This document shows positions 1 to 64,000 of a stretch of DNA of 64,000 nt, piece by piece. The position numbers were made by a program, and so were the translations under genes. The DNA comes from a phage. The notes below the pieces were generated by a model, which made no database searches, had not been told where the DNA came from, and was given only the letters and a program-made list of their open reading frames with translations. How positions within the stretch are numbered: position 1 is the first letter of the stretch; the number at the start of each line of letters is the position of its first letter. The stretch lies in sequence record NC_129898.1. One strand, given 5' to 3'.

Positions 1-126
1 TTTAACGAAGACATCGAGGGTGCTGAACCTTACTATCAGACCCTTATCGTTGCGGAGTGTGTTGAGCTATCTGCAAACATGCACAGTTTGATTCTTTTTG
101 AGCTTGACTCTGAAGACCTTCAGTAG
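1..126 (+). CDS. 3' end of an upstream gene (partial, unknown product)
   Basis: Frame 1 is open from the window edge to TAG at 124-126; no start in window. Confidence 0.3.
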   Translation, partial: FNEDIEGAEPYYQTLIVAECVELSANMHSLILFELDSEDLQ

Positions 127-147
127 TTAGTAAGACGTGAGTATAAA

Positions 148-165
148 GGGGAGGAACTCCTCCCC
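148..165 (+). promoter_or_regulatory. 5'-leader stem-loop upstream of methyltransferase gene
   Basis: GGGGAGG-AACT-CCTCCCC inverted repeat followed by CA-rich leader and purine-rich RBS before ATG 191; same layout recurs before many genes. Confidence 0.4.
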
Positions 166-190
166 ACAAAACTGGGGAGAGCACCAAACG

Positions 191-1531
191 ATGAGCAAAA
201 CCAAATTAGAGCTTACCTGGACAGGCAAAAACGAGCGAAAAAAGTTAGATCCGTGCATTTTGTTAGAAGATACGAGCAAGTCTTATCACGCCAGTCAAAA
301 GGTTACCGAAAACGATATTTTTGATAATAAACTGATTTTTGGCGATAACTTACTGGCATTGAAGGCACTAGAGCAAGAGTATGCAGGCAAAGTGAAGTGT
401 GTTTACATAGACCCACCATTCAATACCGGAAGGGATTTTGAGCACTACGATGATAGCCTGGAGCACTCCATTTGGCTGGGCTTAATGCGGGACAGGTTAG
501 AAATAATTCGTAATCTGCTAAGCGATGATGGAGTAATATTCGTTCACCTAGATGACTGCGAAATGGCTTATTTAAAAGTTTTGATGGACGAGATTTTTGG
601 TCGTGCAAATCAGTTAAATACCATATCGATGACCACGAACTGTCCTTCGGGCTTTAAGGCAACAGGAACTACAGTTTTCTCCACAGCAAACTTTTTGCTT
701 GTATATGCAAAAGATCGTACCAAGAAGCCGCTTAACAAAATCTATATACCTAAAGGATATGATACGGGATATAACAAATATCTATTAAACCCGGATGACC
801 ATTATAAAAGTTGGACGTGGTGCGGTATTGCCGATGCGTTTGCAAAGGCCAATGGCTATAAAGATACAAAAGAGGCCAAGAAAAAACTGCCTGATACATT
901 TGATGATGAATTAGCACAATTTGCAATTGATAATGCAGAACGTGTATTTCAATCCGTTGCAATTGGCGGCGGTGCTAAGATAAAGAGAAAAGAAACTATC
1001 GAGAAGTCAAAGAAAGACAGGGATAAGGTTTATGTACATCCAAATGAGGATGTCGAAGGCTTTTATATCGTAAATGGTAGGCAAATGGTATTTTACTCTA
1101 ATAGGCTTTTGGAAATTGACGGTGAGATGCAGCCTGCTGAACTAATAACTGATGTTTGGACTGACATTAGTTGGAATGGAATAGCAAATGAAGGAGGCGT
1201 TAGTTTCAAAAATGGGAAAAAACCTGAAGCGCTTTTAAAGCGGATTTTCGAAATGTGTACGCGAGAAGGGGATTTAGTCTTGGATTCGTTCGGCGGTTCA
1301 GGAACTACTGCTGCTGTAGCTCACAAGATGAAAAGACGTTGGATCTCGGTCGAGCTAGGTGATCATTGTCATACCCATATCATCCCGCGCTTGCAAAAAG
1401 TGATCGATGGCGAAGATCAAAGTGGTATTTCTAAATCTGTAAACTGGCAAGGTGGCGGCGGCTTTCGCTATTACAAACTTACCCCGAACTTAGTTGTGAA
1501 AGATAGGTTTGACTCAGAAGAAGATTTATAG
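191..1531 (+). CDS. DNA methyltransferase, beta-class (Type III Mod-like N6-adenine/N4-cytosine family)
   Basis: LELTWTGK N-terminus; motif IV IDPPFNTG precedes motif I LDSFGGSGTT. Start moved from 137 to ATG 191 because 137 lies inside the leader hairpin. Confidence 0.85.
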   Translation: MSKTKLELTWTGKNERKKLDPCILLEDTSKSYHASQKVTENDIFDNKLIFGDNLLALKALEQEYAGKVKCVYIDPPFNTGRDFEHYDDSLEHSIWLGLMRDRLEIIRNLLSDDGVIFVHLDDCEMAYLKVLMDEIFGRANQLNTISMTTNCPSGFKATGTTVFSTANFLLVYAKDRTKKPLNKIYIPKGYDTGYNKYLLNPDDHYKSWTWCGIADAFAKANGYKDTKEAKKKLPDTFDDELAQFAIDNAERVFQSVAIGGGAKIKRKETIEKSKKDRDKVYVHPNEDVEGFYIVNGRQMVFYSNRLLEIDGEMQPAELITDVWTDISWNGIANEGGVSFKNGKKPEALLKRIFEMCTREGDLVLDSFGGSGTTAAVAHKMKRRWISVELGDHCHTHIIPRLQKVIDGEDQSGISKSVNWQGGGGFRYYKLTPNLVVKDRFDSEEDL

Positions 1532-1590
1532 TAATATTTAAAACATCGAAGGGGAGGTCTACTCTCAGCCCGAGATAAGGAGAACACCGA

Positions 1591-1896
1591 ATGATGAAGC
1601 GTTATAAACCCTACACTTTTGAAATCGATTTCGAACTTGACGATATGCTCACTGTAGAGGCTCAGGCAGTTGTCCAGCTGCCAGATCAGGAGTGCTGTGA
1701 TTCTGATGTTGATTATTATGGATTTAGACAAATTACTGATGTGCATGTTTACCACAACGGAGAAGAGGTGGATTTTCACCAGCTGCCAAACGATCTGCGC
1801 CACTCGATTTACAAACGTGCAGCACGTGAACTAGAGTCCTATTTGGATGCAGCAACAACAGCAGCAGCATTTGCTGAAGAAGTAGGAGGCTTCTAA
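1591..1896 (+). CDS. hypothetical protein (101 aa)
   Basis: ORF with AAGGAG RBS; stop overlaps next start; no recognisable motif. Confidence 0.5.
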   Translation: MMKRYKPYTFEIDFELDDMLTVEAQAVVQLPDQECCDSDVDYYGFRQITDVHVYHNGEEVDFHQLPNDLRHSIYKRAARELESYLDAATTAAAFAEEVGGF

Positions 1897-2294
1897 TGAT
1901 TACAGATGTGAAGATTATTCAATACCACTTAACCAAATTGGAAGATGCTGAAAAAGAGCTTGCAGAAGTTCTGAATAGTGGGTATACTTTACTTACATGC
2001 TCCTGTTCAGACACATACATTGTGTGGACACTTGCTAAGAAGGAAGAACCAGCAGGAATCTTGGTGCCAAACCCTAAGATTATTAGTGAGGTGGACGACT
2101 ACTCTCAGGATGGCCTGCCAGAAGGCTGGGAAGCATGGGAAGGTGGTGAAAACCCTGCACCAGGTAAGTGGGTAAAATACAAGCTGCGGAGTGGTACACA
2201 ACATGCTTACTACTCTGATGATCTGGACTGGGGTCACTCTTCACCAGATTCGTTTGAAAGTCAATATGATATCGTTGCTTATCAGGAAGAATAA
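1896..2294 (+). CDS. hypothetical protein (132 aa)
   Basis: ORF start overlaps upstream stop (TAATG); no recognisable motif. Confidence 0.5.
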   Translation: MITDVKIIQYHLTKLEDAEKELAEVLNSGYTLLTCSCSDTYIVWTLAKKEEPAGILVPNPKIISEVDDYSQDGLPEGWEAWEGGENPAPGKWVKYKLRSGTQHAYYSDDLDWGHSSPDSFESQYDIVAYQEE

Positions 2295-2306
2295 GGAGAT
2301 AGTGTT

Positions 2307-2789
2307 ATGTCAGATTTCATGTGGAAGGTAGGCTATGCTTCTCCTGAAATGTGCGAGGCCTGCTTTGTGAAAATAGGTCGAGAGGATATCGATAAAGTGA
2401 TCCTTAAGTTTCGTGATGTGGCTGTAATCGGCAACCGAGTGCTTAAGCACTTAAAGAATCTGAAGCTCACCAAAAAGAAGTTCTTTGGGCTTTTCGAAGA
2501 GAAAGTTGATGCTTGGACCCATTGCATTCAGGAAGCTAAATCTCACTACAGTGCTATCGTTACCCCAGAACGGGTAGCTAAGATGGAAGGATTCATCAAC
2601 AGCACAGAGTTTGAGTGCCTAAAGGCTGCCCTTGATAGCTATCCAAAGTGCCTCAAACACCTTGACAAGTATGTGGAAAAAGATGGGGAAATGTATCTCA
2701 CCCTGGATGCATACTATGAGATGCAAGAAATTTTAAATTTAGATTTGACATTGGTATCCACCGAGTATACAATAGGTATCCGGGTTTAA
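2307..2789 (+). CDS. hypothetical protein (160 aa)
   Basis: ORF with AAGGAGA RBS; no recognisable motif. Confidence 0.5.
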   Translation: MSDFMWKVGYASPEMCEACFVKIGREDIDKVILKFRDVAVIGNRVLKHLKNLKLTKKKFFGLFEEKVDAWTHCIQEAKSHYSAIVTPERVAKMEGFINSTEFECLKAALDSYPKCLKHLDKYVEKDGEMYLTLDAYYEMQEILNLDLTLVSTEYTIGIRV

Positions 2790-2795
2790 CACTAG

Positions 2796-2823
2796 GCCCT
2801 GCCCGAAAGGGTGGGGCTTTTTG
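2796..2823 (+). terminator. intrinsic terminator
   Basis: Hairpin CCCTGCCC-GAAA-GGGTGGGG followed by T-run; same element recurs at 13919-13948. Confidence 0.6.
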
Positions 2824-2840
2824 CATTAGGAGACAGCAAA

Positions 2841-3605
2841 TTGAAATTTATCTACAAAGAACACTACCACAAAGGTGTTGTGTGGAGTCTATTTGACGGG
2901 TCTGGTGGTGCAGTTATTGACTGGGCAAAAGCTGGATATCTGTGCCTGTGCTTTAACGCAGAAGGCGCTGACCATGGCAGTTATGCAGAGGTGATAACCG
3001 ATCATCCAAACATTCACTACGTGGATTATTGGATTGACCCGTGGTTTCCTCAAGAAACTTTTTGCATGTACCCAGCTCCAGACTTTATTCTTGCATTTCC
3101 TCCGTGCACGCATTTAGCAGTATCAGGTGCTGCACATTTTAAGAAAAAGCTGGCTAAGGATCCTCTGATTCAAATTAATGCTGTAAAAGATGCTCGGGTT
3201 GCAGAAGAGTTAGGAGAGATTTACGATTGCCCGTGGCATGTGGAGAATCCTGTGGGAGTTATGTCCACACTGTGGCGAAAACCTGATTACCGTTTTCATC
3301 CTTCAGATTATGGCGGGTATTTACCGGAGGATGATGTAAACCCGTGGTTTCCTGAATTTATAGCTCCACGTGATGCCTACCCAAAAATAACTTGCGGTTG
3401 GATAGGCAATGGATTTATAATCCCAGCCACAAAACCTGTTCCGCAAATAGTAGATGCGGTTAGTGGTTATTCTATGCAACACGCTAAGCTAGGTGGAAAG
3501 AGTGCAAGGACGAAGATGATTCGAAGCCTTACACCACGTGGCTGGGCTAAAGCTGTATTCTTAGCAAACGAGCCTGCAGTAAGGAGCAGAATTAATGGGC
3601 AGTAA
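2841..3605 (+). CDS. C5-cytosine methyltransferase-like protein (divergent, short)
   Basis: Motif I-like LFDGSGG, motif IV-like FPPCT (Cys kept, PCT not PCQ), motif VI-like HVENPV in canonical order. TTG start after AGGAGA chosen because ORF-track start 2811 lies in the terminator. Confidence 0.45.
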   Translation: MKFIYKEHYHKGVVWSLFDGSGGAVIDWAKAGYLCLCFNAEGADHGSYAEVITDHPNIHYVDYWIDPWFPQETFCMYPAPDFILAFPPCTHLAVSGAAHFKKKLAKDPLIQINAVKDARVAEELGEIYDCPWHVENPVGVMSTLWRKPDYRFHPSDYGGYLPEDDVNPWFPEFIAPRDAYPKITCGWIGNGFIIPATKPVPQIVDAVSGYSMQHAKLGGKSARTKMIRSLTPRGWAKAVFLANEPAVRSRINGQ

Positions 3606-5673
3606 ATTCATGGCATCTGCATACAACCGTTTCGGTGAGCCAAACCCGAAAGCAACCAAATATAAAAGTGGGGGGAGTGTGAAACGAGACTATCGTGATG
3701 AAAAAGAGGTCGAAACTGTAGAGACTGTTTTAGAAAATACTAAAATTGTCCCTGTCCCACAACAAAATATCGGACTAATGGCTGCACAATACTTTGGTGT
3801 GCGATCAGCATTGTCTCAAGAAGATGGGGTAACGGTCACTGCAACATATTTCCCATATTACGACCGCTACGGTAATCTATCTGGCTTTAAAAAGCGCGAC
3901 TGGACAATCCCTAAAGAGCAAAGAGGCCATTTCTCAGTTGTTGGCATAGTAAAGGCCAACTCTCAGATGTTTGGTCAAAAGCTGTGTGCATCCTCCAACA
4001 ACCGCAAGCAGATTAACGTTTGTGAGGGGGAAGGGGATGTTATTGCAGCATGGCAAGCTGCATATCAGATACAAGTGAAAGGTATTCTCACCAATGCTAA
4101 AGCCCCCGCGAAGGTGAAGCAGTGGGCTAAAGAAGTTCAGGATGGGATCGATGCAGTTATCAACGGCGGCGATCTGGCAGGAAAACCCTGCCTGCCTTTT
4201 GTTGGAATTAACTGCGGGTGTGCAAACGCCGTAGATACTTTTGCTAACAATGAGAAATTTATCCGTAGCTACGGAACAGTGGTCCTTGCAATGGACAACG
4301 ATGCAGCTAACGAGGTAGAGAAGCAAAAACACGTTATCAAAGGTGTTGAGGCCACACATAATATCGCAGCATTTTTGATGGCTGATAACGTTTACCACGT
4401 GGAATACCCAGGTGAGGTAAACGACCCTGATGGTGTAAAAGATATTCGTGACATGCTGAAGGCTAAAAAGCTGGAAGATATTGTCAACATGTTCCGTCAC
4501 CCAGTTAAATATGTGCCCGATGCTGTATCTGATTTAGAAGACTTCTCCATTGAGTCTCTTCGTAAGAAGACTTCCAATGGCGTGGATATCAGTGCGGAGT
4601 TCCCTAAATTGCAGAAGATGCTGAAAGGGCTCCACAAAGGCACCTTGATGATGCTGACAGGTCCATCTGGCGGTGGTAAAACAACTGTAGCCAAGAAGCT
4701 GGAACACTGCATCGCAAGATACTTGATGGATCCAACATGCCCTAAAGCTGATGATTATGAAGAGGATGATCGCCTGTGTCTGATTCACCTTGAAGAGGAT
4801 CCTGAGGAAGCAATCAACTCTCTGTACGCTAACCAGTTGGGGTTTGATGTTAAAGAGTTTGTTGAAGACCCTAGTCAGTTCCTGACCGACCAGGAGCACG
4901 CTGAGATTCATCAATCTTGGGCCAAGGCCGGAAAAATCAAAGTGTTCAAGCATTTCGGCTCCATCCCTGTGGATGAGCTGATCACTAAGCTTAAACAAAT
5001 GGTGTGCCTGTATCACTGCCGTTACATTGTGCTGGATCACTTGTCTATGGTGATTTCAGGGCTTAATGTTAAGGATGAGCGCAAAGAACTTGACATGGCT
5101 ATGACCCAACTAGCTGCGTTCTGTAAGCAGTTTAATGTGTTTATCCTGGTGATTGCTCACCTGAAACGTACAGAGATTGTACCTCCTAAGGATAAGGATG
5201 GGAATCCGTTGCCTTTCTGGTACCCTGTACGAAAAGAGAACCTTCGTGGTAGTGCCGGATTGGAGCAACTCAGCTGGGTAGTTGTTGGGGTAGAAGCAGA
5301 AGAGATGGTGGATCGTTCTCGTGGGCGTGTCCGTCTAGTAGGTCTTAAAAACCGTCCAGCAAAAACGTTAGGTATTGCGGACACTTTAGTTATGGATCCG
5401 CACACAGGCAAGTTCCACGATGCCAGCAATTGGTACTGGGATAAAGAAATGCAAATGTTTACAGACGGAGAAGGTGGGGAGGTTGTTTGGAGACCTCAGG
5501 CTATGTTTGAGGATCAGGATCATGCAGTTGTGGAAACACCTATGGGCAAGGTTGTGGCTGATAAGGTTGTAACTCCTACTGTTACCCCAGTTGACACACA
5601 GGAAGACCTTCAGTATGATGATCCGTCCTCTAACCACGTTCCTGGTTTTGAAGACGACGAAACACCTTTTTAA
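3595..5673 (+). CDS. DNA primase-helicase (TOPRIM plus T7 gp4-like helicase)
   Basis: TOPRIM-like CEGEGDV and MDNDAANE; Walker A LTGPSGGGKTT; IVLDHLSMV like T7 gp4 helicase motif. Confidence 0.85.
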   Translation: MGSKFMASAYNRFGEPNPKATKYKSGGSVKRDYRDEKEVETVETVLENTKIVPVPQQNIGLMAAQYFGVRSALSQEDGVTVTATYFPYYDRYGNLSGFKKRDWTIPKEQRGHFSVVGIVKANSQMFGQKLCASSNNRKQINVCEGEGDVIAAWQAAYQIQVKGILTNAKAPAKVKQWAKEVQDGIDAVINGGDLAGKPCLPFVGINCGCANAVDTFANNEKFIRSYGTVVLAMDNDAANEVEKQKHVIKGVEATHNIAAFLMADNVYHVEYPGEVNDPDGVKDIRDMLKAKKLEDIVNMFRHPVKYVPDAVSDLEDFSIESLRKKTSNGVDISAEFPKLQKMLKGLHKGTLMMLTGPSGGGKTTVAKKLEHCIARYLMDPTCPKADDYEEDDRLCLIHLEEDPEEAINSLYANQLGFDVKEFVEDPSQFLTDQEHAEIHQSWAKAGKIKVFKHFGSIPVDELITKLKQMVCLYHCRYIVLDHLSMVISGLNVKDERKELDMAMTQLAAFCKQFNVFILVIAHLKRTEIVPPKDKDGNPLPFWYPVRKENLRGSAGLEQLSWVVVGVEAEEMVDRSRGRVRLVGLKNRPAKTLGIADTLVMDPHTGKFHDASNWYWDKEMQMFTDGEGGEVVWRPQAMFEDQDHAVVETPMGKVVADKVVTPTVTPVDTQEDLQYDDPSSNHVPGFEDDETPF

Positions 5674-5731
5674 TGTTTAACCAAGAGTGGGAGGGGTAGT
5701 ACAACCGCCTCCCCTTTAAGGAGAACTGTAT

Positions 5732-8155
5732 ATGAGTATGTGGTCTTTCGATCTGGAGGCCTCTGGCTTGCTGGAAGATCCAGATCTTTATTATCACTGC
5801 GGTTTGTTTAAAGAGCTGAATAAGAACCGTTTTATGCTGTTCCTTCCTCTAAATGACCGCACACACTACTCGGAAGAGGATGTAGAGAAGGCTAAGAACT
5901 TTATTCTGGCAAAGAGAACTCTTTATAAAGATTTTGAGGTTCGCATAGCAGATTTTTCAGAGTTGGAAGGTTGGCTTACAGGCAACTCAGACTGGTCACC
6001 TACGGCTTTGAACTGTCATAACTGCTACAGCTATGACTTTATGCTGATGGAAAGATTATCCGGTGTTCATTTTGATATGTTCCGTGATCCTAAATGTATG
6101 GGGACTATTAACGACCACCAGGTTAATCTGTTTGATACGTTGGCGATGAGTCGAATCTTGTGGCCTGACCGCCCTTTGCCAAAAGGTTGTCCGGACGCAG
6201 TATTCAATCCAGTTACCAAGAAAATGCAGCCTGTTGGGCCTCATGGCCTTATGGCATGGGGCTATGCCCTTGGTAACCAGAAAGTTCAAATCGATGACTG
6301 GCGTGAGCTTCCGCTGTGGAAGTATGTGGATCGTGTGTTCGAGGACGTTATCATCCAGGAGTTGCTCTGGAAAGAGTTGGTAGCGGAATCAAAAGGTGTA
6401 TTCTACGGCAAATCTGACATGCAGAACTTTATGTATGACCCTGCCAAAGAGAAGCCTAAAGGATTCAAGAAGATTACCTGGAAGAATGCATTACGCCGAG
6501 GCATGCTGCAGCATTTCCTGATGGAGCTGCAGGCTCGACAGGGTGTGTATTTCGACATAGATGGGGCTATTGCTTTACGTGACCGCTGCGATGCGTGGAT
6601 GAAAGAGATCGCTGATCGTGTTGAACCACAACTTCCTTTAAAAGAGTTATCAATGTCTCAGCGGCCTAAGTTCCCTGAAAAGCCGTTTAACCAGGATGGG
6701 ACAATCTCCAATAATGGTTGGAAATGGTTAAAAGACAAGCTTGGCTATCCTGTGGATATGAGCGCTTTAGAGTTCAAAGCTCCTCCTAAGCGAGCATTTA
6801 CCTCCACAGGGGATGTCAGTAAAATGGGGATAAAATGGTGTGAAGAGATGGGCTGTAAAGACCCAGATAAGATGGCTGATTTCTTGAGAGGGTATATCAA
6901 AGGAACTTCTACACCACACCCTTTACCTAAAGAGCTAATGGATCAGGCAATAAGTGACCTACAGCAGAAGCGAATGCCTGACTGCAAGATACCTATGAAA
7001 ATCAGCAATCAGGACGACATCAAGCGATACCTGATCAGTGCTGGTTGGCTCCCAACAATGTGGAGAACTAAGGATGTAACTAAAGACAGCAAGAAGAAAG
7101 CTCTGCCTGATGCTGATGTTGATGCACGAGTATATGCATATATGGACGAGCTTTTAGAGTCAGAGTATTGTGACCTAATTATCAACTTCTGGAACAAAAC
7201 TGATGCTAAGTTTCAGACAACCGTGCACAAGTTCCGAAGCTTCCCTAACTCAGAAAGGATTAAAAAGGAAGTGTTTGGGAAGATACGTAGAAAAGCCAGA
7301 GCGCTTATTACTTCTCCGCAACTGAAAGATACGTTTGGACACCTATGTCCGAATCTTGAAAAGTTGAACGGAGAGATGGCTAAAGATATCGTCTTGTGGT
7401 TATCCTTGCGAAACCGTAGATCGGTCCTTGATCCAATCAAGGAGGATAAGGTTGATACTGGTCTTCTTAATCATCCACGTTTGAAGATTGACCATAAGCT
7501 TCCTGCTAAAAGTTCTGGATTAACAAACACTTCCAGACAGAAACACAGCATTTGTGCAAACATGCCTAAACCATCTCCTAAAGTGGTTATGGGTAAAGAG
7601 ATGCGTAGTCTGTGGGGTGTTCCTCCAGGATACTTTGAGATCGGTATTGACGGGTCCAACTTAGAGCAGCTTATCGGGGCTTGGGGTGCCTTTGAGTTCG
7701 ACAACGGCCTGTACTATGATGTTGTAAGTAACGGGGACGCGCACCAAAACAATGCTGAGGCATATACAAAGGTAGCAGGTAGGGAGGTGTCTCGTAACGA
7801 TGGTAAACCTATCACGTATGGGGTTATGTATGGGGCACAAAAAGATAAAGTTGCAGATATGCTGGATATCTCTCCAGAGCTGGGGCAGAGAGTAATCGAT
7901 GCTCTCTGGGATGCCAACCCAGGCCTTAAGGGGCGTAAAGAGGATCTGGAGAAATTCTGGGAAGCAACAGGTAAGAAATTTATCTACTCTTTTGACGGTC
8001 ATGCCATTTGGACCCGCTCTAAACACTCTTTGCTTAATGCATATCAGCAAAATGGCGGTGCATCGTTGTGCGACTTGGTCGGAATCCTCATGCACCACCA
8101 AATGGTGAAGCGTGGATGGTATGATGAGGGTGTTCGTCGTATTATTTATTACCAT
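5732..8155 (+). CDS. DNA polymerase, family A (T7-like), exon 1
   Basis: FDLEASGL exo motif; GIDGSNLEQL (motif A) and RNDGKPITYGVMYG (motif B) align to T7 gp5; frame stops just before expected motif C. Confidence 0.85.
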
Positions 8156-8483
8156 AAATAACATTGTGGCTTCGTGCAGTGATGCACGTCGAAAACCTCT
8201 TTAATTGACGGGAAGGCTAAGTTGACTTTTACACCTAAACATGGTAAAAGCTCAATATGCTAATCCGCAGCGAAGCATCCGAGAGGATGAACGTTCAGAG
8301 ACTATCGAAAGCATAGCTCCAACACAGTTTGGGGTGAAGAAGCGAGTAGAGTAGGCCAGCAAGTGCGGTCGAAATGAGAGGTGCCTTGGTAACAAGGCAG
8401 TGAGATAGTCCGATCCATACGGGAAACTGTATGGCTATGCACGTAATGGTGCGGGGTAGCTTAACGACCTACCTGAACTATTG
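8156..8483 (+). ncRNA. group I self-splicing intron (ORF-less) in DNA polymerase gene
   Basis: 328 nt break between YYH and DEYQ; exon ends in U, intron ends in G; UUGUGG guide can pair CCAU|AA; P7-like CAGAGACUA (8296-8304) and UAGUCC (8406-8411). Confidence 0.65.
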
Positions 8484-8837
8484 GATGAGTACCAACTTCA
8501 AGTCCCTGACACACCTAAGTATAAAACTGTATACACCTTCGACACAATTGAAGAGCTGGAAACATTTAAGTCCCAGCAGGAGGCTAAACTTCATGTGTTC
8601 GACGGTCATAAGTACAAAAAGGCACGCAAGGATGAAGAAGGAAACGAAGTAGTTGACAGTGATGGAAATACGGTATACGATCCTATCTTGAACGATGACG
8701 GAAAGCTTGAACTTATCTGGAGCCCTGTGGGCGAAATGGTGGTACATTGCTTCTGGCAAGCTTCTAAAATGATGGGCGTTCCGTTCCAGATCACAGGTGA
8801 ATACTTGTGTGGACGTAACTGGGGCGATTGTCACTAA
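8484..8837 (+). CDS. DNA polymerase, family A, exon 2
   Basis: Joining restores motif C as YYHDEYQLQV (T7 AWVHDEIQV); C-terminus NWGDCH resembles T7 PNWAICH. Confidence 0.7.
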   Translation, partial: DEYQLQVPDTPKYKTVYTFDTIEELETFKSQQEAKLHVFDGHKYKKARKDEEGNEVVDSDGNTVYDPILNDDGKLELIWSPVGEMVVHCFWQASKMMGVPFQITGEYLCGRNWGDCH

Positions 8838-8886
8838 TGTAAACTATCAACACACGGAAGTGTTGTTAGACAGAGAGGAGACTTTT

Positions 8887-9171
8887 ATGGTAGTAGAACC
8901 GACAAAAACATTCACCTCCATGACTATTCCTGTTATTATGCAGGTAGAGTGCGTTCAGGTGTCCCAAGTGTGGCCAGGTACTAAAATTCCAACAGGGCCT
9001 GATTTCTTCCAGGTTGGAAAGGTGTACAATGTATGGAAGGCACCGGATTGTTACCCTTTCATTAAAGATGACCGTGGAATGTTATGGTATCTAGGAAATG
9101 ATTTGACACTGCATCTTGGAAATGCTATTATTGCAGTGTTCCGGCTCAACAAGAAGGAGACAGATCAATGA
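8887..9171 (+). CDS. hypothetical small protein (KDDxG...W family)
   Basis: GAGGAG RBS before ATG 8887; motif IKDDRGMLWYL shared with neighbouring paralogues. Confidence 0.5.
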   Translation: MVVEPTKTFTSMTIPVIMQVECVQVSQVWPGTKIPTGPDFFQVGKVYNVWKAPDCYPFIKDDRGMLWYLGNDLTLHLGNAIIAVFRLNKKETDQ

Positions 9172-9395
9172 CAACTTTGGTTAAAGCTACGTTTGTAGAA
9201 GAAAAGATGACAGGCTTGTCATTCTTTAAAGAAGGAAAGACCTACAAGGTTTATTACGATAAGGATCGCGGAAACAATATGATCGAAGACGAGGAAGGTA
9301 TTTCCTGGTATATCTCTCACCTGGCAAATGGTGAGTATCATATCTATGGAACCACCCTACTTGCCAAGTTTGTAGCTGTTGAAGAGGATCTATGA
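9168..9395 (+). CDS. hypothetical small protein (KDDxG...W family)
   Basis: Start overlaps upstream stop; IEDEEGISWYI motif. Confidence 0.5.
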   Translation: MTTLVKATFVEEKMTGLSFFKEGKTYKVYYDKDRGNNMIEDEEGISWYISHLANGEYHIYGTTLLAKFVAVEEDL

Positions 9396-9586
9396 AAGTA
9401 AAGTATCTGGCTGAAGGTATGAGTAGGTATTTTACCCTTGGAGAAGAGTATTGGCCCTTTACGGAAAATGGAGATGTATACGTGAAGGATGACCAAGGTG
9501 TGCCGTGGTTTCTGCACCATAATGGGTTGGGGTATTCCATCTACTGCGGTGCAGTGAACAACACAACCCTTGCAGAGTTTGTCTAG
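9392..9586 (+). CDS. hypothetical small protein (KDDxG...W family)
   Basis: Start overlaps upstream stop; VKDDQGVPWFL motif; MKVK N-terminus. Confidence 0.5.
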   Translation: MKVKYLAEGMSRYFTLGEEYWPFTENGDVYVKDDQGVPWFLHHNGLGYSIYCGAVNNTTLAEFV

Positions 9587-9596
9587 AGGAGGCAGA

Positions 9597-9968
9597 ATGT
9601 TAGTAAAAGGTACCCACACAGTCAAGCAACGTATTGAAGTTGAGATCGATGATTGTGAGCTGAAGCATATTTTACGGTCATGCTCCAACGTTTTGCTCCT
9701 TAGTATTCTCCAGGAGCGAGCGGAGAGCGAGTTCCTAAATGCACTAGCAGGCCGTCCTGGGGACTTCTGTGTGCGTAAGCGTGAAGATCATAAGTCATGG
9801 TTGTGGGAAATCGATGCCGACTGGGATTACCACAAAAATGAGGGCATAGATGAGCCTATTCGTGAATTGACAGATAAAGAGATTCAGATGTACAATGAAG
9901 TTTGTCATTGGGCAAAACGCCAACAAATTTACCTCGACCCTGTGTGGATGATTGAAAATAGCCATTGA
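9597..9968 (+). CDS. hypothetical protein
   Basis: GAGGAGG RBS before ATG 9597; no recognisable motif. Confidence 0.5.
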   Translation: MLVKGTHTVKQRIEVEIDDCELKHILRSCSNVLLLSILQERAESEFLNALAGRPGDFCVRKREDHKSWLWEIDADWDYHKNEGIDEPIRELTDKEIQMYNEVCHWAKRQQIYLDPVWMIENSH

Positions 9969-10044
9969 CAAGAAGTAAGATTGGATATAAGATGCTTCAC
10001 ACAAACAGAGAGTTGATTTTTAAATAATTGAGGAGACTGCTAAG

Positions 10045-10299
10045 ATGCAAATCACTTTGAAGCCAGAATGCGTTGCAAATGACCGAGCTTTTAAAGATTG
10101 CACAATCGGTGCAATTTATGAAGCAGAGTTTTGTGAGAACCCTCTGGTAAAAGCTCTTCTGGAAGAAGGGACCTATTTATCACAAGAAGAACTTGATGAG
10201 TTGGAAAACTCAGCCCAGTGCCTTACCTTTAAAGATGATGAAGGAGATTCTGTCTGGTGCACCGTTAACGAAGTAGTTTTTGTAAAACCTGAGCATTAA
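10045..10299 (+). CDS. hypothetical small protein (KDDxG family)
   Basis: GAGGAG RBS; DRAFKDCT and FKDDEGDSVWCT shared with 10363-10635. Confidence 0.5.
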   Translation: MQITLKPECVANDRAFKDCTIGAIYEAEFCENPLVKALLEEGTYLSQEELDELENSAQCLTFKDDEGDSVWCTVNEVVFVKPEH

Positions 10300-10362
10300 T
10301 ACTTGACAACAGCGATAGGGCCTAATATAATGGTCCTATCAAAACGAAAGGAGACCACAACA

Positions 10363-10635
10363 ATGACCAAACAGTATCAACGAATTAAAGCCAAGGTTAA
10401 GCCAGACTACTTGGAGAAGGACTCTGCTTTTCGAGACTGCACCGCAGACAAAGTTTACACAGGTGCCGTTCTGTTAAACGACGAATTTGAAGTGGATGTG
10501 CTGGGTAAAGAGGCTACTATCAAGGACGACCAGGGAGATTATGTTTGTTGCACCACCAGAGAGCTGGAGGTATTAGAATACTTCGGTGAAATCTTCACCT
10601 CTCTTGATGATTACTTAGATGACGAGGAAGAGTGA
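10363..10635 (+). CDS. hypothetical small protein (KDDxG family)
   Basis: AAAGGAG RBS before ATG 10363; DSAFRDCT and IKDDQGDYVCCT; acidic tail. Confidence 0.5.
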   Translation: MTKQYQRIKAKVKPDYLEKDSAFRDCTADKVYTGAVLLNDEFEVDVLGKEATIKDDQGDYVCCTTRELEVLEYFGEIFTSLDDYLDDEEE

Positions 10636-11036
10636 TGAAAAACATTTGGGATATTAATATCTTTGAAGCCTCTGAGCTTGACGGTGCCGATGGTGTTATT
10701 ATAGTTTCTGATGGAAAGGTAACATTGACCTCTGGACTGACCTACTATGACACTACCTACGTATTGGGCGATCTTGCCTTGTTGAAATCAACAGGCGACT
10801 CTCTGGAAGAACGTCTGCAAGGATTTGCCTTTAAAGAAGGCACAAACACCACACTGATGTGCACTACACGCACTGTTCAGTTGGGCAACGGGGTATATAT
10901 GGTCATTGCAGTGTGCCCCAAATTCAGCAACATTAATAAAGATGATGCTGACGCTGTCAACGACGTGGTTGTCCTCTTCGTGGGTGACGCTATGGCAGAT
11001 CTGATGAATGCAGGAGAAGCAGCAAATGAAGACTGA
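10632..11036 (+). CDS. hypothetical protein (134 aa)
   Basis: Start overlaps upstream stop; no recognisable motif. Confidence 0.5.
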   Translation: MMKNIWDINIFEASELDGADGVIIVSDGKVTLTSGLTYYDTTYVLGDLALLKSTGDSLEERLQGFAFKEGTNTTLMCTTRTVQLGNGVYMVIAVCPKFSNINKDDADAVNDVVVLFVGDAMADLMNAGEAANED

Positions 11037-11328
11037 AAACATTACACCAGAAGGATTCCTGAAAGTATACCGTGAACTATTGTATACCACAGAGGATAGT
11101 GTTCTAGAGTACCCAGAATATCTTTTGCTGTATAAGTATCTGCAGGAAGCTGGTGAAAATCTTCCAATTAGCGCAGAAGGTGGTCCAAACTGGGTCTACA
11201 GTGCATGGAGAAAGGTTGACATTCTCCCAGATCCCGGTAAAGATATGGTAGTTTGGCAGCTTATCAACAACATCGGGATTCCAATCTTTGATGAAGCTGT
11301 TAAAATCTATTTTGAACTTGACGATTAA
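11026..11328 (+). CDS. hypothetical protein
   Basis: Overlapping ORF; start 11008 or 11026 uncertain. Confidence 0.45.
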   Translation: MKTENITPEGFLKVYRELLYTTEDSVLEYPEYLLLYKYLQEAGENLPISAEGGPNWVYSAWRKVDILPDPGKDMVVWQLINNIGIPIFDEAVKIYFELDD

Positions 11329-11344
11329 TATCAGGAGACTTAAG

Positions 11345-11590
11345 ATGGCTGAAGTAGTTGCTCGTGCAGGACAGAAAGTGCGTTGTGTTGAAGTGGGTTT
11401 TGGTGGCAAAGGGTGTCAAAACTTGACTCAAGGTAAGGAATACACTGTTATTTCTGGCGGTGGTGACGAAAGTATTGTGTTCGATGATCATATTCTGGAT
11501 GCTGAAAACTTTGAAATAATTGACGATGATGGTGATCCGATCACCTGCCTGCTGAACGGGAGTTGGGGAACTTTCGAAGTAATTGGCTAA
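11345..11590 (+). CDS. hypothetical small protein
   Basis: CAGGAGA RBS; IDDDGDPITCLLNGSWG motif related to KDDxG family. Confidence 0.5.
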   Translation: MAEVVARAGQKVRCVEVGFGGKGCQNLTQGKEYTVISGGGDESIVFDDHILDAENFEIIDDDGDPITCLLNGSWGTFEVIG

Positions 11591-11627
11591 CAAATACCTG
11601 TTGTAATTTACAGAAGGAGATGCTAAA

Positions 11628-12038
11628 ATGGTGTCTCCTTTATGTTGTTCAAATAAAATCGGAGATTCCACAATGGAACAAATGAACGATCAAGCGTCGG
11701 TTGCGATGAACGAGCAAGAACAACCTCAAGACTTTTTCTTAGGGTTAAGCAAAGATCAAGTGTCTCTTCTGTTGGTACTTTCTTCTTTCATGGGGAGACT
11801 TCAGGAGCTTACACAACAACCGGAGGCTGAACAGTTATTTCAGGCCCTGCGTGAAGAAGAAAAATATCGTCGTTTGGATTATGCCTTAGGTTGGGTAGCT
11901 CAACAACGAGATATGCTAATGGCCCTTTCTGGGACAACAAGTTTTGCAATGGGACTGTTGGCTCAAGTCCAGGACAAATTAATTCAGGCAGGGTTTGCAA
12001 ACACAGCGACCACTAACGAAGAACAAGGAGACAAATAA
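11628..12038 (+). CDS. hypothetical protein (136 aa)
   Basis: ORF ends TAATG overlapping next gene; no recognisable motif. Confidence 0.45.
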   Translation: MVSPLCCSNKIGDSTMEQMNDQASVAMNEQEQPQDFFLGLSKDQVSLLLVLSSFMGRLQELTQQPEAEQLFQALREEEKYRRLDYALGWVAQQRDMLMALSGTTSFAMGLLAQVQDKLIQAGFANTATTNEEQGDK

Positions 12039-13309
12039 TGAGCGTTATTCAACAATTCACCAACCCGATGAATCCGCGTGAAACTGTTTTACTGGCTCAC
12101 GGTATGATTAAACGTGTCAGCATCAAGCCTATCAAAGGTGCTGATCCTACAACAGGTATTAAAACCACTGTGTGGCAAGGTAAGAAAATCGAGTCCAGTC
12201 ACACCATCTCTTTACTGATTTCTGAACTGGATTCTTCTGATAACCTACTTCAAGGTGGTGAAGAAGTTTGGATCAGCATGGGTGATAAATTGCTCAAACC
12301 CGGTCATCAAGATTCCGTCTCTGTTAAAATTGATGACAAGTGGGAAACAGTAACGCCAGGATGGATCGTAAATATCCCTTTAAAGGCAAATGAGCATAAC
12401 GGTAAGACCTACTACAAAGGCTCATTGGCTAAAATGGTTAAGCTGGGGGCAGGAGATGCTCCAGCAGCCCCACAGCAACAAAAACAGCAACAAGGCACAC
12501 AATCACAAGGCCAGAAGCAGAAACCTCAGCAGAATGCCAATCAGGACGTTTTACGCATCTATGGTGATGTGACTCAGATTGTTGGTAACGTGGTTACTGT
12601 CAATGACCACAAGATTGGCGAAGGTGCTATGGTTGTCTCCGATGAGCAGCTTAAAGACCTGGTGGTTGGCGGTCGTGTTGCAGCTATTGTTGACAAAGAC
12701 ACCGGGAATATTATCAGCGGCTTCAAGGCCTACCCGCCTAAAGCAGAGAACGGTACACAAGGTTCTGGTGGTAAGCGTAAATCCTCTTACGACCCCATCG
12801 GTGTAGAGACAGGGCACAGTATCAATGCGTTGCAGATCATTCTGGATCGCGGGTTTAAGATTGACAGTCCTTTAGATGTGGCTAAAACACTGCACGTGGT
12901 CACCATCGAGCTTAAGAAAGAGTACGCTCAAGCCACCAACCGAACTGAAGATGAAGTAGGTGCCAGTGTTGGTAATGCGGTATTGAACGCTTGTCGCCGT
13001 ATTGACAAGAAGACGAAAGTTGATGATTTTGCAGTAGCAATTACTGCAGAGGCAAAAGATGTCTTGACTAATCTTGCTGAACCGTTGTATGATTGGATCA
13101 AGAACGGTGCTGGAGCCACTGACCATCAAGAGCCTCAAGCTGCCAAACAGGAAGCCTCCCCACAGCAAAACACTGTAGACGCCCCTCCTGTAGATGATGC
13201 GGAAGATGACCCAATGGATCAGAATCCAGCACAGTATGACTTCTGTGATGACATACCTTTCGCTCCGGTGGGTTTGCAATATGGCAAAAGTAGAATCCAC
13301 GCATTGTAA
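12038..13309 (+). CDS. putative single-stranded DNA-binding protein (SSB-like acidic DDIPF motif)
   Basis: Q-rich linker; acidic region ending DFCDDIPF (matches bacterial SSB tail DDDIPF) but frame continues 16 codons; position after polymerase as in T7-like modules. Confidence 0.4.
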
Positions 13310-13904
13310 GAGGTGCATCAAGTGCGGAGAGGTGAAAAACCTCTCCGAGTTCTACAAACACCCAAAGATGTCTGACGGTCATCTTAATAAGTGCAAAGAG
13401 TGTTGTAAGAAGGCCAGTAGGGAGGCTGACCAGTTTTCCCACGACTCTTCAGAAAAAGGTGTAATACGCGTGTTGTACAAGGCTCAAAAGTGCAACAGCA
13501 AGCAAAGAGGTCACCCTCCTCCGACTTACACCAAAAAAGAGTTTAAGGAGTGGCTATACCTGAACGGTTACAAAGAGTTGTATGACCAGTGGGTAGCCAG
13601 CGGATACGACAAAAGGAAAAAGCCCTCTTGTGACAGGATAGATGATTTCAAAGGGTACTCTTTTGATAATATCCGTTTAACGACCTGGGGAGAAAATAAA
13701 GACAAGCAGACGGAGGATATTCTGTTGCATAGAAGCACCAGCGGTAGACGGTGTAAAAATGTAAGGAGGTTGGACATGAATGGCAACGTTCTTAAAGAAT
13801 GGGTATCCCACAATTCTTGTAGAAGAGAAACCGGAATATGTGTTGATTACTACATTCATGAAAAAATTCCAGCTCCCGATGGATACCTCTATGAATACTT
13901 TTAG
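13281..13904 (+). CDS. HNH_3-like endonuclease-like protein with N-terminal zinc ribbon (possible free-standing homing endonuclease)
   Basis: [11 protein letters not shown]...KCKECC zinc ribbon; [23 protein letters not shown] resembles HNH_3 core with His positions replaced; start overlaps end of SSB-like gene. Confidence 0.45.
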
Positions 13905-13918
13905 CACCTAACTGACAT

Positions 13919-13948
13919 AGCCCTGCCCGAAAGGGTGGGGCATTTTTG
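13919..13948 (+). terminator. intrinsic terminator (repeat of 2796-2823)
   Basis: Same CCCTGCCC-GAAA-GGGTGGGG hairpin followed by T-run. Confidence 0.6.
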
Positions 13949-13966
13949 TATAAGGAGATCTGAAAA

Positions 13967-14383
13967 ATGACATTAGAAGATATCATTGTTAAACCTGAGA
14001 ACTATGACCAATACAATCTATCAACTCAATCTGTGGACCTTGGATGCGCTACGGTCAGTGCGTGGCTGGTTAACGGAAAAGAGCTGGATAAATGCTTAGA
14101 AGCTCACATGACTGTGAACAAGTTCCTTGATGAAAATACTCACTGGCTTGAGGGTGCAGGCGTATATGCTTCATGGTTGGAGAGTATGGGATTCGACTAC
14201 CAATCTGAAGAGGGGTGGTGGAGCTATTTAGCTATCTGTCCAGAGACGCTACAATGCTTCATGAAATATTCTGAAGATTTGGAGTACCGGGCGAGGGTTG
14301 ATAGTGCTATTGCCCGTTATAGCCGTAAACCTTTTTCCCACGACATTAAAACTGTGGAAGAATTTGTTGAAGTTTTCTGTTGA
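13967..14383 (+). CDS. hypothetical protein (138 aa)
   Basis: ORF after terminator; no recognisable motif. Confidence 0.5.
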   Translation: MTLEDIIVKPENYDQYNLSTQSVDLGCATVSAWLVNGKELDKCLEAHMTVNKFLDENTHWLEGAGVYASWLESMGFDYQSEEGWWSYLAICPETLQCFMKYSEDLEYRARVDSAIARYSRKPFSHDIKTVEEFVEVFC

Positions 14384-14479
14384 CACAGATTGAAAGGTGT
14401 GCAATTATAACTTCATAGAACGGGAGGACGTGATGAACGAAGAAAACTGGGATGTATAACTAACAGGAGGCCACTGCCC

Positions 14480-14677
14480 ATGATTTATCGAATCCGTGTA
14501 AGAGAAGATGCACCAGGCTGTTACTTTGACTGGCGTGGGTGGTGGTTTCTCCACCCGATGGATGGACTCACAGATAGAATGCTGGATGCTGCCCTTTATA
14601 CAGATACCGACATAGAATATAATCTCTATCTGAAGGACGGTATAGATAACGGTCTATTTGAAGCAATTCCTGTGTAA
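14480..14677 (+). CDS. hypothetical small protein
   Basis: AGGAGG RBS; no recognisable motif. Confidence 0.45.
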   Translation: MIYRIRVREDAPGCYFDWRGWWFLHPMDGLTDRMLDAALYTDTDIEYNLYLKDGIDNGLFEAIPV

Positions 14678-14745
14678 GAGGATGTGATAGCCATGTTTTA
14701 TGATCTTCCTATAGCGCCACCACCTGTTGAACACGGAGAACTAAG

Positions 14746-15171
14746 ATGACCTATGAAATGCCAAAACTGATTCGTGATGATGCCCAAAACGCTCACACCA
14801 TTATTATGGGCAAACGCATGGATATTATTTGTCATAAAGATTTCTGGGAAGGAAGTTACTTCACAGAGTATTTTGGTAAACTGGACAATGGTCTGCTGAT
14901 CCAGTTCTACACCGATGCGGAAAACAACATTCACTGGGAGTTCGAAACTGAAGATATCCATAAACTTTTCACCTTCCTCGGTATCAAGGTTGAGGCCAAG
15001 TTTGAAGAAGGTGAGTGCGACGATTGTGGATTCTACGAGGTAACAGATTTCTATCTTCCGAGTGGTGAGAACCTTTACTATGAAAGCCACTTCGGTAACT
15101 CTAATATGCCACAGAGCTGGACTGAGTTTTTTGAAATTGTGGAAGAGGAGCTGGCATATCGTGATTATTGA
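14746..15171 (+). CDS. hypothetical protein (141 aa)
   Basis: ORF; no recognisable motif. Confidence 0.5.
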   Translation: MTYEMPKLIRDDAQNAHTIIMGKRMDIICHKDFWEGSYFTEYFGKLDNGLLIQFYTDAENNIHWEFETEDIHKLFTFLGIKVEAKFEEGECDDCGFYEVTDFYLPSGENLYYESHFGNSNMPQSWTEFFEIVEEELAYRDY

Positions 15172-15619
15172 TACTGTAGAGGGAGATTTAATCTCCCTTT
15201 TTAAGAGCGGCACTGGTCACCTGATCCACGGTTGTAACTGCTTCCACACAATGGGTAAGGGTGTAGCAAAACAGATTGCCCGTGAGTTCCCTCAAGCATT
15301 GGAAGCTGATAAAACGACTACCTACGGTTGCCTAAGTAAGCTAGGTGCGTTCTCTCGGTGGGAGCACTTATCTCCGAAAGGTATTGTATACGGAATCAAT
15401 CTGTACACTCAGTTCTACCCAGGGCCTAATGCTGAATATTTCTCAATTCTGAAAGGCTTTGAGCGAGTCAATGAGATATTTAAGGGATCGACTTTACCAT
15501 TCTACATCCCTAAGATTGGGTGCGGCATAGGCGGCTTGAAGTGGGGACACGTGGAGGACGTTATTAACCTTGCCACTTTTGATATAGATATTATCGTGGT
15601 GGAGTACAAAGAGTGTTGA
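15159..15619 (+). CDS. macro-domain protein (ADP-ribose binding / possible ADP-ribosyl hydrolase)
   Basis: GDL...IHGCNCFHTMGKGVAKQI and IPKIGCGIGGL resemble macro-domain signatures; GTG start after GAGGAG inferred. Confidence 0.6.
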
Positions 15620-15870
15620 CAGCAGGATTTTGAGGTGGTATAGTCACCACAACGACTAAGACAGGGGAACACTATGGAGACTAAAATCTTAATTCTAGCT
15701 GTGATAGATACAACAGAAGGAGCCATGTTTGAATCTGCAGGAGGGTATTTCTACCTGCCCTCTGGAAAAAGAACTTCCGAGCCGAGTAAAGATTCAATCC
15801 TTAAAGTGTTCCCGTGTGCTTTCTGGCTGGAGATTCTGATAGAGGATTGCAGAGGATTGGGGAGATAATT

Positions 15871-16065
15871 ATGAGAAACAAGAAAGAGCTTTACTCTGGA
15901 GAGTGGATCAACGATCAACAGGTCGGAGAGGTAACCTGCTTCCGGTGCTTTACTCGGTACAATCTTAAAACTGCACCAAAAAGTGTTCCAAAGACTGATG
16001 GTTATTACATAAAAGAACCTCATTGCCCAAAATGCAAATGCCGATTATACTGGAGTAACCTGTAA
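15871..16065 (+). CDS. small zinc-ribbon protein
   Basis: CFRC...CPKCKC cysteine pairs; ATG 15871 after GGGGAG. Confidence 0.45.
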   Translation: MRNKKELYSGEWINDQQVGEVTCFRCFTRYNLKTAPKSVPKTDGYYIKEPHCPKCKCRLYWSNL

Positions 16066-16128
16066 AAGGTTGACATCTGAAAACTGCAGTATATAATACA
16101 AACATAGACTAGCAGAGAGGAACAAATT

Positions 16129-16320
16129 ATGGTAATTTTTAATCGAGACGGTATCATAGTTAGACAGCACCCATTCCTTGAATACTATCAAATTGAGCAA
16201 TGGTGTTACGGAGATTGCAGTCACTCCTATGGGCAAAGTTGGGGATATCGCACAGTTTTTGAATCAACAGATCTTGATAAAGTAAAACAGAAAGTTTTAG
16301 AACTTCTTAACAACAAGTGA
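16129..16320 (+). CDS. hypothetical small protein
   Basis: ORF after promoter-like TTGACA/TATAAT at 16070-16100. Confidence 0.45.
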   Translation: MVIFNRDGIIVRQHPFLEYYQIEQWCYGDCSHSYGQSWGYRTVFESTDLDKVKQKVLELLNNK

Positions 16321-16330
16321 GTATTATACT

Positions 16331-16663
16331 ATGGTAACATTAGAAAGACGTAAAGCTATCGCCGCCACACTGGCAGACATCTTTTGGGATTGTAATTTAA
16401 AAGATACCCGATATTGCGGCGCATCTATAGATGTATTATTCCCACGGCCCACCATTGTTGCAATGGGTAGCCTACTGGGCGTAGTTGCAGGTGCATGGGA
16501 TAAGGAAGGCGGTTTCTATATCTGGCAGCCTGACTACGGGACCTGGAAAGAAGTAAGAGGTGCTGAGGACTTTGGACCTGCAGCTGCTAAGATGGATGGC
16601 TGGGAAATTTATGTTGGAAACGACATGAAGCTGAAAGGCGAGATTGTTTACTGGTTACCTTAA
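16331..16663 (+). CDS. hypothetical protein (110 aa)
   Basis: ORF in compact array. Confidence 0.45.
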   Translation: MVTLERRKAIAATLADIFWDCNLKDTRYCGASIDVLFPRPTIVAMGSLLGVVAGAWDKEGGFYIWQPDYGTWKEVRGAEDFGPAAAKMDGWEIYVGNDMKLKGEIVYWLP

Positions 16664-16683
16664 GAAAGTGCAGGAGATAAAGT

Positions 16684-16929
16684 ATGAACAAAGGGTGGAC
16701 ATTCGTAGACGGCGTTGAAAACATGCCTCTTGGAAAGTATATCGTAGCCATGGCTGACGAGAATGGCAATGTAGATTTCGGAGCTTGCGAGGTTGTTCTT
16801 GCAGGATCTGGTGACTATGTGCACAAAACTGGGGTAATTAATGGTCAGTTCTACTTTGATCACAACCCTGTTGTAGCGTATACGGCTATGCCAGAGTTCA
16901 AGTTCCCAAAGGAGGGTGCCGATGTTTAA
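16684..16929 (+). CDS. hypothetical small protein
   Basis: AGGAGA RBS; DENGNVDFG motif. Confidence 0.45.
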   Translation: MNKGWTFVDGVENMPLGKYIVAMADENGNVDFGACEVVLAGSGDYVHKTGVINGQFYFDHNPVVAYTAMPEFKFPKEGADV

Positions 16930-17116
16930 GCTTAAATCTGCATGGAACATTGCTGTAGGTGATGAGATCCGCATTCCGGGTGGGAAGACCGTTATGAAGA
17001 TATCTCGTATTGAATACGAAGGTGACCGTGTATTCCACATTTTTGCAAAAGATGGTCGAGAAATTTATATACAGGCAGGCTCACACATCTATATTCGTAA
17101 AGGGGATGACAAATGA
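16916..17116 (+). CDS. hypothetical small protein
   Basis: Overlaps upstream stop; IFAKDGREIYI motif. Confidence 0.45.
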   Translation: MPMFKLKSAWNIAVGDEIRIPGGKTVMKISRIEYEGDRVFHIFAKDGREIYIQAGSHIYIRKGDDK

Positions 17117-17454
17117 CAGAGATCATCATTTCAACTGCAGGGTATGTATTCCTGACAATCATTGCGCTGATCATCTTGGTGGTGGTGTATGGATTTGTTA
17201 TCCTGCCTATTCTTGAGACATTTAGTTTGTGTCGGTGTTGGAGAAAGGCTTACGGACCACAGCCGTGGAAAGACTGGCCTCATCTGTTACGCATAGCGTT
17301 CTCCTATGCCTATGATCACTCCAGCAGTGCATGCATAACTGGGTACCACGCCCACAATTGGAACTGGGAAGGGTTGGGGAGATGGAATGTTACAAAGACT
17401 ATACCTCTACGCATGTACAAAGGAAAAGGTGGGATTGATGGGAATACCTGTTAA
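17113..17454 (+). CDS. hypothetical membrane protein
   Basis: Hydrophobic N-terminal segment (TM helix). Confidence 0.45.
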   Translation: MTEIIISTAGYVFLTIIALIILVVVYGFVILPILETFSLCRCWRKAYGPQPWKDWPHLLRIAFSYAYDHSSSACITGYHAHNWNWEGLGRWNVTKTIPLRMYKGKGGIDGNTC

Positions 17455-18082
17455 AGACAGAAAAGTATGTGGTCGTGGAGTAAACGATTTAAAAGACAAA
17501 GTCCCAATGTACCAATCTGTTAATGGTAAGAGAGTACCAGAACCCCACTATGCTACATGGAAAGCATTATTCCAGAGGTGCTACGGCGATAACTCAAAGT
17601 ACCATACAGGTTGTGAAGTTGTAGAAGATTGGTGGTTGTTCTCAGAATTCTGGAAATGGATGGATACACAAGAGTGGAAAAGAGACGCTAAGAAGTTCAC
17701 TCTTGACAAAGATCTGAAAATCCCTGGAAACAGAATATACTCCCCAGAAACATGCATGTTTGTTCCACCACAAATAAACACCCTATTTGGCATAAGACAG
17801 GCAGCACGAGGGGATTTACCTTTGGGTGTGACACTTAGAAAAGATGTAAACAAGTATCTCGTGCATTGTCATCGAGATGGAAAAATTGTTCATGGCGGTC
17901 ATTTCGATGATCCACAGACAGCACACAAGGTGTGGCAAGAAATGAAACTTGAGGAGATGAAACTTCAGGCTATTAAAAACAAAGATGAGATTTGGCTGTT
18001 CGCCATTAAACGTGCAATAACTATCCTTGAGAATGATTTGAAAAATAATAAGGAGACTATAACATTGGTGAAATTTATTTAA
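17438..18082 (+). CDS. hypothetical protein, possible homing-endonuclease-associated DNA-binding protein
   Basis: HYATWKALFQRCYG...GCEVVEDWWLFSEFWKWM pattern recalled from phage HNH/AP2-type proteins; no catalytic motif identified. Confidence 0.4.
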   Translation: MGIPVKDRKVCGRGVNDLKDKVPMYQSVNGKRVPEPHYATWKALFQRCYGDNSKYHTGCEVVEDWWLFSEFWKWMDTQEWKRDAKKFTLDKDLKIPGNRIYSPETCMFVPPQINTLFGIRQAARGDLPLGVTLRKDVNKYLVHCHRDGKIVHGGHFDDPQTAHKVWQEMKLEEMKLQAIKNKDEIWLFAIKRAITILENDLKNNKETITLVKFI

Positions 18083-18410
18083 GATATTTATGGTAGTATT
18101 TATTTTAAAATTATAAAAATTTTAGGCGATGAGGGAAAATATGTAATGGATTTTCCCTTATTTATCAGATATTTGCAGATATTTGGAAATCCTTAGAAAA
18201 TCAGAAAATGGATCGAAAACTAAAATGGATTTTTTCAAGACAGGCACGATAAGCTGCGCTGCTCATTCTATCGTTCGCACCGTACTTCAAATCACCATTC
18301 CAGATTTTCCGCACATACTCTCACCCCTCTGCCAGAACTTTCCCAACTTACCTTCAGCCTTTTATGACAATAAGTTAATTATTATCAGTAAGTTTTGATA
18401 CATCTCTCTC

Positions 18411-18590
18411 AGTACTCGATCTGTTTTTCATTTCAAAGATTGGATTTTCTGAAAATTTTTCTCGATAAATTTTTCGGTACTCGATCTGTTTTTCGTTTTC
18501 TGAATCGGATTTTCTTGAAATTGGTCCAGCACCAGATCTAAAATTTTTGGGAACGAAAGCGATTTTTCGTTTTCAGAAATGGATTTTTAA
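18411..18590 (+). repeat. tandem imperfect direct repeats (about 60-70 bp period, 3 copies)
   Basis: GTACTCGATCTGTTTTTC[A/G]TTTC...GGATTTTCT at 18411 and 18477, diverged copy at about 18559. Confidence 0.6.
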
Positions 18591-18733
18591 AATTTCTATA
18601 TGGGAATATTTTATGAGGTATTATTTTATATAGAATTGTCACGGTAGGTAATTAGCATGCTAACTAAATTTATGAAATGCGAAAAGTTCTCATTTAGAAT
18701 TTTGAATGATAATCATTCTCGTTTGCAGAATAA

Positions 18734-18758
18734 CGGGCACCCCCGGTGATTGTCTCCC
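18734..18758 (+). repeat. 25-bp element CGGGCACCCCCGGTGATTGTCTCCC
   Basis: Near-copy at 18875-18894; exact inverted copy at 27133-27158. Confidence 0.6.
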
Positions 18759-19064
18759 GGCCCCTACTGCCCCGGCTTGTTATTATAGTATCACACAGGA
18801 CAAAGAAAGCAAGAAGTTTTTGCATAAATTTTTAGACGATAATGATAATCGTTCTCATTTCATGCAGCGCCCATCCCCGGTGGTTGTCTCCCCCGTCACC
18901 GGTGCCTGCCGTCCTTTCGATATGTATATTGTGCCACCTGGCGGGGCCGCTGTCAACACTTTTCAAAAAAATTCTAACCTGATGCGCTAACCGTTGCAAC
19001 CTGGCGGGGCCAGCCTGGTGGGCCTATGCTATAGGATAGTAACAATTGAAGAGGAGGTACAAAA

Positions 19065-19181
19065 ATGGAAGGTAATATGATCCCCCTGGAAAATGTAGCT
19101 ATTAATGACGCTGAGGCTATCGCCCTGGTTGAAAAGGCTATGGCGGGAGCGTTGGAACATAAAGAAGAGTACGAAAAATGA
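19065..19181 (+). CDS. hypothetical small protein (38 aa)
   Basis: GAGGAGG RBS before ATG; below ORF-track length cutoff. Confidence 0.4.
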   Translation: MEGNMIPLENVAINDAEAIALVEKAMAGALEHKEEYEK

Positions 19182-19243
19182 CGGTTAACCTGGCAGGGGC
19201 GGCGGCTGGGGAATTTTGCCCAAAAAATAATTTTAACTAGTGG

Positions 19244-19272
19244 TTGACAGCTCGGACAGTTTTTGTTATTCT
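19244..19272 (+). promoter_or_regulatory. sigma70-like promoter
   Basis: TTGACA - 17 nt - TATTCT upstream of ORF 19326. Confidence 0.5.
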
Positions 19273-19325
19273 TATCCTCGCAAGGTGAACAACACCACAC
19301 TAATTAACAGAGAGGATAAAAAATC

Positions 19326-19523
19326 ATGAACGCCTACGGAATCAAAGTACGTCGCAGCACTCGCCAGGTGGTCACCGATCAAATGATTTGCCAGGTGGAT
19401 GTGACCATCAACAACGGGCAAGGCCTTTATAAATTCCGTCGCGGTCAGAGCTATACCCGGCAACAGCTTAATCGTTGCGCCCTGACAAAAGGCCAGATCA
19501 ACCACTGGTTTAATAAAAAATAA
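19326..19523 (+). CDS. hypothetical small protein
   Basis: Promoter and GAGAGGA RBS upstream. Confidence 0.5.
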   Translation: MNAYGIKVRRSTRQVVTDQMICQVDVTINNGQGLYKFRRGQSYTRQQLNRCALTKGQINHWFNKK

Positions 19524-19526
19524 GTA

Positions 19527-19555
19527 TTGACATATAGGCCGACACCAAATACACT
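19527..19555 (+). promoter_or_regulatory. sigma70-like promoter
   Basis: TTGACA - 17 nt - TACACT upstream of ORF 19588. Confidence 0.5.
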
Positions 19556-19587
19556 AAAAGCACAAAAGACACTGAGAGGATAAAATC

Positions 19588-19986
19588 ATGAAAACCACCA
19601 CCTTTAATTTTGATAATGCGGACTTTTCTTTTTCTGATGTCAAAAACTGCCGCCGTGATCGTGGATTTTACAAGGCCTATAATCTGGTGGGCCTGGACGA
19701 TGACAATAATTTGCACGAAGTAGCTGAGATCCGGTATTATGCCGCCGCCAGCGGGAACACTTACTACTGCGTTTTTTGGATACACGACAACAAGAACAAT
19801 AAGTACGGCTATACTGGCGGCAAGGCGAGCGGTCACGGTTACGATAAAGCTAACGCAGCACTTGAGAGCGCATTAAATGCTATGGGGATCACTGCCGACG
19901 GCTGGATCTACGAAGAAGAGTTTTTGTCGGCACTTGCTGCCCATCTAGGGTATAAAAAGCACATTGTGACATGTGCCCACGAATAA
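19588..19986 (+). CDS. hypothetical protein (132 aa)
   Basis: Promoter and GAGAGGA RBS upstream. Confidence 0.5.
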   Translation: MKTTTFNFDNADFSFSDVKNCRRDRGFYKAYNLVGLDDDNNLHEVAEIRYYAAASGNTYYCVFWIHDNKNNKYGYTGGKASGHGYDKANAALESALNAMGITADGWIYEEEFLSALAAHLGYKKHIVTCAHE

Positions 19987-20068
19987 AAATCATTGACACG
20001 CTGCAAAATTCAAGTAAACTAGACACAAAAGGCGGGAATGTTTCCCGCCAACACAAAGGAAAAAGATC

Positions 20069-20473
20069 ATGAATAAGAACGTACGCCGCATCATGAACGA
20101 GTTGGCAAACGATGAAAAAATTATTGACATGCATTTGATCAACATTTGCCGCCGTTGTGTAACATATAACAACCGCGCCGCAAAAGCGCGTGAGATGAAC
20201 GCAAAAGGCACCTTAAAGCCATTCCAGGTGGTGGTAAAGGCCATTAAAAATGTAACTAATACGGCAAACCAGGTACAGGGGAACACCAACGAGAGTACCA
20301 ATATTGATCCGGCTTACATCATGAAACGGATCCGGACCTATAAGAACAAAGAGCAAGTGTATAATGTTATAGACTGGTTGGATTCTATGGGCGACGTGGT
20401 GTACAATAGATTCTCGGCAGCTATTGAGATCCAGCTTGACAGGTTGGACGGTAAAGTACTGAAAACTTATTAA
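20069..20473 (+). CDS. hypothetical protein (134 aa)
   Basis: Promoter 19992-20019, hairpin GGCGGGAATGTTTCCCGCC, CA-rich leader, RBS. Confidence 0.5.
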   Translation: MNKNVRRIMNELANDEKIIDMHLINICRRCVTYNNRAAKAREMNAKGTLKPFQVVVKAIKNVTNTANQVQGNTNESTNIDPAYIMKRIRTYKNKEQVYNVIDWLDSMGDVVYNRFSAAIEIQLDRLDGKVLKTY

Positions 20474-20521
20474 GTTTATTTTTAGATGGCCTTGACTCTA
20501 GGGCCATCAATAAAGTAAACT
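20474..20521 (+). repeat. conserved intergenic hairpin/promoter-like module (copy 1 of 4)
   Basis: ATTTATTTTTAGATGGCCTTGACTCTAGGGCCATCAATAAAGTAAAC; stem GATGGCC/GGCCATC with TTGAC in loop. Confidence 0.55.
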
Positions 20522-20553
20522 AGTCTCAACTAAGCGAAAAAGGGGGCTTTAAG

Positions 20554-20673
20554 ATGAGCACTACACGCCAATACACAAAGGTAACTATTATCGTTTGCGT
20601 TGTCGGTTACATCCTGGCGCAAATGTTAATGAGTAGCGCCAACAGTTTTGCAAAATTTTTCTTAAATTTTTAA
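20554..20673 (+). CDS. hypothetical small membrane peptide (39 aa)
   Basis: AAAGGGGG RBS; hydrophobic core. Confidence 0.35.
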   Translation: MSTTRQYTKVTIIVCVVGYILAQMLMSSANSFAKFFLNF

Positions 20674-20701
20674 TTGACAAGTAAATCTCAATAAGTATAC
20701 T
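20674..20701 (+). promoter_or_regulatory. sigma70-like promoter
   Basis: TTGACA - 16 nt - TATACT; near-identical promoter at 22512-22539. Confidence 0.55.
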
Positions 20702-20752
20702 TAAACACGTAAACGGGAAAACTTCCCAGAACACACAAAAGGAGAAAACACC

Positions 20753-21094
20753 ATGACTACTATGACCGCCGCAGAAAAAGCTATGCAGATCGCCGCGCTG
20801 AAAAAACAGATCGCAGACCTTGAGAACAAGATCGATAACTTTGAAATCGACGAGGACAAGTACGACGAAAACTATAATGAATGGCTAGACGAGATCCACG
20901 GCGAAATTATGATCGGTAACATTTCTTTTCTTCCGTCGCGTATCCTCAAAGAGTTAGATCCTATTGCTTACCGCTGCGGATTTAGCGATTACATCGATAG
21001 CCTGGATATTGAGGACGATGAAGAGTACCAAGAATTGCAGATAGAGCTGGGAGAAGTGAAAGAGGAGCTTTCAAAGCTGGAAGAGAACGAGTAA
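20753..21094 (+). CDS. hypothetical acidic coiled-coil protein
   Basis: Promoter, hairpin, leader, AGGAGA RBS. Confidence 0.5.
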   Translation: MTTMTAAEKAMQIAALKKQIADLENKIDNFEIDEDKYDENYNEWLDEIHGEIMIGNISFLPSRILKELDPIAYRCGFSDYIDSLDIEDDEEYQELQIELGEVKEELSKLEENE

Positions 21095-21095
21095 A

Positions 21096-21143
21096 ATTTA
21101 TTTTTAGATGGCCTTGACTCCAGGGCCATCAATAAAGTAAACT
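21096..21143 (+). repeat. conserved intergenic hairpin/promoter-like module (copy 2)
   Basis: Near-identical to 20474-20521. Confidence 0.55.
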
Positions 21144-21181
21144 TTACACTGTTAACACTGAACTAATGAGGAGTTAAAACT

Positions 21182-21427
21182 ATGGCAGCACTAATCACCA
21201 AATATTATGCGCCTACCAACACAAAAAGCGCCCGTATCATGGTAAAAGGCTTCGGACGTAAAAAGGTTTACGCCTGGGACTATTCCCTAGATATGGAAGA
21301 CAATTATACCAACGTAATGACCGATTTTATTAATGATCTGAATAAACAGATCTTAACCGACTACAAAGTGACCGATATTGCTTACATAGGTGAAGGCGGG
21401 ATCTGTTTTGTAGGCATTGTGAAATAG
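21182..21427 (+). CDS. hypothetical small protein
   Basis: GAGGAG RBS. Confidence 0.5.
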   Translation: MAALITKYYAPTNTKSARIMVKGFGRKKVYAWDYSLDMEDNYTNVMTDFINDLNKQILTDYKVTDIAYIGEGGICFVGIVK

Positions 21428-21470
21428 TTATTTTTCGGTGGTCCTGGTTGCAGGGCCATCTATAAAGATA
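21427..21470 (+). repeat. conserved intergenic hairpin module (diverged copy 3)
   Basis: TTATTTTTCGGTGGTCCTGGTTGCAGGGCCATCTATAAAG. Confidence 0.4.
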
Positions 21471-21502
21471 ATTTATTAACACCATGAAAGGAGAAAGTAC
21501 AC

Positions 21503-21856
21503 ATGATCAGCGGGGCTAGTTTTATTATTGGCGCTATTGCTACGGCTTTAATTGTAAACAAGATCCAGGATAAAAAGGAAAGAGGAAGTACCGCCCTTGC
21601 AGAATATCCATTTTGGACATTTAACGATAACGAAGATTATATTATAAAGTATAAAAATAAAGAAGGCGACCAAGTAACACCGCGACCGATCCCGGCTTAC
21701 AAAATGCAGGAAACACTATACCGCTTGGAGGCGGGGGGCGCAAAAATTGTTGACTTTTGGGGATACGACCACACAGATCAGGAAGTTATAAAGCGCCGTA
21801 TCCGGGCTATTCAGGCCAATATTGAGGTTAACAAGGGGGGAATATATGAAAATTAA
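21503..21856 (+). CDS. hypothetical membrane-anchored protein
   Basis: N-terminal hydrophobic helix; AAGGAGA RBS. Confidence 0.5.
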   Translation: MISGASFIIGAIATALIVNKIQDKKERGSTALAEYPFWTFNDNEDYIIKYKNKEGDQVTPRPIPAYKMQETLYRLEAGGAKIVDFWGYDHTDQEVIKRRIRAIQANIEVNKGGIYEN

Positions 21857-22043
21857 TTTCGAGAAAATTGTAAAGCGCCCTCATGATTCCGAAGAGTTGC
21901 CAGAACGCCGACAGCGCAACAATAAACTGAATAAGCCAAAAAGGTTTGGGAAGATCTGGCGGAATCATTATGATCGTAAATTGCCCGGCCTACTTTTGGA
22001 ACGTGAACGACAGGCAGAACGATACCGCCATAAAGACAAATAA
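21846..22043 (+). CDS. hypothetical basic small protein
   Basis: ATG 21846 after AAGGGGGG; Arg/Lys-rich. Confidence 0.4.
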   Translation: MKINFEKIVKRPHDSEELPERRQRNNKLNKPKRFGKIWRNHYDRKLPGLLLERERQAERYRHKDK

Positions 22044-22051
22044 CAACCAAC

Positions 22052-22080
22052 GCCCCGCCATTGTGCGGGGCTTTTTATTT
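22052..22080 (+). terminator. intrinsic terminator
   Basis: CCCCGC-CATTGT-GCGGGG hairpin followed by CTTTTTATTT. Confidence 0.55.
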
Positions 22081-22261
22081 CTATCCTACGAATAGCGCCC
22101 CTGGTTGGCCCTGTAAGCGCCAAAAAGGCCCCCACCTATGCAATCGCCCCCTTTAACCTGAAAACATCGCTCAGGGCCGTTTTATAGCGTTAAAAATATC
22201 ATTGACATCGTCAACAGGTTAGCTATACTAACCACATCAAAGAGAGAAAGGAGTAAACGCC

Positions 22262-22522
22262 ATGCGTAAATTAAAAAATTTTGATAAAGTTGATGTTATC
22301 CTGAATAATTTTTACTACTGCAACAACAAGGCTATTTGGTGGCGGGATAGTTCCACCGATAAAGTCAAGGCGCGCTTTCTTCAGGGGCACTGGCAAGGCC
22401 GCCCAGTGATTAAAATCATGGGGCAATTGGTAGCGTTTAAAAATTGCCGCCGTGTTGATGACGTTGAGGAGATTTTAAACATTTTGCGCCACAATAATTT
22501 AAAAAATAGTGTTGACAAGTAA
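22262..22522 (+). CDS. hypothetical small protein
   Basis: Promoter-like TTGACA at 22203; GGAG RBS. Confidence 0.45.
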   Translation: MRKLKNFDKVDVILNNFYYCNNKAIWWRDSSTDKVKARFLQGHWQGRPVIKIMGQLVAFKNCRRVDDVEEILNILRHNNLKNSVDK

Positions 22523-22539
22523 ATCTCAATAAGTATAAT
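22512..22539 (+). promoter_or_regulatory. sigma70-like promoter (consensus -10)
   Basis: TTGACA - 16 nt - TATAAT; followed by hairpin GGCGGGAAAACTTCCCGCC. Confidence 0.6.
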
Positions 22540-22596
22540 TAAACACACAGGCGGGAAAACTTCCCGCCACTAACAAAGAAAACAGGAGAAAATATC

Positions 22597-23220
22597 ATGA
22601 CCACCGTTAACATTACCACAGGTTACAATTTATCTTTCGACGTGCTGACCGACGAACAAAAAGAAAAAGCCATTGAAATGGTCCGCGAAAGAGAAGAACG
22701 CAGCGGGGATGATTTTTTCGCAGAAAATGTAATTGATTACTACAAAGAATATATCTTTCCAGAGTACGGCCTTGAGGATACCGAAGTACATTGGTCCGGC
22801 TTTTGGTGTCAAGGCGATGGCGCATCGATTAGTGCTGAAAATGTAGACTTAGAAAAATTCTTGCGTAAAGTCAAGGCCCTGACCAAGTTCAGATCAATTC
22901 GTCACTTGTTCGGCACAATGCACGATGGCGAACTATCCGCCAGTGTTGAACGCGACAAGTACAGCCATTACAGCCATGAAAACACTGTAAGCGGGTACAT
23001 TGATACCACTTGGATAGATCTGACCGCCAAACAAGAAAACAAAGTGGAAGATCTGGAAGAATTGATCACCGAGACGGTACGGGAGCTATCCCGCAAGGTT
23101 TACGTAGACCTTGAGGAGGCCTATCTAGAACAGTTCACCGCAGAAAACCTGATCGGCCTTATTCAGGCCAATGATTGGCGGTTTGATGTCGATGAATATG
23201 GTGAGATGACTTTTTCATAA
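22597..23220 (+). CDS. hypothetical acidic protein (207 aa)
   Basis: Largest ORF of the small-gene block; promoter, hairpin, leader, AGGAGA RBS. Confidence 0.55.
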   Translation: MTTVNITTGYNLSFDVLTDEQKEKAIEMVREREERSGDDFFAENVIDYYKEYIFPEYGLEDTEVHWSGFWCQGDGASISAENVDLEKFLRKVKALTKFRSIRHLFGTMHDGELSASVERDKYSHYSHENTVSGYIDTTWIDLTAKQENKVEDLEELITETVRELSRKVYVDLEEAYLEQFTAENLIGLIQANDWRFDVDEYGEMTFS

Positions 23221-23313
23221 ATAAAGTGTTGCAATAACCTAAAAACCTGCTATATTAAAACTCAAGGCGGGCGAGACGTTTGCCCGCCAACACAAAACAA
23301 AGAGGATAACATC

Positions 23314-23694
23314 ATGAAAAATACTACCAAGGCTATTGACACCGTTATGTTTAACCTGGTTACATTCCGTGAAGATATGAAAGATCTTCCGCGTGAAACA
23401 GTGTGCGACCATATCGAAAACTATCGCAAACTAATCAAAGAGTTGCCTTTAAAACGTGATCAATATGCGGCTAACGCCATGCTTAATGCCATGATCAAAA
23501 AGATGATCCAGTGTGATTTAACCCTGGCCTATGATTATGCAGGCGGTCGTTTTGCAGTATACAATCAGCCCGTGCCCGGTATGAGTACCACCGAAGAATT
23601 GCACGCGCTCAATCTAAAACAGGACGTGTGGGATAGTATGCCTCGCGTGGTGGTATGGGTAGAAAGCGGAAAGATTTACGGCGATAATTTTTAA
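23314..23694 (+). CDS. hypothetical protein (126 aa)
   Basis: Promoter-like TTGCAA/TATATT, hairpin GGCGGGCGAGACGTTTGCCCGCC, RBS. Confidence 0.5.
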   Translation: MKNTTKAIDTVMFNLVTFREDMKDLPRETVCDHIENYRKLIKELPLKRDQYAANAMLNAMIKKMIQCDLTLAYDYAGGRFAVYNQPVPGMSTTEELHALNLKQDVWDSMPRVVVWVESGKIYGDNF

Positions 23695-23758
23695 TCAGGT
23701 AGCAGGCGGCATATTTGCCGCCTTATTGTTGATCAGAACTGCAAAAGAGGTACATAGA

Positions 23759-24130
23759 ATGGAATTTATTATTTTGGCTGTATTGGTTGCCTTATTTAAC
23801 GCCTGGATCGCTGGCAAGATGGGAAGATCCGCCTTTTTATGGTTTATTATATCTATTTTCCTGGGGGTGGTTGCAACTATTGTATTGGTTATCCTTGCAA
23901 TTGTTGACAAGGGGAATAATAGAAAGGGTAAAGTATTTTCAGACCTGTACGACGCTCAAACTTTTGTTAACGCCTATTATAGTGATCTCCCAGTCTCCCT
24001 ACGTTGCAGCCTTGCACAACAGGTTTTCGATGAAGCTAAAACCAGAGACCACGCCCATGAGATTTGTTTAACTGAGGCGGATCGCTTATTTGAGAGGAAT
24101 AGAAAATATGTGGGCCAGCCGTTTAAATAA
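23759..24130 (+). CDS. hypothetical membrane protein
   Basis: Two predicted TM helices; ATG 23759 after AAGAGG. Confidence 0.45.
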   Translation: MEFIILAVLVALFNAWIAGKMGRSAFLWFIISIFLGVVATIVLVILAIVDKGNNRKGKVFSDLYDAQTFVNAYYSDLPVSLRCSLAQQVFDEAKTRDHAHEICLTEADRLFERNRKYVGQPFK

Positions 24131-24349
24131 TACCACGTTAATTAATCCATTTAGTGAAGATTTGAGGCCAGCCGCCTGGCGGGATGGATTCAATAACGAA
24201 AAATTTACTTTTAGGCCTGATCTTGAGGAATTTTATAACAATGGATCGAACAACGACAGAGATAATTTTTCTTGCGGTGTGTGTCGTGATCGGACTACTG
24301 GGAGCCATTGCAAACCACGTAACCGCTAACAGAAGGAAAGGGGGAGACG

Positions 24350-24469
24350 ATGACACCCAAGGATAAGCCCCGCACCGATAAGGCGCGCCGTGTTATGGTA
24401 TGGCTGGAGATCATCGCCCTTGAAATATTGTTAGGCGTAGGGATGTATTTTATCGCCGTACGTACCTGA
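24350..24469 (+). CDS. hypothetical small membrane peptide (39 aa)
   Basis: AGGGGGAG RBS; hydrophobic C-terminus. Confidence 0.35.
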   Translation: MTPKDKPRTDKARRVMVWLEIIALEILLGVGMYFIAVRT

Positions 24470-24615
24470 TAACGGCCCCCGATCCCTGGGGGCCTGACTT
24501 TTTTCAAAAAAATTTTTCTTCCGGGGTGTTGCAATCCGGTCCGGGATATGGATAATAACAATCAACGGGGAGACACTCCCCACCACACAGACAAAGTTCC
24601 AAAAGGAGAAACAAA

Positions 24616-24816
24616 ATGAGCAACAATATCCGCGTTATTAATTTCAAAAAAGAAGAAAAAATCGCTGTGCTGGTTGATGGTCAAGAAATATTCAAGGGGT
24701 ATTATGAAGATCATCAGGCGGCGATCAGTATTACCCGCGTAATTGGTTACCATAATTTTTACCCTCAAGGCGCTGAGGCAGCAGTAAAACGAATTAAAGA
24801 GATCGTAGGCCTGTAA
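24616..24816 (+). CDS. hypothetical small protein
   Basis: Hairpin GGGGAGACACTCCCC, CA-rich leader, AAGGAGA RBS. Confidence 0.5.
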   Translation: MSNNIRVINFKKEEKIAVLVDGQEIFKGYYEDHQAAISITRVIGYHNFYPQGAEAAVKRIKEIVGL

Positions 24817-24817
24817 A

Positions 24818-24866
24818 ATTTATTTTTAGATGGCCTTGACCCCAGGGCCATCAAATAAAGTAAATT
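24818..24866 (+). repeat. conserved intergenic hairpin/promoter-like module (copy 4)
   Basis: Near-identical to 20474-20521. Confidence 0.55.
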
Positions 24867-24908
24867 TAAACCCTGCTAAAATAATCAGTGCAAAAAGGAG
24901 CAATGATC

Positions 24909-25208
24909 ATGTTTATACCCGCCAATAATCTTTATTTCTTTGATGGTCAGATCGTAGACGGCGTGGAAGTTGAGATCACTGGATGTCAAGGCGGCCAGGT
25001 AATGATCTTCCGCAATAGTGCCTTTAACGATCATTTTATTACAATGACTGTGGAAGTTAAAAAGCTGGATGATAAGAAAACACTCATTGACTATTCCGTG
25101 AAAGATCATCCAGACTACCACATGATCTATGGTGATTTGTGCATTGTTGACCGTGACAAGGTGGGCGGCATTGTGATCGCTATTGTGAACGATGTTTTCT
25201 CTGAATAA
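24909..25208 (+). CDS. hypothetical small protein
   Basis: AAGGAG RBS; start ATG 24903 or 24909. Confidence 0.45.
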   Translation: MFIPANNLYFFDGQIVDGVEVEITGCQGGQVMIFRNSAFNDHFITMTVEVKKLDDKKTLIDYSVKDHPDYHMIYGDLCIVDRDKVGGIVIAIVNDVFSE

Positions 25209-25430
25209 TTCCGGCAAATGATGCAAAATAAGGCCCATGGCAGGGCCTGCAGCGATATAATCACACAAAGGCTATGCGGTTGCATGGCCTTTTTTATTTT
25301 AGCGCTACAGCGGCCCCCAAGGCGTTTAAAAAATTTTTAAAAGTACTTGCATCAAGTCCGACAATATGGATAATAAGACTTATCAGGGGGCGGCCCCCAA
25401 TCATTAACCGGATAGATAGGAGTTAAAATC

Positions 25431-25715
25431 ATGGCTATTGTTACTGTTGGCGATGTAGTAGAAATGGAAGCAAAATACTTAAAAGCGGGTATGCATATCC
25501 TACGCAACGATCTTGAACTAGTCCTGACAATGGTCGACTATAATCCCGGTCAGGATTATCCAAGCATCGACTACTTTTTCCAGTATGTTGATGAAGAATT
25601 AAAAGAGGATGAGGCTTATCAGGGTGAATTTTGTAATTTCTTTTGCCCTGACGAGATTGTAAAAGTTATCTATCAACCTGGCGTACCTTTCCCGTTGCAC
25701 GCCATCAATAAATAA
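25431..25715 (+). CDS. hypothetical small protein
   Basis: Hairpin GGGGGCGGCCCCC, leader, AGGAG RBS. Confidence 0.5.
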   Translation: MAIVTVGDVVEMEAKYLKAGMHILRNDLELVLTMVDYNPGQDYPSIDYFFQYVDEELKEDEAYQGEFCNFFCPDEIVKVIYQPGVPFPLHAINK

Positions 25716-25778
25716 GCCTGGCGGGGCCGAAAAAGGCCCCTCCTGAAAATATGAAAAAATAAAGATAGGTGAATCATC

Positions 25779-26012
25779 ATGATGGAACAAATTAAACGCG
25801 CTGAGGCTATTAATGGTAATGTGATCTATTTTGTCAGCAAAAACGAAAAAGGCGTACCCTATGCGGCGGTAATAGTACAGCCTGACGGCGATTATTGGTG
25901 CACTGTGTACGGCGCTTATTCTTTTGGGCGTCCAGTGCATGATAAAATTTTGAAAGTAGCGAACCCTACCGGGAAAAATATCACAGCAGAAAAATTTTTT
26001 GAAAATAGTTGA
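25779..26012 (+). CDS. hypothetical small protein
   Basis: ORF after hairpin GGGGCC-GAAAAA-GGCCCC. Confidence 0.45.
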   Translation: MMEQIKRAEAINGNVIYFVSKNEKGVPYAAVIVQPDGDYWCTVYGAYSFGRPVHDKILKVANPTGKNITAEKFFENS

Positions 26013-26076
26013 CAACAAACAACAATCTAACAAAGCATAATACATAAGGCGGCAATGATGCCGCCAACATGACAGA

Positions 26077-26340
26077 ATGAGAAACATCATTTACAGACTG
26101 ACAAAACGCAACATTATGATCGCCACCGTGATCGCTTGCCTTTTCGCTTTCGTGAGTAACGCAACGTTTAACGCCGTGGGCGGGGCGATGTTTAATGCTG
26201 GCAGCGTTTCAACAGCTAACACAATGATCGATTGTTTGCAACTTTTCTTTTATGTTGCCTTTCGTTTAAAAATAGCTTGCAAGGTAGACCGTTTTGATTT
26301 ACCTTTCATTTGTGGCGGCGTGATCGCTATCGTATGTTAA
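26077..26340 (+). CDS. hypothetical membrane protein
   Basis: Hydrophobic segments; hairpin GGCGGCAATGATGCCGCC upstream. Confidence 0.45.
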   Translation: MRNIIYRLTKRNIMIATVIACLFAFVSNATFNAVGGAMFNAGSVSTANTMIDCLQLFFYVAFRLKIACKVDRFDLPFICGGVIAIVC

Positions 26341-26613
26341 GGATCAGAAGATGGGAAAACTCTCAATTCTGTTGTTTTATCAAAAACCTTGACAATATCA
26401 GAATGTACAGACGGTTAAAAATAATTGTTGACACCAGGCGCGGATCTGGTAAAGTGTACGACATAGGGCGGGGCAATAAGGCAACGCCCATTAATGATGG
26501 TGGAATCATGTTAGAAAAAATTTTCACGGTTGTAGTAGTTGGCATGGCATTATCGGTTGGAGTGGTTGCAACTATGGCTAACATGATCCTATCTTCCCAC
26601 GGTATCGGGTAAG

Positions 26614-26838
26614 GTGAAACAAATGATCACGAACAAAACAGGGAAAACGGAATTTTTACGCGGCTTGCAAATAGGCAAGCCTGAGATCTGGCATTGCACT
26701 AAAACACCACGTGACGAAATGAAAGACTTTACCGCCACGCTGAAGCGGGTAAAAATATCCATTACGCAGAAAAAAGCCTTGATAGTGGTGGAAGGTGAGA
26801 TCCCTCAAACCGTTGTTATTGTTGAGCGTACAGCATAG
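26614..26838 (+). CDS. hypothetical small protein
   Basis: ORF; start GTG 26614 or ATG 26623. Confidence 0.4.
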   Translation: MKQMITNKTGKTEFLRGLQIGKPEIWHCTKTPRDEMKDFTATLKRVKISITQKKALIVVEGEIPQTVVIVERTA

Positions 26839-26927
26839 TTTAATCTATACCGTACGCCCCATTGACTAACAAAGCATAAGCAGGCGGCGGTGACCGCCTT
26901 GAACGCAACAGAAAGAGAATAGAAAAC

Positions 26928-27062
26928 ATGAGAAAGATAATTATTACCATGGGGATCGTGGCGGCAATGTTGGCGATCTTTCCCTTTATGGTTAGGTATG
27001 TGCTGATCAGTGTTGTCCTGATAGGCAGTGATCTATTGGAAACGGTTGGCAACTGGTTTTAA
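26928..27062 (+). CDS. hypothetical small membrane peptide (44 aa)
   Basis: Hairpin GGCGGCGGTGACCGCC, leader, AGAGAA RBS; hydrophobic. Confidence 0.35.
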   Translation: MRKIIITMGIVAAMLAIFPFMVRYVLISVVLIGSDLLETVGNWF

Positions 27063-27132
27063 GATAATAAACAGGGCTTGAAATGGTCCTGTTTTTTGTT
27101 ATACTTATCTCACGGGTGGCACCTGGCGACGG

Positions 27133-27158
27133 GGGGAGACAATCACCGGGGGTGCCCG
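27133..27158 (-). repeat. inverted copy of the 25-bp element at 18734
   Basis: GGGGAGACAATCACCGGGGGTGCCCG is the reverse complement of the 18734-18758 element. Confidence 0.6.
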
Positions 27159-27265
27159 TTATATAAAAAACTATAAAAACAGTTGACATCTGCCAGGTGG
27201 TTAGGTAACATTTATCTTGAAGGGGCAAAAGTGCCCACACAACAACCGGAAGAGAGGAAAACATT

Positions 27266-27538
27266 ATGTCAAGCTGGATTAATCAAGAAATCGAATCACG
27301 TTTTAATGCTATTTGGGATCTCATCGAAAAAGAGGACGGAACATCAAGCCCTTATCTCAATAACCTGGAATTTCATTTTGTGGAAGCGATGAACGCAGAA
27401 CATGATCACGAAGGTGGCGCGGATGAGTTCGCTCAAGGGTATGGCTTCAACAATGCCAACGAAATGATTGAGGCGGTTGTACTTCAGGCTGAGGAAGATT
27501 ATCAATTAAAAACACTTGAATTTTGCCGCCGTAAGTAA
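27266..27538 (+). CDS. hypothetical acidic small protein
   Basis: Promoter TTGACA 27184, hairpin GGGGCAAAAGTGCCC, leader, AGAGAGGA RBS. Confidence 0.5.
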   Translation: MSSWINQEIESRFNAIWDLIEKEDGTSSPYLNNLEFHFVEAMNAEHDHEGGADEFAQGYGFNNANEMIEAVVLQAEEDYQLKTLEFCRRK

Positions 27539-27599
27539 TAAGATAATGACACTGGCCAAAAGGCCCACCAAACCAGAACCCCATAAAGAGGAAAACATC

Positions 27600-27863
27600 A
27601 TGAAACGCCTTGATCAGCTCAAACTAGTTCAGTACATGGCCTACAAAGTTATTGAAGTCCAAAAAGGTAGTAAAAAGGAGGTTTGCGAGAAAGCGTACAA
27701 GATCTTTACTCGTAAAAAAGATGATTGGATGTTGCGCCAGACCAAAAAGGCTGATATCCTGGGGTACCTGGAAGAAGAGATCCGGCTTGAAGAGCAAGAA
27801 GAGATCCGCCGAAGTGAGGCAGATTATCAGGCAGCTTGGGAAAGCTGGATGAGCAACAAATAG
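27600..27863 (+). CDS. hypothetical small protein
   Basis: AAAGAGGA RBS; last gene of + arm. Confidence 0.5.
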   Translation: MKRLDQLKLVQYMAYKVIEVQKGSKKEVCEKAYKIFTRKKDDWMLRQTKKADILGYLEEEIRLEEQEEIRRSEADYQAAWESWMSNK

Positions 27864-27877
27864 TACAACATTATCAA

Positions 27878-27906
27878 GGGGCCTTAAGGCCCCTTTCTTT
27901 TTTGTT
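27878..27906 (+). terminator. intrinsic terminator ending the + strand arm
   Basis: GGGGCC-TTAA-GGCCCC hairpin followed by TTTCTTTTTTGTTTT. Confidence 0.7.
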
Positions 27907-28511
27907 TTCTCTTTTCCTACCATAAACGGCCCCGCCTGGCAAGTGGAATAATTAACGAGCCATCAATCCCGCACACTGTACAAATATACATGTAAAATAG
28001 TTATTGCATAACCTTTCATTGTGTGGTAGCGGTGCTATTTTTACCTGTTTTCTCTCCCAAAATTGCACGTAATGCAGCTATTGCACAAAATTTAACCTGA
28101 TGCACATCTTCAGTATACTGTCAACAATTAAAAACCCTTATAAGTCATACACTTACACAAACCAAAAAGCGCGTCCTACGTGAAAAATCGGGTGTAACTA
28201 TAGCCGACAGATCTCAGAATCCACGTACGATCACCATTCTATAGCCTGCAAAGTATTTATTCCAACCACAGAATAACGGAATAGTCAATACCTGTACAAA
28301 ATAATTATTCGTACAAACTGCATAACATAAACCTGCCCAGGTGTCAACATTTTTCGTAAACAGTTAGAAATTGTCACGATAGGTTACTATAATCAGAGAA
28401 ATATTTAGTCGTCTAATGTTTACTGTACATAACTATACTGACTGGAATCATTAGATGACTAAGAGAAAGATAAGAAATAGTTAACAATGTAATTGTTTTA
28501 CCTGTAACAAT

Positions 28512-28688
28512 AAGGCAACTATGCAAACGAATGGCATGGCGCGACGGAGTCGCGACATAATATAAAAGCAGTAACAATCACCCCCGTGATAGTTTGTCTG
28601 CAATCTATTAATCAGATCATAGTTGCCTTGTATTTAGTTAATCATGACATAACAAGCAAGGCAACTATAGATCTTCTAATAGTTGCCC
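28512..28688. repeat. paired inverted repeats AAGGCAACTAT / ATAGTTGCC
   Basis: AAGGCAACTAT at 28512 and 28658; reverse complement at 28619 and 28679; palindrome GCGAC-GGA-GTCGC at 28541. Confidence 0.6.
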
Positions 28689-28761
28689 TGCTTTTATATT
28701 ATGTCATAGAAACGCCCGAAGGGGTGACCTAGTCACCTGGCATAGCCAGCGAAATATTATT

Positions 28762-28821
28762 AACTTGTTAATTGTCAGCTTGTTGGCTGTTAGCTTGTCA
28801 ATTGTTAACTTGCTAATTGTT
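28762..28821. repeat. tandem 15-bp repeats (4 units)
   Basis: CTTGTTAATTGTCAG / CTTGTTGGCTGTTAG / CTTGTCAATTGTTAA / CTTGCTAATTGTTAA, contiguous. Confidence 0.65.
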
Positions 28822-30459
28822 AAACTCGGGAGCATAGCCCTCGTCTCAAGGGTGTTATCATGCAAACGAATGTCATGGCTTATCATCTATGCGTAAACTG
28901 TCAGGGTGTAGACTATTCAGGCGTAAACAGTCTATGCGGGAACAATCTATACGTGAACAGTGAAATATGAAATAATAACAGTCGTTATTGTATCGAAAGT
29001 GTATAAGGTGTCAGATTATGGCATATTGTGTGACATTGTGTCAGACAAGTTTTTCTCCTCTTTGTCAAGTGCTGCATGGAAAATTTACAATCTGGTATGG
29101 TAGCATTTTTGCGGCCCTGTTTACATTCAGGAGTGTATGTATAACCCTTGTTGTGTGGGCGTTTAGACGTCTGGACGGTCAGAAGTCTGCAGGTTAATAT
29201 CTAATCTATTGGTCGCTAACTATATCCCCCACAAATAATAAGAAATGCAATTGTTATATGCGTAAACAGTAACTCATGTTATCAATCCCTGTATGTATCG
29301 CCAGTGGTGCGCATAATGGGTATTATGTTAAATTGCCCGTAATGATAACAGTTCTCACAATGATAGGTATTCTCATTCACCCCCACAAAATAGATTGCAA
29401 ATGTTGTGCCACTGTGTGAACGGCCTCGCCTATTAATTTGCCTCACTGCTCCGATATTTGAGAATTGTTATAAGAATGAGAAGTATTCCCATTTCGTCCG
29501 CCTGGCAGCGCTCCTGTAGGTCAGGTCAAAATCGTGGTAGAACTGGACCCCTTCAGATATTTCTAGCTGACTCTTCAGGCCTGTGTGGGAAAAGCCAACC
29601 TCTCCGGCGGGGCAGGGGGGTCAATTAAAAAATTTACGTAGGGTACGAAGCGCTCTTCAGGTAAGGCATGTATTAGAGGATGAAACCCTCTTCAGGTGAT
29701 GATATTTGTGGGTGTGATATTTGCTGGAAAGCCAGATATGACGGGACTACCGGCGGGGATGGGGTAGTATAGGCAGGGAAAATGTGGAGAATGTGGTTGG
29801 TAAATTTATCAGGCAGGTAGAGTATGGGATATGTTACAGGTATGTTAAATATGGAGGTAGGATATTTGTAAGATTTGTGTGTAAAATCAAAGACTTAAGT
29901 GGTGTTGTGGTATTTTCTATAAATAATTCAAGTTTAATAGGTAATATTTGTCTCTATCCACTTTGTGGGGTAAACAGATTCTAATTGAATTGGTTTACAA
30001 GTGTATATAAAGTATACAAATTAAAGATATAAGAAACCCCCCTCCCCCTTCGGCTACCATTCACCTTTTCCTCTGACTGGTACTTAAACACTTATTCAGA
30101 CTCTTCAGGTTATCACCCATATACTATATGGCAGTGACTGGTGTCCTCTGGCCCCTCTTTCGTCACCCGTCCGCTTCGCCATGCTAATGCCATAGCTAAA
30201 GGTTCGGTTGTTCACCCTGTTCACTCAGGTGTATCTCCATACCCCTTCAAACCGAAGAGAACAGAAAACCCGAATTACTCGGTAAAAGAAAAGAGAAGAA
30301 CTTAATTTTATCAGGATAGGCAAGAATGTCAAGGCATGACTGCTCACTAAACAAGCAAACAGTCATGTGTGGGAGGTAAGTGATTGTGGTGGTAGGAAAT
30401 TTAGTTGAAAGATGTGTTATAGGTGCTTCCAGCACTTTAGCCGGGCAGCTAATTGTGTG

Positions 30460-30675
30460 TCAGTCCAGCGGTTCATCCTCTACTTCACTGAAATCGATGT
30501 TCAGGGTCTCTTCCCAACCATCGATCTCAGCACAAGAGTGGAGTTCTTTAGGGTTTACTCCCAAAGCCTCAGCAACAGCGTCTATATTTAACACCTCTGG
30601 CAGGTATGATTCATCAAATTCAAGGTAAATCAGGCCACGAGTGTTGTCAGCTCCACCAAATATTTCTATCTTCAT
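30460..30675 (-). CDS. hypothetical small protein (MKIEI family)
   Basis: Starts MKIEIFGG; last gene of - arm. Confidence 0.45.
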   Translation of the reverse strand: MKIEIFGGADNTRGLIYLEFDESYLPEVLNIDAVAEALGVNPKELHSCAEIDGWEETLNIDFSEVEDEPLD

Positions 30676-30795
30676 AAAATCTCCTCTGGAAATGAGAGTG
30701 TGAACAGGGTTATACGTTCCAATGCGCAGGAATTTATATACGTTTGCCTCTTCAGGCCATGCTTTAGCATGATAAACTTATGTGGGCTCGGTGCT

Positions 30796-31185
30796 TCATA
30801 GTCTGCCACCTCTGAACTCTTCGTGCTCAGGCAGGATAGATAACCAGATGTCTAAGATGTCTTCCCACGTCAGGTCATCAGCCTCAGGATCCACCTGAGA
30901 CGGAGATAAAGAATCCTCAGAATTGAAGTTTTCCTCTGTAGTCACTTCTTCAGATGACTCTTTAGGTGCATGTGTGTTGGTCATGTTCCACCCGTTAGTA
31001 TTCCGGCAACAGCTGCTATGGACGTAATGATCATCAGGATCACCACCAAAACCTCGGACAATGTTTTCATTGCGTATTCCATATTCTCCAAACGATGTGT
31101 GGATACTATCACAGGAGCTGTAATGTGTCAACAGAAACACCGCGAGGGTTTGGTTAAAATCCGAGCGTATGGTGATTTGGGTCAA
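30796..31185 (-). CDS. hypothetical protein (acidic)
   Basis: ORF; start uncertain. Confidence 0.3.
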   Translation of the reverse strand: MTQITIRSDFNQTLAVFLLTHYSSCDSIHTSFGEYGIRNENIVRGFGGDPDDHYVHSSCCRNTNGWNMTNTHAPKESSEEVTTEENFNSEDSLSPSQVDPEADDLTWEDILDIWLSILPEHEEFRGGRL

Positions 31186-31344
31186 AACGGACGTGCGTTC
31201 TCGCCACGCTCGAAATAGAGAGTTGTTTGCAGACCGCTCTTAAACGCTCTGTAGCGAGATTATTCATCTAAGGTATGCAATCGTGCACCAGATAAAGAAA
31301 AGGACGCCACAGAGCGTCCTAGGTGTCTTAAATTTGATATTTTG

Positions 31345-31644
31345 CTATACCCATGAGGGCTTATCAAGGTTGGAGTAGCTAAAAGGTGTCAAAAGGTGAC
31401 TGTCAAAATCTTTCAAACTATCCAAATCTTTTTCCTCGTCCTGACACCATCTGTGCCTACATTTATTGTTGTAGTGCATGGAATGCATAGCGTTCTGCAA
31501 TTTAACAGGCACAAGTGATTCAGGAGTAGATAGTATTGTAGGGTATGCCAGAACCACCTCAAACAGTGGAAACACATCGAAACTAAAGTCTACCTCTGCA
31601 GAGGTTGATGGCATATAGGAGTATTTAGCCGCCTTTGTAGACAT
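31345..31644 (-). CDS. hypothetical small protein
   Basis: GAGGTGG RBS before ATG 31644. Confidence 0.45.
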   Translation of the reverse strand: MSTKAAKYSYMPSTSAEVDFSFDVFPLFEVVLAYPTILSTPESLVPVKLQNAMHSMHYNNKCRHRWCQDEEKDLDSLKDFDSHLLTPFSYSNLDKPSWV

Positions 31645-31652
31645 AATCCACC

Positions 31653-31979
31653 TCACACAGGTTTGATAATACCTTTACCGAATAACTCTTCGTATCTAAT
31701 CTTATCCGGATCCCACTCCTGGATAATTTCGAAGACAATATCTAACCCAGGGATAATCACTTCTCCAGTGTCAAGTTTGGCAAGAACAAAACCAGAAGGC
31801 TGAATGGTTTCCCAGTTGCGACGATTGGAATAGAAGACCTCAAAAATATCACCGACCTCGATCTGTTGATCAAGATGTTCAAGATTCTCTTTCATACGGA
31901 CGCAGCGGATTTTTCGTGCAGGCCATAGACCACCTGCATCACGTTCATTCAACTCTTTTACAGTGATCGGTATACCCAT
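31653..31979 (-). CDS. hypothetical small protein
   Basis: ORF in compact array. Confidence 0.45.
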   Translation of the reverse strand: MGIPITVKELNERDAGGLWPARKIRCVRMKENLEHLDQQIEVGDIFEVFYSNRRNWETIQPSGFVLAKLDTGEVIIPGLDIVFEIIQEWDPDKIRYEELFGKGIIKPV

Positions 31980-32034
31980 CTCAAATCTCCTTCATAGATA
32001 GTAAAAAGAGGGGCCCAAGCCCCTCTCTTTGTCA

Positions 32035-32340
32035 TTATTCTACAGAGCGTTTGAACAGAATGTCTGCCTCGGACATGTGTTCAACCTCTTCTTCGATTTT
32101 AGCTCGACGTTTTTCAGCCTCATAGCGAATATCGAACTCGGTAGCCACTAGAGATTTGATGAATTTAGGAGAATACAGATGATCCTGCTTCTCAACAAGA
32201 ATGATATCCTTGATGGCATCTTTCAGATCTTTAATCTGAAGCTGGAGTTCCACCAGTTCTTCGATTGTTTTGCGAAGGCGATCACGTTCTGCAGTGTCAG
32301 AAGGAAGAGAGGTGAACAGTTCAACTTTAGATTTAGCCAT
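32035..32340 (-). CDS. hypothetical coiled-coil protein
   Basis: Charged heptad-like sequence. Confidence 0.45.
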   Translation of the reverse strand: MAKSKVELFTSLPSDTAERDRLRKTIEELVELQLQIKDLKDAIKDIILVEKQDHLYSPKFIKSLVATEFDIRYEAEKRRAKIEEEVEHMSEADILFKRSVE

Positions 32341-32368
32341 AGTAAGAGTCTCCTTATGTTGTTTTAAA

Positions 32369-32686
32369 TTAACGTTCTACAAAAATACCGTTCAGTTCAA
32401 TAACCAGGAATTTCTGGTCTTCACTATCGTCACGAGCCAGCACCTCGCAGACGTAGCGGTCATCTCCGTCATCATCACAGTCAAATACAAGGCTGAGGAC
32501 TTTATCATGATAAATCTTCGACACTACTGCCTCGTAAGTATTGCCGATTGTGAATCCAAGATAATCCCCGATGCATTTGACAACAACATGGTCGCCAGCA
32601 TTTAAGTCAATCTTCGTCATTACTGTGCTCCTTGGGTGATAATATGGTATGTAAAACTTTAACCAGAGATGTGAATAACGCCCCAA
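32369..32686 (-). CDS. hypothetical small protein
   Basis: ORF; start uncertain. Confidence 0.4.
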   Translation of the reverse strand: MGRYSHLWLKFYIPYYHPRSTVMTKIDLNAGDHVVVKCIGDYLGFTIGNTYEAVVSKIYHDKVLSLVFDCDDDGDDRYVCEVLARDDSEDQKFLVIELNGIFVER

Positions 32687-32775
32687 AACACACAGATAGC
32701 GCTAAAACGGATAAGGCCATCATTAAAGCTTCAGTAAAATCAGTCCTTCCTCACCTCTTGTTAGTAACTATACTA

Positions 32776-33039
32776 TCATTTATCTTCGCCGTCAAGAACT
32801 TTTTTAAATCTCTCAGGAATATCTCCTGTTCTTAGATAGCTCATGACCTCCCAAGGTTTCCACTTGAACTTCTTGCACAGTAAGGCAGCCGAGATCGTCT
32901 CGTTGCGAAAAGAAAGGATATTAATATCCCACTCTGAGAACCCCAATTTCCGAAGAGTGGCTATAGAAATCCTCACAGCAACCCAACAAGAGAGGCACGC
33001 AACAAACGCCACTGCCACAACCCACATCAGGATGTTCAT
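32776..33039 (-). CDS. hypothetical membrane protein
   Basis: N-terminal TM helix MNILMWVVAVAFVACLSCWVAV. Confidence 0.45.
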   Translation of the reverse strand: MNILMWVVAVAFVACLSCWVAVRISIATLRKLGFSEWDINILSFRNETISAALLCKKFKWKPWEVMSYLRTGDIPERFKKVLDGEDK

Positions 33040-33128
33040 ACAGCCCCCTTAATGAAATACAAGGCATAGTGTTAAGGTTGCTACCCAGCAAATAATTAAC
33101 AGTGCCGTTGCAACCTTGGCAAGATTTA

Positions 33129-33416
33129 TCATAGTGTCTCTAAAATTTCATACCCTTCGGGTCGGAAAACAAGCCACTCAGGTGCTCCATTTGGTCGATA
33201 CGCTTTATACAGAACAACCTGATCTCGGCACATGCACATGGCTACATAGTTTTCATCAACACCTGCCTCCTGCATTGCATCTTCTTCTCCGGCAACAGCC
33301 TTGCTTACAACTTCCTTGGTAGGCAGGTGGGCGATCAGCTCGTCACCATCGTTAATTCCAAAATGACTGAGTTCTCCATTGGTATCTTTAATCTTGATCT
33401 TAACCAAATCTTTCAT
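33129..33416 (-). CDS. hypothetical small protein (MK-I/V family)
   Basis: C-terminal EGYEILETL resembles family tail. Confidence 0.45.
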   Translation of the reverse strand: MKDLVKIKIKDTNGELSHFGINDGDELIAHLPTKEVVSKAVAGEEDAMQEAGVDENYVAMCMCRDQVVLYKAYRPNGAPEWLVFRPEGYEILETL

Positions 33417-33745
33417 TAGTCTTCCTCCAGGTTCAAAGGTCCTAAGATTTCATATGCTAGATTAGAAGTTACCAGAGGGTCTTCTGCATCTTTAGTATTA
33501 TACCATCCGTGAATAACCAGAGTCCCACTTTGCTTCATGTCTAACTGGAACTGTTCTGCCGTTTCCTCATCCATCTCCAAGATCTCCATGAGGTATTTGA
33601 TGTTAGGAAGGTATGCAGCTGTTACAGTCCCCTCTACCAGGCCTTCAGGCCAACCTACATCCGGATGACAAGTAGGGACCAGAGAGGTCAGCTTGATAGT
33701 GTATGCTTTTTCTGCACGAGCCTTCAGTAACGGATCAATTTTCAT
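33416..33745 (-). CDS. hypothetical small protein (MK-I/V family)
   Basis: MKIDPLL start; overlapping start/stop with neighbours. Confidence 0.45.
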   Translation of the reverse strand: MKIDPLLKARAEKAYTIKLTSLVPTCHPDVGWPEGLVEGTVTAAYLPNIKYLMEILEMDEETAEQFQLDMKQSGTLVIHGWYNTKDAEDPLVTSNLAYEILGPLNLEED

Positions 33746-34095
33746 TATTCTTCCTCCTCTTCGGTGCCTGCTTCCAGTAGTAAGTTAAGAACATCTTCAG
33801 CAGAAGGTTCGTAGAACTCTTGGCCTTCGTTGTCGATGATGCGATAGTCATCACCCCGAATAATCAGAGGATCGTCATCAAAACCTTCAAGACCTTTAAC
33901 AACGACAACACGGTCGATTGCCATCATTGTAAGAACTTTATCGACATCTTCCTCTGCTACACCATACTGCAGCAGAATGTCTTTGGTAGGAGGGACAGCA
34001 TCCACCACAACACCGTTACCAAAACCTTCCGGAAGTTTAGCTAAAATATCTTCCGGAACCACATTCATATCAAAACCTGTGATCTCTACTTTCAT
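33745..34095 (-). CDS. hypothetical small protein (MK-I/V family)
   Basis: MKVEITGFD start; acidic tail. Confidence 0.45.
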   Translation of the reverse strand: MKVEITGFDMNVVPEDILAKLPEGFGNGVVVDAVPPTKDILLQYGVAEEDVDKVLTMMAIDRVVVVKGLEGFDDDPLIIRGDDYRIIDNEGQEFYEPSAEDVLNLLLEAGTEEEEE

Positions 34096-34356
34096 TTACA
34101 GAACCTCTTCGTCAACTACTTCATAAAAATGGCTTGGGATTGCAATGGCGTTCTCGCCTTCACCTAAGAACACTGTCCCACTAACGATTAACATTAGAAG
34201 AACGTCTGCGATACCTTCCTCGGGGACGTTGCCAAAACCTTTAATCAGCTCGTAGGTTGGAAGATTTACCTCTAAGATGTCACCATCTTTGGAGCGGAAA
34301 TCAACACCATCCTGAATCTCTGCCGTTTCAAGGTTTTTCAATTTAATCTTCATCAA
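34096..34356 (-). CDS. hypothetical small protein (MK-I/V family)
   Basis: MMKIKLKNL start; YEVVDEEVL tail. Confidence 0.45.
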   Translation of the reverse strand: MMKIKLKNLETAEIQDGVDFRSKDGDILEVNLPTYELIKGFGNVPEEGIADVLLMLIVSGTVFLGEGENAIAIPSHFYEVVDEEVL

Positions 34357-34432
34357 TCAGTCTCCTGTCTTGTTAAGATGAAGGTATTATTGCACACAGG
34401 GTTGGTGTTGTCAACACCTGTGTGGAATAAAA

Positions 34433-34828
34433 TTACTGAAACAGTGCAGATAAATTACCTTCTGGTGGGAACTTATCTGCCAAGAACGGAGTCAGAACAG
34501 TGGCCTTCTGAAGATCTGGAGTCCACTCGTTGTTCAGAACATCCCAGTAGTACGCAATGTTGCTGTGTGGGTGCCGCATTACGAACTTTTTCCCTTCGTA
34601 GTCAGTTGAAACCTCTACAGAAGAAATAACAACAGAATCTTCAAGAGTTTCTTCATAGAAAGATCCACCCTCGAATTTCCAACGAGATGCAAGAGCTCCT
34701 GCCTTAAACGCTGCAGATAACGGACTGTCGGCAAGAACATACATTTCTTGCACTCTGTCGCTACGATCTTTGCTTCTTACGTTGTATACAGTATCTGAGC
34801 TATACTCAACACGGTATAGACTTACCAT
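34433..34828 (-). CDS. hypothetical protein (paralogue of 36644-37042)
   Basis: AGALASRWKFEG and KFVMRHPHSNIAYYWDVLNNEWTP match paralogue. Confidence 0.5.
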   Translation of the reverse strand: MVSLYRVEYSSDTVYNVRSKDRSDRVQEMYVLADSPLSAAFKAGALASRWKFEGGSFYEETLEDSVVISSVEVSTDYEGKKFVMRHPHSNIAYYWDVLNNEWTPDLQKATVLTPFLADKFPPEGNLSALFQ

Positions 34829-35160
34829 TACCGCACCTCCTCAATAACTTCCACATCTGAACCTACCACAAATGCAAAAGGGCAGGTTTCATGAAAGACA
34901 TCCGGATCGCCGCCAAGCTTGCTAACTATTTCTCCACCACTAATAAACACAAGCTCACCGATATTCATCAGATTGCTGAAATAGTATCCATAATGATTAA
35001 AGAATGCAGCAGGGTCAGGCAGACTGGTAGCCTCAAGCTCTACATCGGTTGAGATTACTTTCTTATCATACCCTCTGGCCTTTTGAGATGCAAGATCTGC
35101 AGAATCCTCAGGCGACCGGAGATGCACAGGAATTGTTTCACCAATAAAGCGTACTTTCAT
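34828..35160 (-). CDS. hypothetical small protein (MKV family)
   Basis: MKVRFIGE start preferred; DVEVIEEVR tail. Confidence 0.45.
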   Translation of the reverse strand: MKVRFIGETIPVHLRSPEDSADLASQKARGYDKKVISTDVELEATSLPDPAAFFNHYGYYFSNLMNIGELVFISGGEIVSKLGGDPDVFHETCPFAFVVGSDVEVIEEVR

Positions 35161-35164
35161 ATTC

Positions 35165-35428
35165 TCACCCAACAACCATAGCTTCAAAAGGGGTCATAAA
35201 CGAATAAACAGCATTATCATCTGCTTCAGGAAATGCCCCCAAAGACTTCATGTCTGAGCCCTTGACAAATACAAGGTTCTGATCAAAAGCTTCTTGTGGA
35301 TCAATCCGATACATATTTCGTAGGGTATCACTTACCTCCTCATCAAGAGGTGAGTATGCTGTGCACGTTTTTCCGATCAAGCTTTGAGAATCAGGATATC
35401 CACCTGAAGTTTTAAAATAAACAATCAT
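35165..35428 (-). CDS. hypothetical small protein (MKV family)
   Basis: VKGSDMKSLGA motif shared with family. Confidence 0.45.
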   Translation of the reverse strand: MIVYFKTSGGYPDSQSLIGKTCTAYSPLDEEVSDTLRNMYRIDPQEAFDQNLVFVKGSDMKSLGAFPEADDNAVYSFMTPFEAMVVG

Positions 35429-35523
35429 ATAGTATCACCTCTAGTAAGAGATTGGGATTCCTTTCCCACAAATAATTACAAACTTTTCTTTTTATTGAGA
35501 GAAGTATGCTAATCCAAGCAGGA

Positions 35524-35793
35524 TTACTCTTCTACAATCTCATACACATCAGGAGTTACAATCAACTCTTCTCCGTTACCCGGTGCAACAAACACCACCA
35601 AGCCTTCAGGTGTGTGCTTTTTAGCCATCTCGATAACATCTTCTCGCAGAGCTGGCTCCATCAGATCAAAGCCTTCACCCAAGGCATCACGAACTACCTT
35701 CATGTAGTCCACTGGTTGTGCTTCAACGATCATGCCTTCAACCAGTCCGCAGTTTTTGTCTTCCAGCTCAGTTTTGAATAATTTAATTTTCAT
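35524..35793 (-). CDS. hypothetical small protein (MK-I/V family)
   Basis: MKIKLFK start; DVYEIVEE tail. Confidence 0.45.
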   Translation of the reverse strand: MKIKLFKTELEDKNCGLVEGMIVEAQPVDYMKVVRDALGEGFDLMEPALREDVIEMAKKHTPEGLVVFVAPGNGEELIVTPDVYEIVEE

Positions 35794-35930
35794 TTAGAGG
35801 TCTCCTCAATTATTTGATATTAATAGCCGTAACCTAACACATTAACTACAACTGCGATTGCAAACATAATTTCAAAGCATGCAATCTCTACATTTGGGAC
35901 TAATTTCTTAATCACGCCCATTGTAGCACC

Positions 35931-36248
35931 TCATTCTCCAAAGTAAATCTTTACTTTGCCTTTCCCTTTACCTTTCTTTCCACCGCATTTAGCCAACTGA
36001 CGTGCTGCAACATCTACCATACGGTCAGTTGCCTCGTAAGCGTCACTGCCTTTAGCTTTGGCAATAACTTCTTTTCCGGAAGTGTCAAAAATGAACGCCA
36101 TGACTTCCTGGTGATCATTTTCAACTTTTACACTCACACGTGCATAGTTGGCAGAGGGGTGCAAACGCTCCAGCTTAGACATTTTGTGGGAAATGAAAGA
36201 CACCATACCTTCAGTGATTTCTACGTTGCCAGTGATTTCAATTTGCAT
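35931..36248 (-). CDS. hpf: ribosome hibernation promoting factor homologue (HPF/YfiA family)
   Basis: MQIEITGNVEITEGM...KLE...VKVE...AKAKGSDAYEATDRMVDVAARQLAK aligns along its length with E. coli Hpf as recalled; Lys/Gly-rich tail. Confidence 0.75.
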   Translation of the reverse strand: MQIEITGNVEITEGMVSFISHKMSKLERLHPSANYARVSVKVENDHQEVMAFIFDTSGKEVIAKAKGSDAYEATDRMVDVAARQLAKCGGKKGKGKGKVKIYFGE

Positions 36249-36335
36249 AACGTGCTCCTTTTAAGGAAGAGAGAATAACAACCATCTCTCTTTGAAAACA
36301 ATAATACTATAGCTGAAGCGTTGTGTCAACAGTTT

Positions 36336-36626
36336 TTACAACTTATTATCGATAGTATCTAAAATATCTACAGCAAGATCTGCCATTTTTCGAACATACT
36401 CTGCAAACTCAACAGGATCCTTGATCAAAGAATTCACAGGGTCGTACCCTAGAGCGTTCAAAATGGCTGCAGCATCTACAACCTTCTCATCATTTGCGAA
36501 GATCTCTCCGTCAAACTTGTGGGTCCATTTTGAGTCAATCTTGGCAGAGCATGGTTGGTCAATGCTTGTTACACCATCGTCTTTAAACTCTCCTGCGTTA
36601 TCAATATTCAGAACTAAATCCATCAT
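36336..36626 (-). CDS. hypothetical small acidic protein
   Basis: ORF in array. Confidence 0.45.
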   Translation of the reverse strand: MMDLVLNIDNAGEFKDDGVTSIDQPCSAKIDSKWTHKFDGEIFANDEKVVDAAAILNALGYDPVNSLIKDPVEFAEYVRKMADLAVDILDTIDNKL

Positions 36627-36643
36627 AGTGGCACCTCACTGTT

Positions 36644-37042
36644 TCAGTCTAGCTTTTCTTCAACAACCCCGTAGCTCGGGGCAGAGTCAAGAGCTTTTTG
36701 GTTTAAAAGTGGTGTAGCAGAATCTGCAAACGGTGTCCAAGTTTTTGTTCTGGCATTCCAGTAATGCTTCACTCTGGAATCTGGATGCACTATAACAAAA
36801 ACTTTTTCACTTGTCAACACATTAATTTCTTCTACACCCTTGCTGATAATTTCTCCGTCATAGCCCCCAGTCTGGTATCCTTCGTACCAGGTTCTTGCAT
36901 AGGCATAGCCAGCCTGCCAGCATGCAGCCTCCTCCGAGGTGGAGACTACGTAGAAGTCTTTCTCAAATTCTGGGATACGTCCTTGCTTTACGCTCCAAGC
37001 TCCGCGAATTTTCATTGTTACTTTGAAAAGCTTGTTCTTCAT
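36644..37042 (-). CDS. hypothetical protein (paralogue of 34433-34828)
   Basis: AGYAYARTWYEG and VFVIVHPDSRVKHYWNARTKTWTP. Confidence 0.5.
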   Translation of the reverse strand: MKNKLFKVTMKIRGAWSVKQGRIPEFEKDFYVVSTSEEAACWQAGYAYARTWYEGYQTGGYDGEIISKGVEEINVLTSEKVFVIVHPDSRVKHYWNARTKTWTPFADSATPLLNQKALDSAPSYGVVEEKLD

Positions 37043-37043
37043 A

Positions 37044-37298
37044 CTACCGCTCTACAATCTCTACGTCTGTTCCTACACCGAAGGCATAGTAATGTTCTTC
37101 CCCAAAGTAATACTTGGGGACACCAGCTTTGATCAGGTCTAACCCGCGAATAAATACCACACCGTGTGATACAGTGGAATGCTTCTGACGCACAGGATCG
37201 TTGTCAGGCAACCATTCAAAGTACACCGCAGGTACAACCTTCCCTTTAAGAAAGGATTGCCCCAAGTAGACGTTAGAATCAAGAATTTTGACCTTCAT
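37044..37298 (-). CDS. hypothetical small protein (MKVK family)
   Basis: MKVKILDSNVYLGQ...IRGLDLIKAG...DVEIVER. Confidence 0.5.
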   Translation of the reverse strand: MKVKILDSNVYLGQSFLKGKVVPAVYFEWLPDNDPVRQKHSTVSHGVVFIRGLDLIKAGVPKYYFGEEHYYAFGVGTDVEIVER

Positions 37299-37512
37299 GA
37301 TCGTCCTCCACTATCTCCACATCCTCCCCTAGGGCAAAGTTGTAGGTCCACTGACTGTCAAAGCAGTCCTGAGATGCTCCAGCGGCAATAAGATCTGCAC
37401 CCTTTATTTTTAAAAGGTCAGGATAATCTTCGTTAGGGACAGCGGTAAACACTTTACCCACTAAAGGCTCCTGACCAATATAGAAGTTTGAATCTAAAAC
37501 TTTAACTTTCAT
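37279..37512 (-). CDS. hypothetical small protein (MKVK family)
   Basis: MKVKVLDSNFYIGQ...IKGADLIAAG...DVEIVED. Confidence 0.5.
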   Translation of the reverse strand: MKVKVLDSNFYIGQEPLVGKVFTAVPNEDYPDLLKIKGADLIAAGASQDCFDSQWTYNFALGEDVEIVEDDHEGQNS

Positions 37513-37796
37513 CAGCGGTCTCCATCGGGCGGTTGTGGAACGTAAACACTGTTACGAATCTCGTCAGCAGTGTAGTAACAAGTTTTCCCCTCTCTGTCCC
37601 TGGCAGCAATGTATTCAGCTATACCAATAAGTGCCATAGCCTTGGTGGCGTATCTCTTAAGCTCGTTAGCTCCCCAGCAAAATCTCTGCCAAAACGGTAT
37701 GAAACCGAATAGGTACACCTTCTGTTTCACTATCCAATAAGTTCCTTTACAGATCACTTTAAACTCTGCAGCACTGTTACTGACACCATTGCTCAT
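37512..37796 (-). CDS. hypothetical small protein
   Basis: Overlapping start/stop with neighbours. Confidence 0.45.
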   Translation of the reverse strand: MSNGVSNSAAEFKVICKGTYWIVKQKVYLFGFIPFWQRFCWGANELKRYATKAMALIGIAEYIAARDREGKTCYYTADEIRNSVYVPQPPDGDR

Positions 37797-37808
37797 TATC
37801 TTCTCCTT

Positions 37809-38093
37809 TTATTTTTCTGGGTTTGGCAGATATTGCACATTGGCAGGAGGAACACCGGATAGCTCCCAAACAACCATAGTGCTGTACCCTGGCACACTTC
37901 TAACATTTAAAAGAGTAGGAGCACCAACACATTTAAACTTCCTTTTCCCAAATCCGTTCTCCATCATAACCCAGTATCCTGTATCCTGATCACCTGGAAT
38001 TTGTGTTCCATCATCGTCCACCCAGCGGACGGTCCATTTCGATACAGCAACGGCTCGGTATTTAAACTTTTTAAACCACTCAAACAGTTTCAT
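37809..38093 (-). CDS. hypothetical small protein
   Basis: ORF in array. Confidence 0.45.
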   Translation of the reverse strand: MKLFEWFKKFKYRAVAVSKWTVRWVDDDGTQIPGDQDTGYWVMMENGFGKRKFKCVGAPTLLNVRSVPGYSTMVVWELSGVPPANVQYLPNPEK

Positions 38094-38188
38094 AATTCAG
38101 CCTCGCATAGCCATAATAACTATAAACAGACAAATAATGAATCCGAATGCCACGCCACCCATAAACGTTAATATTGATGCGACCATAA

Positions 38189-38374
38189 TCAATCATCCTC
38201 GTTTGGCAGCTCTTCCATTTTGACATACCGGAAAGTGTTGCCGTAATAGTTGATCCATGACATCAGCTCGCTTTCTTGCTCTTCCTCTGGGATTGACTCT
38301 CGTATGCTGACAAGTTTTAAGAAAATCCAATCACAATCTGCACCCATCCTACCAGACAGGCAATAGTGCTTCAT
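38189..38374 (-). CDS. hypothetical small protein
   Basis: ORF in array. Confidence 0.4.
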   Translation of the reverse strand: MKHYCLSGRMGADCDWIFLKLVSIRESIPEEEQESELMSWINYYGNTFRYVKMEELPNEDD

Positions 38375-38392
38375 AGAACCCTCCCGACCGGT

Positions 38393-38587
38393 TTAGAATA
38401 TTGCTTCTTCCATTGCACCTGAGAGCAATAAAGAGGTAATATGGCTAACATTCATCTCAGACTCTACTTCCTCCCCTTTGAAAGGTTCGCGGCAGAATAG
38501 GACTGTTTCAGGACTTTTACTTCGAACAATATAATACAAATCATTCAAAGTGTTGTAGTAATAAGTGTTAAAACGTAAGTTTTTCAT
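38393..38587 (-). CDS. hypothetical small protein
   Basis: ORF in array. Confidence 0.4.
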   Translation of the reverse strand: MKNLRFNTYYYNTLNDLYYIVRSKSPETVLFCREPFKGEEVESEMNVSHITSLLLSGAMEEAIF

Positions 38588-38871
38588 TTTCTAGTCCCCT
38601 TCTTAGATTTTTGTGAAGAAACGCTTTCTGCAATACGAGACAGGCGTTCTTCTGAAGCTTTACCTACCCCAGGTTTCTTGAGCGGGTTATCTTTATGACC
38701 GCAATCCAATTGGATGCTAGATACCTCCCCAACCTTGTAAGTCAATTCTAGCAAAAGGTTGTCGTCCTTGTCAAATGTTTTTACGATAAATTTTTTATCG
38801 TTCTCCTGAACTTCATATCTGGTACCTGCAGTATACAGCATGGTGCCATCAGCATAGGATATCCAGATCAT
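38584..38871 (-). CDS. hypothetical small protein
   Basis: Overlapping start/stop. Confidence 0.45.
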   Translation of the reverse strand: MIWISYADGTMLYTAGTRYEVQENDKKFIVKTFDKDDNLLLELTYKVGEVSSIQLDCGHKDNPLKKPGVGKASEERLSRIAESVSSQKSKKGTRK

Positions 38872-39215
38872 TGAGCCTCCTTCTGCTGCAACAGCATTAA
38901 CTCTTTGTTGGAAATCTTTACTGCTGTCTTTATTGTTCCATCTTCACGGAACCACGACCAGAATTCTACAGTGTCACCACTATCAAGCAAGGCATGACCA
39001 TGGTAAAAATCCTTGTCCTTAGACAGTTTCTCATCTATATCTGCATCGACACATTCGTGATCCATAGCATTTTGCCTGAATGCATCGGTTATGCCAATGC
39101 ATGCCTTGCTCTCAAGACTGGCATATCCGATATCTTTTAATTCAGTTTCCCAAACCCAGAACCCTATAAAAGCCACAACAGCTACCCACATTAATATCGA
39201 TTTAATCTTTGACAT
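38868..39215 (-). CDS. hypothetical protein with N-terminal TM/signal segment
   Basis: ILMWVAVVAFIGFWVW hydrophobic N-terminus. Confidence 0.45.
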   Translation of the reverse strand: MSKIKSILMWVAVVAFIGFWVWETELKDIGYASLESKACIGITDAFRQNAMDHECVDADIDEKLSKDKDFYHGHALLDSGDTVEFWSWFREDGTIKTAVKISNKELMLLQQKEAQ

Positions 39216-39275
39216 TCTCTCTACCTCTTTCTTAATTTGTTTAATTATGGCACATCCTTTGTGCCTTGTTGCACA

Positions 39276-39746
39276 CTACTTAGACAACAGTTCAAAATAG
39301 TGCAAAATTAACAGAAGTTGAATTACGCCTAGCACAACGGCAAGTATGTTAATCTTAGAATCAAAAAACTTCTTAACTTTTACTCTAAAAGGTTCCTTAA
39401 TGTCCTTTACGATCCTATCTATAGATGACCTCATATCTCTGATTACCATCCTGAACATTAAAGACGGATGCTCCCCCATCTCTGTAACGGAATCGAAAAC
39501 ATACTCTCTTCGGTCATAAGGGCCGCCAGCTCTGCGTATTAACCTCTCCACAGAGACCTCGAACGTCACACCTGTAACGTAATCATCTATAACAAGTCGT
39601 GACGGGTCTTTACCTTTACTATCAAGAGGTATCAAAGTTATCTTTCCAGATTTTGTTAAAATTTCTCCTTTTTCAAGCAAGGTGTACCAATGCTCTCTAC
39701 CAAGATTGTTGAGGCACGTTTTTACATATTTAACAAACATCGTCAC
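39276..39746 (-). CDS. hypothetical protein with C-terminal TM anchor
   Basis: C-terminal ILAVVLGVIQLLLILHYF. Confidence 0.45.
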   Translation of the reverse strand: MTMFVKYVKTCLNNLGREHWYTLLEKGEILTKSGKITLIPLDSKGKDPSRLVIDDYVTGVTFEVSVERLIRRAGGPYDRREYVFDSVTEMGEHPSLMFRMVIRDMRSSIDRIVKDIKEPFRVKVKKFFDSKINILAVVLGVIQLLLILHYFELLSK

Positions 39747-39946
39747 CCCTTATCGCACGTCTGATATAACCATTCTATGAAATCTTGATACCACTCTCCC
39801 TCTGAGCGCTCCGTAGGCCAATAATCTTCCCCCTCTCTTGCATTAAAATCTGAGTATTCGACTTTCCACTCCTTTACCAGCTCGTGGAGAAGGTTTTCAG
39901 CCTGTTCTAAGGATTTATTTTTTGTCATTACTGTCCCCTTTTTCAA
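39743..39946 (-). CDS. hypothetical small protein
   Basis: Overlapping start/stop. Confidence 0.45.
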   Translation of the reverse strand: MKKGTVMTKNKSLEQAENLLHELVKEWKVEYSDFNAREGEDYWPTERSEGEWYQDFIEWLYQTCDKG

Positions 39947-40148
39947 GATAATTATACATCAGTGCCGCGCCACCCAAAATGGCTACTAGCAGTAATACTC
40001 CAGAGAGCATTTCAATAAACATGGCTTGAAACATTAGAAGGCCCCCTCTAATTTCACGCACCATTTTAAATACATACTCTTTTCCCATGAAGATGCTAAA
40101 CTAAGGTCTGTATAGAATGCAATCTCCCTAAGAACAGCATAAACAGTT

Positions 40149-40385
40149 TCAGGCACTGTTACCATTCTTATCTGCCTCCTTCATTTTCCTGACGGTTTTA
40201 CAGTGATCTACCAAGCACATAACCACAATGAAGAGAACAACAGGCCAAAAAGGTGCGGCAGTGATTATAGTTATAAAGTCGTCAAACTTAATTTTTCTAC
40301 AAGATATGATGCAAAGAGTTGCTAAAACAACCATTGTCAGAAAGGTCAATGCGCAATACCAAACCAGCACAGTGTCTATAGTCAT
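40149..40385 (-). CDS. hypothetical membrane protein
   Basis: Two hydrophobic helices. Confidence 0.45.
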   Translation of the reverse strand: MTIDTVLVWYCALTFLTMVVLATLCIISCRKIKFDDFITIITAAPFWPVVLFIVVMCLVDHCKTVRKMKEADKNGNSA

Positions 40386-40386
40386 A

Positions 40387-40914
40387 CTATATCTCCTGGT
40401 TCAAACTGTTAAGAAAGGATACCCTGTCTTCGCTATTTTTCTCTGTGATGTACCCTCCAAACATGGAAAGAATCACATGCTTCAAGTAATCTTTTTCTGG
40501 GTCGCTTAGATGATTGCGTGGCTTTATTTCCACATCATGGTAGTCATACAATCCACAATCATGATACCCCCAGTATCGACACACCTCAATACTGATCGGG
40601 AGTTTTTTGTCACACGAAACTTTCCAACGGGTTACGTTGTTACCAGGAGATAAATCCTCTCCCACCTTCACGAATGACAAATCATAATTCATAAACTTTT
40701 CGTACAGTTTAAGTACAAAACCTTCTACCTGTGGAGAAACACCAGCCACTAGCTGGGCGTATCTATATTTACTTTCAATAATTTTTCGGCGCTTTGCTGT
40801 AAGGTTTATTGCAGCAATTTGACTCTCCGAGTATCTCCAAGGCTTATATATAAATGCTTTCGGGTCTTTATCGCCATAAAAATCTTTCCAATCAACTAGC
40901 AGCATACCTGTCAC
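40387..40914 (-). CDS. hypothetical protein (175 aa)
   Basis: ORF in array. Confidence 0.5.
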   Translation of the reverse strand: MTGMLLVDWKDFYGDKDPKAFIYKPWRYSESQIAAINLTAKRRKIIESKYRYAQLVAGVSPQVEGFVLKLYEKFMNYDLSFVKVGEDLSPGNNVTRWKVSCDKKLPISIEVCRYWGYHDCGLYDYHDVEIKPRNHLSDPEKDYLKHVILSMFGGYITEKNSEDRVSFLNSLNQEI

Positions 40915-41144
40915 TCCTCCACAACTTCAAGGCCTTTGCCGCCTCGTTCTGGTAGATTACTTAAAGACAGGTAATACGTATAGTCAGGAGAGATCCTACC
41001 AGACTCTGCACCTGCAGATAGTAAATCTTTTCCCTTAACCATGACAACATTATCGTTTGCAGATAGTCGTTTTGCTTCCACAATTTTACCAACGCAGTCA
41101 ACCAAGGAAGGGTACCCTAAATCTGTAAGAAATTTAACTTTCAT
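40911..41144 (-). CDS. hypothetical small protein (MKVK family)
   Basis: MKVKFLTDLGYPSL...VKGKDLLSAG...LEVVEE. Confidence 0.5.
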   Translation of the reverse strand: MKVKFLTDLGYPSLVDCVGKIVEAKRLSANDNVVMVKGKDLLSAGAESGRISPDYTYYLSLSNLPERGGKGLEVVEE

Positions 41145-41183
41145 GCTACCTCCTACTTCTACCGTCCCTAGTAAGATAAATTA

Positions 41184-41582
41184 TTACTGAACAAAGCGCG
41201 GAGCTGGGAAGGATAACTCTTCTAAAGAGAAGATTTCATTCCCCACAATCCATGTTGCAGGATCATCCGGGTTGACTGGATAGATGATCATCACCTCGTC
41301 AGTGTTACATACCCGCTTTTTACCTGTGGAGTCATCAGCAACCAGCATGCGCGGTTCTTCAGAAATGCACAGGTAGCCTCCTCGGCCCACTGTTCCTTCC
41401 ACAGGGTCTTGTCCTTTGATCACGATGATTATCTTCTCTCCTGAGGCGATATTACCTTGCACACTCACCGTTTGACCAACCTTGGATGTGCCAATCTTAG
41501 TGACTTCGAACATTACATCCCGAATTACCGTTGCATAATCGCCAGACACTTTCTTACCTTCTTTAGTGATCTCAATCTTCAT
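41184..41582 (-). CDS. hypothetical protein (MKIEI family)
   Basis: MKIEITKEG start. Confidence 0.45.
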   Translation of the reverse strand: MKIEITKEGKKVSGDYATVIRDVMFEVTKIGTSKVGQTVSVQGNIASGEKIIIVIKGQDPVEGTVGRGGYLCISEEPRMLVADDSTGKKRVCNTDEVMIIYPVNPDDPATWIVGNEIFSLEELSFPAPRFVQ

Positions 41583-41818
41583 ACACTGGGCTCCTTAAAT
41601 GAATCTATGTAATCAATTAAATCCCAAGCATCCCTATGACCTGTCAGAGGGTATACTTCTTCAAGAGGGATCATAGCAGTAAGTCTATCAAAAACCCAAT
41701 CCGGACGCAACATCTTATGGTGATATTCCCACTCACCTTCTACAGACTTTTTCTGAGTGATCAGAATCTCTGTGTAGTGTTTTGCCTGTCTTGAGTAAAT
41801 TGAAAATGACTTATACAT
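41579..41818 (-). CDS. hypothetical small protein
   Basis: Overlapping start/stop. Confidence 0.45.
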   Translation of the reverse strand: MYKSFSIYSRQAKHYTEILITQKKSVEGEWEYHHKMLRPDWVFDRLTAMIPLEEVYPLTGHRDAWDLIDYIDSFKEPSV

Positions 41819-41855
41819 AGATGACCCTCCCTCTTGTTGAAAACAAAATACACTA

Positions 41856-42134
41856 CTACCAAGTCACTGTCAAGTAGGCAACCGTGTTATTTTTCTCCGG
41901 AGAGATGCCAACAACATCCACCTGCAGACCTCCTGCCCTCAAATCTCCAACGATGTGTGGAAAGTAGTCTGAGAGGTGTGATGGGAGATTTATCGAAAAT
42001 CCACATCCCAGAAAGCCTGCTAACGCTTTATTTTGTATATCCCCTACAATCGCATCATAAATAGAGTTAAGCTCGTCAGGAAGCGTTACAGGACGTTTTA
42101 GAGCTAACTGGTGCAACTTGTCCTTAGCACTCAT
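41856..42134 (-). CDS. hypothetical protein
   Basis: Start trimmed to ATG 42134 to avoid overlap with upstream methyltransferase. Confidence 0.4.
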   Translation of the reverse strand: MSAKDKLHQLALKRPVTLPDELNSIYDAIVGDIQNKALAGFLGCGFSINLPSHLSDYFPHIVGDLRAGGLQVDVVGISPEKNNTVAYLTVTW

Positions 42135-42136
42135 TT

Positions 42137-42670
42137 TCATTTCAAGTCTGCCTCTGGTGGTGCCAACCACATAAATGGCGGCAAGTCTAGACGGTTTTTC
42201 TTGTCCCATACAAAATATGCATATGCCTGCCCATCCGTTCTACCATTGGATTGGAATGACGGACGCTTAGATATTGTGATCACAGTGGTAGGTGCATTAT
42301 CAAGCCACCATTCAAATCTGGCCTTGCTTTCCAGAAAATTAAGACGCAAAAGCATAATAACTACATCGGCATCTTTCAACGCCTTGTCTACAAACTCACG
42401 AGCCAAGCTGTACGGTGGGTTGGTGATAATACAGTCAACATGGTTGTATTCTGTATTCAGATAGTCAACACCTTCTTGGATTTCTCCCCATGCAGATCCT
42501 AACGGCATACGGGAGTAGAACACACCTGAGGCACTATTCCTGCAAGGCTCTAAGTAAGTCCAGTCTTCTGGGAACGGAATAAGGTCATACAGCCCTTCTG
42601 CACACCACTCCGGTGTCACATACTCATCGTAAGCGTTACGTTGTTCATCAGGTTTTCTAGCACAAGTCAT
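42137..42670 (-). CDS. DNA N6-adenine methyltransferase (phage Dam-like, small)
   Basis: YVTPEW N-terminal motif and DCIITNPPY catalytic motif. Confidence 0.8.
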   Translation of the reverse strand: MTCARKPDEQRNAYDEYVTPEWCAEGLYDLIPFPEDWTYLEPCRNSASGVFYSRMPLGSAWGEIQEGVDYLNTEYNHVDCIITNPPYSLAREFVDKALKDADVVIMLLRLNFLESKARFEWWLDNAPTTVITISKRPSFQSNGRTDGQAYAYFVWDKKNRLDLPPFMWLAPPEADLK

Positions 42671-42721
42671 GCAAATCTCCAGATCATAAAAGCCCTCCGA
42701 AGAGGGCTTTAGGATTAATGT

Positions 42722-43771
42722 TTAAGCTTCTTCGACAATTCCTGCGCCCAGGATTTTTTCATTGAGCTCTTTTGCTGTTTTAATAATATTGTCCACCAGA
42801 CGCTTACGAGTCTTATCTTTCACCTGAACTTCTTCTCCGCCGTTCAGGGTGGTTTTCAATTGGGACAAAATGTCCTGAAGCTCTACCACAGAGAATCGCT
42901 GCAGATCTTCCGAGGTAATCTCACCCAGTGCAATCTTAACGGTCTCACCACTCTCCATCTGCAGATTCAGGAACACAGTGTGAACATCACCTTTCATACC
43001 ATTTTCTTTTGCAGACTCAACAGCATGAACCAGCTCGTCCAAAGATGTGCATTGGTGAATCTCTGGCAGGCCTGCTTCGCCTAGCACACCTTCTTCATCA
43101 CTTTTTGCCAAAAGCTTTTTCGGTTTCTGTCCATTCTGAATGCGCTGAATGTTTTCATCGTCCAGAATAATAGCACCAGTTCGAGATGCCAGCTCTTCTC
43201 CATCTAACCACACTTCGCCGCCAGCTGTGATGGATGCGATCTCATCTTCTGTTAGCACTCCACCGTAGTATTTTTCGATCAGGCGTTCAAAACGTTTCTT
43301 CCAGTAGTTGACCTGGGTATTCATGTTCACACCGTTACCATAGGTGCCACCTTGATAATAGTGGAACATAAATTCTGTGTCCGGAGCCACAGTTCGTTCT
43401 TTGCAACCCATCCATAAGATTGTTCCTGCTGAACAGCACATCCCTTCAGCGTGTACAACAACGCTTGCCTGAGACTCGCGGAATGCCTGCAAATACGCCA
43501 TAGCAATGTGAACGCAACCACCAGGGCTGTTAATGATTACACGGATACTTTCTTCTGGCTGAGCCATACGAATCGTCTGTAGACGAGACATATGATCTTG
43601 CAGGTCGTCCAAATCGTCAATATAAAGAACGTGGTCAACAACAGGTGTTGGGTAGCTGTATGTTTCCATAATACCACCCGGCATACCAAACATTTTGTTA
43701 CTCATAGGTTCGAAACCGTTCTGTTTTTCTTTCATGCCGTGTACCATGGTGCTGCGAGGTGTTAAATTCAT
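42722..43771 (-). CDS. ClpP/S14-family serine peptidase-like protein with C-terminal extension
   Basis: INSPGGCV and EGMCCSAGTILW resemble ClpP-fold motifs around the catalytic Ser. Confidence 0.55.
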   Translation of the reverse strand: MNLTPRSTMVHGMKEKQNGFEPMSNKMFGMPGGIMETYSYPTPVVDHVLYIDDLDDLQDHMSRLQTIRMAQPEESIRVIINSPGGCVHIAMAYLQAFRESQASVVVHAEGMCCSAGTILWMGCKERTVAPDTEFMFHYYQGGTYGNGVNMNTQVNYWKKRFERLIEKYYGGVLTEDEIASITAGGEVWLDGEELASRTGAIILDDENIQRIQNGQKPKKLLAKSDEEGVLGEAGLPEIHQCTSLDELVHAVESAKENGMKGDVHTVFLNLQMESGETVKIALGEITSEDLQRFSVVELQDILSQLKTTLNGGEEVQVKDKTRKRLVDNIIKTAKELNEKILGAGIVEEA

Positions 43772-43831
43772 GAGAAATCCTTAATATTGGAAGTTGAAAG
43801 CTATTTATTTAAACCTGATTCACATTTACCT

Positions 43832-44191
43832 TTATTTAGCAATCACTATAGAATACTTACGATTGTCAGAAGCATCACAGCTCAATGATTGCCAGTCTAC
43901 CACATACCACGTATCATTGTCAACAATTACTTTATCGCCTGTTCTGTAGCAGGTGCTGCTTTCAATAATCCTAGACTCGATAAAGAATCTGTGTCGGCGC
44001 TCACGTAGCAACGCTAAGTTGATTATATTACCACCACTGTCCTTGGTCCACACATTCTTGGATCCTTTATTTGCCAAAATTGTCTCGCCGTTATATACAA
44101 ACAGGCAGTATATTTTATTCAGTCTCTCTTGTATTGTAGCCATACTGTGTCCTTCTCCTTGTTTTGTCCAGTAATAATATCTAAAGCTCAC
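43832..44191 (-). CDS. hypothetical protein
   Basis: ORF; start possibly internal (MATIQERL). Confidence 0.45.
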   Translation of the reverse strand: MSFRYYYWTKQGEGHSMATIQERLNKIYCLFVYNGETILANKGSKNVWTKDSGGNIINLALLRERRHRFFIESRIIESSTCYRTGDKVIVDNDTWYVVDWQSLSCDASDNRKYSIVIAK

Positions 44192-44246
44192 CTGTTTGTC
44201 AACAACTGTTTTAGATATTTAAGGGTGGAATAACCACCCTTCTGTA

Positions 44247-45035
44247 TTACTCGGAAACAGGAGTCCAAATATGATTTGCACGATCCTCAATAAGATTGAG
44301 TGCAATCTGACGGCCTAACCCGGAACGAACGACATCGTCTGGACTATCAAAGCTAATCATTCCAACCTCAGGATCTGGATGACGCGTAAAGAAATCTGTC
44401 ACCCATGCAAGGCCAGATTTACCAGGGATGTCACGTTGGCTGTTATCGCCCATAATTACAAGGGTGGCCTGATCAGAGATCCTTGTGATAATTGACAACA
44501 TTTCTTCAGGATTGGTTTGCTGTGCTTCATCAATAAGGACAAAGCATCGTTCATCAAAACTACGACCACGAATGCTTTCAACCTCACAAATCTCGATACG
44601 GCTGTTCTGACCGTCTCCAAGCATTGCTGCAAAAGCACCTTTGCCAACACGACGACAAATCGTGTCCATCATGCTTCTAAGATAGGGCCACAGTTTCTGC
44701 ATTGCATTTCCAGGTTTAAATCCTGAAGTCTTTCCTGTCTGAACGTAAGGGCGTGCAACAATGATCTTATCAATCTCGTTCTTGCGCAGAAGATCCCCTG
44801 CATATGCAGATGCCATGAATGTCTTACCGGATCCAAACACACCGTTTACAATGATAATCTTACGCGACCCTAGATAATCAAGATACTTTTGCTGCTTTTT
44901 ATTCATTGGTCGGAGAGCTGGAGCGGTGTGCTCTCGTTCGTCAGCAAATTTTTCAGCAGCCTTACGCAGGCGATCAGATTTGCGAGCCTCTCTAGCTTCA
45001 TCACGCATGCGTTTTGTTTCTTTAGCTCGACCCAT
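44247..45035 (-). CDS. phoH: PhoH-like ATPase
   Basis: Walker A GVFGSGKTF, Walker B LIDEAQ, PhoH-like layout. Confidence 0.8.
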   Translation of the reverse strand: MGRAKETKRMRDEAREARKSDRLRKAAEKFADEREHTAPALRPMNKKQQKYLDYLGSRKIIIVNGVFGSGKTFMASAYAGDLLRKNEIDKIIVARPYVQTGKTSGFKPGNAMQKLWPYLRSMMDTICRRVGKGAFAAMLGDGQNSRIEICEVESIRGRSFDERCFVLIDEAQQTNPEEMLSIITRISDQATLVIMGDNSQRDIPGKSGLAWVTDFFTRHPDPEVGMISFDSPDDVVRSGLGRQIALNLIEDRANHIWTPVSE

Positions 45036-45073
45036 GTTGGGACTCCTTTCAGATTGAGATGTGCCAAGTACTT

Positions 45074-45424
45074 TTACTGCAATAGTTTTTCAATAGCCGC
45101 TTCCATGCTGCTTGCAACAGCCTGAACTCGGATATTCATCTCTTCTTGGTGGATCAGCTCCTTAAGCTCTTTAATGGTAAATTCTTTAGAGAAACCTTCT
45201 ACCATAATCTTGTGTAAGGCTTCTTGCGTGTCTACCTGCAAGAACTTTTCCAGTTTGTTGGCAGAGGCTTCTAAATCAGCCCGAATACGAGGGTCATCTG
45301 TGCGATTCAGCATCAGGCGTAAGCCATCAAGATTAGTAGAAATAGCGTCTGCATGTTGAGTAACTAATCGTGGCAAAATGAGATCTACAAACTTATTAGC
45401 CAAATCGATACGTTCTTGTGTCAC
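45074..45424 (-). CDS. hypothetical protein (116 aa)
   Basis: GTG start overlapping upstream stop (GTGA). Confidence 0.45.
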   Translation of the reverse strand: MTQERIDLANKFVDLILPRLVTQHADAISTNLDGLRLMLNRTDDPRIRADLEASANKLEKFLQVDTQEALHKIMVEGFSKEFTIKELKELIHQEEMNIRVQAVASSMEAAIEKLLQ

Positions 45425-45534
45425 TGTTGCACCCCCTCTTCATCCTCATGATGTTTCTTTTCACGCTTGTGTTTTTTCTTAAGCTCAAGCGCAATCTCTT
45501 TTTTGTACGCCTTCTTCAAGGCCTTTTTAGCCAT
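45421..45534 (-). CDS. hypothetical small basic protein (37 aa)
   Basis: GAGGAGG RBS before ATG 45534; Lys-rich; below ORF-track cutoff. Confidence 0.35.
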   Translation of the reverse strand: MAKKALKKAYKKEIALELKKKHKREKKHHEDEEGVQQ

Positions 45535-45596
45535 TTGGCACCTCCTCTGCTTTCATTACGCTAATTATAACCAACTTAACAAGACTTTGTCAACAA

Positions 45597-46070
45597 TTAG
45601 TCAACCTGAACCCAACCGCCTGCTACCTTTTTAAACATTCTTTGGTTATCACTGCCTCGGAATGGTTTCTTGGTTGGTAAATCTTTTACATACTTTCCAT
45701 CAATGACGATATCAGCCAGTTTAAGAACATCACTAGAGATATGCTCAAATGTGAACCCAGTATACACAAGAATAGTTTTCTTGTCACCAAACTTTTCCTT
45801 AATTCTCCTCATAAGGTTGATAATATCTGGCTCATTATAAGTAGCCAAAGGCTCTCCACCAAGTAAAGAAATACCGCATACAGATTCATTGTCTAAATCC
45901 AACAAAATTTTCTGCAAATCTTCTTCGGTGAACTCTCTTCCTTTATCTTTTGACCAAAATGCTTGATTAAAGCAACTGGGACAAGCGTGTGGGCACCCAG
46001 ATACCCACAAAGCTGTCCTAATACCTGGCCCCTCGGTGTAAGATATCTCTGTATACCCGACAATATTCAT
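45597..46070 (-). CDS. nrdG: anaerobic ribonucleotide reductase activating protein (radical SAM)
   Basis: GCPHACPSC cysteine cluster near N-terminus; next to nrdD; start set to ATG 46070. Confidence 0.75.
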   Translation of the reverse strand: MNIVGYTEISYTEGPGIRTALWVSGCPHACPSCFNQAFWSKDKGREFTEEDLQKILLDLDNESVCGISLLGGEPLATYNEPDIINLMRRIKEKFGDKKTILVYTGFTFEHISSDVLKLADIVIDGKYVKDLPTKKPFRGSDNQRMFKKVAGGWVQVD

Positions 46071-46183
46071 ACATACTCCGCATCGCATTTAGGACAATGC
46101 CAAATAAAATCGTCCAGTGCCTTACACCAACGAAGATTGCAATGACAACCACACTTGCAAATTTTATAAATACCTGTAGACAT
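46067..46183 (-). CDS. hypothetical small Cys-rich protein (38 aa)
   Basis: AGGAGG RBS; four Cys pairs; stop overlaps nrdG start (ATGA). Confidence 0.4.
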   Translation of the reverse strand: MSTGIYKICKCGCHCNLRWCKALDDFIWHCPKCDAEYV

Positions 46184-46246
46184 GCTGCACCTCCTAGTTT
46201 ACTGTGTGACAACAATATGCAACATCCTTGTGACTTTTGTCAAGTA

Positions 46247-47209
46247 TCAGCAACCACAACTTCCGTAGTGCTTAACCCGTTCTATAACCTCCGCTTGCTT
46301 ACCTTTATTGTAAGGACGGGAGTTTGGACTGGACAGATACCCGGATACACGTCTAATCACACTGATCGTTCCCTCTTCATGGTTTCCACACTCTGGGCAT
46401 ACAAAGCCTTTAGCTGTTGCACTGAACTCACCAGAGAATCCACACTTAAGACATTTATCCACAGGCTGGTTAATACCAAAATACATAATGTGTTTATATC
46501 CGAAATCAACAAGAGCTTCCAAAGCATCTAAGTTGTTTTTCAGATTTGGTGTCTCTATGTACCCAATGTTGCCACCAGAGGAGATCATAGCAAAACCTTC
46601 CTCATACTTCCACTTATCAAAAGGCGAGCTATTGATCCATACTGGCTGATGGAAACTGTTGGTGAGGTATTCATGCTCGTGCTTCAACACTTCTGGGTAT
46701 TCACGATCCAGACAGGTTGCAGCTTTATAGCATAAACTCTCAGAAGGTGTGCCGTACAAGCTAAATGCTAGTCCACTTTCCTTCTTGTATCGCTCACAAG
46801 CATCTTTCATGTGCTGAAGGATTCCAAGAGCTAAAGCCTTGTCACCCTCTCTGCCCAAAATCTGACAGGTTTCATACACACCAATATACCCAATACTGAT
46901 GGAAGCGTACCCGTCATAGAAGAGTTTATCGATACTCTCTTCAGGATCCAGGCTAGCAAGAGCTCCTTCACACCACATGATAGGGTTATGCCCTGCCTTT
47001 GTTCCTTTTAGACGGTTAACTCTTACAAGGTGAGCCTCATATGCCAAATCCAAATATTCGTCAAGAACTGCAAAGAAATCAACACCTTCCGTTTTAGCTT
47101 TTGCCGCAATCATTGGTAGGTTAAGGCTAACAACACCCAAGTTGAATCTGCCAAGGTATTTCTCCTCGCCTGTTACAGGGTCGCTATATTTCGATAAGAA
47201 ACTTCTACA
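46247..47209 (-). CDS. nrdD: anaerobic ribonucleoside-triphosphate reductase, exon 2
   Basis: Glycyl-radical motif RRVSGYL; zinc ribbon CLKCG...CPECG; begins CRSFL. Confidence 0.8.
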   Translation of the reverse strand, partial: CRSFLSKYSDPVTGEEKYLGRFNLGVVSLNLPMIAAKAKTEGVDFFAVLDEYLDLAYEAHLVRVNRLKGTKAGHNPIMWCEGALASLDPEESIDKLFYDGYASISIGYIGVYETCQILGREGDKALALGILQHMKDACERYKKESGLAFSLYGTPSESLCYKAATCLDREYPEVLKHEHEYLTNSFHQPVWINSSPFDKWKYEEGFAMISSGGNIGYIETPNLKNNLDALEALVDFGYKHIMYFGINQPVDKCLKCGFSGEFSATAKGFVCPECGNHEEGTISVIRRVSGYLSSPNSRPYNKGKQAEVIERVKHYGSCGC

Positions 47210-47971
47210 CATTATGTTCAAGGTGGTTCGCAAGGCCACCCCCGCACCATTACGTGCTGCTGCATGTCCCCATGCAGATCAGACTATATCTTCACACTTA
47301 GTGTGTCTACCATTTCGAGTGTCATCAGCTTACACCCTACACCGCTACATTCATCACGGTTAGTCGTTAGGCATTTCGTAACAGAACTCGTAATCATAGT
47401 TATTAGGTGCACCACGTTTCAGGATAGCAGATATTCTTTTTCTATCTATTCCTAAAACATCAGCACAACATCTCAGACTCTTAAAGTGAATAACCACACC
47501 AGTTAATTTGTGGGTGGCTTTCACCCCGTGACATCTTGTGTAAAAAGCATAACAGTTGTTGTCGTATCCTTCTTGAGTATTGTCTGGGCAAGCTCCCCAC
47601 TCAAGGTTGTATACGCTGTTATCTTTCCTGTTGTCACCTTTGTGCTTAACATATGGTAAATTGTCTGGATTTGGTAAAAACGCTTCAGCAACAAGTCTGT
47701 GAACCCTTAGGCAAACAGTCTTTTTGTTCTTGCGTATCCTGACAAGACGGTAACCTGTGTTTATCTCTTCCCACGAATGAATAATTCTTTCATTTTCGTA
47801 TCGGGTGCAATAAACATTGCCCATCTCGTCAATTTCATAACCTTCAAAATCACGAATTTGTTTTCTCATTTCAGGACTCCTCTTAGTCAGGAGTTCTGTT
47901 ACGTTTAGCACGGGATTGTCCGTTCTGGAGTTTCCCCGTTTAGATAGATTTTACATGAGCAGTTATAGTTT
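47210..47971 (-). mobile_element. group I intron in nrdD carrying an HNH homing endonuclease gene
   Basis: 762 nt break between ...TSMG and CRSFL...; exon ends in U, intron ends in G; HNH ORF in a different frame; P7-like GACUAA and UAGUCUGA downstream of the ORF. Confidence 0.65.
47360..47911 (-). CDS. intron-encoded HNH homing endonuclease
   Basis: HRLVAEAF...VKHKGDNRKDN...NLEW HNH core; C-terminal helix-turn-helix-like IDRKRISAILKRG; AAGAGGAG RBS. Confidence 0.8.
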   Translation of the reverse strand: MLNVTELLTKRSPEMRKQIRDFEGYEIDEMGNVYCTRYENERIIHSWEEINTGYRLVRIRKNKKTVCLRVHRLVAEAFLPNPDNLPYVKHKGDNRKDNSVYNLEWGACPDNTQEGYDNNCYAFYTRCHGVKATHKLTGVVIHFKSLRCCADVLGIDRKRISAILKRGAPNNYDYEFCYEMPND

Positions 47972-49132
47972 ACCCATGCTTGTTACTTTGCCGTCTGTTG
48001 AACCTGTCACTTTACGATTTAGTGGAACAGAAACAAAGTCAGGATAAATCCGCTCTGCAGAGCATTCTAGAGCCAATCGTTTCAAATCGTAGTTAGGATC
48101 CCCAGGGTTCATGTTGACACCCTCCTCTAAGAAGAACAGCACTTTAGGAAACACAGGGGTGATCCGTTCTTCACCAAGACCCATTTTGTGGACTTTCAAG
48201 TAGTTTTTGGTAATCATTCTACCAAAGACCGAGGTATCCAGTCCTAAACTTAATGTGATGAATGGAGTTTGCCCGTTGACAGAAGTTAACGTATTGATTT
48301 GGTAGAGCAAAGTTTGCATACTATCAAACACGTCTTTATCTGTCATTTGCATTGCAACAGTCTCAGCATCTGGCAACCAATGCTCCTGACAAAATTTAAG
48401 GTTCTTCTCATAGGTTGCTTCAGCATACTGTGCCAGATAATGATCAATATGGCTCATGGTTTGACCACCATATTGAGCACTAGCTACTGCACTAGAGATT
48501 TGGCTAAGGATTGTTGTTGCAACCCCTATTGACTTCGGCTTACTGACATGGGCGTTGCCAATGTTGAATCCGTTTTCCAGCATATCCGGATAATTTACCA
48601 AACAACAGTTTGTTAACGGACTGATCAGGTAGTCAAGATCATGCACATGGATGAAGCCTTTGTTGTGCTCTTCGGAGACACGGTCTGGCAGGATCTGTGT
48701 TGATGCAAGATGTTTGCTAAGGATGCCTGCAAGCAGGTCACGATGAGTGTGTACATGATTAGTAGGCTTATTTGCGTTTTCTTTTGTAAATTCATCACAA
48801 GTACGATCCAAGAAGCCACTAATATCTGCAAGCAGTTTTCCACCTGCCTCTCTGTTATTATCTCTTGTCTGTCTATACTGGATGTATTCTCTGGCTGCAC
48901 ATTTTAAACCCATATCCATAAGAGCATCTTCAACAAGGATATGGATATTTTTTACAGAGATCGTGCACTGGTCGGTTGGCAGATTGTTGGCAACAACTTC
49001 ATTAACCGCACAGGCAATCCGGTAAGCTTCTTCTTCAGTATGTCCAGACTCAAGTAAGGCGGACTCTGCCGCCTTGATCACCTTAATTCCGTTATAAAAC
49101 TCTTCTCTACCGTCCCGTTTTACAACTTTCAC
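47972..49132 (-). CDS. nrdD: anaerobic ribonucleoside-triphosphate reductase, exon 1
   Basis: ATP-cone-like N-terminus MKVVKRDGREEF; frame stops 3 codons after inferred splice point. Confidence 0.8.
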
Positions 49133-49407
49133 TTTTTCTCTCCAAAACCATTCTTAACAAAAGAGATGAAATCGTCAGCACCACCTATGTGGATACTGTC
49201 AAGGTTGCTTTCCAAGAAGATCTGAGGCAACGTTCTGGGAACAAATGGGCTACACTTCTCGATAAGCTCTTCTTTTGTGTATCCCTCACCTAGCGTCTTG
49301 TATACGAAAGGTATGCCTTTGCTGACTGCAAATTCTTTTGCTCTTACACAATGTGGGCAGTTATCCTTGCCGTAAATGATGATGAAAAAAGATTTTTCGC
49401 AGCTCAT
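49129..49407 (-). CDS. glutaredoxin-like protein
   Basis: Active site YGKDNCPHC; between nrdB and nrdD. Confidence 0.75.
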   Translation of the reverse strand: MSCEKSFFIIIYGKDNCPHCVRAKEFAVSKGIPFVYKTLGEGYTKEELIEKCSPFVPRTLPQIFLESNLDSIHIGGADDFISFVKNGFGEKK

Positions 49408-49410
49408 ATA

Positions 49411-50499
49411 TTAAAACTCCCAAATTTCTTCTTCAGCGTCGTTAACGGTTGTGTTGACGCGGTAGTCGGTGTTAGACATTTCCTGGTTAGCCGTCTGTTG
49501 CAGTGAAGGTTTCATCCACACCTGCATAAACGGTAGCGGGTCCTTTGTTGGCGGCACAAAGTCTTTGTCGATGTCGTAATAATCATAAATCGGTGAGCAG
49601 TTATAGTCAACCCATTCTTTAAGCAACGGGGAATTAAGACCTATAATCGCTCTTCCTTCGCTGAAAATATAGTCACTCCAACCGTACTCCTTGGTCCGCA
49701 CTTCGTCAAGAATTTCTTTTAACTCACCCTTAATCTCAAGAAAGCTTTGCTCCCATGCAGGATCATCAAGCAGGATATCGATGATAGCAAAATCACCTTT
49801 CGAATGCAGCATTTCATCAAGCATAATTTTTTGAACAAGTTGTGCCACTTGAACAAAAATACCTTGCTCAGCTACTGCGAACGTACATGCAAAACTTGCA
49901 ATAAACTCAATACTTTCTAGAGCTAAAAGTGCAAAAAGTGCTCTAAGGATACATTTCCGTACAACATCTTCTTCAACACTGGAAGGATCCAGTCGGTATT
50001 TTGCACCAATAACCTCAAGCTCTTGCATATATTTGACAATAACTCCAGATCTGCTCAGCACGTTCTGGTTTTCCTGAATCTCTTCTATAATCTCGCGAGC
50101 ATTAGGAAGGCATTGTCTAACAATCTCTGAGTAAGTTAGTGCATGAAGAACCTCAATCTCAGACTGCTTCATCAACAAGGTGAAAAGCTCACTGTTGGTG
50201 ATAAATGGTGAAAACAGACAAATGATAGATCTTGCTGCAACACTGTCTGCCTCCCATTGCCACATCAGTGTCTGCACCATCACATCGTAAGTTGACTTTG
50301 AGCATGTTACGAAATCAGAAATAGACTGTGACAAATCTACTTCGTCCTCTGCCCAATCTTGTTCTTTTTGTTTTTTGTATAGTTCAAACAGCTGTGGATA
50401 CTTTTTGTTAATAGAGTCGTACATCCCCATCTGCTGTCCTAGAAACAGCGGATAATCACCAGTTTTATGAGCAGTGTTCTCAGTATTAAATACGGACAT
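49411..50499 (-). CDS. nrdB: ribonucleotide reductase small subunit (class Ia)
   Basis: Ferritin-like helices; directly downstream of nrdA. Confidence 0.8.
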   Translation of the reverse strand: MSVFNTENTAHKTGDYPLFLGQQMGMYDSINKKYPQLFELYKKQKEQDWAEDEVDLSQSISDFVTCSKSTYDVMVQTLMWQWEADSVAARSIICLFSPFITNSELFTLLMKQSEIEVLHALTYSEIVRQCLPNAREIIEEIQENQNVLSRSGVIVKYMQELEVIGAKYRLDPSSVEEDVVRKCILRALFALLALESIEFIASFACTFAVAEQGIFVQVAQLVQKIMLDEMLHSKGDFAIIDILLDDPAWEQSFLEIKGELKEILDEVRTKEYGWSDYIFSEGRAIIGLNSPLLKEWVDYNCSPIYDYYDIDKDFVPPTKDPLPFMQVWMKPSLQQTANQEMSNTDYRVNTTVNDAEEEIWEF

Positions 50500-50537
50500 T
50501 ATTCTACCTCTAAAATGGGGCCGAAGCCCCTTTTAAA

Positions 50538-52853
50538 TTACAGTGCACAACTTTCGCAATACGGATCTTCAACTGAACTATCTGCAATCAAAGGATAGTT
50601 CTTTCTGGTTTCATCTTCAGCCTGTTTCTTCGCGTGAAGCTCCTCTGTCAAAGAGTCACCAGCACCAACCCGAGAGTTTAAGTAATACCATGTCTTCATC
50701 CCGAATTTAGTAGCACGGATAAGATACCCAAGCTGCTCCTTCATTGAAATTTTACCATCTTTCAACTTGGTGTAATCAATATATAGGTCAGCACTGATTG
50801 CCTGTCCTGTGAATTTTTGAATCACAGCATACATATCAATCATGTCGTTAGTATCAACGTCCCAAGCCGAGGTATAATACTCTTTCAGTTCATCATATTC
50901 AGGAACGATAAACAGCACCTGCCCTTGTGGTGACTTTTTAAAGATAATGTGTTCACGGACAGGATAAACCCCGTTAGTGGTGTTTGTTGCCAACGAAGAG
51001 CTTTCATTAGGCATGTATGCTTCAAGAACGCTATTACGTAGTCCACCGTTTTCAATAATTTCTTTACGTAACCCTTCCCAATCCTGCTTAAGAGAAGGAT
51101 CTTTCACCACACTATCGACCTCTTTGTTATAAGTGTCGATTGGTAACCAACCATCTGGGTATTTTGTTTTATGCATCCACTCGCAGACACCACGCTCTTT
51201 TGCCAATCGTAAACTTGCCTTATGCAAGCTGTAGCTGTGGAGCTCTGCAAGATCGTGAACAAGCTGTTTACTTTCAGGAGATCCGTAAGCAACCTTGTGG
51301 CTGGCAATAAAATGTGCAACATTGGTAAGGCCAACCCCGATGGATCTGCGTTTTTTAACAGTGCTCTCCATATTTTCATACGGATATGTCATGATTTCCA
51401 TAACATTGTCAATCATAAGCACAGTGTAGTATGCAACATCCTCATACTCCTCTGGGGTAACCCTTCCCGCTACAAGAGATGACAGGAAGCACAATGCAAC
51501 TTCGCCATCATCAACATCGTACTTGAAGATATTACGCATATCTGAATAGCCTTTTGTCGGGAGGGCTATTTCTGCACACAGGTTACTTGAATAGATTACA
51601 TCTTTAAAAGGTGTATGTCTATTCATCTCATCTGTCCAGTACACATACAATCTGCCAACCTCGGTACGCTGAGTGATCAGTTCAACAGCAAGGTCTCTAG
51701 CACGGATCCATGTTTTAGGAATGCTGTCATCTTTAGCAATACGATCAACCTCTGCATCAAACTCCTCCATAGACATGGTGAAGATACCCTCGTGCAGTTG
51801 AGGCGCGTGCTTATAGGAAACAAGCATCCAATCTAAATTCTTAGCCACACGGTTGATAAATGACCTATTAATACCTATAGAGTAGTCCATGGTGTTGATT
51901 CTTTTTGAAGCAACAGTCATAGGGTTTCTCAAACGGATTAGCTCATCAATCTGTGGGTCTAGCGCAAGAAATGATACCGTTGCCGAACCTCCGCGTGATT
52001 GTTGTCTATTCTCCTTAACCCCAGCATCAATACCTCGATAATATGGAAGCTTACCCATATGTTTAATAGTGTTACCACGAACACCATCACCTGCAGATCT
52101 TGATGATAAATAGTAGCCAATACCTGCTTGGTTAACCGTCATTGTGTACGCAACTTCACGTGCCACACCAATAGATTTTGCTGTATCGTCAGCTTTTATT
52201 ACACAACAAGATGCATACCCTGTCTTACCTGTGCGTAGACCGTTTAAGTACGGTGTCGGGGCATTGATCTTTAAGTCTGACAGATAAGTGTATAATTTTA
52301 CAACATCGTCAATACGGCGTTCTTTCGGCATATTTTTCATGACAGCCATCGCTATCCCCATGAACATCATCTGTGGGGATTCGAACAGGGTGTCTTTAAG
52401 AGTATCCTTGATCCCGTATTTGTCTCGAAACTGTTTAAGGACTGCATAGCCATAACCAAGGTCTTTACTGTGATCAATAACAGTGTCTAAAGTGTTTAAC
52501 TCGGTAAAGCTATAACCCATATCCTCCCAATACCCTTTATCAACCATGGTGTTGTAAAATGATGGTAAGGAAGGGATCTTTGTAAATCCTCCAAAAGCCT
52601 CTTTATAAATCTGACCGATAAGAACACGACCAGCCATACGAGAATGTGCTTCGTCCTTACGGCTAACACAGGAGTCTATAATAGCTTGGTTAACTTCTTT
52701 GGTTGTGCATCCATCATACAGCCGTTTGTATGCATCAAGTGCAATATGTGACCAATTGCCGTTACCGTCGTCACCGAAAATAGCTGCCTTATTTAAACGT
52801 TCCGGATCGAATGCCACTTCACATCCGTTGCTTTTAATTACCTTGGTGATCAA
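50538..52853 (-). CDS. nrdA: ribonucleotide reductase large subunit (class Ia)
   Basis: SSNLCAEIALPT active-site region; C-terminal CESCAL tail; aligns to E. coli NrdA. Confidence 0.9.
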   Translation of the reverse strand: MITKVIKSNGCEVAFDPERLNKAAIFGDDGNGNWSHIALDAYKRLYDGCTTKEVNQAIIDSCVSRKDEAHSRMAGRVLIGQIYKEAFGGFTKIPSLPSFYNTMVDKGYWEDMGYSFTELNTLDTVIDHSKDLGYGYAVLKQFRDKYGIKDTLKDTLFESPQMMFMGIAMAVMKNMPKERRIDDVVKLYTYLSDLKINAPTPYLNGLRTGKTGYASCCVIKADDTAKSIGVAREVAYTMTVNQAGIGYYLSSRSAGDGVRGNTIKHMGKLPYYRGIDAGVKENRQQSRGGSATVSFLALDPQIDELIRLRNPMTVASKRINTMDYSIGINRSFINRVAKNLDWMLVSYKHAPQLHEGIFTMSMEEFDAEVDRIAKDDSIPKTWIRARDLAVELITQRTEVGRLYVYWTDEMNRHTPFKDVIYSSNLCAEIALPTKGYSDMRNIFKYDVDDGEVALCFLSSLVAGRVTPEEYEDVAYYTVLMIDNVMEIMTYPYENMESTVKKRRSIGVGLTNVAHFIASHKVAYGSPESKQLVHDLAELHSYSLHKASLRLAKERGVCEWMHKTKYPDGWLPIDTYNKEVDSVVKDPSLKQDWEGLRKEIIENGGLRNSVLEAYMPNESSSLATNTTNGVYPVREHIIFKKSPQGQVLFIVPEYDELKEYYTSAWDVDTNDMIDMYAVIQKFTGQAISADLYIDYTKLKDGKISMKEQLGYLIRATKFGMKTWYYLNSRVGAGDSLTEELHAKKQAEDETRKNYPLIADSSVEDPYCESCAL

Positions 52854-53158
52854 TTTGCTTCCTCCACTTCATCAACGTATTTATCAAGGCAGGTATCAGT
52901 ATCTTGTTGGATAAAGGTATCCTCTTCTACGGAGATATTTATAATTTTACCTGTATACTCGTCATAATAAACATCATCATACATTTTAATATCATTTGTC
53001 AGGCCGTTGAACCAAAGCCAACCAACATACTCTGACCGACTTGCAAAACCAAGATCCTTCCACTTGGAGTTATGACTCATCTTCACCACCTTAGCTTTCA
53101 ATACCGAATAATTTTTCCAGGCGATGCAGATCTTCAAAATTGAAAGGTTCATCAACAA
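52850..53158 (-). CDS. hypothetical protein
   Basis: ORF overlapping nrdA start. Confidence 0.4.
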   Translation of the reverse strand: MLMNLSILKICIAWKNYSVLKAKVVKMSHNSKWKDLGFASRSEYVGWLWFNGLTNDIKMYDDVYYDEYTGKIINISVEEDTFIQQDTDTCLDKYVDEVEEAN

Positions 53159-53591
53159 TATGAATATCTTCAGCCTTTTCAGATTGTTTTGTATACTTTC
53201 TTACATTAACACGATCTTCTACAGGGATATCATACGGAAGATCTTGAACAAGCATTGCCTCACCGGGTGCTTTATCTACATCTAAAATATCTACACCGTT
53301 ATACATTTGCGGGTATCTAAAGTCTGCACGCATGACACCAGCAAATACATCTGCCTTTCGATAATGGGTTGGCTTATTTTTGCATCGAACGTTTTTTCCA
53401 CGAAGAACATCAATATTTTTTAAATCAAACCCTACAGCAAAGAGTGCAGCTCGGAGACCGTTTCGTGTGCGAACGTTAAATCCGGGAACAGTAGATAGGA
53501 AATCTAAAGTAACTGAAATAAATGTCTTTTTAGGAATCATAACATTACTCATATCTGTCTCCATTTCTGGCTCACCAACAAAGTGAGCCAT
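53091..53591 (-). CDS. hypothetical protein (166 aa)
   Basis: ORF between thyX and nrdA; no recognisable motif. Confidence 0.45.
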   Translation of the reverse strand: MAHFVGEPEMETDMSNVMIPKKTFISVTLDFLSTVPGFNVRTRNGLRAALFAVGFDLKNIDVLRGKNVRCKNKPTHYRKADVFAGVMRADFRYPQMYNGVDILDVDKAPGEAMLVQDLPYDIPVEDRVNVRKYTKQSEKAEDIHIVDEPFNFEDLHRLEKLFGIES

Positions 53592-53650
53592 TATTATAGA
53601 TTATCTGATGCTATTAGTCAACACAAAAGTTACCTATCGCTGTGATAGGA

Positions 53651-54634
53651 TTAACCTTTCATGAAGTGGTTATTAAGCAGCTGTCTGTGCTGAACCCACC
53701 CACAAAAGTTGGCAGACCAGAATTTACCATCACGGTCTTGATGGGTTACACCTTCCTGCCAAACACAGCTGTCCTGTGTGATTTCACATGAAGACAGGTA
53801 GTAGTTTAAACGTTCCATTGCGTTATCGTGATCCATAGGTGTTGCCTGGTGCTCGTAGGGGCTTGCATGAATACGATCCCCACCAATCAATTTTTTAGCC
53901 ACACTGTCTGCCTTTTCAAACGTGCTGTCAATATTTCGATAAGATACTTGTGCACAGCAACTAGCACTAATAGACAGAGCTTCTTTAGTATCGAGAATGC
54001 AGAGCTTTCCTTCTGTGTCACGTACAGCGTAGTTAAACTCTCCGTCCAAATAAACATGCTCTACATATGGGGTGTGCCATTGACCCGGTTTAAGGATTTC
54101 AGGAGTGCTATTCATAATAGCATCCTGCATGCAATTAGCCAACATCTGAATCGTAGGATCCGCATCGTGCCAGCAACGTAGGTGGAAAAAATTATTCCAC
54201 TCGGTGCTTGTTACAACTGTTTTCATGCGCTGAAACGGCTCTACTAAGCGGTTACATACTTGCTTATGGTAACCAGCAAGGGCGAACTTCTCTGCATGCC
54301 AAGCGGCGTTTTTTGCAGCTTCTTTCCAAAACTCTTCAGGGGTCATCTCCATGTCAGTGTATTCTACACGGATCTTTTGATCGTGTTCCCCTCCATCTTC
54401 CATTCCTCGCTTATTTACACCGAAGCGAACTGGCATTGCCGGATTCTCAACAATCTGCTGCAGCATCTTGCTGACAGGCACTGCACGAGAAGACATGGCG
54501 TTTCGGCTGAACATTCGATGTGTCATAAGCTCTGAGTGAATAATTCGAGGATATTCTAGCTCAAAAGTAGTGATACGCTTACCTTTCTCGGAAATGCTGT
54601 CGGCAATAATCTTTGCAGTGCACAGTTTTAGCAT
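53651..54634 (-). CDS. thyX: flavin-dependent thymidylate synthase
   Basis: ThyX signature region ELMTHRMFSRNAMSSR (variant of RHRx7S). Confidence 0.7.
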   Translation of the reverse strand: MLKLCTAKIIADSISEKGKRITTFELEYPRIIHSELMTHRMFSRNAMSSRAVPVSKMLQQIVENPAMPVRFGVNKRGMEDGGEHDQKIRVEYTDMEMTPEEFWKEAAKNAAWHAEKFALAGYHKQVCNRLVEPFQRMKTVVTSTEWNNFFHLRCWHDADPTIQMLANCMQDAIMNSTPEILKPGQWHTPYVEHVYLDGEFNYAVRDTEGKLCILDTKEALSISASCCAQVSYRNIDSTFEKADSVAKKLIGGDRIHASPYEHQATPMDHDNAMERLNYYLSSCEITQDSCVWQEGVTHQDRDGKFWSANFCGWVQHRQLLNNHFMKG

Positions 54635-54834
54635 TATTTAGCTCTCCTTGTTTTAATTTTGGAAATTTCGTCTGGGTTTATGTTGGCCTTAAATGCAAGG
54701 TATCTGTTAAACATATCGGAGCACATATCTTGGGTGATCCTAGAGGCATACACCAGCTTACCGCCCAGATCATACACCTCTATCCAGTCACCGTATCTGA
54801 CTACAGGATCGCCACCTTTAGAACATCTGCCCAT
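54634..54834 (-). CDS. hypothetical small protein
   Basis: Overlapping start/stop. Confidence 0.4.
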   Translation of the reverse strand: MGRCSKGGDPVVRYGDWIEVYDLGGKLVYASRITQDMCSDMFNRYLAFKANINPDEISKIKTRRAK

Positions 54835-54835
54835 T

Positions 54836-55429
54836 TCAAATACCTTCTAAAAACTTCCCTATTTTATACCAGCTGTTAGCGGTATAGTCAACACTAACCT
54901 TCAACTCCTCGAATTGCTCGTAAGGAGTGTCTTTTAAGATTTTAATAACTTCAGGACGTGAAGCGAATTGATTCAGGTATTCATGCCTGTCGTCAATTAT
55001 AACATCTACAGCCACATTACCTTTGAAATGTGTGGCGTAGAAGCCGTGACCCTGGGTGTGATCGTCCAGATCCATAAAATCGCTGGTCCAACGCTTTAAG
55101 AACCTTGATTTAGATGCAAGGTGACCTTTCTTACATACAGAGATAAATGCAAGCTTGTGACCACGAGCCACCAAATCTTTCATAACCTCAATAGCCCCCT
55201 CTTCAGGCTTAAGAAAGTCGTAGAGGAACGGGTCACTCCAGAAATCAAAAGGCCCTATGATGTTTTCTTTGGGGCGATCAGGCCAATACTTTGACAGATC
55301 GTAATACATCAGTCCGTTAGAAGGTTTAGCGACTGTCTTGCTGGCTGGGCCATACAAACGCTCTAGCCATTCCCACCATGCTGTTCCTGAGTCTACCAGT
55401 GTTAAATCTACATCAATTCCGATCAGCAT
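54836..55429 (-). CDS. HAD-superfamily phosphatase (probable 5'-nucleotidase)
   Basis: HAD motif I IGIDVDLTLVD and motif IV-like VIIDDR. Confidence 0.6.
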   Translation of the reverse strand: MLIGIDVDLTLVDSGTAWWEWLERLYGPASKTVAKPSNGLMYYDLSKYWPDRPKENIIGPFDFWSDPFLYDFLKPEEGAIEVMKDLVARGHKLAFISVCKKGHLASKSRFLKRWTSDFMDLDDHTQGHGFYATHFKGNVAVDVIIDDRHEYLNQFASRPEVIKILKDTPYEQFEELKVSVDYTANSWYKIGKFLEGI

Positions 55430-55434
55430 TGTTC

Positions 55435-56037
55435 TCAGACCTCTTTAGCATCAATATACTTGCACACAATCTCAGATGCGCACTCCCAAGGAGCTCCCTC
55501 AGGGTTAACAACATCAAACTCGATACCTTTTATCCCGTTCTTCTCTAGGCTAAGGTAAGTTCTGGAATCATTTCCCCAATCATATCCTGCACGGTGGATA
55601 CGGAACAGTAGAAGATCGCCACCTGTGCTGTATGCGTACTCGCCAAGGCATGCCAGCTCCTCTTTGAAGCCACCATCGGAGTAAACAACAACCCCTTTAC
55701 CTTCAGGGAAATCTTTCTTCAAGGATGCGACTGCGGCCTTACCGAAAGCATCTTCACCAAAGATAGGTTTAATCAGATTTTCACTACAATGGATCATCCA
55801 TTCTCGCGGAGAAACATGCTTGCCGTCTATCATTAAGAACGGGCACGGTTCTTCTTTGTAGCGGCGATCATAAAGTGCATTCCACAACTGTGGTGAAATA
55901 CCAGCTGCCTTAATTGCCACACTGAATAGCATTTCCTTTACCTCGCGGTGATGCGAGTTTGGAATGGCTTCCAACAAAAGATCTGCGATATGGTCTTTTC
56001 CAGAACTTGGTGGAGCATTAAGAACAATAATATCCAT
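55435..56037 (-). CDS. nucleotide kinase (dNMP kinase-like P-loop protein)
   Basis: N-terminal IIVLNAPPSSGKDHIADL resembles T4 gp1 dNMP kinase P-loop. Confidence 0.5.
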   Translation of the reverse strand: MDIIVLNAPPSSGKDHIADLLLEAIPNSHHREVKEMLFSVAIKAAGISPQLWNALYDRRYKEEPCPFLMIDGKHVSPREWMIHCSENLIKPIFGEDAFGKAAVASLKKDFPEGKGVVVYSDGGFKEELACLGEYAYSTGGDLLLFRIHRAGYDWGNDSRTYLSLEKNGIKGIEFDVVNPEGAPWECASEIVCKYIDAKEV

Positions 56038-56240
56038 TAAAAACCTCCGTGGTATTCTTCAACTGCATCAATAATACTTTTACACTTATCTACCAGTTCG
56101 TTAGCTACTACGGCATCGTCTTCCCAAACAGCCTCCTCAATCTGATCAAGCAGTGATCGCATCTTATTCATCATTTCTGGAACAAAGCTTTCTGAAAAGC
56201 TGTCTGGGATTGTTAACTCTGGTGTCATTGCGGTCTCCAA
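56037..56240 (-). CDS. hypothetical small acidic protein
   Basis: Overlapping start/stop. Confidence 0.4.
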   Translation of the reverse strand: METAMTPELTIPDSFSESFVPEMMNKMRSLLDQIEEAVWEDDAVVANELVDKCKSIIDAVEEYHGGF

Positions 56241-56255
56241 TCATACTGTGCGTTA

Positions 56256-56714
56256 TTAGAAGTTTGTTTTTACACGTCCCTTTTCATCTACTTCGTTGTT
56301 AGCTAAAAGCGTTACAAAGTCTGTAAAACGAACATGAAGAACTCTTTTCTTATCCAGGTATCCTAAAGCCACACCTGAGAAATTTACCATCAAAGGTGCT
56401 AAAGAAGCTCTAGCACTGAAATGCTGCTGTTCCACTCTTCCAACACCCTTAGTATAAGAAGGGTTGAGATTGTAAGTTCTGAATCCAAGTTTTGTTGGAG
56501 CTTTAGAATTAAAAACAACTTTATAACGTTTCTTACTCAGCTTATGTTCCAGAATAAGCATGCCCTTTTCGCCACGGATAAGCTGAAAATCTGTAAAATG
56601 CTCTTTTAAGACAAAAGGTAGTGCCAGCCCCATAGCCTGCCCCCTTTGCACGGCTGTCTCACCAAAAGCTTTTGCATCAGTAAGCTCTTTAGTCAAGTCT
56701 ATACTTTTGATCAT
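56256..56714 (-). CDS. hypothetical protein next to methyltransferase
   Basis: Overlaps 3' end of the methyltransferase gene by 26 nt; weak D-x15-E-H-K pattern. Confidence 0.45.
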   Translation of the reverse strand: MIKSIDLTKELTDAKAFGETAVQRGQAMGLALPFVLKEHFTDFQLIRGEKGMLILEHKLSKKRYKVVFNSKAPTKLGFRTYNLNPSYTKGVGRVEQQHFSARASLAPLMVNFSGVALGYLDKKRVLHVRFTDFVTLLANNEVDEKGRVKTNF

Positions 56715-57525
56715 ACCTGGTCTCCAAAATGTATTGTAGTTCTTTCTTGCCTATACTCTTCATTCCAGCAGTCTTACCTGCTTCTTCTTGAAAAGAAGAA
56801 TAGCATTCAGCAAACACTCTGTCAACACCATCAACTAAAGATTTTATGAAATATGTTGATTCTTCAGATTTTGGGTCATCCTTCCCCAATACTTTTCCAG
56901 CATTATACCCAACACGCCTTATGCAGAAGTCGTAGTCATCTGGTGTACTAAAAGAAAATAGCTTATTCTCCCCAATCTCTACAGGATCCCTATTGCACAC
57001 CTTTTTCTCCCAAATTTGGAAAACACATGGCACGTCATAAGGTTTGCCGTTGAGTAAAAACGAGTTCTTGGGGCACCTTTCGCTGTAAATAAGGTGCATC
57101 GACATGTCCAGTTTGTTTGCAAAAAATATTTTTTCAAATGTCCGTGGCAAGATGAAGGCTATAGCCCCACCAGGCTCTAGCAATGATGCACAGTGGTTAA
57201 AAAACTTGCAAGCTAAAGACGAATTTTTGCCGAATGGAGGATTACCTATGAAGACATCAGCTTTAGGGTACACCTCTAAGAAGTTTGCCTTAATACACGG
57301 TGTTGGGCCTTCAAATTCAGGATCTGGTACCAAATCGTACGACAGTATCTCTGAAAATAGTTTTGAAAAAGAACCCTTTCCAGCAGAAGGCTCAACGTAT
57401 GCACAACTCCCATACTTACCTTTTACTTTACCAACAAGATATTCTGCATACTCAGGGTCTGTGTAATATTTGTCGTTGGACTCTTTCTTGCTCAAGGTGC
57501 CTCCAAAATGAAAAGGGAGGCGCAA
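56689..57525 (-). CDS. DNA N6-adenine methyltransferase (gamma-class)
   Basis: Motif I EPSAGKGSF precedes motif IV GNPPFG. Confidence 0.75.
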   Translation of the reverse strand: MRLPFHFGGTLSKKESNDKYYTDPEYAEYLVGKVKGKYGSCAYVEPSAGKGSFSKLFSEILSYDLVPDPEFEGPTPCIKANFLEVYPKADVFIGNPPFGKNSSLACKFFNHCASLLEPGGAIAFILPRTFEKIFFANKLDMSMHLIYSERCPKNSFLLNGKPYDVPCVFQIWEKKVCNRDPVEIGENKLFSFSTPDDYDFCIRRVGYNAGKVLGKDDPKSEESTYFIKSLVDGVDRVFAECYSSFQEEAGKTAGMKSIGKKELQYILETRYDQKYRLD

Positions 57526-57540
57526 GCCTCCCTCTACTTG

Positions 57541-58524
57541 TCAGATTATCTGAATCAGGGTGTTTTTCATCTCTTCTCGGGTACGGATGTTGTTACGATC
57601 ACGAACAACAGACCCACAACCTTCGCAGCGGTAGGTTTTAAATGCACTCAGTTGAGTATACGCCAAAGCCTCTTCCTCGTGAAGGTGTTCTCCACCACAA
57701 CGTGGGCAACGAACTTTTGACTCCTCATCTTGGTAGTACAACGACATGTTGGGGTGCTGCTTAGCAAACGGACGCGCCAGCAAATACAGTCCTTCCAGAG
57801 ACAAGATGTCCCCAACATTATACTCCCGCATCTGTTTAAACGCCTCAAGATCACCATGAACACACTTGATCCACATTTCAAATGTGTGGTCAATTAGTTT
57901 CTGTCTGGCCAGTTGGAAGTATTTACATGCATACTCTAACGTGTTTGCATTCAAACGGAATGCCTTTTTAATCATCTTGAGGGTGTCAACCTCTTTGTAT
58001 GGGCTTGTTGGCGGCAAACCGTGAAATGCAAATCGTTGGTTAGCCCACCCACAGTCAAAACCAGAGTTGTGTGCTACTGCGACATCACATTTATCCAAAT
58101 AATACCACAAATCTTGAATCAGCTCAAGATCGTTGTGGATATCCTCGCCCCACATTTTGTAATCAGGAAGAGCACAGTCAACCACGCTAGGGCTGTCTAA
58201 CCATTTACCTGCGAAAGTTAGCATATAGGGCATAATTTCAATACCGCAGGTTTGAATGTTGGTCTTATAATGCCCAAAGAACCAGCCGTTTGTTGGGGAT
58301 GTCTCTGTATCATACACCCAAACTTTAGCACCTTTGTGTTCTTCAAGGAAGCGCTCCGTTGCCTCTCCTACAATCTCTGACATATTCTCTTGTGCACGTT
58401 TAAGCTGTAGCCGGATCCAGCTCTCACGTGACTCACTACCTAAAAATTCACGAGCAATTTGTCTATTAGTGTATCCCTGTTGCTTCAGTGTTAAAATTTG
58501 CTCAAGAGTTAACTTTGTCATCAT
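57541..58524 (-). CDS. DnaQ-like 3'-5' exonuclease with N-terminal HTH and C-terminal zinc ribbon
   Basis: Exo I VWVYDTETS, Exo II HNSGFDCGW, Exo III YNVGD; CPRCGG...CEGCG. Confidence 0.6.
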   Translation of the reverse strand: MMTKLTLEQILTLKQQGYTNRQIAREFLGSESRESWIRLQLKRAQENMSEIVGEATERFLEEHKGAKVWVYDTETSPTNGWFFGHYKTNIQTCGIEIMPYMLTFAGKWLDSPSVVDCALPDYKMWGEDIHNDLELIQDLWYYLDKCDVAVAHNSGFDCGWANQRFAFHGLPPTSPYKEVDTLKMIKKAFRLNANTLEYACKYFQLARQKLIDHTFEMWIKCVHGDLEAFKQMREYNVGDILSLEGLYLLARPFAKQHPNMSLYYQDEESKVRCPRCGGEHLHEEEALAYTQLSAFKTYRCEGCGSVVRDRNNIRTREEMKNTLIQII

Positions 58525-58536
58525 CGTTAAGATTCC

Positions 58537-58752
58537 TTAGTAAAACTGAAGAATGTCTTTTAAAGCGAAGTCACGATATTCGCCCTTGTCTACATCAAAT
58601 GCATGCATCAACCACTGCTCTTCTTTATGATACTCTGTAGATCCAAACCATAAACTAGGCTCAGTAACGCAGCGATCTGCAACAACACCTTTCCAGTTAC
58701 GGTATTTCATTCTGATCAGAACTGAATCGCAAGGATTGAATACCTTTTTCAT
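58537..58752 (-). CDS. hypothetical small protein
   Basis: ORF; start uncertain. Confidence 0.35.
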   Translation of the reverse strand: MKKVFNPCDSVLIRMKYRNWKGVVADRCVTEPSLWFGSTEYHKEEQWLMHAFDVDKGEYRDFALKDILQFY

Positions 58753-59302
58753 CCCCATAGAAATCTCTCTCCTCAGTTTTCTTTATAAACTCCTGCATGT
58801 ATGCCTCAATAGCCTCATGCTTGGTGTACTCTGAATTAATGACAAGATCGAGATCCGATTCTGCCCGTGCAATAATCGTAGCCTTAGAGCATCTCCTCAA
58901 GAACTTTGTCATATCATCTCTGTAGTTTTTGTGGAGCGGGAAGTCGCTGTAGTCTTTCTCCAGATAGTCAGCCATCCGGCGCAACGCCTCTGATAAACTG
59001 CAATCTGTGTACTCGTTACAGTATTTCATCCAGTATTTAAGCACATACCCCTCGAAGGTATTAGTGCATTGGGACAAAACACCCCTGCAACGACCAGTCA
59101 GATGATCATGATCTAAACAAGGCTTACGAAGTGGTTCACACAAGATCGGATCAAGACCATCCTGCTCTTCTGACAATTCTTTTCGAAAGTTGGCTATGTC
59201 CTTAGAATCTTTTAGCCACCCGCTATGAACGGGGGCTTTGACAGCTTTCTTTCTTATTTTACGCTTTGCGATAATCCCTCCAGATGCGCCCTGCCTATCC
59301 AA
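58697..59302 (-). CDS. endonuclease VII-family protein
   Basis: CLDHDHLTGRCRGVLSQCTN matches Endonuclease_7 hallmark. Confidence 0.7.
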   Translation of the reverse strand: MDRQGASGGIIAKRKIRKKAVKAPVHSGWLKDSKDIANFRKELSEEQDGLDPILCEPLRKPCLDHDHLTGRCRGVLSQCTNTFEGYVLKYWMKYCNEYTDCSLSEALRRMADYLEKDYSDFPLHKNYRDDMTKFLRRCSKATIIARAESDLDLVINSEYTKHEAIEAYMQEFIKKTEERDFYGDEKGIQSLRFSSDQNEIP

Positions 59303-59883
59303 TAAGCATCTGCAAGATCGGCCTTACCTTGTACCAAATTGATCCCATCCAGGAACCCCGGTTCAGATACTTCGCAGGCCTTAACCATCAACTTTTTATC
59401 CATCGTAACAGGTTTCTTCACAGTATGCTCTTTACCTGTCCTTTTGTCAAGCTTTTTCTTCTCCTCAAAAGCAAGTTCTTCAGGAAGATGACTACGAGCA
59501 AACTTTTTGGCAGTTGTTGGTGTCACTGTGTGGACCTTAAACAGGCCGTCATTTTCACAATCTGCTAAAGCATCCCAAAGCATAACTTCAAGACCATAAA
59601 ACAACCCAGCCAGTTCACGTGTGGCATCTCCTCGCGATCCGAAGGAGAGCCCTTCCATAACCACGGTGTCAACGCCGTGCGTGTGGATATAATATCTAAC
59701 CTGTTTGCAGATCCAGTCAATACGCTCAGCAGCTGTTGCAAAAGAAACCGTCCCTGGTTTCTTTTCTTTTGCAGACGAGCTTTGGGTTCGTAACACAACC
59801 TTATGAACAGGCCTACCATCGTCCCATACAACGCAGGCCGTGTGGGTAAGAGACTGGTCTATAGACAGCAGTCTTTCTCTCAT
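59254..59883 (-). CDS. RuvC-like Holliday junction resolvase
   Basis: LLSIDQSLTHTACVVWD N-terminus, MEGLSFGSRG and DAYWIGRAHL. Confidence 0.6.
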   Translation of the reverse strand: MRERLLSIDQSLTHTACVVWDDGRPVHKVVLRTQSSSAKEKKPGTVSFATAAERIDWICKQVRYYIHTHGVDTVVMEGLSFGSRGDATRELAGLFYGLEVMLWDALADCENDGLFKVHTVTPTTAKKFARSHLPEELAFEEKKKLDKRTGKEHTVKKPVTMDKKLMVKACEVSEPGFLDGINLVQGKADLADAYWIGRAHLEGLSQSVK

Positions 59884-60206
59884 GCTGTCTCCTCTTCATC
59901 TGGGGCATAAGCTTTGTCTTTGAACAACACAAGGGAGCAAAGCTTAACATCTGTTTCCACACTGGTAAACATGCATAACCGCTCGCCCTCGATCAGCTCA
60001 CAGTCCTCTTTTAAAACAGCAGACCATACACGATCATCTGCGTAATCATCAGTATACAAGATGTATGCAATAGTGTCATCTTCATACAACCGCCACATAC
60101 CTGTGGCAACAATAAATGTATTTTTTGTTTTAATGGTGCCTGTTGTATGGTCATCCTCAAAAACAGCTTCCATAATTGCATTATCTACAGAGTTTTTAGT
60201 CATCAA
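59880..60206 (-). CDS. hypothetical protein
   Basis: Overlapping start/stop. Confidence 0.45.
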   Translation of the reverse strand: MMTKNSVDNAIMEAVFEDDHTTGTIKTKNTFIVATGMWRLYEDDTIAYILYTDDYADDRVWSAVLKEDCELIEGERLCMFTSVETDVKLCSLVLFKDKAYAPDEEETA

Positions 60207-61342
60207 ATTGCTCCAACATTTCTAAGAACATTAACAAGTTTTGTTTGGTCATTGAATGATCGCTTCATATACAAACAGTCGAAAATTATACTCATCCACT
60301 GACCTACGGAAATCCTACGGTCGATACCATTGAAATCAGTATACTTAACGGCACCTTTCGGAAACCATTTTTTATACTGATCAATGATTGCTAACCACAT
60401 CTCCTTCGGTGTGCTGCACTGAGACAGCAAGGAGAATGCAGATGCATCTCCAAACTTTCCTTTACCAATAAGCCCTTGGTAAGGCTTAATATTGTCAGCT
60501 GAGTCACCACATAGCATTTGATAACCGAAGAACAACATTCCATACCCACCAACATCTCCGTTTGGTTTCATGAATATGTTACCCATACCGTTATCAATAA
60601 GCATAGGAGTTTCTCTTACAAAATCACCTTTATCGTTCCTCATCGGATCGAATACAAGCCCAGGAAGTGTTCGCTGGTCCTTATCTATAGAGATAATAAA
60701 CTTGTTGAACTTACCTGTTTTCTGGTAGTGGTTCCAACCTTCAAATTGCTGGATAGCTAACCAGTCGTCAGCTTCAATACCGTTGATCACCTGAGCGTTA
60801 TACTGCTTTTGGAGATACTGTCTTGCATCTTCAAGCAACAGTGGTCGAAGAGTATTGTTACGGTTGGCTTTATATCGTTCCGGCATGGGAAGATCTAGTC
60901 TGAAATTACCTGTGCCTCCAAGCACTCCTACGCACCGATCTTCAGGAATACCAAGATAGTTAAGGACTGCGTTAGCTTTACACTTAATTGTGTGCAAGCA
61001 GTTCTCTACAGGATCAGGGGTTTGGATATCCAAGACATCGAAATCTTCACGTGTCCACGGAATAAACTCCTTGCCAGCTTTTTTACATGCAGCTTCACGG
61101 TTGGTGTTCTCAGCCTTTAACCAACCGCCAACTGCGTTCTTCTGCCTCCCCCAAAACTCTGTTCGTGTTTTGAACACCTTCTTACGTCCGGAGGCTTTAT
61201 GTGTTACCTCAATTGTCCTTTTTTCACAACTTGCTGCAGCTTGATATGCAACCTGATCGAAGTCATAATAAACTATAGCGTCAGGTTCAAGAAGATCAGC
61301 TAGACAATCTATGGACTCAATAAGTGGATATTCTCTACTCAA
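60203..61342 (-). CDS. 5'-3' exonuclease / flap endonuclease
   Basis: GIEADDW and GDSADNI motifs typical of phage FEN/5'-3' exonucleases. Confidence 0.75.
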   Translation of the reverse strand: MSREYPLIESIDCLADLLEPDAIVYYDFDQVAYQAAASCEKRTIEVTHKASGRKKVFKTRTEFWGRQKNAVGGWLKAENTNREAACKKAGKEFIPWTREDFDVLDIQTPDPVENCLHTIKCKANAVLNYLGIPEDRCVGVLGGTGNFRLDLPMPERYKANRNNTLRPLLLEDARQYLQKQYNAQVINGIEADDWLAIQQFEGWNHYQKTGKFNKFIISIDKDQRTLPGLVFDPMRNDKGDFVRETPMLIDNGMGNIFMKPNGDVGGYGMLFFGYQMLCGDSADNIKPYQGLIGKGKFGDASAFSLLSQCSTPKEMWLAIIDQYKKWFPKGAVKYTDFNGIDRRISVGQWMSIIFDCLYMKRSFNDQTKLVNVLRNVGAI

Positions 61343-61643
61343 AGACCCTCCTGTTAGTTACTCTGCAAGATGGTTGGATGCTGTAATGGAATGCATCATC
61401 ACTCTCTGCAATAAGCGACTCAACATCCCAATATTTTTCAAAAAGGAACGGATTAGACCCCCAGTGGTGGGTTATTTTCATCAAGGAGTCTGGTATCAGA
61501 TAACCAGAGATCTTAACTACATCACCAGGTTGAATTGTGTTTTCATGAAGGTTGCTTGCCTTCTTCAGGATCATACCTTTATGATTCTCGTTTGCATACA
61601 ACTGGACAATATCTTTATCTTCAACAATAAAAATTTTAAGCAT
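61335..61643 (-). CDS. hypothetical protein
   Basis: ORF in array. Confidence 0.4.
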   Translation of the reverse strand: MLKIFIVEDKDIVQLYANENHKGMILKKASNLHENTIQPGDVVKISGYLIPDSLMKITHHWGSNPFLFEKYWDVESLIAESDDAFHYSIQPSCRVTNRRVFE

Positions 61644-61702
61644 ACCTAGTTCTCCTAGTTTATAAATATCTGACTGATACTATCAGATTAATGACACTTT
61701 TG

Positions 61703-61996
61703 TCAAGACTTTTTAGTCTTCCTTGGAGAGCTTTTTGTTGATCTTTTCCGTTTGTGGTAGATTCCAAGTGCAGCGTTTTCTTGTGCGCACGTTTTAACAG
61801 TTCTCAGACAAGAACTTTCAGCTTTAGGCAGGTTTAACTCCCACCAACCAAGCCAGTAAAGTTCTGATTCAGACAACTGCTCAGATTCAGCCTTCCGATA
61901 CAATGATTGCATACCTCTAATAATGTCGTCCAGAGGCGTATCGAATACAAAAGCTGTCTTATCAAATTTCTCTTTTACAGGTTTCTTAGCCATCAA
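61703..61996 (-). CDS. hypothetical protein (basic C-terminus)
   Basis: ORF in array. Confidence 0.4.
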   Translation of the reverse strand: MMAKKPVKEKFDKTAFVFDTPLDDIIRGMQSLYRKAESEQLSESELYWLGWWELNLPKAESSCLRTVKTCAQENAALGIYHKRKRSTKSSPRKTKKS

Positions 61997-62450
61997 GGTA
62001 ACCCTCTATCCACGAAAAGTCAGTCTTCCATTCCGGAACTTTACTAAGCTCACGCCACTCTGCAAAGCAGTCTCGGTAATAGGCCTCTGCCATACCTTTA
62101 GTGATCTTATTCACCTTAGCCAACTGATTAACTGCCTGAGCATACTTCCCACGGATATTTGCTAACCCAGGGTGCACCGATGTGTGACAATCCGGGCACA
62201 GAGCTATCAGTCCGACAAGCCGGATCACCCCCTCTTCGAAGGTGTAAAGTTCATGACACTCCACAGGGTGTTTGCTACCTTTGCCGCCACACACCTCGCA
62301 AGTGTAGTTGGCCTCTCTGTAGCACTTCTTACGGATCTTATCCCACTCACTCTTCTTCACAGCGTTTCGGAGGTTATTATACCAAGCTGTTTCTGGGATC
62401 AGTTGTACAATAAGCCTGCGTTCAGACTTCATTAAACGTCCGTCTTCCAC
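61986..62450 (-). CDS. HNH-type nuclease
   Basis: CEVCGG...HPVECHE...LCPDCHTSVH HNH-like Cys/His spacing. Confidence 0.5.
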   Translation of the reverse strand: MEDGRLMKSERRLIVQLIPETAWYNNLRNAVKKSEWDKIRKKCYREANYTCEVCGGKGSKHPVECHELYTFEEGVIRLVGLIALCPDCHTSVHPGLANIRGKYAQAVNQLAKVNKITKGMAEAYYRDCFAEWRELSKVPEWKTDFSWIEGYLDG

Positions 62451-62459
62451 GTATCCTCC

Positions 62460-62666
62460 TCATTCAAAGAAATGGGTGCGAGGGCAGGAACCTGCCTCAC
62501 CTTGCTTCACAAGCTCATATAGCTCACCTTGGCTTGTCTCATAAAGGCAAATACGTTTACCATTGTCCCGATATACATCTACAAGGTACGCTGTCTCACC
62601 TGCAAACACGACACCACAGGCAAGGCATGCAGCCATGAACAAAATTGCCAACAGAAAATCTTTCAT
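62460..62666 (-). CDS. putative lipoprotein
   Basis: Signal peptide with lipobox-like LAC(G); directly after lysozyme gene. Confidence 0.45.
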   Translation of the reverse strand: MKDFLLAILFMAACLACGVVFAGETAYLVDVYRDNGKRICLYETSQGELYELVKQGEAGSCPRTHFFE

Positions 62667-62729
62667 AGTTAAATCCTCCTTAACATTCTATGAGGTAACA
62701 ATACCACGTCCGTGTGGTCATGTCAATGA

Positions 62730-63200
62730 TTAATCTAGGACAACACCGCCTGACTTTTTAAACACCTCGATCAACTTTTCGATCTTCTGTTCGTGCTGAC
62801 CGTACCCTGCACCTGGAAGGCTTGCCCATCGAGATCTGCAAAGATGGATGGCCTGGTGAATACGACCTTCATCAATATCATCGAGCGCCTTACACTCACG
62901 GATCAGTTGCAACGCAATCTTGTCCTGACTGGCAGGGCCAAAATCTGGTAATCCTAACTGTTTCATATAGTGTTTAGCAAACTTCTCCAGAATCTGGTAA
63001 CGCCCAGCAGCAGAGGAGGTAAGTTTAGCATTTAGCTTAACGTAAACACCTGGATGCTTACTGTAATCGCTAAACAGCTTGCCCCCGACTATGACATCGT
63101 AGCCCCGATCCTTGGTAGGTTGTCTACCATTATCTGTACCTTCTGAATATGCGATCATATCCAAGAAAGCTTTTCGTTGAACATTTTTATCAAGTTTCAT
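62730..63200 (-). CDS. endolysin, lambda R-type lytic transglycosylase
   Basis: QRKAFLDMIAYSEGTDNGRQ...GYDVIVGG...AGRYQIL...WASLPGAGYGQ closely matches lambda R. Confidence 0.9.
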   Translation of the reverse strand: MKLDKNVQRKAFLDMIAYSEGTDNGRQPTKDRGYDVIVGGKLFSDYSKHPGVYVKLNAKLTSSAAGRYQILEKFAKHYMKQLGLPDFGPASQDKIALQLIRECKALDDIDEGRIHQAIHLCRSRWASLPGAGYGQHEQKIEKLIEVFKKSGGVVLD

Positions 63201-63341
63201 TTTTCATACTCTCCAGTTCACTCATAACGAGCCCTGATCAGCACGTGGCTAGGTTGCACAGTGCATACATCAGGGCATATGTAGGTGCCAATTGAAAACA
63301 CTCATTCAATTGGCTACCGTTATCTACTAAACATACCTACA

Positions 63342-64000
63342 CTATTCCAGAACATCCCAAGTGTCTGGATTAACATTTCGGACGCAGATACCGACAGGGA
63401 ATTGGTAGTTGTTGTCTTCTGTCCTTGCTTGATATTTAAAGGTGACAAACTTGCCGATCATTTCCTGCATCCTGCTATAGCTACGCTCCTCGTGCGTGCC
63501 TTTCATCTTCATTTTAACAACGATGCCTTCCTTGTCAACGCAGATAAGAACACCCTCATCATTCTTATCTTTCTCAACGTCAATAACTTTCACCTCTGCG
63601 TCGTTGAACTTTTTCCATTTCAATGCTTCAGATGTTCGCTGACCGTATTCGTATTTACCACAGAAGTTACGCATGATAGTACCTTCATACCCTTCGGACA
63701 TGAATACACCAACAGATTCTTCGCAATGATCAACTGTGTACGCAATCTCTGCGTCAACAACCTTGATATGGTCAAGCATCAGAGTGGTAATGGTATCTTC
63801 TGCATCCATAAGATCCTTGCAGCGTCCAGACTCTGTTTCTGGATCCCACCACACCTTGTCACTAGGGATATCAAAAATGTGATACTCTAAGTCATAGCTA
63901 CAGTACCCTCCGTAACGCAAATCATCACGAACAGGCTCAACATCAACAGGAATATCTACCTTATTGAAGTTTTTGTATGTTGATAAGCCTGCCTTAATTG
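63342..64000 (-). CDS. ATP-dependent DNA ligase (3' portion; gene continues past window end)
   Basis: Motif IV-like EGYEGTIMR and motif V-like LKWKKF; frame stays open upstream of 63920 to the window edge. Confidence 0.6.
   Translation of the reverse strand, partial: IKAGLSTYKNFNKVDIPVDVEPVRDDLRYGGYCSYDLEYHIFDIPSDKVWWDPETESGRCKDLMDAEDTITTLMLDHIKVVDAEIAYTVDHCEESVGVFMSEGYEGTIMRNFCGKYEYGQRTSEALKWKKFNDAEVKVIDVEKDKNDEGVLICVDKEGIVVKMKMKGTHEERSYSRMQEMIGKFVTFKYQARTEDNNYQFPVGICVRNVNPDTWDVLE

What the first reader, a model, noticed from the sequence alone, without database searches (positions are those of the whole stretch)
18100..19060. About 1 kb non-coding region with tandem and duplicated repeats
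Three imperfect tandem copies of a 60-70 bp unit (18411, 18477, 18559), two direct copies of a 60 bp unit ending in the 25-bp element (18700-18760, 18836-18895), and AATTGTCACGGTAGGT, which recurs as AATTGTCACGATAGGT at 28371. The only ORF-track hit here (18706-18990) is a translation of the repeats.
Basis: seen in the sequence. Interest (0 to 1): 0.5.

Follow-up and report, generated by a model that had tools for sequence, protein, structure and literature searches.

The report
Conserved phage untranslated region with Fur boxes
This 1-kb gap in an rV5-like E. coli phage is a strongly conserved non-coding control region containing near-perfect binding sites for Fur, the host's iron-sensing repressor, and it resembles the untranslated repeat region that holds phage T5's DNA-injection stop signal.

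Summary
The window is a Vequintavirus (rV5-like). Positions 18083-19064 carry no credible gene: ORFs annotated here differ between records, substitutions show no codon-position bias, indels break the frames, and the 94-aa ORF stops after 6-66 codons in other genera.

Most of the stretch is nevertheless more conserved than the neighbouring genes (77-93% invariant columns in 12 phages). Its layout recurs in Seunavirus and Mydovirus and partly in Phapecoctavirus: three AT-rich tandem units, a TTAGCATGCTAA palindrome, Fur-type palindromes, and a GC-rich element.

The shared 20-mer AATGAKAATCATTCTCRTTT lies beside TonB-receptor, fur, feoB and siderophore genes in bacterial genomes. The window has 4 such sites with at most 2 mismatches, against 0.02 expected. 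Two are here and two are in the 459-bp terminal repeat.

The region lies 10.4-11.4 kb from the virion DNA end. That is about 8% of the genome, the same relative position as T5's Repeat Region 3 (injection stop signal), which I find also carries Fur boxes.

Best reading: a DNA-level regulatory and protein-binding region using host Fur. Fur binding, transcripts and function are untested. The small-RNA, replication-origin and injection-stop readings remain open.

The parts
18083..19064 (.). Untranslated control region as a whole. It runs from the stop of the inserted HNH gene to the RBS/ATG of the next small ORF. It may extend to 19325, because ORF 19065-19181 also looks non-coding.
   Evidence: Inconsistent or absent ORF annotation in relatives. 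No codon-position bias and frame-breaking indels. Local loss of the coding-strand G and A skew.
18178..18240 (.). Near-invariant AT-rich block with GAAAATC / ATGGATTTT motifs. The same motifs recur at 18146, 18440, 18506 and 18580.
   Evidence: 92% invariant columns in 12 phages, 27% GC. A similar 'gaaatggtttttgaaatgg' block is present in PVP-SE1, GAP31 and the Klebsiella phage.
18241..18400 (.). Variable, pyrimidine-rich spacer. It corresponds to rV5 'ORF199'.
   Evidence: Only 37-47% invariant columns. Variable columns fall 31/30/30 by codon position. There are 1-3 nt indels in several phages.
18402..18610 (+). Three tandem AT-rich units of about 65-74 bp: GGTACTCGATC..TTTTTCGTTTTC..GGATTTTCT..AAAATTTTT. 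Unit 3 contains an A/T-rich hairpin at 18543-18580. TCGATAAATT lies at 18462-18471.
   Evidence: the repeat finder D1/D2. 77-93% invariant columns. Three homologous units in Seunavirus, Mydovirus and L027, ending roughly 60-100 nt upstream of the main Fur box. Hairpin.
18634..18663 (.). AATTGTCACGGTAGGT (18634-18649), then the 12-bp palindrome TTAGCATGCTAA (18652-18663).
   Evidence: ATTAGCATGCTAAC matches ATTAGCAGGCTAAC next to the Fur box of T5-like phages at 13 of 14 positions (shuffle p about 0.0015).
18676..18694 (.). Fur-like box 0: AATGCGAAAAGTTCTCATT, 3 mismatches of 18.
   Evidence: It is closer to the Fur-box consensus in other genera, e.g. GAATGAGAAGCATTCTCATTT.
18699..18724 (.). 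Fur box 1: AATGATAATCATTCTCGTT at 18705-18723, 1 mismatch of 18. A second overlapping register lies 6 bp upstream at 18699.
   Evidence: The 20-mer flanks Fur-regulon genes in bacteria. Six-base spacing of overlapping sites is typical of footprinted Fur clusters (PMC2189734).
18730..18775 (.). GC-rich element, copy 1. The conserved core is GGGCACCCCCGGTGATTGTCTCCC. It has hairpin potential GGGCA...TGCCC.
   Evidence: The fold is no better than shuffles (z +0.3 to +0.8).
18785..18812 (-). Weak leftward sigma70-like promoter: TTGCTT-16-TACTAT with TG.
   Evidence: Read from the sequence. Stronger equivalents sit at the same offset (+42/+43 from the core) in Mydovirus, Seunavirus, L027, L114 and L260.
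18835..18860 (.). Fur box 2: GATAATGATAATCGTTCTC, 17 of 19 to the classical consensus. AATGATAATCGTTCTCATT at 18841-18859 has 1 mismatch of 18. An overlapping register lies at 18835.
18866..18908 (.). GC-rich element, copy 2: CCCCGGTGGTTGTCTCCC core, with a CCGGTG...CACCGG hairpin.
   Evidence: Fold z -1.4 on the + strand and -1.9 on the - strand.
18928..18956 (-). Leftward sigma70 promoter TTGACA-17-CACAAT with TG, pointing into copy 2. On the + strand it overlaps the ACCTGGCGGGGCC motif at 18936-18948.
   Evidence: Among 12 phages it varies only at -10 position 3 (CACAAT, CAAAAT, CATAAT).
18971..19011 (-). Second leftward promoter-like site TTGCAA-17-TAGAAT (18999 to 18971), plus a second ACCTGGCGGGGCC motif at 18999-19011. 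A 48-bp indel among relatives follows it.
18702..18731 (+). Candidate rightward promoter TTGAAT-18-CAGAAT with Fur box 1 in its spacer.
   Evidence: Read from the sequence and (found in PVP-SE1 and L027). The key -10 'A' is not conserved (CTGAAT, CGGAAT in other genera), so this is uncertain.

Best explanation
This is a conserved, untranslated control region of Vequintavirinae genomes. It works as DNA (protein-binding sites and promoters), not as a protein-coding stretch.

Its core is two tandem modules. Each has a high-affinity operator for the host iron repressor Fur, then a GC-rich 45-nt element, then a leftward sigma70-type promoter. To the left lie a third weaker Fur box, a TTAGCATGCTAA palindrome and three AT-rich 65-74-bp tandem units.

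Proposed mechanism: in an iron-replete cell Fe2+-Fur dimers occupy 18676-18724 and 18835-18860. They either occlude the promoters that overlap them or block transcription that crosses them. Transcription through this boundary, between two blocks of small early genes, would then depend on host iron status. The AT-rich units would bind further architectural or phage proteins.

Shown: non-coding character, conservation, repeat anatomy, and that the 20-mer is a Fur-regulon operator sequence in bacteria.

Inferred: that Fur binds here during infection, which promoters fire, and what the consequence is.
For: Identity: rV5-like phage, 96.7% to YP-6.

Non-coding:
- ORF calls differ between records, and pangalan and CM1 annotate none.
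- Variable columns by codon position are 15/12/12 for ORF 18706-18990 and 31/30/30 for the ORF199 equivalent, with 1-2 nt indels.
- The frame stops after 6-66 codons in five other phages.
- No Pfam hit.
- Coding-strand skew is lost locally.

Selection: 18418-18957 has 77-93% invariant columns, against 25-72% in the flanking stretch to the right (19078-19317). Beyond the genus, 18676-18759 is the only part that BLAST finds across the whole window query, in Seunavirus, Mydovirus, Certrevirus and Phapecoctavirus (A1). A more sensitive comparison also finds the tandem units in three genera.

Fur:
- 18838-18856 matches GATAATGATAATCATTATC at 17 of 19.
- Six sites have 3 or fewer mismatches in 64 kb against 0.32 expected. 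Four have 2 or fewer against 0.02 expected, and all four are in the two untranslated regions.
- Overlapping registers 6 bp apart match footprinted Fur clusters (PMC2189734).
- The 20-mer occurs in at least 120 bacterial loci across phyla. Flanking ORFs are enriched for TonB-receptor Plug (11), FUR (8), iron-type SBP (7), FeoB (6), Peripla_BP_2 (5) and Lys/Orn oxygenase (4) out of 148.

Promoters: TTGACA-17-CACAAT+TG at 18956 to 18928 varies only at -10 position 3. A leftward promoter sits at a fixed offset from the GC core in 6 of 10 lineages.
Against: No experiment shows Fur binding or any transcript here, and I found no transcriptome of a Vequintavirus.

Promoter assignment around the Fur boxes is ambiguous. 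Both the rightward CAGAAT and the leftward TATTCT -10 candidates lose a key base in some genera.

The genes on either side have no known function and no visible link to iron, so a physiological reason for iron control is missing.

Fur boxes also lie in the terminal repeat, 9-27 nt from the virion DNA end, where promoter control is not an obvious role. This hints at a role other than transcription.

The tandem AT-rich units and the conserved GC core have no assigned binding partner.
Confidence: 0.55

Rival explanations
1. Counterpart of phage T5's injection stop signal (Repeat Region 3). A cis-acting DNA segment about 8% in from the entering end is loaded with abundant host DNA-binding proteins (here Fur). 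This pauses or organises DNA entry, or otherwise marks the end of a first-expressed terminal arm.
For: Virion end known from Gotham: a 459-bp DTR whose position 1 equals window 29502 (PMC7471380). The region therefore lies 10.4-11.4 kb in, which is 7.6-8.3% of 137 kb. T5's FST is 7.9% and its Repeat Region 3 is at 9.2-10.4 kb.

Both regions are about 1.2 kb, untranslated, repeat-rich and better conserved than the neighbouring ORFs.

T5 Repeat Region 3 contains 5 Fur-like sites, one matching 19 of 19. These are its 'direct repeat C' and palindromes E-I.

T5-like phages carry a collinear set of ATTAGCAGGCTAAC, a Fur box, then GGGGCAC..GTGATT hairpin at 8.9-9.4 kb of the left repeat. Its orientation relative to the nearest end is the same as here.

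An HNH gene is inserted at the border in both.

The whole arm of 20 small ORFs is of unknown function, as expected for host-takeover genes.
Against: There are no DnaA boxes and no LexA box in this region, although these are the features Davison stresses for T5.

The region is not inside a long terminal repeat.

No homologues of T5 A1, A2 or dmp were detected in the arm by PHROGs or Pfam.

Genes of the arm are transcribed towards the end, unlike the last T5 pre-early gene.

Similarity outside the Fur box is short (13 of 14 and 14 of 15 nt, p 0.0015 and 0.015). In Seunavirus and Mydovirus the position relative to the ends was not established.

Two-step injection has never been reported for rV5-like phages, as far as I could find.
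Confidence: 0.15
2. Two or three paralogous small-RNA genes. Each GC-rich element would be the body of a short transcript of about 50-100 nt. It would be made either rightward from a Fur-repressed promoter (an iron-responsive phage sRNA) or leftward from the promoters at 18956 and 18812.
For: There are three copies of the core, one of them (27110-27165) standing alone between a terminator and a promoter.

Promoters abut the element on the left-reading strand in most lineages.

Fur-box promoters driving sRNAs are a known design, for example RyhB (textbook knowledge).

Hairpin potential exists in every homologue. Copies 2 and 3 and the T5-like version fold somewhat better than shuffles (z -1.4 to -2.9).
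Against: No Rfam hit, even at E of 10 or less.

No intrinsic terminator follows any copy.

Copy 1 folds no better than shuffles (z +0.3 and +0.8).

RNAalifold on 13 diverse homologues finds only 3 consensus pairs and essentially no covariation.

What is conserved is a primary sequence (CGGTGWTTGTCTC), which is more typical of a protein site.

In T5-like phages and at copy 3 the element sits just after a gene end, like a terminator or 3' stabiliser rather than a separate gene.
Confidence: 0.15
3. Origin of DNA replication. The AT-rich tandem units would act as iterons for a phage initiator, with adjacent promoters providing transcriptional activation.
For: Three conserved tandem units lie in a 27% GC stretch with A/T tracts and GATC sites at 18418, 18483 and 18535. 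Their strong conservation across genera fits a cis-acting replication element. The origin of rV5 is unknown (PMC3606486).
Against: No DnaA boxes. The cumulative GC skew keeps rising through the region with no inflection. GATC is not enriched over the window average except locally. There are only three units, diverged to about 75%, and no initiator gene is adjacent.
Confidence: 0.08
4. Ordinary protein-coding genes, as annotated in rV5 (ORF199, ORF198) and other records.
For: ORFs of 57-94 aa exist. The 94-aa ORF matches phrog_14993 at E 6e-63. Several GenBank records annotate it.
Against: No codon-position bias and frame-breaking indels. The ATG lies inside a Fur box with no Shine-Dalgarno sequence. 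The frame stops early in other genera although the DNA is conserved. No Pfam domain. Annotation is inconsistent or absent.
Confidence: 0.03

Closest known systems
Fur operators (Fur boxes) of bacterial iron-regulated promoters, e.g. fhuF, fepA-fes, ryhB
   Same: A 19-bp palindrome matching the consensus at 17 of 19, with 1 mismatch of 18 to the AATGAKAAT-N-ATTMTCATT form. Overlapping registers are 6 bp apart and the sites are close to sigma70-like promoters. The identical 20-mer sits next to Fur-regulon genes in many bacteria.
   Different: The sites are in a strictly lytic phage, with no iron-related gene nearby. There are several per genome, including inside the terminal repeat next to the DNA end. 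Binding and regulation are untested.
Phage T5 Repeat Region 3, the injection stop signal region (Davison 2015; Davison 2020 preprint 10.1101/866236; Wang et al. 2005 annotation AY587007)
   Same: About 1.2 kb, untranslated, dense in direct and inverted repeats, and better conserved than the neighbouring ORFs. It lies about 8% of genome length from the left end. It contains Fur-type palindromes, and T5 relatives have a similar palindrome, Fur box and GC-hairpin set in the same orientation relative to the end.
   Different: T5 has 7-8 DnaA boxes, a LexA-like palindrome D and nine DRD repeats. It lies in a 10-kb terminal repeat and depends on A1/A2. None of these is found here. The AT-rich tandem units of Vequintavirinae have no T5 counterpart. 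The papers I read do not describe the T5 repeats as Fur boxes.
Fur-repressed small RNA genes (RyhB, PrrF, HrrF type)
   Same: A Fur box overlaps a possible promoter and is followed by a short GC-rich, hairpin-capable segment present in several paralogous copies.
   Different: No terminator, no conserved secondary structure, no Rfam match, and no sequence similarity to RyhB.
Iteron-type replication origins and P1-like pac sites with GATC-containing repeats
   Same: Tandem repeats with GATC in an AT-rich, bent-looking segment.
   Different: There are only three units, no DnaA boxes and no skew shift. The physical genome ends are 10 kb away at window 29044-29502.

Membership tests
Fur operator (Fur box) | Sequence match to the 19-bp consensus GATAATGATAATCATTATC, or 7-1-7 TGATAAT-N-ATTATCA | tested here: met
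   18838-18856 matches 17 of 19. 18705 and 18841 have 1 mismatch of 18 to AATGAKAATNATTMTCATT. Four sites with 2 or fewer mismatches against 0.02 expected.
Fur operator (Fur box) | Overlapping sites offset by 3 or 6 bp (clusters) | tested here: met
   Registers at 18699/18705 and 18835/18841. The criterion is from PMC2189734.
Fur operator (Fur box) | The same sequence marks Fur-regulon promoters in bacteria | tested here: met
   The 20-mer is in at least 120 bacterial loci. Flanking ORFs: Plug 11, FUR 8, FeoB 6, iron SBP 7, Peripla_BP_2 5, Lys_Orn_oxgnase 4 of 148. There was no matched control set of random intergenic neighbours.
Fur operator (Fur box) | Metal-dependent binding of Fur and iron-dependent regulation | not testable with these tools
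   Needs EMSA or footprinting, ChIP, and transcript analysis in a fur deletion or low iron.
T5-type injection stop region (Repeat Region 3) | Large untranslated repeat region, more conserved than the adjacent ORFs | tested here: met
   T5 description.
T5-type injection stop region (Repeat Region 3) | Position about 8% of genome length from the end that enters first | tested here: inconclusive
   The distance of 10.4-11.4 kb from Gotham position 1 is 7.6-8.3%. Which end enters first is unknown.
T5-type injection stop region (Repeat Region 3) | Paired DnaA boxes in inverted repeats (IRD'/IRC') | tested here: not met
   No TTWTNCACA anywhere in 18000-19400.
T5-type injection stop region (Repeat Region 3) | Located in a long terminal repeat together with A1/A2-type pre-early genes | tested here: not met
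   The DTR is 459 bp and lies elsewhere. The 20 arm ORFs match only unknown-function PHROGs and one Phage_1_1.
T5-type injection stop region (Repeat Region 3) | Two-step DNA transfer | not testable with these tools
   Needs an interrupted-injection experiment.
Bacterial/phage small regulatory RNA gene | Own promoter and intrinsic terminator | tested here: inconclusive
   Promoter-like sites are present on both strands. No terminator follows any copy.
Bacterial/phage small regulatory RNA gene | Conserved secondary structure with covariation | tested here: not met
   RNAalifold gives 3 pairs and a covariation term of -0.05. Copy 1 z-score is positive.
Bacterial/phage small regulatory RNA gene | Match to a described RNA family | tested here: not met
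   Rfam gathering and E of 10 or less: nothing relevant.
Protein-coding gene | Reading frame and codon-position pattern conserved among relatives | tested here: not met
Iteron-type replication origin | Iterons plus DnaA boxes/AT-rich unwinding element, with a skew switch | tested here: not met
   Three AT-rich units are present, but there are no DnaA boxes and no skew inflection.

The most novel reading that the evidence does not exclude
Arrays of consensus Fur operators are a shared, so far undescribed device of large lytic enterobacterial phages. They occur in T5-like Demerecviridae, rV5-like Vequintavirinae and phi92-like Stephanstirmvirinae, and the same palindrome turns up in many metagenomic viral contigs of unknown type. 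In the phages whose ends are known (T5, rV5-like) they sit at the DNA ends and about 8% inside. Their role would not be to regulate an iron gene. Instead they would recruit the abundant host Fur protein to incoming or replicating phage DNA. This could serve as part of a DNA-entry checkpoint (the long-unexplained T5 injection stop signal), as end protection, or as a titration sink that de-represses host iron uptake for phage-encoded iron enzymes.
Probability: 0.17. Interest if true: 0.85.

Novelty: new variant of a known kind. Interest (0 to 1): 0.6.

Why it matters
Databases currently hold this region as a string of 'hypothetical proteins'. Recognising it as a conserved cis-acting region would correct the annotation of more than 100 Vequintavirinae genomes, many of which are phage-therapy candidates.

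The Fur boxes give a concrete and cheap hypothesis: a strictly lytic phage reads, or manipulates, the host's iron status. That is relevant in the iron-starved gut and in infection sites.

The same palindromes in T5's injection-stop region supply a new candidate host factor for a 60-year-old open question: what stops T5 DNA at 8%. They also suggest that rV5-like phages may have a comparable terminal-arm organisation.

At least 120 metagenomic viral contigs carry the perfect palindrome, often in tandem and near contig ends. The phenomenon may therefore be general.

Tried and rejected
(1) tRNA. A Klebsiella phage record annotates 'tRNA-Met' exactly on the homologous Fur boxes. ARAGORN finds no tRNA in that locus, the window or five other loci. 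I treated it as an annotation error.

(2) Genome terminus at this region. The phiWec189 record begins at window 18860 and ends at 18713. These are equivalent points of the two Fur boxes, so this is an assembly break at the repeat. The true end is at window 29502.

(3) Rfam, in gathering and permissive modes: nothing relevant.

(4) Consensus RNA structure of the GC element: no support.

(5) Pfam on all local ORFs: nothing. My searches failed because of off-by-one coordinates.

(6) DnaA, LexA and CRP boxes in the region: none.

(7) GATC enrichment as in P1 pac or oriR: only 3 sites in the tandem units, and the region overall is below the window average.

(8) GC-skew evidence for an origin: none.

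(9) T5 A1/A2/dmp homologues in the terminal arm: none seen with PHROGs or Pfam.

(10) Literature. I found no paper describing Fur boxes in lytic phage genomes or a Vequintavirus transcriptome in the searchable library. This is an absence in that library only.

(11) A pattern scan for the full Fur-plus-GC element in IMG/VR gave only 12 loci, too few and too similar for strong covariation statistics.
Full report
WHAT THE WINDOW IS. The 2.2 kb around the finding matches Escherichia phages of the genus Vequintavirus. It is 96.7% identical to YP-6 and 91.6% to rV5 over the shared part.

Only YP-6 and 241Ecol014PP share the left 780 nt of the query. That stretch is a 231-aa ORF (17387-18082) of the HNH homing-endonuclease family (phrog_953, E 5e-65), inserted exactly at the left border of the region of interest.

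In rV5 the region is annotated as ORF199, ORF198 and ORF197 plus predicted promoters.

CHECK OF THE OBSERVATION. The repeats are there.
- Three units of about 47-49 nt at 18402, 18467 and 18541, 74-80% identical, spaced 65 and 74 nt.
- Two direct copies made of a 20-mer (18705 and 18841, 90%) and a 21-mer (18738 and 18872, 90%).
- The 18-mer core of the "25-bp element" occurs three times in 64 kb against 0.02 expected. The third copy is at 27134-27151 on the other strand.
- AATTGTCACGGTAGGT recurs with one mismatch at 28369.

Tandem Repeats Finder misses the tandem units because they are too diverged.

CODING OR NOT. I aligned the region from 12 vequintaviruses.
- Annotated ORFs differ from record to record, and pangalan and CM1 annotate none.
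- Variable alignment columns are spread evenly over codon positions: 15/12/12 for ORF 18706-18990 and 31/30/30 for the ORF199 equivalent.
- One- and two-nucleotide indels occur in both.
- The 94-aa ORF starts at the ATG inside a Fur box. The same frame stops after 6, 7, 26, 26 and 66 codons in phages of other genera, although the DNA there is conserved.
- No Pfam domain is found.
- The match to phrog_14993 reflects DNA conservation within the genus.
- The coding-strand G and A skew that marks the flanking genes disappears locally.

I conclude that 18083-19064 is untranslated. The small ORF 19065-19181 behaves the same way, so the gap may reach 19325.

CONSERVATION PATTERN. The region is a mosaic.
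- 18178-18237 is 92% invariant.
- 18238-18417 is only 37-47% invariant.
- 18418-18957 is 77-93% invariant.
- The flanking stretch to the right (19078-19317) is 25-72% invariant.

Beyond the genus, BLAST finds only window 18669-18760, at 70-88% identity. It is found in Seunavirus (PVP-SE1, GAP31), Mydovirus (Klebsiella phages, Proteus Mydo), Certrevirus, Cronobacter phages and Phapecoctavirus.

A more sensitive local comparison shows that the three AT-rich tandem units are also present at the same relative place in PVP-SE1, GAP31, the Klebsiella phage and IMG/VR contig L027. The architecture is therefore old and under selection.

THE FUR BOXES. The segment conserved across genera centres on a 19-bp palindrome, AATGAKAAT-N-ATTCTCATT. 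It is a perfect palindrome in PVP-SE1. This is the Fur-box consensus with a G/T alternative in each half-site.
- 18838-18856 matches the classical GATAATGATAATCATTATC at 17 of 19.
- A scan of the window gives six sites with 3 or fewer mismatches of 18, against 0.32 expected from Markov-1 simulations. Four sites have 2 or fewer, against 0.02 expected.
- Those four are at 18705, 18841, 29359 and 29475.
- Overlapping registers six bases apart (18699/18705, 18835/18841) match what is seen in footprinted Fur clusters (PMC2189734).

To test independently of memory that this 20-mer is a Fur operator, I scanned one genome per bacterial species for AATGAKAATCATTCTCRTTT.

Of the 148 flanking divergent ORFs that I scanned (160 found), the commonest Pfam families were TonB-receptor Plug (11), FUR itself (8), iron-type solute-binding proteins (7), FeoB (6), siderophore-binding Peripla_BP_2 (5) and lysine/ornithine N-monooxygenase (4). 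That is the Fur regulon. I ran no matched control of random intergenic neighbours, so the enrichment is qualitative.

Among the 38 of the 80 listed contigs that were held in full, 12 have it within 300 nt of an end, against 3.3 expected.

THE REST OF THE MODULE.

To its right, on the opposite strand, lies a sigma70-type promoter pointing back into the element. For copy 2 it is TTGACA-17-CACAAT with TG at 18956 to 18928. Among 12 phages it varies only at the third -10 position.

A promoter at the same offset (+42/+43 from the core) is found in Mydovirus, Seunavirus, L027, L114 and L260. Copy 1 and Phapecoctavirus have weaker versions.

A rightward promoter with the Fur box in its spacer (TTGAAT-18-CAGAAT) is also possible, but its -10 'A' is not conserved.

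The third copy of the GC element (27110-27165) has no Fur box. It sits between a canonical terminator of a + strand gene and the promoter of the next gene.

IS THE GC ELEMENT AN RNA? Every homologue can form a hairpin.
- Copy 1 folds no better than shuffled sequence (z +0.3 and +0.8).
- Copies 2 and 3 are only mildly better (z -1.4 to -2.3).
- RNAalifold on 13 diverse homologues finds three consensus pairs and no covariation.
- Rfam finds nothing.
- No intrinsic terminator follows any copy.

A small RNA cannot be excluded, but a conserved primary-sequence site fits better.

POSITION IN THE GENOME AND THE T5 PARALLEL. Vequintaviruses have short direct terminal repeats. Gotham has 459 bp and a fixed packaging start (PMC7471380). 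A Klebsiella relative has 514 bp (PMC9862379).

Gotham's position 1 maps to window 29502 in reverse orientation, and its repeat maps to about 29044-29502. This has two consequences.
- The second untranslated, repeat-rich stretch of the window (28400-29800) holds the virion ends. Three Fur-like boxes lie in the terminal repeat, one of them 9-27 nt from the end.
- The region studied here lies 10.4-11.4 kb, or 7.6-8.3% of the genome, inside that end. It is separated from the end by about 20 small genes of unknown function.

Among the viral hits to the Fur palindrome were T5-like phages. There the site lies at 8.9-9.4 kb of the left terminal repeat. This is in the untranslated Repeat Region 3 that contains the T5 injection stop signal. 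Davison describes that region as 1.2 kb, packed with repeats and palindromes, and better conserved than the neighbouring ORFs (10.1101/866236).

In T5 itself the annotated 'direct repeat C' copies and palindromes E-I are Fur boxes by my scoring: five sites, one a 19 of 19 match. Palindrome D is a near-consensus LexA box. The Davison preprint does not mention Fur or LexA.

T5 relatives also show, next to the Fur box, ATTAGCAGGCTAAC (13 of 14 identical to 18651-18664, p about 0.0015). They show a GC hairpin containing GCGCCCCCGTGATT as well (compare GCACCCCCGGTGATT, p about 0.015). The order and the orientation relative to the nearest genome end are the same as here.

Against equivalence:
- no DnaA or LexA boxes here;
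- no long terminal repeat;
- no A1/A2/dmp homologues;
- the arm genes are transcribed towards the end.

INTERPRETATION. The best-supported statement is that this is a conserved cis-acting region whose most recognisable components are operators for host Fur, flanked by promoters (confidence 0.55). How Fur occupancy is used remains inference. It could be promoter occlusion, a transcriptional roadblock, a nucleoprotein barrier during DNA entry, end protection or Fur titration.

The T5-like reading is the most interesting alternative (0.15). The sRNA (0.15), origin (0.08) and coding (0.03) readings are less supported.

The AT-rich tandem units remain without an assigned partner. They are conserved as three copies in each of the Vequintavirinae genera examined (Vequintavirus, Seunavirus, Mydovirus). 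TCGATAAATT at 18462-18471 equals what I recall as the H-NS high-affinity motif. That is a lead from memory, not a test.

NOVELTY. Untranslated repeat regions in phages (T5) and Fur operators are both known. Their combination in lytic phage genomes appears not to be described in the literature I could search. Neither does its conservation across three phage lineages, or its position at the DNA end and about 8% inside it. I rate it a new variant of a known kind, with interest 0.6.

Noticed in passing
window 17387-18082 (+): A 231-aa ORF of the HNH homing-endonuclease family (phrog_953, E 5e-65; it matches only the C-terminal half of the profile). It is present in this phage, YP-6 and 241Ecol014PP but absent from rV5, FV3 and others. 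It is inserted exactly at the left edge of the untranslated region. T5 likewise has an HNH gene splitting two of its repeat regions.
   Followed up: partly
window 28400-29800: A second untranslated, repeat-rich region. It includes 15-bp tandem repeats at 28756-28823 and 28926-28959. It contains the virion DNA end (Gotham position 1 equals window 29502) and the 459-bp direct terminal repeat (about 29044-29502). Fur-like boxes lie at 29341, 29359 and 29475.
   Followed up: partly
window 27055-27215: A third copy of the GC-rich element (27110-27165, opposite orientation), without a Fur box. It is wedged between a canonical terminator (27070-27100, + strand) and the promoter TTGACA-17-TAACAT of the gene starting at 27266.
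   Followed up: partly
L258 (T5 AY587007 9330-9640): T5's annotated palindrome D (tactgtataaatatacagta) is a near-consensus LexA/SOS box. Its 'direct repeat C' and palindromes E-I are Fur boxes, with a 19 of 19 match at 9577. The T5 injection-stop preprint I read names neither.
   Followed up: partly
IMG/VR loci L008-L127: The perfect Fur palindrome occurs in at least 120 viral contigs from many environments, often just downstream of TTGACA...TATAAT promoters or in tandem arrays (for example L084, three copies 30 bp apart). It lies within 300 nt of a contig end 12 times out of 38, against 3.3 expected.
   Followed up: partly
window 19065-19181 (+): A small ORF (rV5 ORF197, phrog_21957) with a strong Shine-Dalgarno sequence. 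Among 12 phages it has 1-nt indels, a 33-nt deletion and no codon-position bias, so it is doubtful as a gene.
   Followed up: partly
window 18936-18948, 18999-19011, 19188-19200, 25716-25728, 27928-27940: The motif ACCTGGCGGGGCC occurs 5 times against 0.37 expected. It usually overlaps or adjoins a TTGACA -35 box on the opposite strand. It may be a promoter-associated element specific to these phages.
   Followed up: no
window 8146-8433 (+): A group I catalytic intron (RF00028, 75.6 bits, E 2e-17).
   Followed up: no
L004 1504-1657 (Klebsiella phage vB_Kpn_K45PH128C2): The record annotates tRNA-Met and tRNA-Ile directly over the Fur boxes and the GC element. ARAGORN finds no tRNA in the locus, so the annotation is probably misplaced.
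   Followed up: yes
window 18462-18471: TCGATAAATT is invariant in all 12 vequintaviruses. It equals the H-NS high-affinity nucleation motif as I remember it. I did not check this against a source.
   Followed up: no
L137/L266 (phiWec189 LC739538): The record starts at window 18860 and ends at 18713. These are equivalent points of the two Fur boxes, giving a 148-bp redundancy that looks like an assembly break at the repeat rather than a real terminus.
   Followed up: yes

What the first reader, a model, noticed from the sequence alone, without database searches (positions are those of the whole stretch)
18734..27158. Exact 25-bp inverted repeat brackets the small-gene block
CGGGCACCCCCGGTGATTGTCTCCC at 18734 (near-copy at 18875) has an exact reverse-complement copy at 27133, 8.4 kb away, enclosing most of the promoter-rich block. 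Inverted repeats of this length can mark invertible or mobile segments or common regulatory sites, but no recombinase is inside.
Basis: seen in the sequence. Interest (0 to 1): 0.55.

Follow-up and report, generated by a model that had tools for sequence, protein, structure and literature searches.

The report
Promoter-linked repeat flanking phage early genes
The exact inverted repeat is real, but it is not a DNA switch: its arms are copies of an undescribed conserved non-coding motif that sits just downstream of outward-facing promoters at both edges of the early-gene block of an rV5-like E. coli phage.

Summary
The repeat is confirmed and is longer than reported: 29 exact bases at 18730-18758 and 27134-27162 (inverted), with a diverged third copy at 18872-18892. 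None is expected by chance. The window is an rV5-like coliphage (Vequintavirus, 96% identical to FV3).

The arms bracket the block of small early genes beside the 459-bp direct terminal repeat. An invertible or mobile segment is not supported:
- None of 273 related phage records carries the inverted junction.
- No recombinase-sized gene lies inside the block.
- In relatives the two arms share as few as 6 exact bases.

The arms are the core (GGAGACAAWCACCGG...TGCCCGYTAT) of a non-coding element found 2-3 times per genome. It holds the same positions and mutual orientation in several genera of Vequintavirinae and Stephanstirmvirinae, and it also occurs in uncultured phages.

In 41 distinct copies the element lies about 25-35 bases downstream of a sigma-70-type promoter, always in the same orientation. 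In two metagenomic cases a terminator follows, giving a small-RNA-like unit.

My best reading is a transcribed, promoter-proximal leader or small-RNA motif. A DNA operator is the main rival. Secondary structure is not supported by covariation. Near-consensus Fur boxes and conserved iterons lie next to the arms. The function is unknown and no description was found in the literature.

The parts
18730..18758 (.). Arm A: exact 29-nt repeat ATAACGGGCACCCCCGGTGATTGTCTCCC, as read on the + strand. The element's proposed sense strand is the - strand.
18727..18781 (-). Unit A: predicted transcribed element, ACAAGCCGGGGCAGUAGGGGCCGGGAGACAAUCACCGGGGGUGCCCGUUAUUCU
   Evidence: nhmmer hit 18726-18788 (-). 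Alignment A4. Its fold is no better than shuffles, z +0.47.
18782..18796 (-). Promoter-like -10 region of unit A. It holds overlapping hexamers TATAAT (18787->18782), TACTAT and GATACT, the last preceded by TGT. The implied transcription start is about 18775-18780.
   Evidence: sequence. Conserved A and T of the -10 in alignment A4. Promoter scoring.
18872..18892 (.). Arm B: diverged copy of the core, CATCCCCGGTGGTTGTCTCCC on the + strand
18858..18921 (-). Unit B: predicted transcribed element starting near A18921
   Evidence: nhmmer hit 18862-18923 (-). Fold z -2.0.
18928..18956 (-). Promoter-like site of unit B: TTGACA-17-CACAAT with TG, 10 of 12 matches
27134..27162 (.). Arm C: exact reverse complement of arm A, GGGAGACAATCACCGGGGGTGCCCGTTAT on the + strand
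27112..27166 (+). Unit C: predicted transcribed element starting at A27112. It lies between a terminator and the next gene's promoter (27183-27211).
   Evidence: nhmmer hit 27100-27167 (+). Fold z -2.24. Alignment A3.
27069..27105 (+). Terminator hairpin (27069-27094) with an embedded promoter-like site of unit C: TTGAAA-16-TATACT with TG (27078-27105)
   Evidence: The arrangement is conserved in phAPEC8, CR3, SPLA5a, ZCKP1 and KKP_3264.
18702..18720 (.). Fur-box-like palindrome next to arm A. By my count it matches 15 of 19 positions of the E. coli Fur consensus GATAATGATAATCATTATC.
   Evidence: The consensus is from my own knowledge. The stretch is conserved across genera.
18838..18856 (.). 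Fur-box-like palindrome next to arm B, matching 17 of 19 positions of the Fur consensus
   Evidence: 0.07 matches expected by chance
18402..18587 (.). Three 47-nt direct repeats (iterons) that contain CTCGATC and GGATTTT, in the AT-rich non-coding region that units A and B face
   Evidence: The iteron YCTCGATCG recurs in the same region in other genera.
19066..27863 (+). Block of small early genes, which the arms enclose up to 27162
29044..29502 (.). Stretch equivalent to the 459-bp direct terminal repeat of phage Gotham, that is, the physical genome end. It contains four more Fur-box-like sites at 29343-29491.
   Evidence: PhageTerm evidence for a 514-bp repeat in the related KPP-1 comes from PMC9862379.

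Best explanation
The two arms, and the third copy at 18872-18892, are the conserved core of a roughly 55-nt non-coding element. The element lies immediately downstream of its own sigma-70-type promoter. The genome has three such promoter-plus-motif units.

- Units A and B sit in the 1-kb non-coding region upstream of the early block. They fire leftward, away from the block, into an AT-rich region with iterons.
- Unit C sits near the other end of the block. It fires rightward, as the leader of the last early transcription unit, towards the terminal repeat.

The inverted repeat therefore reflects opposite promoter directions at the two borders. It is not a recombination substrate.

I infer that the motif works in the transcript or on the transcribing polymerase. 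It would be a promoter-proximal leader or small-RNA motif whose sequence (GGAGACAAWCACCGG...UGCCCGYUAU) is read by a protein, by RNA polymerase or by another RNA. In that way it would control the fate of these few early transcripts, for example by read-through of the many terminators, by stability, or by priming at a nearby origin.

Shown: the repeat, its conservation, its copy number, its placement and its fixed orientation behind promoter-like sequences.
Inferred: that it is transcribed, and what it does.

The exactness of the 29-nt match is most simply explained by recent homogenisation (gene conversion) between copies A and C in this lineage.
For: 1. Conservation. The arm A stretch (18702-18760) is 78-92% identical in non-coding DNA of Certrevirus, Seunavirus, Mydovirus, Phapecoctavirus and others. 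The arm C stretch is conserved in a similar way.

2. Architecture. An inverted A/C pair 7-11 kb apart also exists in ESCO13, KB57, 4MG, CR3 and phAPEC8. Complete rV5-like genomes hold 2-3 copies.

3. Promoter linkage. In the alignment of 29 units, the A and T of a TAnnnT hexamer are at least 90% conserved, and an A lies 7 nt downstream of it. In 41 distinct units the best sigma-70-like score upstream averages 9.3 in the GGAGACAA orientation (28 of 41 score >=9). In the opposite orientation it averages 6.6 (5 of 41). All three window units have scanned promoter-like sites.

4. Independent contexts in metagenomic phages.
- L195 has three terminator-promoter-motif-promoter-gene cassettes built like arm C. 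It also has one promoter-motif-terminator unit of about 90 nt.
- L245 has TTGACA-17-TATAAT, then the motif, then a terminator-like hairpin.

5. Strand. In the outer stem there are 42 G-U cells against 20 A-C cells. This mildly favours RNA of this strand.

6. Homogenisation. A and C share 29-30 exact bases in two separate lineages, this window and uvig48919. Their close relatives Gotham and CR3 share only 17 and 12.
Against: - There is no transcript evidence. No transcriptome of these phages was found.
- Secondary structure is not supported. The outer stem pairs in 71.6% of cells against 33-47% when slid, but covariation is no better than shuffles.
- A candidate inner stem pairs as well with flanks taken from other sequences as with its own (3.92 against 3.77).
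- Unit A of the window folds no better than shuffles, and both strands fold about equally well.
- Units A and B have no terminator or gene downstream, so their products would be undefined.
- Arm C was not detected in PVP-SE1 or phiTE, and nothing was detected in Av-05.
- Fixed orientation behind promoters could also arise if promoter and operator were duplicated together as one cassette.
Confidence: 0.48

Rival explanations
1. DNA operator. The conserved roughly 35-bp core is a double-stranded binding site for a phage-encoded or host regulator. The regulator sits at about +15 to +50 of three promoters and switches them off or on together. The orientation is inherited from duplication of promoter-operator cassettes.
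For: - Primary sequence is conserved strongly, while stems show no covariation.
- There are exactly 2-3 copies per genome, each next to a promoter.
- Protein-binding-type palindromes (Fur-like boxes) lie next to the copies.
- In L177 the motif is followed 44 nt later by its own reverse complement, as in a two-site operator.
Against: - The motif keeps one orientation and a similar distance behind promoters whose hexamers differ (TTGAAA/TATACT, TTGACA/CACAAT, TTGACA/TATAAT, TTCACT/TATAAT).
- In two contexts a terminator follows, which gives a discrete short transcription unit.
- The core is not palindromic.
- No candidate binding protein was identified. The block proteins have no Pfam family.
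Confidence: 0.25
2. Replication-linked promoters. Units A and B feed transcription, and a G-rich RNA that can form an R-loop, into the adjacent AT-rich iteron region. That region would be an origin of replication, as in T7 (promoters 1.1A and 1.1B), T4 oriF/oriG or ColE1 RNA II. This is a special case of the transcribed-element reading.
For: - Units A and B are two tandem promoters that face a region of 32% G+C with three 47-nt repeats.
- The iteron YCTCGATCG is conserved in the same place in Seunavirus, Mydovirus and Certrevirus.
- The RNA would begin with runs of G (GGGGGAGAC).
- The T7, T4 and ColE1 comparison is from my own knowledge.
Against: - Unit C and the L195 cassettes sit directly upstream of genes, not of iterons.
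- GATC density is only modestly raised.
- No initiator protein was identified.
- The rV5 authors could not place an origin by skew analysis (PMC3606486).
Confidence: 0.12
3. Structural DNA boundary of a staged genome entry, analogous to the injection-stop region of T5. The inverted pair, the host-protein boxes and the repeat-rich non-coding DNA would hold or organise the first roughly 11 kb that enters the cell.
For: - Layout: terminal repeat (29044-29502), then about 2 kb of non-coding DNA, then small early genes, then a 1-kb repeat-rich non-coding region 10-11 kb from the end.
- T5-like phages have a conserved 131-bp inverted pair 1.8-4.3 kb apart. It carries DnaA boxes and lies in the first-step-transfer DNA beside a 1.7-kb non-coding region (10.1101/866236).
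- Here Fur-like boxes accompany the arms and the terminal repeat.
- Vequintaviruses and T5-like phages are both highly sensitive to daunorubicin (PMC13250531).
Against: - There is no sequence similarity to T5.
- DnaA boxes are not enriched: 6 found against 8.2 expected, and none near the arms.
- Two-step injection has never been reported for these phages.
- The terminal repeat is 459 bp, not 10 kb.
- The motif's tight link to promoters is not explained.
Confidence: 0.07
4. Sense-antisense RNA pairing between the arms. Because all early genes are on the + strand, + strand RNA through arm A and + strand RNA from arm C would be perfectly complementary over 29 nt. They could pair in trans, for example as an RNase III target.
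For: - The complementarity is 29 nt and exact.
- In L177 the motif has a local 17-nt antisense partner in the same orientation of transcription.
Against: - A/C complementarity is not conserved: 17 nt in Gotham, 12-13 in CR3 and uvig10279, and 6-9 in KB57, 4MG, ESCO13 and phAPEC8.
- The + strand promoter candidate at arm A (TTGAAT-18-CAGAAT) loses the key A of its -10 in phiTE and KB57.
Confidence: 0.05
5. Site-specific inversion or a mobile cassette bounded by terminal inverted repeats.
For: An exact 29-nt inverted repeat 8.4 kb apart.
Against: - None of 273 records has the inversion junction.
- The block is collinear with flanks on one strand in relatives.
- There is no recombinase or transposase. 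Only one ORF exceeds 140 aa, and it has no Pfam family.
- Arm identity decays to 6 nt in related genera while the positions are kept.
- A third, direct copy exists.
Confidence: 0.02

Closest known systems
T5-like phages: inverted pair IRC-spacer-IRD and IRD'-spacer-IRC' in the first-step-transfer region (candidate injection stop signal)
   Same: - A conserved inverted pair a few kb apart brackets poorly conserved small early genes near a genome end.
- It lies beside a large non-coding region rich in repeats.
- It is accompanied by boxes for a host DNA-binding protein.
- Its function is unproven (10.1101/866236).
   Different: - There is no sequence similarity.
- The arms here are about 30-55 nt, not 131 bp.
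- The boxes resemble Fur sites, not DnaA sites.
- The terminal repeat is 459 bp rather than 10 kb.
- Each arm here follows a promoter in a fixed orientation.
- Two-step injection is not known for rV5-like phages.
Lambda nutL/nutR and HK022 putL/putR (promoter-proximal antitermination RNA sites)
   Same: There are a few copies per genome. Each lies a short way downstream of an early promoter and is mutually inverted because the promoters diverge. Sequence is conserved between copies. They act in the transcript (from my own knowledge).
   Different: - The promoters here face outward from the two ends of an 8-kb block rather than diverging from one control region.
- No boxA consensus is present. 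CGCUAUUC only resembles CGCUCUUA.
- No hairpin supported by covariation was found.
- No N-like protein was identified.
- Antitermination was not tested.
PeSL cassettes of T4-type phages (early promoter plus stem-loop repeats between small genes)
   Same: Repeated promoter-associated GC-rich elements lie in a variable region of small early genes. They show signs of exchange between copies. The PeSL description is from my own knowledge.
   Different: - PeSLs are many and co-directional with the genes. Here there are only three units, and two of them are antisense to the gene direction.
- Here a roughly 30-nt primary sequence is conserved across subfamilies.
- The repeat families inside the block (20461-20521 family, 20674-20739 family) are closer to PeSLs than the arms are.
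Invertible segments of Mu (G), P1 (C) and Salmonella (H), with gix/cix/hix sites
   Same: Short inverted repeats flank several kb of phage DNA.
   Different: - There is no serine recombinase gene.
- No inverted isolates were found.
- The arm is not built from two dyad half-sites.
- Arm identity is not maintained in relatives.
Fur-regulated promoters of Enterobacterales
   Same: Matches to the 19-bp Fur consensus score 17 of 19 and 15 of 19. The second overlaps a TTGAAT-18-CAGAAT promoter-like site, as Fur boxes do.
   Different: The boxes are in a strictly lytic phage. They recur in the terminal repeat. They lie downstream of the better-supported promoters. Binding by Fur was not tested, and a phage protein could be the ligand.

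Membership tests
Site-specific invertible segment (Gin/Cin/Hin type) | Inverted repeat sites flanking the segment | tested here: met
   29-nt exact inverted repeat, 8375 nt between the arms
Site-specific invertible segment (Gin/Cin/Hin type) | Recombinase gene in or next to the segment | tested here: not met
   - Only one ORF in the block is longer than 140 aa (207 aa). It has no Pfam family and a PHROG of unknown function.
- The neighbouring 231-aa ORF matches HNH endonuclease PHROGs.
- Evidence. Only the largest ORFs were scanned.
Site-specific invertible segment (Gin/Cin/Hin type) | Both orientations found among isolates or reads | tested here: not met
   The inversion-junction query matched 273 records, and none covered it in one place. 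Sequencing reads were not available.
Transposon or IS with terminal inverted repeats | Transposase inside, and presence or absence polymorphism of the whole unit | tested here: not met
   No transposase-like family was found. The arms and the block are at orthologous positions in several genera.
T5-type injection-stop inverted repeats | Conserved inverted pair in the terminal early region beside a large non-coding repeat region | tested here: met
   This is an analogy of layout only, with no sequence similarity.
T5-type injection-stop inverted repeats | Paired DnaA boxes in each arm | tested here: not met
   TTWTNCACA occurs 6 times against 8.2 expected, and none is near the arms.
T5-type injection-stop inverted repeats | Two-step DNA transfer | not testable with these tools
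   This needs infection experiments.
nut/put-type promoter-proximal antitermination RNA | Located downstream of early promoters, in the sense orientation | tested here: met
   Promoter-like sites lie upstream in the sense orientation in 28 of 41 units, against 5 of 41 in the antisense orientation.
nut/put-type promoter-proximal antitermination RNA | Conserved RNA secondary structure | tested here: inconclusive
   - Complementarity is present: 71.6% of cells pair against 33-47% when slid.
- There is no covariation above shuffles.
- The inner stem is not specific.
- Fold z-scores range from -2 to -4 for some units and reach +0.5 for window unit A.
nut/put-type promoter-proximal antitermination RNA | Read-through of downstream terminators that depends on the element | not testable with these tools
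   This needs reporter or transcript data.
Any Rfam RNA family | Match to a curated covariance model | tested here: not met
   No match was found at the arms in the window at the gathering threshold or at E<=10. None was found in seven relatives at E<=1.
Fur-box-controlled promoter | Match to the 19-bp Fur consensus overlapping a promoter | tested here: inconclusive
   - A 17 of 19 match lies at 18838-18856. A 15 of 19 match at 18702-18720 overlaps TTGAAT-18-CAGAAT.
- The key A of that -10 is lost in phiTE and KB57.
- Fur binding was not tested.

The most novel reading that the evidence does not exclude
The GGAGACAAWCACCGG motif would be a new class of phage promoter-proximal RNA, like put or nut, that works through a conserved host component such as RNA polymerase. 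It would mark a few early transcripts for special treatment, such as reading through the dense terminators of the early region or priming at the adjacent iteron region. In Vequintavirinae this would be gated by host Fur, and so by iron status, through the near-consensus Fur boxes beside each unit and in the terminal repeat. The two borders of the early block would then form one control system for the start of infection.
Probability: 0.12. Interest if true: 0.75.

Novelty: new variant of a known kind. Interest (0 to 1): 0.45.

Why it matters
rV5-like and phAPEC8-like phages are common in therapeutic and biocontrol collections, yet their early programme is almost wholly uncharacterised.

This finding gives a short element that is strongly conserved across two subfamilies and some uncultured phages. 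It is tied to promoters at both borders of the early region, and it lies beside near-consensus Fur boxes and conserved iterons. That provides concrete, mutable targets for asking:
- how early transcription is organised
- where replication starts
- whether host iron status feeds into a lytic infection

It also removes a tempting but wrong reading, a phase-variable early region. Annotators may wish to mark the element, because several records call spurious ORFs across it.

Tried and rejected
- **Rfam.** No family matched at the arms in the window or in seven relatives.
- **Host origin.** A blastn search of arm A against 5,426 E. coli genomes found no match. The large database makes this test insensitive to matches shorter than about 20 nt.
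- **Broad 15-mer scan of IMG/VR.** Almost all hits were chance matches, with 2 of 120 real. A 20-base pattern gave 11 real stretches.
- **Scan of bacterial genomes.** One hit, in a Faecalibacterium MAG, was not confirmed by the profile.
- **Outer stem.** Covariation was not significant.
- **Inner stem around the core.** Its own flanks paired no better than foreign flanks. Earlier impressions of compensatory changes (CCGG/CCGG to CUGG/CCAG and others) are therefore anecdotal.
- **Pairing of the -10 region with the core.** It was seen in L195 and some C-type units but is not general.
- **Other signals.** DnaA boxes are not enriched. For a sigma-54 promoter the spacing is wrong, judged by eye. 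Resemblances to SRP RNA, RNase P RNA and the 16S 3' end are short and consistent with chance, and Rfam was negative.
- **Second conserved module in other genera.** The roughly 95-nt unit-B equivalent folds with only 2 compensatory pairs and was not pursued.
- **Literature.** No description of the element, of Fur boxes in these phages, or of their transcriptome was found. The rV5 paper only marks a 'non-coding' box.

Full report
**Observation**

The 25-mer is present exactly at 18734-18758 (+) and 27134-27158 (-). No match appeared in 100 shuffles. The perfect inverted repeat is 29 nt long: 18730-18758 and 27134-27162, with 8375 nt between the arms. The near copy is real: 18872-18892 is 90% identical to 18738-18758. 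The 18-nt core occurs only three times in the window, and a profile search finds nothing else.

**What the window is**

The window is an rV5-like coliphage of the genus Vequintavirus. It is 96.3% identical to FV3 over 97% of 18000-28000, and 251 phage records match. The map in window coordinates is as follows.

| Coordinates | Feature |
|---|---|
| up to 18082 | + strand genes |
| 18083-19065 | non-coding region that holds arms A and B |
| about 19066-27863 | small + strand genes of unknown function, with many promoter-like and terminator-like sites |
| 27134-27162 | arm C, between a terminator (27069-27094) and the promoter of the next gene (27183-27211) |
| about 27900-30100 | about 2.2 kb of non-coding DNA |
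| beyond that region | - strand genes |

Phage Gotham is annotated with a 459-bp repeat at both ends of its record. That repeat aligns to window 29044-29502. A 514-bp terminal repeat was shown by PhageTerm for the related KPP-1 (PMC9862379). The bracketed block is therefore the early region that adjoins a physical genome end.

**Not an invertible or mobile segment**

- I built the sequence that an inversion between the arms would create. It matched 273 phage records, and in none did one place cover 80% of it. The two halves always matched separately.
- Relatives are collinear with the flanks on one strand.
- Only one ORF inside the block exceeds 140 aa. It has no Pfam family and a PHROG of unknown function.
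- Both arms occupy orthologous positions in other genera (see below).
- The exact identity between A and C is not maintained: 29 nt here, 17 in Gotham, 12-13 in CR3 and an rV5-like metagenomic genome, and 6-9 in KB57, 4MG, ESCO13 and phAPEC8. Recombination sites would need a shared core.

**What the arms are**

The 58 nt around arm A (18702-18760) are 78-92% identical in non-coding DNA of Certrevirus (CR3, phiTE, POP15), Seunavirus (PVP-SE1, 4MG), Mydovirus (KB57) and Phapecoctavirus (phAPEC8). In the loci fetched from these genomes the stretch lies about 550-600 nt downstream of the preceding annotated gene. The arm C stretch is conserved in phAPEC8-like phages, CR3, SPLA5a, ZCKP1 and Serratia phage KKP_3264, together with its terminator and the sequence TGTTATNCT.

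A profile of the unit maps an inverted A/C pair in these genomes:

| Genome | Distance between A and C |
|---|---|
| ESCO13 | 9.8 kb |
| KB57 | 6.9 kb |
| 4MG | 9.0 kb |
| CR3 | 10.6 kb |
| phAPEC8 | 8.9 kb, across the record ends |

The C copy was not detected in PVP-SE1 or phiTE, and nothing was detected in Av-05. Complete rV5-like genomes contain the core in three places, sometimes two.

**Orientation and promoters**

I read each unit so that the core is GGAGACAAWCACCGG. In that orientation every unit is preceded by a sigma-70-type promoter-like site.

- In the window these are TTGAAA-16-TATACT with TG for C, TTGACA-17-CACAAT with TG for B, and overlapping GATACT, TACTAT and TATAAT hexamers for A.
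- In an alignment of 29 units, the A and the T of a TAnnnT hexamer are at least 90% conserved. So is an A seven bases after it, which is the expected start.
- Over 41 distinct units the best promoter score upstream averages 9.3 in this orientation (28 of 41 at 9 or more). In the opposite orientation it averages 6.6 (5 of 41).
- The alternative promoter on the other strand at arm A (TTGAAT-18-CAGAAT) loses the essential A of its -10 in phiTE and KB57.

Units A and B thus point leftward, out of the block and antisense to the genes. Unit C points rightward, with the genes. This is why the copies are inverted.

**Structure tests**

Each unit is locally self-complementary. An outer stem between the first transcribed bases and UGCCCGYUAU pairs in 71.6% of cells, against 33-47% when the partner is slid. 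However, covariation does not exceed shuffles. There are 42 G-U cells against 20 A-C cells, a mild preference for RNA of the GGAGACAA strand.

| Unit | Fold z-score |
|---|---|
| C | -2.2 |
| B | -2.0 |
| CR3 A | -2.4 |
| Gotham C | -4.0 |
| window A | +0.5 |

The opposite strands fold about as well. A candidate inner stem around the core pairs equally well with flanks from other sequences. What is conserved is therefore mainly primary sequence. A defined RNA fold is not demonstrated.

**Relatives outside the cultured phages**

A pattern scan of metagenomes, filtered with the profile, gave 15 further distinct units.

- **Contig L195.** This 41.8-kb contig comes from an unrelated uncultured phage. 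A protein from it is at most 42% identical to anything in the phage collection. It has three cassettes of terminator, embedded promoter, motif, second promoter and gene, the same build as arm C. It also has one inverted copy that forms a promoter-motif-terminator unit of about 90 nt.
- **L245.** TTGACA-17-TATAAT is followed by the motif and then by a terminator-like hairpin.
- **L157.** Two promoters flank the motif before a gene.
- **L177.** The motif is followed 44 nt later by its exact 17-nt reverse complement.

These independent contexts are the best evidence that the motif is transcribed in the sense orientation.

**Neighbours of the arms**

- **Fur-box-like palindromes.** Each of A and B is adjacent to a palindrome that matches the E. 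coli Fur consensus. The match is 17 of 19 at 18838-18856 (0.07 expected by chance). By my count it is 15 of 19 at 18702-18720. Four weaker sites lie at the edge of the terminal repeat, at 29343-29491. Such boxes accompany the arms in all genera examined.
- **Iterons.** To the left of unit A lies a region of 32% G+C with three 47-nt repeats. A related iteron, YCTCGATCG, recurs 2-5 times at the same place in other genera. This suggests a protein-binding array, possibly an origin of replication.

**Why the match is exact**

The five bases after CACC vary among rV5-like phages (GGGGG or GGGCC), and A and C carry them in every combination. Two separate lineages, this window and a Certrevirus-like metagenomic genome, have A and C identical over 29-30 nt. 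Their close relatives do not. I infer occasional gene conversion between the copies. Crossovers, which would invert the block, are not seen.

**Mechanism**

My best reading is a promoter-proximal element that works in the transcript or on the transcribing polymerase (confidence about 0.5). The rivals, with their approximate confidence, are:

- a double-stranded operator (0.25)
- an origin-priming variant (0.12)
- a T5-like boundary for staged DNA entry (0.07)
- trans pairing of the two arms as RNA (0.05)
- inversion or mobility (0.02)

Transcription itself and any function are inferred. No transcriptome of these phages was found.

**Comparison with known systems**

- **T5 first-step-transfer region.** This is the closest layout. 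T5-like phages have a conserved inverted pair with host-protein boxes beside a non-coding repeat region (10.1101/866236). There is no sequence similarity, DnaA boxes are absent here, and the promoter linkage differs.
- **nut and put sites.** The closest functional analogy, from my own knowledge, is nutL/nutR of lambda or putL/putR of HK022. The structure test is inconclusive, and antitermination is untestable here.
- **Other libraries.** No Rfam family matches, and no E. coli homologue was found.
- **Literature.** None was found on this element. The rV5 genome paper only draws a box labelled non-coding (PMC3606486).

**Verdict**

The element is a conserved and, so far as I could find, undescribed non-coding motif family of moderate interest. 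Its function needs experiments.

Noticed in passing
window 8146-8433 (+): Group I catalytic intron. The Rfam RF00028 match scores 75.6 bits, E 2e-17, over the full model length. It lies inside the + strand gene region upstream of the finding.
   Followed up: no
window 18702-18720, 18838-18856, 29343-29491: Near-consensus Fur boxes lie in a strictly lytic phage. They sit beside arms A and B (15 of 19 and 17 of 19 matches), and four weaker copies lie at the edge of the terminal repeat. Similar palindromes (AATGAGAATCATTCTCATT) occur beside the arms in Certrevirus, Seunavirus, Mydovirus and Phapecoctavirus. Whether host Fur or a phage protein binds them is unknown.
   Followed up: partly
window 18402-18587; L002-L008 about 900-1500: An iteron array lies in the AT-rich non-coding region: three 47-nt repeats here, and YCTCGATCG 2-5 times in other genera. 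It is a candidate origin of replication or other protein-binding array.
   Followed up: partly
window 29044-29502: This stretch is equivalent to the 459-bp direct terminal repeat annotated at both ends of phage Gotham. The window therefore spans the junction of the physical genome ends. About 2.2 kb of repeat-rich non-coding DNA surrounds it (27900-30100), including GCGTAAACAGT repeats and an 18-bp perfect inverted repeat at 28554-28571 and 28688-28705.
   Followed up: partly
window 20461-20521, 21083-21143, 21413-21473, 24805-24865; 20674-20739, 22512-22577; 20031-20065, 22550-22584, 23270-23304: Repeat families inside the early block combine a promoter with a palindrome over the -35 (GATGGCCTTGACTCTAGGGCCATC), or combine a promoter with a 5' hairpin (GGCGGGAAnnTTCCCGCC). 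They resemble the promoter-stem-loop cassettes of T4-type phages.
   Followed up: no
window 17387-18082 (+): The 231-aa ORF just before the non-coding region matches only the C-terminal half of HNH endonuclease PHROG 953 (positions 194-402 of 420; E 5e-65). It may be a truncated homing endonuclease.
   Followed up: no
window 28572-28600 (-): A possible fourth, degenerate copy of the core: CAGACAAACTATCACGGGGGTGATTG, read on the - strand (by eye; the overlapping match is I16). The profile search did not detect it. It may be chance.
   Followed up: no
L002-L008 about 1618-1745 (-): In genera other than Vequintavirus, the place of unit B is taken by a roughly 95-nt block, ACGCCACCCCACGGCGAAAAGGCGGGGCUAACGUACCGGGC...GGUCGGAAGGUGGAUCGCCGGUAG. 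It is almost invariant across two subfamilies and follows a TTGAC-type promoter. Two pairs show compensatory changes, and there is no Rfam match.
   Followed up: partly
phage collection records MG0656xx: About 20 records named 'Campylobacter phage', with host C. jejuni, are 84-97% identical to this rV5-like coliphage region. Their host attribution looks doubtful.
   Followed up: no
L001 2028-2315; L002 1776-2207; L003 1794-1976 and others: Several public records annotate hypothetical-protein ORFs across or beside units A and B, within what appears to be conserved non-coding DNA. These ORFs are probably spurious.
   Followed up: no

What the first reader, a model, noticed from the sequence alone, without database searches (positions are those of the whole stretch)
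18928..27942. Recurring (A)CCTGGCGGGGCC motif in intergenic spacers
Exact copies at 18928, 19000 and 25717, with variants at 19189, 27122 and 27929, always between a stop codon and the next promoter or near the repeat regions. It may be a binding site for a phage or host regulator, or part of a transcript-end structure.
Basis: seen in the sequence. Interest (0 to 1): 0.35.

Follow-up and report, generated by a model that had tools for sequence, protein, structure and literature searches.

The report
Conserved GC-rich 12-mer, phage early region
A 12-base GC-rich sequence really does recur three times, unchanged across related rV5-like E. coli phages, at the head of and inside the block of small early genes, but it is a modest lineage-specific control-region element whose exact job (most likely a recognition site tied to early promoters and hairpins) cannot be settled from sequence alone.

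Summary
The window comes from an rV5-like phage (Vequintavirus, 96.5% identical to FV3). CCTGGCGGGGCC occurs exactly three times, at 18937, 19000 and 25717, all on the + strand. Whole-window shuffles never reproduce this (0/100), nor do shuffles confined to the GC-rich islands (0/2000). The complete FV3 genome has the same three copies and no others.

All three copies are near-invariant in 10 Vequintavirus genomes, even where their flanks change.

19189 evolves as coding sequence in relatives. 27122 belongs to a different repeat. 27929 is an inverted 1-mismatch copy that relatives do not conserve.
- **The three contexts differ.** Copy 1 fills the 17-bp spacer of a conserved leftward sigma-70 promoter. 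Copy 2 ends a ~330-bp ultra-conserved non-coding block. Copy 3 supplies the 5' arm of an intercistronic hairpin with no U-tract.
- **One relative is informative.** JLBYU08 has deleted exactly the interval between copies 1 and 2.

My best reading (about 0.35) is a sequence-specific recognition site within promoter/stem-loop (PeSL-like) cassettes. The main rivals are a cassette relic (0.3) and an RNA-level element (0.2). Interest is low to moderate.

The parts
18937..18948 (+). Motif copy 1 (exact CCTGGCGGGGCC). It lies wholly inside the 17-bp spacer of the leftward promoter listed below.
   Evidence: Exact in 9 of 10 Vequintavirus genomes; Gotham has T->C.
19000..19011 (+). Motif copy 2 (exact). 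It is preceded by the palindromic hexamer TTGCAA (18993-18998) and followed by AGCCTGG. It marks the right edge of the ultra-conserved non-coding block, 53 nt upstream of the first early-gene start codon at 19065.
   Evidence: Exact in all 9 genomes that keep two copies. slur16 lacks TTGCAA but keeps the motif. Sequence immediately to the right falls into about 5 different types among relatives.
25717..25728 (+). Motif copy 3 (exact). It starts 1 nt after the stop codon of gene 25431-25715, and its last 6 nt form the 5' arm of a hairpin.
   Evidence: Exact in 9 of 10 genomes; IMGVR has C->A.
25723..25740 (+). Intercistronic hairpin GGGGCC-GAAAAA-GGCCCC (the loop is GAAAA in most relatives). 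No U-tract follows on the + strand.
   Evidence: -18.6 kcal/mol, z = -2.77. The same hairpin occurs as the promoter spacer in Certrevirus PBES02.
18928..18956 (-). Leftward sigma-70-type promoter TTGACA-GCGGCCCCGCCAGGTGG-CACAAT, with TG before the -10 and AAAAGTG upstream of the -35. Its spacer is the reverse complement of copy 1.
   Evidence: Conserved in 9 of 10 Vequintavirus genomes; the -10 is CATAAT in IMGVR and, from the printed flank, in MiataMamis. The -35 is deleted in JLBYU08. Sequence prediction only; no transcript data.
27928..27939 (-). Degenerate inverted copy CCAGGCGGGGCC (1 mismatch), about 30 nt downstream of the last early-gene terminator. Probably not a functional copy.
   Evidence: Not conserved: 2 mismatches in rV5, Gotham and IMGVR, and none in FV3. 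No local structure.
19189..19200 (+). It is coding sequence of the first early gene in relatives, not a motif copy.
   Evidence: One search shows the reading frame and third-position changes. One search shows the 58-aa FV3 form matching phrog_21957 end to end.
27117..27165 (-). Element E3, the inverted copy of the C-rich 'E' repeat.
   Evidence: I3: 29-nt perfect inverted repeat with 18730-18758. Present in 10 of 10 genomes.
18650..19018 (.). Ultra-conserved non-coding block holding Fur-box-like palindromes (18702-18720, 18838-18856), elements E1 (18730-18780) and E2 (18862-18912), and motif copies 1 and 2.
   Evidence: 0.86-1.0 identity per 20-nt bin, against 0.62-0.80 further left. The ORF annotated here in relatives is broken in 3 of 10 genomes.

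Best explanation
CCTGGCGGGGCC is a conserved, strand-fixed cis element specific to Vequintavirus. It belongs to the promoter/stem-loop cassettes that punctuate the early (small-ORF) region of these phages.

Most likely it is read sequence-specifically, as an operator-like site for a phage-encoded or host DNA-binding factor that modulates early transcription. Two copies sit at the control block heading the early cluster. One fills the -35/-10 spacer of a leftward sigma-70 promoter, where a bound protein would block RNA polymerase. The other sits at the entry to the first early gene. A third copy lies inside the cluster, where its 3' half also forms the 5' arm of an intercistronic RNA hairpin.

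Shown here: the copies, their non-randomness, their conservation, the predicted promoter and hairpin contexts, and the natural deletion between copies 1 and 2.

Inferred: that one factor reads all three copies, that it acts on DNA, and that the effect is repression or modulation of transcription.
For: - There are three identical 12-mers with sharp edges. The flanks are unrelated except for 4 of the 5 preceding bases shared by copies 1 and 2. Chance is excluded even within GC-rich islands.
- The complete FV3 genome has only these three exact copies, all in the early region and on the same strand.
- In 10 Vequintavirus genomes the 29 copies present carry 2 substitutions in total, while the flanks change. 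slur16 loses the TTGCAA before copy 2, and the sequence right of copies 2 and 3 falls into about 5 unrelated types.
- Copy 1 exactly occupies the spacer of a promoter that matches the phage's early-promoter pattern.
- The leftward promoter at the corresponding position in two other genera (same relative location, not aligned) carries near-identical strings in its spacer, and in the opposite orientation. PBES02 has CCCGGCGGGGCT and PVP-SE1 has CCTGGCGGGGAT. That pattern fits recognition of duplex DNA.
- Copies 1 and 2 show no RNA structure beyond shuffled controls.
- Copy 2 plus AG forms the dyad CTGGC-GGG-GCCAG.
Against: - No binding protein was identified. The neighbouring genes are all unknown-function PHROGs.
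- Copy 3 has no canonical promoter next to it in the window.
- Copy 1 to copy 2 spacing varies from 63 to 69 bp among genomes, so helical phasing is not kept.
- JLBYU08 is a viable phage with only one head copy and without the -35 of the leftward promoter.
- Copies 1 and 2 lie in a block where almost everything is conserved, so their conservation is not specific to the motif.
- All three copies share one orientation, which fits an RNA or transcription-coupled reading equally well.
- GC-rich promoter spacers are a general feature in sister genera.
Confidence: 0.35

Rival explanations
1. The motif has no dedicated reader and is a cassette relic. On this view the three copies descend from duplicated promoter/stem-loop (PeSL-like) intergenic cassettes, and each is now held by a local constraint. 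Copies 1 and 2 are held by whatever constrains the whole non-coding block, and copy 3 by its hairpin. The only shared consequence is microhomology that allows recombination and deletion.
For: - The motif matches 9 of 11 bases of TTGACGGGGCC, which is the -35 plus first spacer-hairpin arm of Certrevirus early promoters. The copy-3 hairpin GGGGCC-GAAA(A)-GGCCCC is the spacer hairpin of PBES02 promoters at L022 14576 and 14965.
- The window has longer repeated promoter/hairpin cassettes of its own (D1, D3, D4).
- JLBYU08 deleted exactly the interval between copies 1 and 2.
- GC-only runs are concentrated in 18-30 kb (57 of 65 all-GC 8-mers), so GC-rich material is abundant there.
- Copies 1 and 2 sit in a uniformly conserved block.
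- Conservation of CCTGGC at copy 3 is not significant on its own, with one change among 10 related genomes.
Against: - Identity stops sharply at 12 nt, with no decaying similarity in the flanks.
- Neither a hairpin arm nor a promoter spacer normally constrains exact sequence.
- The 12-mer never recurs three times when GC islands are shuffled.
- No genome among 137 matching records shows a copy 1 to copy 3 recombination junction.
Confidence: 0.3
2. The motif is an RNA-level element of sense early transcripts. It would be read in the leader of the first early gene and between two co-transcribed genes. Possible roles are a protein-binding or processing/stability signal, or a nut-like antitermination site, given that copy 3 is followed by a boxB-like GAAAA-loop hairpin.
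For: - All three conserved copies are on the sense strand of the early genes.
- Copy 2 lies 53 nt and copy 3 lies 50 nt upstream of the next start codon, and neither downstream gene has its own canonical promoter.
- Copy 3 forms a significant hairpin whose loop is GAAAA in most relatives.
- The rV5 authors place this whole region in one long transcription unit (PMC3606486).
Against: - Copies 1 and 2 have no conserved structure.
- No boxA-like sequence is visible in the sequence upstream of copy 3 (no dedicated search was run). No N-like protein was looked for.
- The window's loop is GAAAAA and IMGVR's is GATAA.
- Similar strings in other genera lie on the opposite strand relative to early transcription.
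- There is no Rfam match.
- Distances to start codons are not kept in relatives.
Confidence: 0.2
3. The motif is part of intrinsic (Rho-independent) terminators.
For: Copy 3 is a GC-rich hairpin directly after a stop codon. On the - strand the same hairpin is followed, after 4 nt, by a U-rich stretch (UUAUUUAUU).
Against: - No U-tract follows the hairpin on the + strand, and the terminator scan did not list it.
- Copies 1, 2 and 27928 form no hairpin.
- The gene downstream of copy 3 has no promoter of its own, so termination there would silence it.
Confidence: 0.05
4. The motif is part of a replication-origin or R-loop region. In this reading, G-rich motif copies downstream of promoters and next to iteron-like repeats favour stable RNA-DNA hybrids that prime replication.
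For: Three iteron-like ~65-nt repeats lie at 18402-18587. Promoter-like sites on both strands are each followed by a transcript that would be G-rich. Replication genes lie just upstream.
Against: This is purely architectural inference. Copy 3 is far from the iteron-like repeats. The rV5 skew analysis found no origin signal other than changes tied to transcription direction (PMC3606486). A 12-nt G-cluster is short for R-loop nucleation.
Confidence: 0.07

Closest known systems
PeSLs (promoter-early stem-loop cassettes) of T4-like phages (Arbiol et al. 2010; Comeau et al. 2014, PMC4122927)
   Same: Both are short conserved GC-rich (G_N-loop-C_N) stem-loops and sigma-70 early promoters repeated between small ORFan genes in a plastic early region, and both are linked to indels between close relatives. 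Here, copy 3 is a G4CC-loop-GGC4 stem-loop, copy 1 overlaps an early-type promoter, JLBYU08 has a deletion between two copies, and the flanks to the right of copies 2 and 3 are mosaic.
   Different: Only one of the three copies has a stem-loop. No copy has the canonical stem-loop-then-promoter order. The conserved unit is a 12-mer rather than a 50-70-nt cassette. The phage is not T4-like.
Certrevirus/Vequintavirinae sigma-70-like early promoters (AAAA-N3/4-TGTTGAC-N17/19-TATAAT; Pectobacterium phage CB7 paper, PMC7344957)
   Same: The leftward promoter around copy 1 (AAAAGTGTTGACA-N17-CACAAT) fits this pattern. In PBES02, GC-rich spacers that often carry GGGCC...GGCCC inverted repeats are the rule (about 22 promoters). 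The motif differs from TTGACGGGGCC at 2 of 11 positions.
   Different: The motif itself is not a usable -35 (CCTGGC or CTGGCG), and no conserved -10 follows copies 1-3 on the + strand. Most Vequintavirus early promoters in the window do not have GC-rich spacers.
Operators placed in a promoter spacer (repressor occlusion, as in many phage and bacterial promoters)
   Same: Copy 1 fills the 17-bp spacer. Copy 2 plus AG has partial dyad symmetry. The sequence is conserved beyond what a spacer requires.
   Different: No cognate protein is known. Copy 3 is not at a promoter. The dyad is imperfect and is absent from copies 1 and 3.
Lambda nut boxB and RfaH ops elements (transcription-coupled recruitment sites in operon leaders)
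   Same: These are short, orientation-fixed elements in the leader and interior of a long early operon. Copy 3 carries a GC stem with a GAAAA loop in most relatives. The motif shares GGCGG with ops (GGCGGTAGCGTG).
   Different: There is no boxA. Loop length and sequence vary. The T6, A7 and G8 of ops are not present. Copies 1 and 2 lack any hairpin. These resemblances are recalled from memory and were checked only by eye against the sequence.

Membership tests
PeSL-like promoter/stem-loop cassette | GC-rich stem-loop (G_N-loop-C_N) | tested here: inconclusive
   Present at copy 3 (z = -2.8). Absent at copies 1, 2 and 27928 (z > 0).
PeSL-like promoter/stem-loop cassette | Sigma-70 early promoter immediately downstream of the stem-loop | tested here: not met
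   No canonical + strand promoter follows any copy in the window. Copy 1 lies inside a promoter on the opposite strand. rV5-type genomes have only a weak CTGGCG-N16-AATTAT at copy 3.
PeSL-like promoter/stem-loop cassette | Intergenic position in an ORFan-rich plastic region, in several conserved copies | tested here: met
   All copies are non-coding and lie in the small-ORF early region. The neighbouring genes are unknown-function PHROGs. There are three conserved copies.
PeSL-like promoter/stem-loop cassette | Association with indel or recombination breakpoints between close relatives | tested here: met
   JLBYU08 has a deletion exactly between copies 1 and 2. Flanks to the right of copies 2 and 3 are hypervariable. 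However, no copy 1 to copy 3 junction exists in 137 records.
Intrinsic (Rho-independent) terminator | GC-rich hairpin followed directly by a U-tract | tested here: not met
   Copy 3 has the hairpin but is followed by UCCUGAAAAUAUG. It is not listed by the terminator scan. The other copies have no hairpin.
Sigma-70 promoter core element | The motif supplies a -35 or -10 hexamer at canonical spacing | tested here: not met
   The motif sits in the spacer of the leftward promoter at copy 1. As a -35 it scores 0-3 of 6, and no conserved -10 lies downstream.
Transcription-factor operator | Specific binding by a regulator | not testable with these tools
   No candidate protein was found. This needs EMSA, pull-down or ChIP.
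Transcription-factor operator | Overlap with promoter core and/or dyad symmetry | tested here: inconclusive
   Copy 1 is in a predicted spacer. Only copy 2 has a dyad (CTGGC-GGG-GCCAG). Copy 3 is not at a promoter.
Known structured RNA family (Rfam) or tRNA-like element | Covariance-model or ARAGORN match | tested here: not met
   There is no Rfam hit at gathering or E-value thresholds in 18000-19300 or in the loci from other genera. No tRNA was found.
Chi site / RfaH ops | GCTGGTGG, or GGCGGTAGnnTG | tested here: not met
   There are no Chi sites in the window. The motif differs from ops at T6, A7 and G8 (read directly from the sequence; the ops consensus is from memory).
Lambda-type nut site | boxA plus a boxB hairpin with a GNRA-like pentaloop, and an N-type protein | tested here: inconclusive
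   The GAAAA loop is present in most relatives, but the window has GAAAAA and IMGVR has GATAA. No boxA-like sequence lies upstream. An N-like protein was not searched for.

The most novel reading that the evidence does not exclude
The 12-mer may be one component of a previously undescribed, deeply conserved non-coding control locus at the head of the early gene cluster. The locus contains iteron-like repeats, two to four Fur-box-like palindromes, and C-rich 'E' elements with a 29-nt perfectly inverted third copy 8.4 kb away. Part of it is kept across Vequintavirinae and Stephanstirmvirinae. In this reading the motif is the binding site of a dedicated regulator, or part of small RNAs, that couples early phage transcription (or replication start) to host state such as iron/Fur.
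Probability: 0.15. Interest if true: 0.6.

Novelty: new variant of a known kind. Interest (0 to 1): 0.3.

Why it matters
If the 12-mer is a true recognition site, it would mark a regulatory node of the poorly understood early programme of rV5-like phages. These phages are widely used against E. coli O157, yet they carry no known polymerase-modifying factors and their early genes are almost all of unknown function. The motif would then provide a handle, through pull-down, for finding the regulator.

The analysis also gives three practical results:
- The ORF annotated over this region in many GenBank records (rV5 ORF198 and its homologues) is very probably not a gene.
- The identical repeats are natural deletion points, as JLBYU08 shows, which is relevant for phage engineering.
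- The region harbours Fur-box-like palindromes conserved across two phage subfamilies. This may be the more interesting lead.

If the motif is only a cassette relic, the finding is ordinary.

Tried and rejected
- **Structured RNA.** Rfam gave nothing at gathering or E-value thresholds. Folding of 18700-19064 on both strands gave z = -0.5 and -0.2. A copy 1 / copy 2 long-range stem is predicted in the window but is no better than shuffles and differs between genomes.
- **tRNA or tRNA remnant.** The reverse complement GGCCCCGCCA looks like a tRNA 3' end, but ARAGORN found nothing in the window or in 12 relatives.
- **Host-derived sequence.** 18640-19064 has no blastn match in 5,426 E. coli genomes.
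- **Protein-coding explanation.** The motif falls in different frames at different copies. The annotated ORF 18706-18990 is broken in 3 of 10 genomes. By eye, a minus-strand 43-aa ORF also appears frameshifted in JLBYU08.
- **Chi, ops and sigma-54 (-24/-12) readings.** The sequences do not fit (plus inspection).
- **Recombination between copies 1 and 3.** No such junction exists in 137 matching phage records.
- **Clues from neighbouring proteins.** PHROGs and Pfam give only unknown-function families.
- **Deeper conservation test of copy 3.** The upstream gene exists only in Vequintavirus.
- **IMG/VR scan with a neighbouring protein.** It returned a single relative.
- **Literature.** No paper in the library contains the 12-mer in a phage context. 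The rV5 and CB7 genome papers do not mention it.
- **E1 as a structured RNA.** Across 12 genomes from 6 genera, only a 4-bp hairpin with 2 compensatory changes was found.

Full report
**Identity of the window.**
- Megablast of 18000-28500 hits 254 phage records, nearly all rV5-like Escherichia phages (Vequintavirus). The best is FV3, at 96.5% identity over 97% of the query.
- Comparison with the annotated FV3 genome orients the window. Positions 1-18 kb (+ strand) carry replication genes: helicase, methyltransferases, helicase/primase and DNA polymerase. The polymerase contains a group I intron at 8146-8433.
- Positions 19.06-27.86 kb carry about 30 small genes of unknown function on the + strand.
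- Positions 27.9-30 kb form a large non-coding region around the physical genome end. The 459-bp terminal repeat annotated in phage Gotham maps to about 29044-29502.
- The rV5 authors treat all these + strand genes as one long transcription unit and mark a 'non-coding' box (PMC3606486).

**The observation.**
- CCTGGCGGGGCC occurs exactly three times, at 18937, 19000 and 25717, all on the + strand. No copy appears in 100 dinucleotide shuffles.
- The early region is unusually rich in pure G+C runs: 57 of the window's 65 all-GC 8-mers lie in 18-30 kb, and all ten GGCGGGG heptamers lie in 18.9-29.8 kb. I therefore used a stricter null, shuffling bases only within the 111 GC-rich islands of 17.5-30.5 kb. 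No 12-mer reached three copies in 2000 trials.
- Among all 12-mers present three or more times in the window, only 17 exist. They form three groups: the -35 region of the early promoters, a 61-nt repeated promoter cassette, and this motif.
- In the complete 136,947-bp FV3 genome the exact motif again occurs three times only, at the same three places and on the same strand.

**The 'variants'.**
- 27929 is CCAGGCGGGGCC on the minus strand. It sits about 30 nt after the last early terminator. It is poorly conserved, with 2 mismatches in rV5, Gotham and the IMG/VR relative and none in FV3.
- 19189 is coding. FV3 and Gotham read through it in a 58-aa protein that matches phrog_21957 end to end. The differences between genomes are third-position changes. 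The window's gene is truncated because an A-run is one base shorter.
- 27122 shares only CACCTGGCG with the motif. It lies inside an inverted copy (E3, 27117-27165) of another repeated element.
It is the loop plus 3' arm of a terminator-like hairpin, and the loop differs in every relative.

**Conservation.**
- I compared ten Vequintavirus genomes spanning about 83-97% identity: the window, rV5, FV3, Gotham, an IMG/VR contig, Mangalyan, slur16, JLBYU08, MiataMamis and navn.
- The 29 copies present carry only two substitutions in total: copy 1 T->C in Gotham, and copy 3 C->A in the IMG/VR contig.
- The flanks are less stable. slur16 has lost the TTGCAA before copy 2. The sequence immediately right of copy 2 (after AGCCTGG) and right of the copy-3 hairpin falls into about five unrelated types.
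- Copies 1 and 2 are, however, the right-hand end of a block (about 18650-19018) that is 0.86-1.0 identical throughout, against 0.62-0.80 further left. Their conservation is therefore not specific to the motif.
- The block is not a gene. The ORF annotated there in FV3, rV5, Gotham and Mangalyan (window 18706-18990) has a stop at codon 8 in two genomes and a frameshift in JLBYU08, while the DNA stays conserved.
- JLBYU08 joins the left flank of copy 1 directly to the right flank of copy 2. The interval between the two direct repeats has been deleted. The repeats are thus recombinogenic, and the interval is dispensable.

**Context of each copy.**
- *Copy 1* is the reverse complement of the 17-bp spacer of a minus-strand promoter-like site. 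The site reads AAAAGTG-TTGACA-GCGGCCCCGCCAGGTGG-CACAAT, with TG before the -10. It fits the early-promoter pattern described for Certrevirus (AAAA-N-TGTTGAC-N17-19-TATAAT; PMC7344957). It is conserved in 9 of 10 genomes, and the -10 improves to CATAAT in IMGVR and, from the printed flank, in MiataMamis.
- *Copy 2* follows the self-complementary hexamer TTGCAA and has no -10 at canonical distance in most genomes. With the next two bases it forms the dyad CTGGC-GGG-GCCAG.
- *Copy 3* starts one base after a stop codon. Its GGGGCC pairs with GGCCCC across a GAAAAA loop (GAAAA in most relatives), at -18.6 kcal/mol and z = -2.8. No U-tract follows, and the terminator scan does not list it.
- Copies 1, 2 and 27928 fold no better than shuffles on either strand. 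A predicted copy 1 / copy 2 stem is not supported across genomes.
- There is no Rfam family, tRNA or E. coli homologue.

**Relatives in other genera.**
- The left part of the block, a Fur-box-like palindrome plus the first C-rich element, is recognisable at 75-89% identity in Certrevirus, Mydovirus, Seunavirus and Henunavirus. It also appears in Phapecoctavirus, which belongs to a different subfamily, Stephanstirmvirinae, where one hit (phage ukendt) is only 69.9% identical.
- In those phages a leftward promoter lies at the corresponding position, next to the promoter of the first early gene. I did not align these promoters, so orthology is inferred from relative location only.
- Its spacer is GC-rich and in two genera nearly identical to the motif, but in the opposite orientation relative to the promoter. 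PBES02 has TTGACG-G-CCCGGCGGGGCT-AGTC-CATAAT, and PVP-SE1 has TTGCAT-CCTGGCGGGGAT-CGTG-TACTAT.
- In PBES02 about 22 early promoters share the architecture TTGACR + GC-rich 17-18-nt spacer + CATAAT. The spacer usually contains an inverted repeat such as GGGGCC-GAAA-GGCCC. That is the same hairpin as at copy 3, and TTGACGGGGCC differs from the motif at only 2 of 11 positions.
- PBES02 also has its own sharply bounded 12-mer, CCCGCCGGGCCG, five times on one strand, in non-coding, spacer and even coding contexts.
- The closest described class is the PeSL, the composite stem-loop/early-promoter cassette of T4-like phages that flanks ORFan genes and mediates indels (PMC4122927).

**Interpretation.**
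- The firm facts are these: three identical, sharply bounded 12-mers on one strand, confined to the early region, and conserved where flanks vary. One lies in a promoter spacer, one at the edge of a conserved control block, and one forms a hairpin arm.
- Neither a hairpin arm nor a promoter spacer normally constrains exact sequence. A common sequence-specific reader is therefore the most economical explanation, and the orientation flip in other genera favours duplex DNA. I give this about 0.35.
- Several points weigh against it. No protein is identified. Copy 3 lacks a promoter. Copy 1 to copy 2 spacing drifts between 63 and 69 bp. JLBYU08 lives with a single head copy.
- A relic of PeSL-like cassettes with only local constraints is nearly as likely (0.3).
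- An RNA-level signal in sense transcripts gets 0.2, an origin/R-loop role about 0.07, and a classical terminator role 0.05.

**Novelty and verdict.**
- The motif is not mentioned in the searched literature.
- It is best described as a lineage-specific variant within the known kind 'conserved promoter/stem-loop regulatory cassettes of phage early regions'.
- As a stand-alone finding it is of low-to-moderate interest (0.3).
- The surrounding non-coding block is the more intriguing object, and I record it separately. It contains Fur-box-like palindromes scoring 17/19 and 15/19 against the consensus, where random sequence gives 0.5 sites per window at 15/19 or better. It also contains the triplicated E element and the iteron-like repeats.

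Noticed in passing
window 18083-19064: This is a non-coding region of about 1 kb at the head of the early gene cluster. Its right-hand 370 bp is more conserved (0.86-1.0) than neighbouring genes. The ORF annotated over it in FV3, rV5, Gotham and Mangalyan (window 18706-18990, rV5 ORF198) is broken by a stop or frameshift in 3 of 10 genomes, so it is probably a mis-annotation.
   Followed up: yes
window 18702-18720, 18838-18856; weaker at 29338-29378 and 29470-29492: There are Fur-box-like palindromes scoring 15/19 and 17/19 against GATAATGATAATCATTATC, where random sequence gives about 0.5 sites at 15/19 or better per window. Two to four copies of AATGAGAATCATTCTCATT are conserved at the same place in Certrevirus, Mydovirus, Seunavirus, Henunavirus and Phapecoctavirus. 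This may reflect host Fur or iron input, or a phage repressor operator.
   Followed up: partly
window 18730-18780 (E1), 18862-18912 (E2), 27117-27165 (E3, inverted): A C-rich element (CCCCGGTGRTTGTCTCCC...) is present three times in all 10 Vequintavirus genomes. E1 and E3 share a 29-nt perfect inverted repeat 8.4 kb apart. The E1 core is conserved across two subfamilies. Only a 4-bp hairpin with 2 compensatory changes could be supported as RNA structure.
   Followed up: partly
window 18402-18587: Three iteron-like direct repeats of about 47 nt lie at about 65-74-nt spacing (GTACTCGATCTGTTTTTCGTTTTC...GGATTTTC). Analogous repeats occur in the other genera. This could be an origin of replication or another protein-binding array.
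   Followed up: no
window 17387-18082: An HNH endonuclease gene (phrog_953, E = 5e-65) is present here. The interval about 17421-18177 containing it is missing from the blastn alignments to FV3, rV5 and Gotham, which suggests an insertion relative to those phages, right at the left border of the non-coding region.
   Followed up: partly
window 8146-8433: A group I intron (Rfam RF00028, 75.6 bits) interrupts the DNA polymerase gene. FV3 has an HNH homing endonuclease gene at the corresponding place.
   Followed up: no
window 19065-19181: The first early gene is 38 aa here but 58 aa in FV3 and Gotham, where it matches phrog_21957 over its full length. The cause is an A-run one base shorter (GAAAAATGA against GAAAAAATGATGG). 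This may be a sequencing error, a natural frameshift or slippage-prone expression.
   Followed up: partly
window 20461-20521, 21083-21143, 21413-21473, 24805-24865: A four-copy 61-nt intergenic cassette contains a promoter-like site (TTGACT-N18-TAAACT) whose -35 lies in the loop of a dyad GATGGCC...GGCCATC. There are also repeated promoter plus 5'-UTR hairpin cassettes (D3 and D4). All of this is PeSL-like.
   Followed up: no
L016 (phage JLBYU08) about 2364: A natural deletion removes exactly the interval between motif copies 1 and 2. A T-run expansion also occurs upstream of Fur-like box 2.
   Followed up: yes
L022 (Cronobacter phage PBES02) 2890, 3107, 3622, 10339, 11430: PBES02 has its own sharply bounded GC-rich 12-mer, CCCGCCGGGCCG, five times on one strand. 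The contexts are non-coding DNA, a promoter spacer and two coding regions. One coding copy is flanked by ATCAT on both sides. About 22 early promoters have inverted repeats in GC-rich spacers.
   Followed up: partly
window 27900-29900: This is a large non-coding region around the genome terminus. It contains a 15-nt tandem array (28765-28825), repeated GCGTAAACNGTC and CTCTTCAGG motifs, and G-rich CCGGCGGGGCAGGGGGG (29603-29619; the GGCGGGG core starts at 29606) and CCGGCGGGGATGGGG (29749-29763; core starts at 29752). The latter reads CCTGGCGGGGCA in rV5.
   Followed up: no
window 18000-30000 against the rest: Pure G+C runs are almost confined to the early region: 57 of 65 all-GC 8-mers, and all 10 GGCGGGG heptamers. 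They occur mostly in intergenic hairpins and promoter-adjacent elements.
   Followed up: partly
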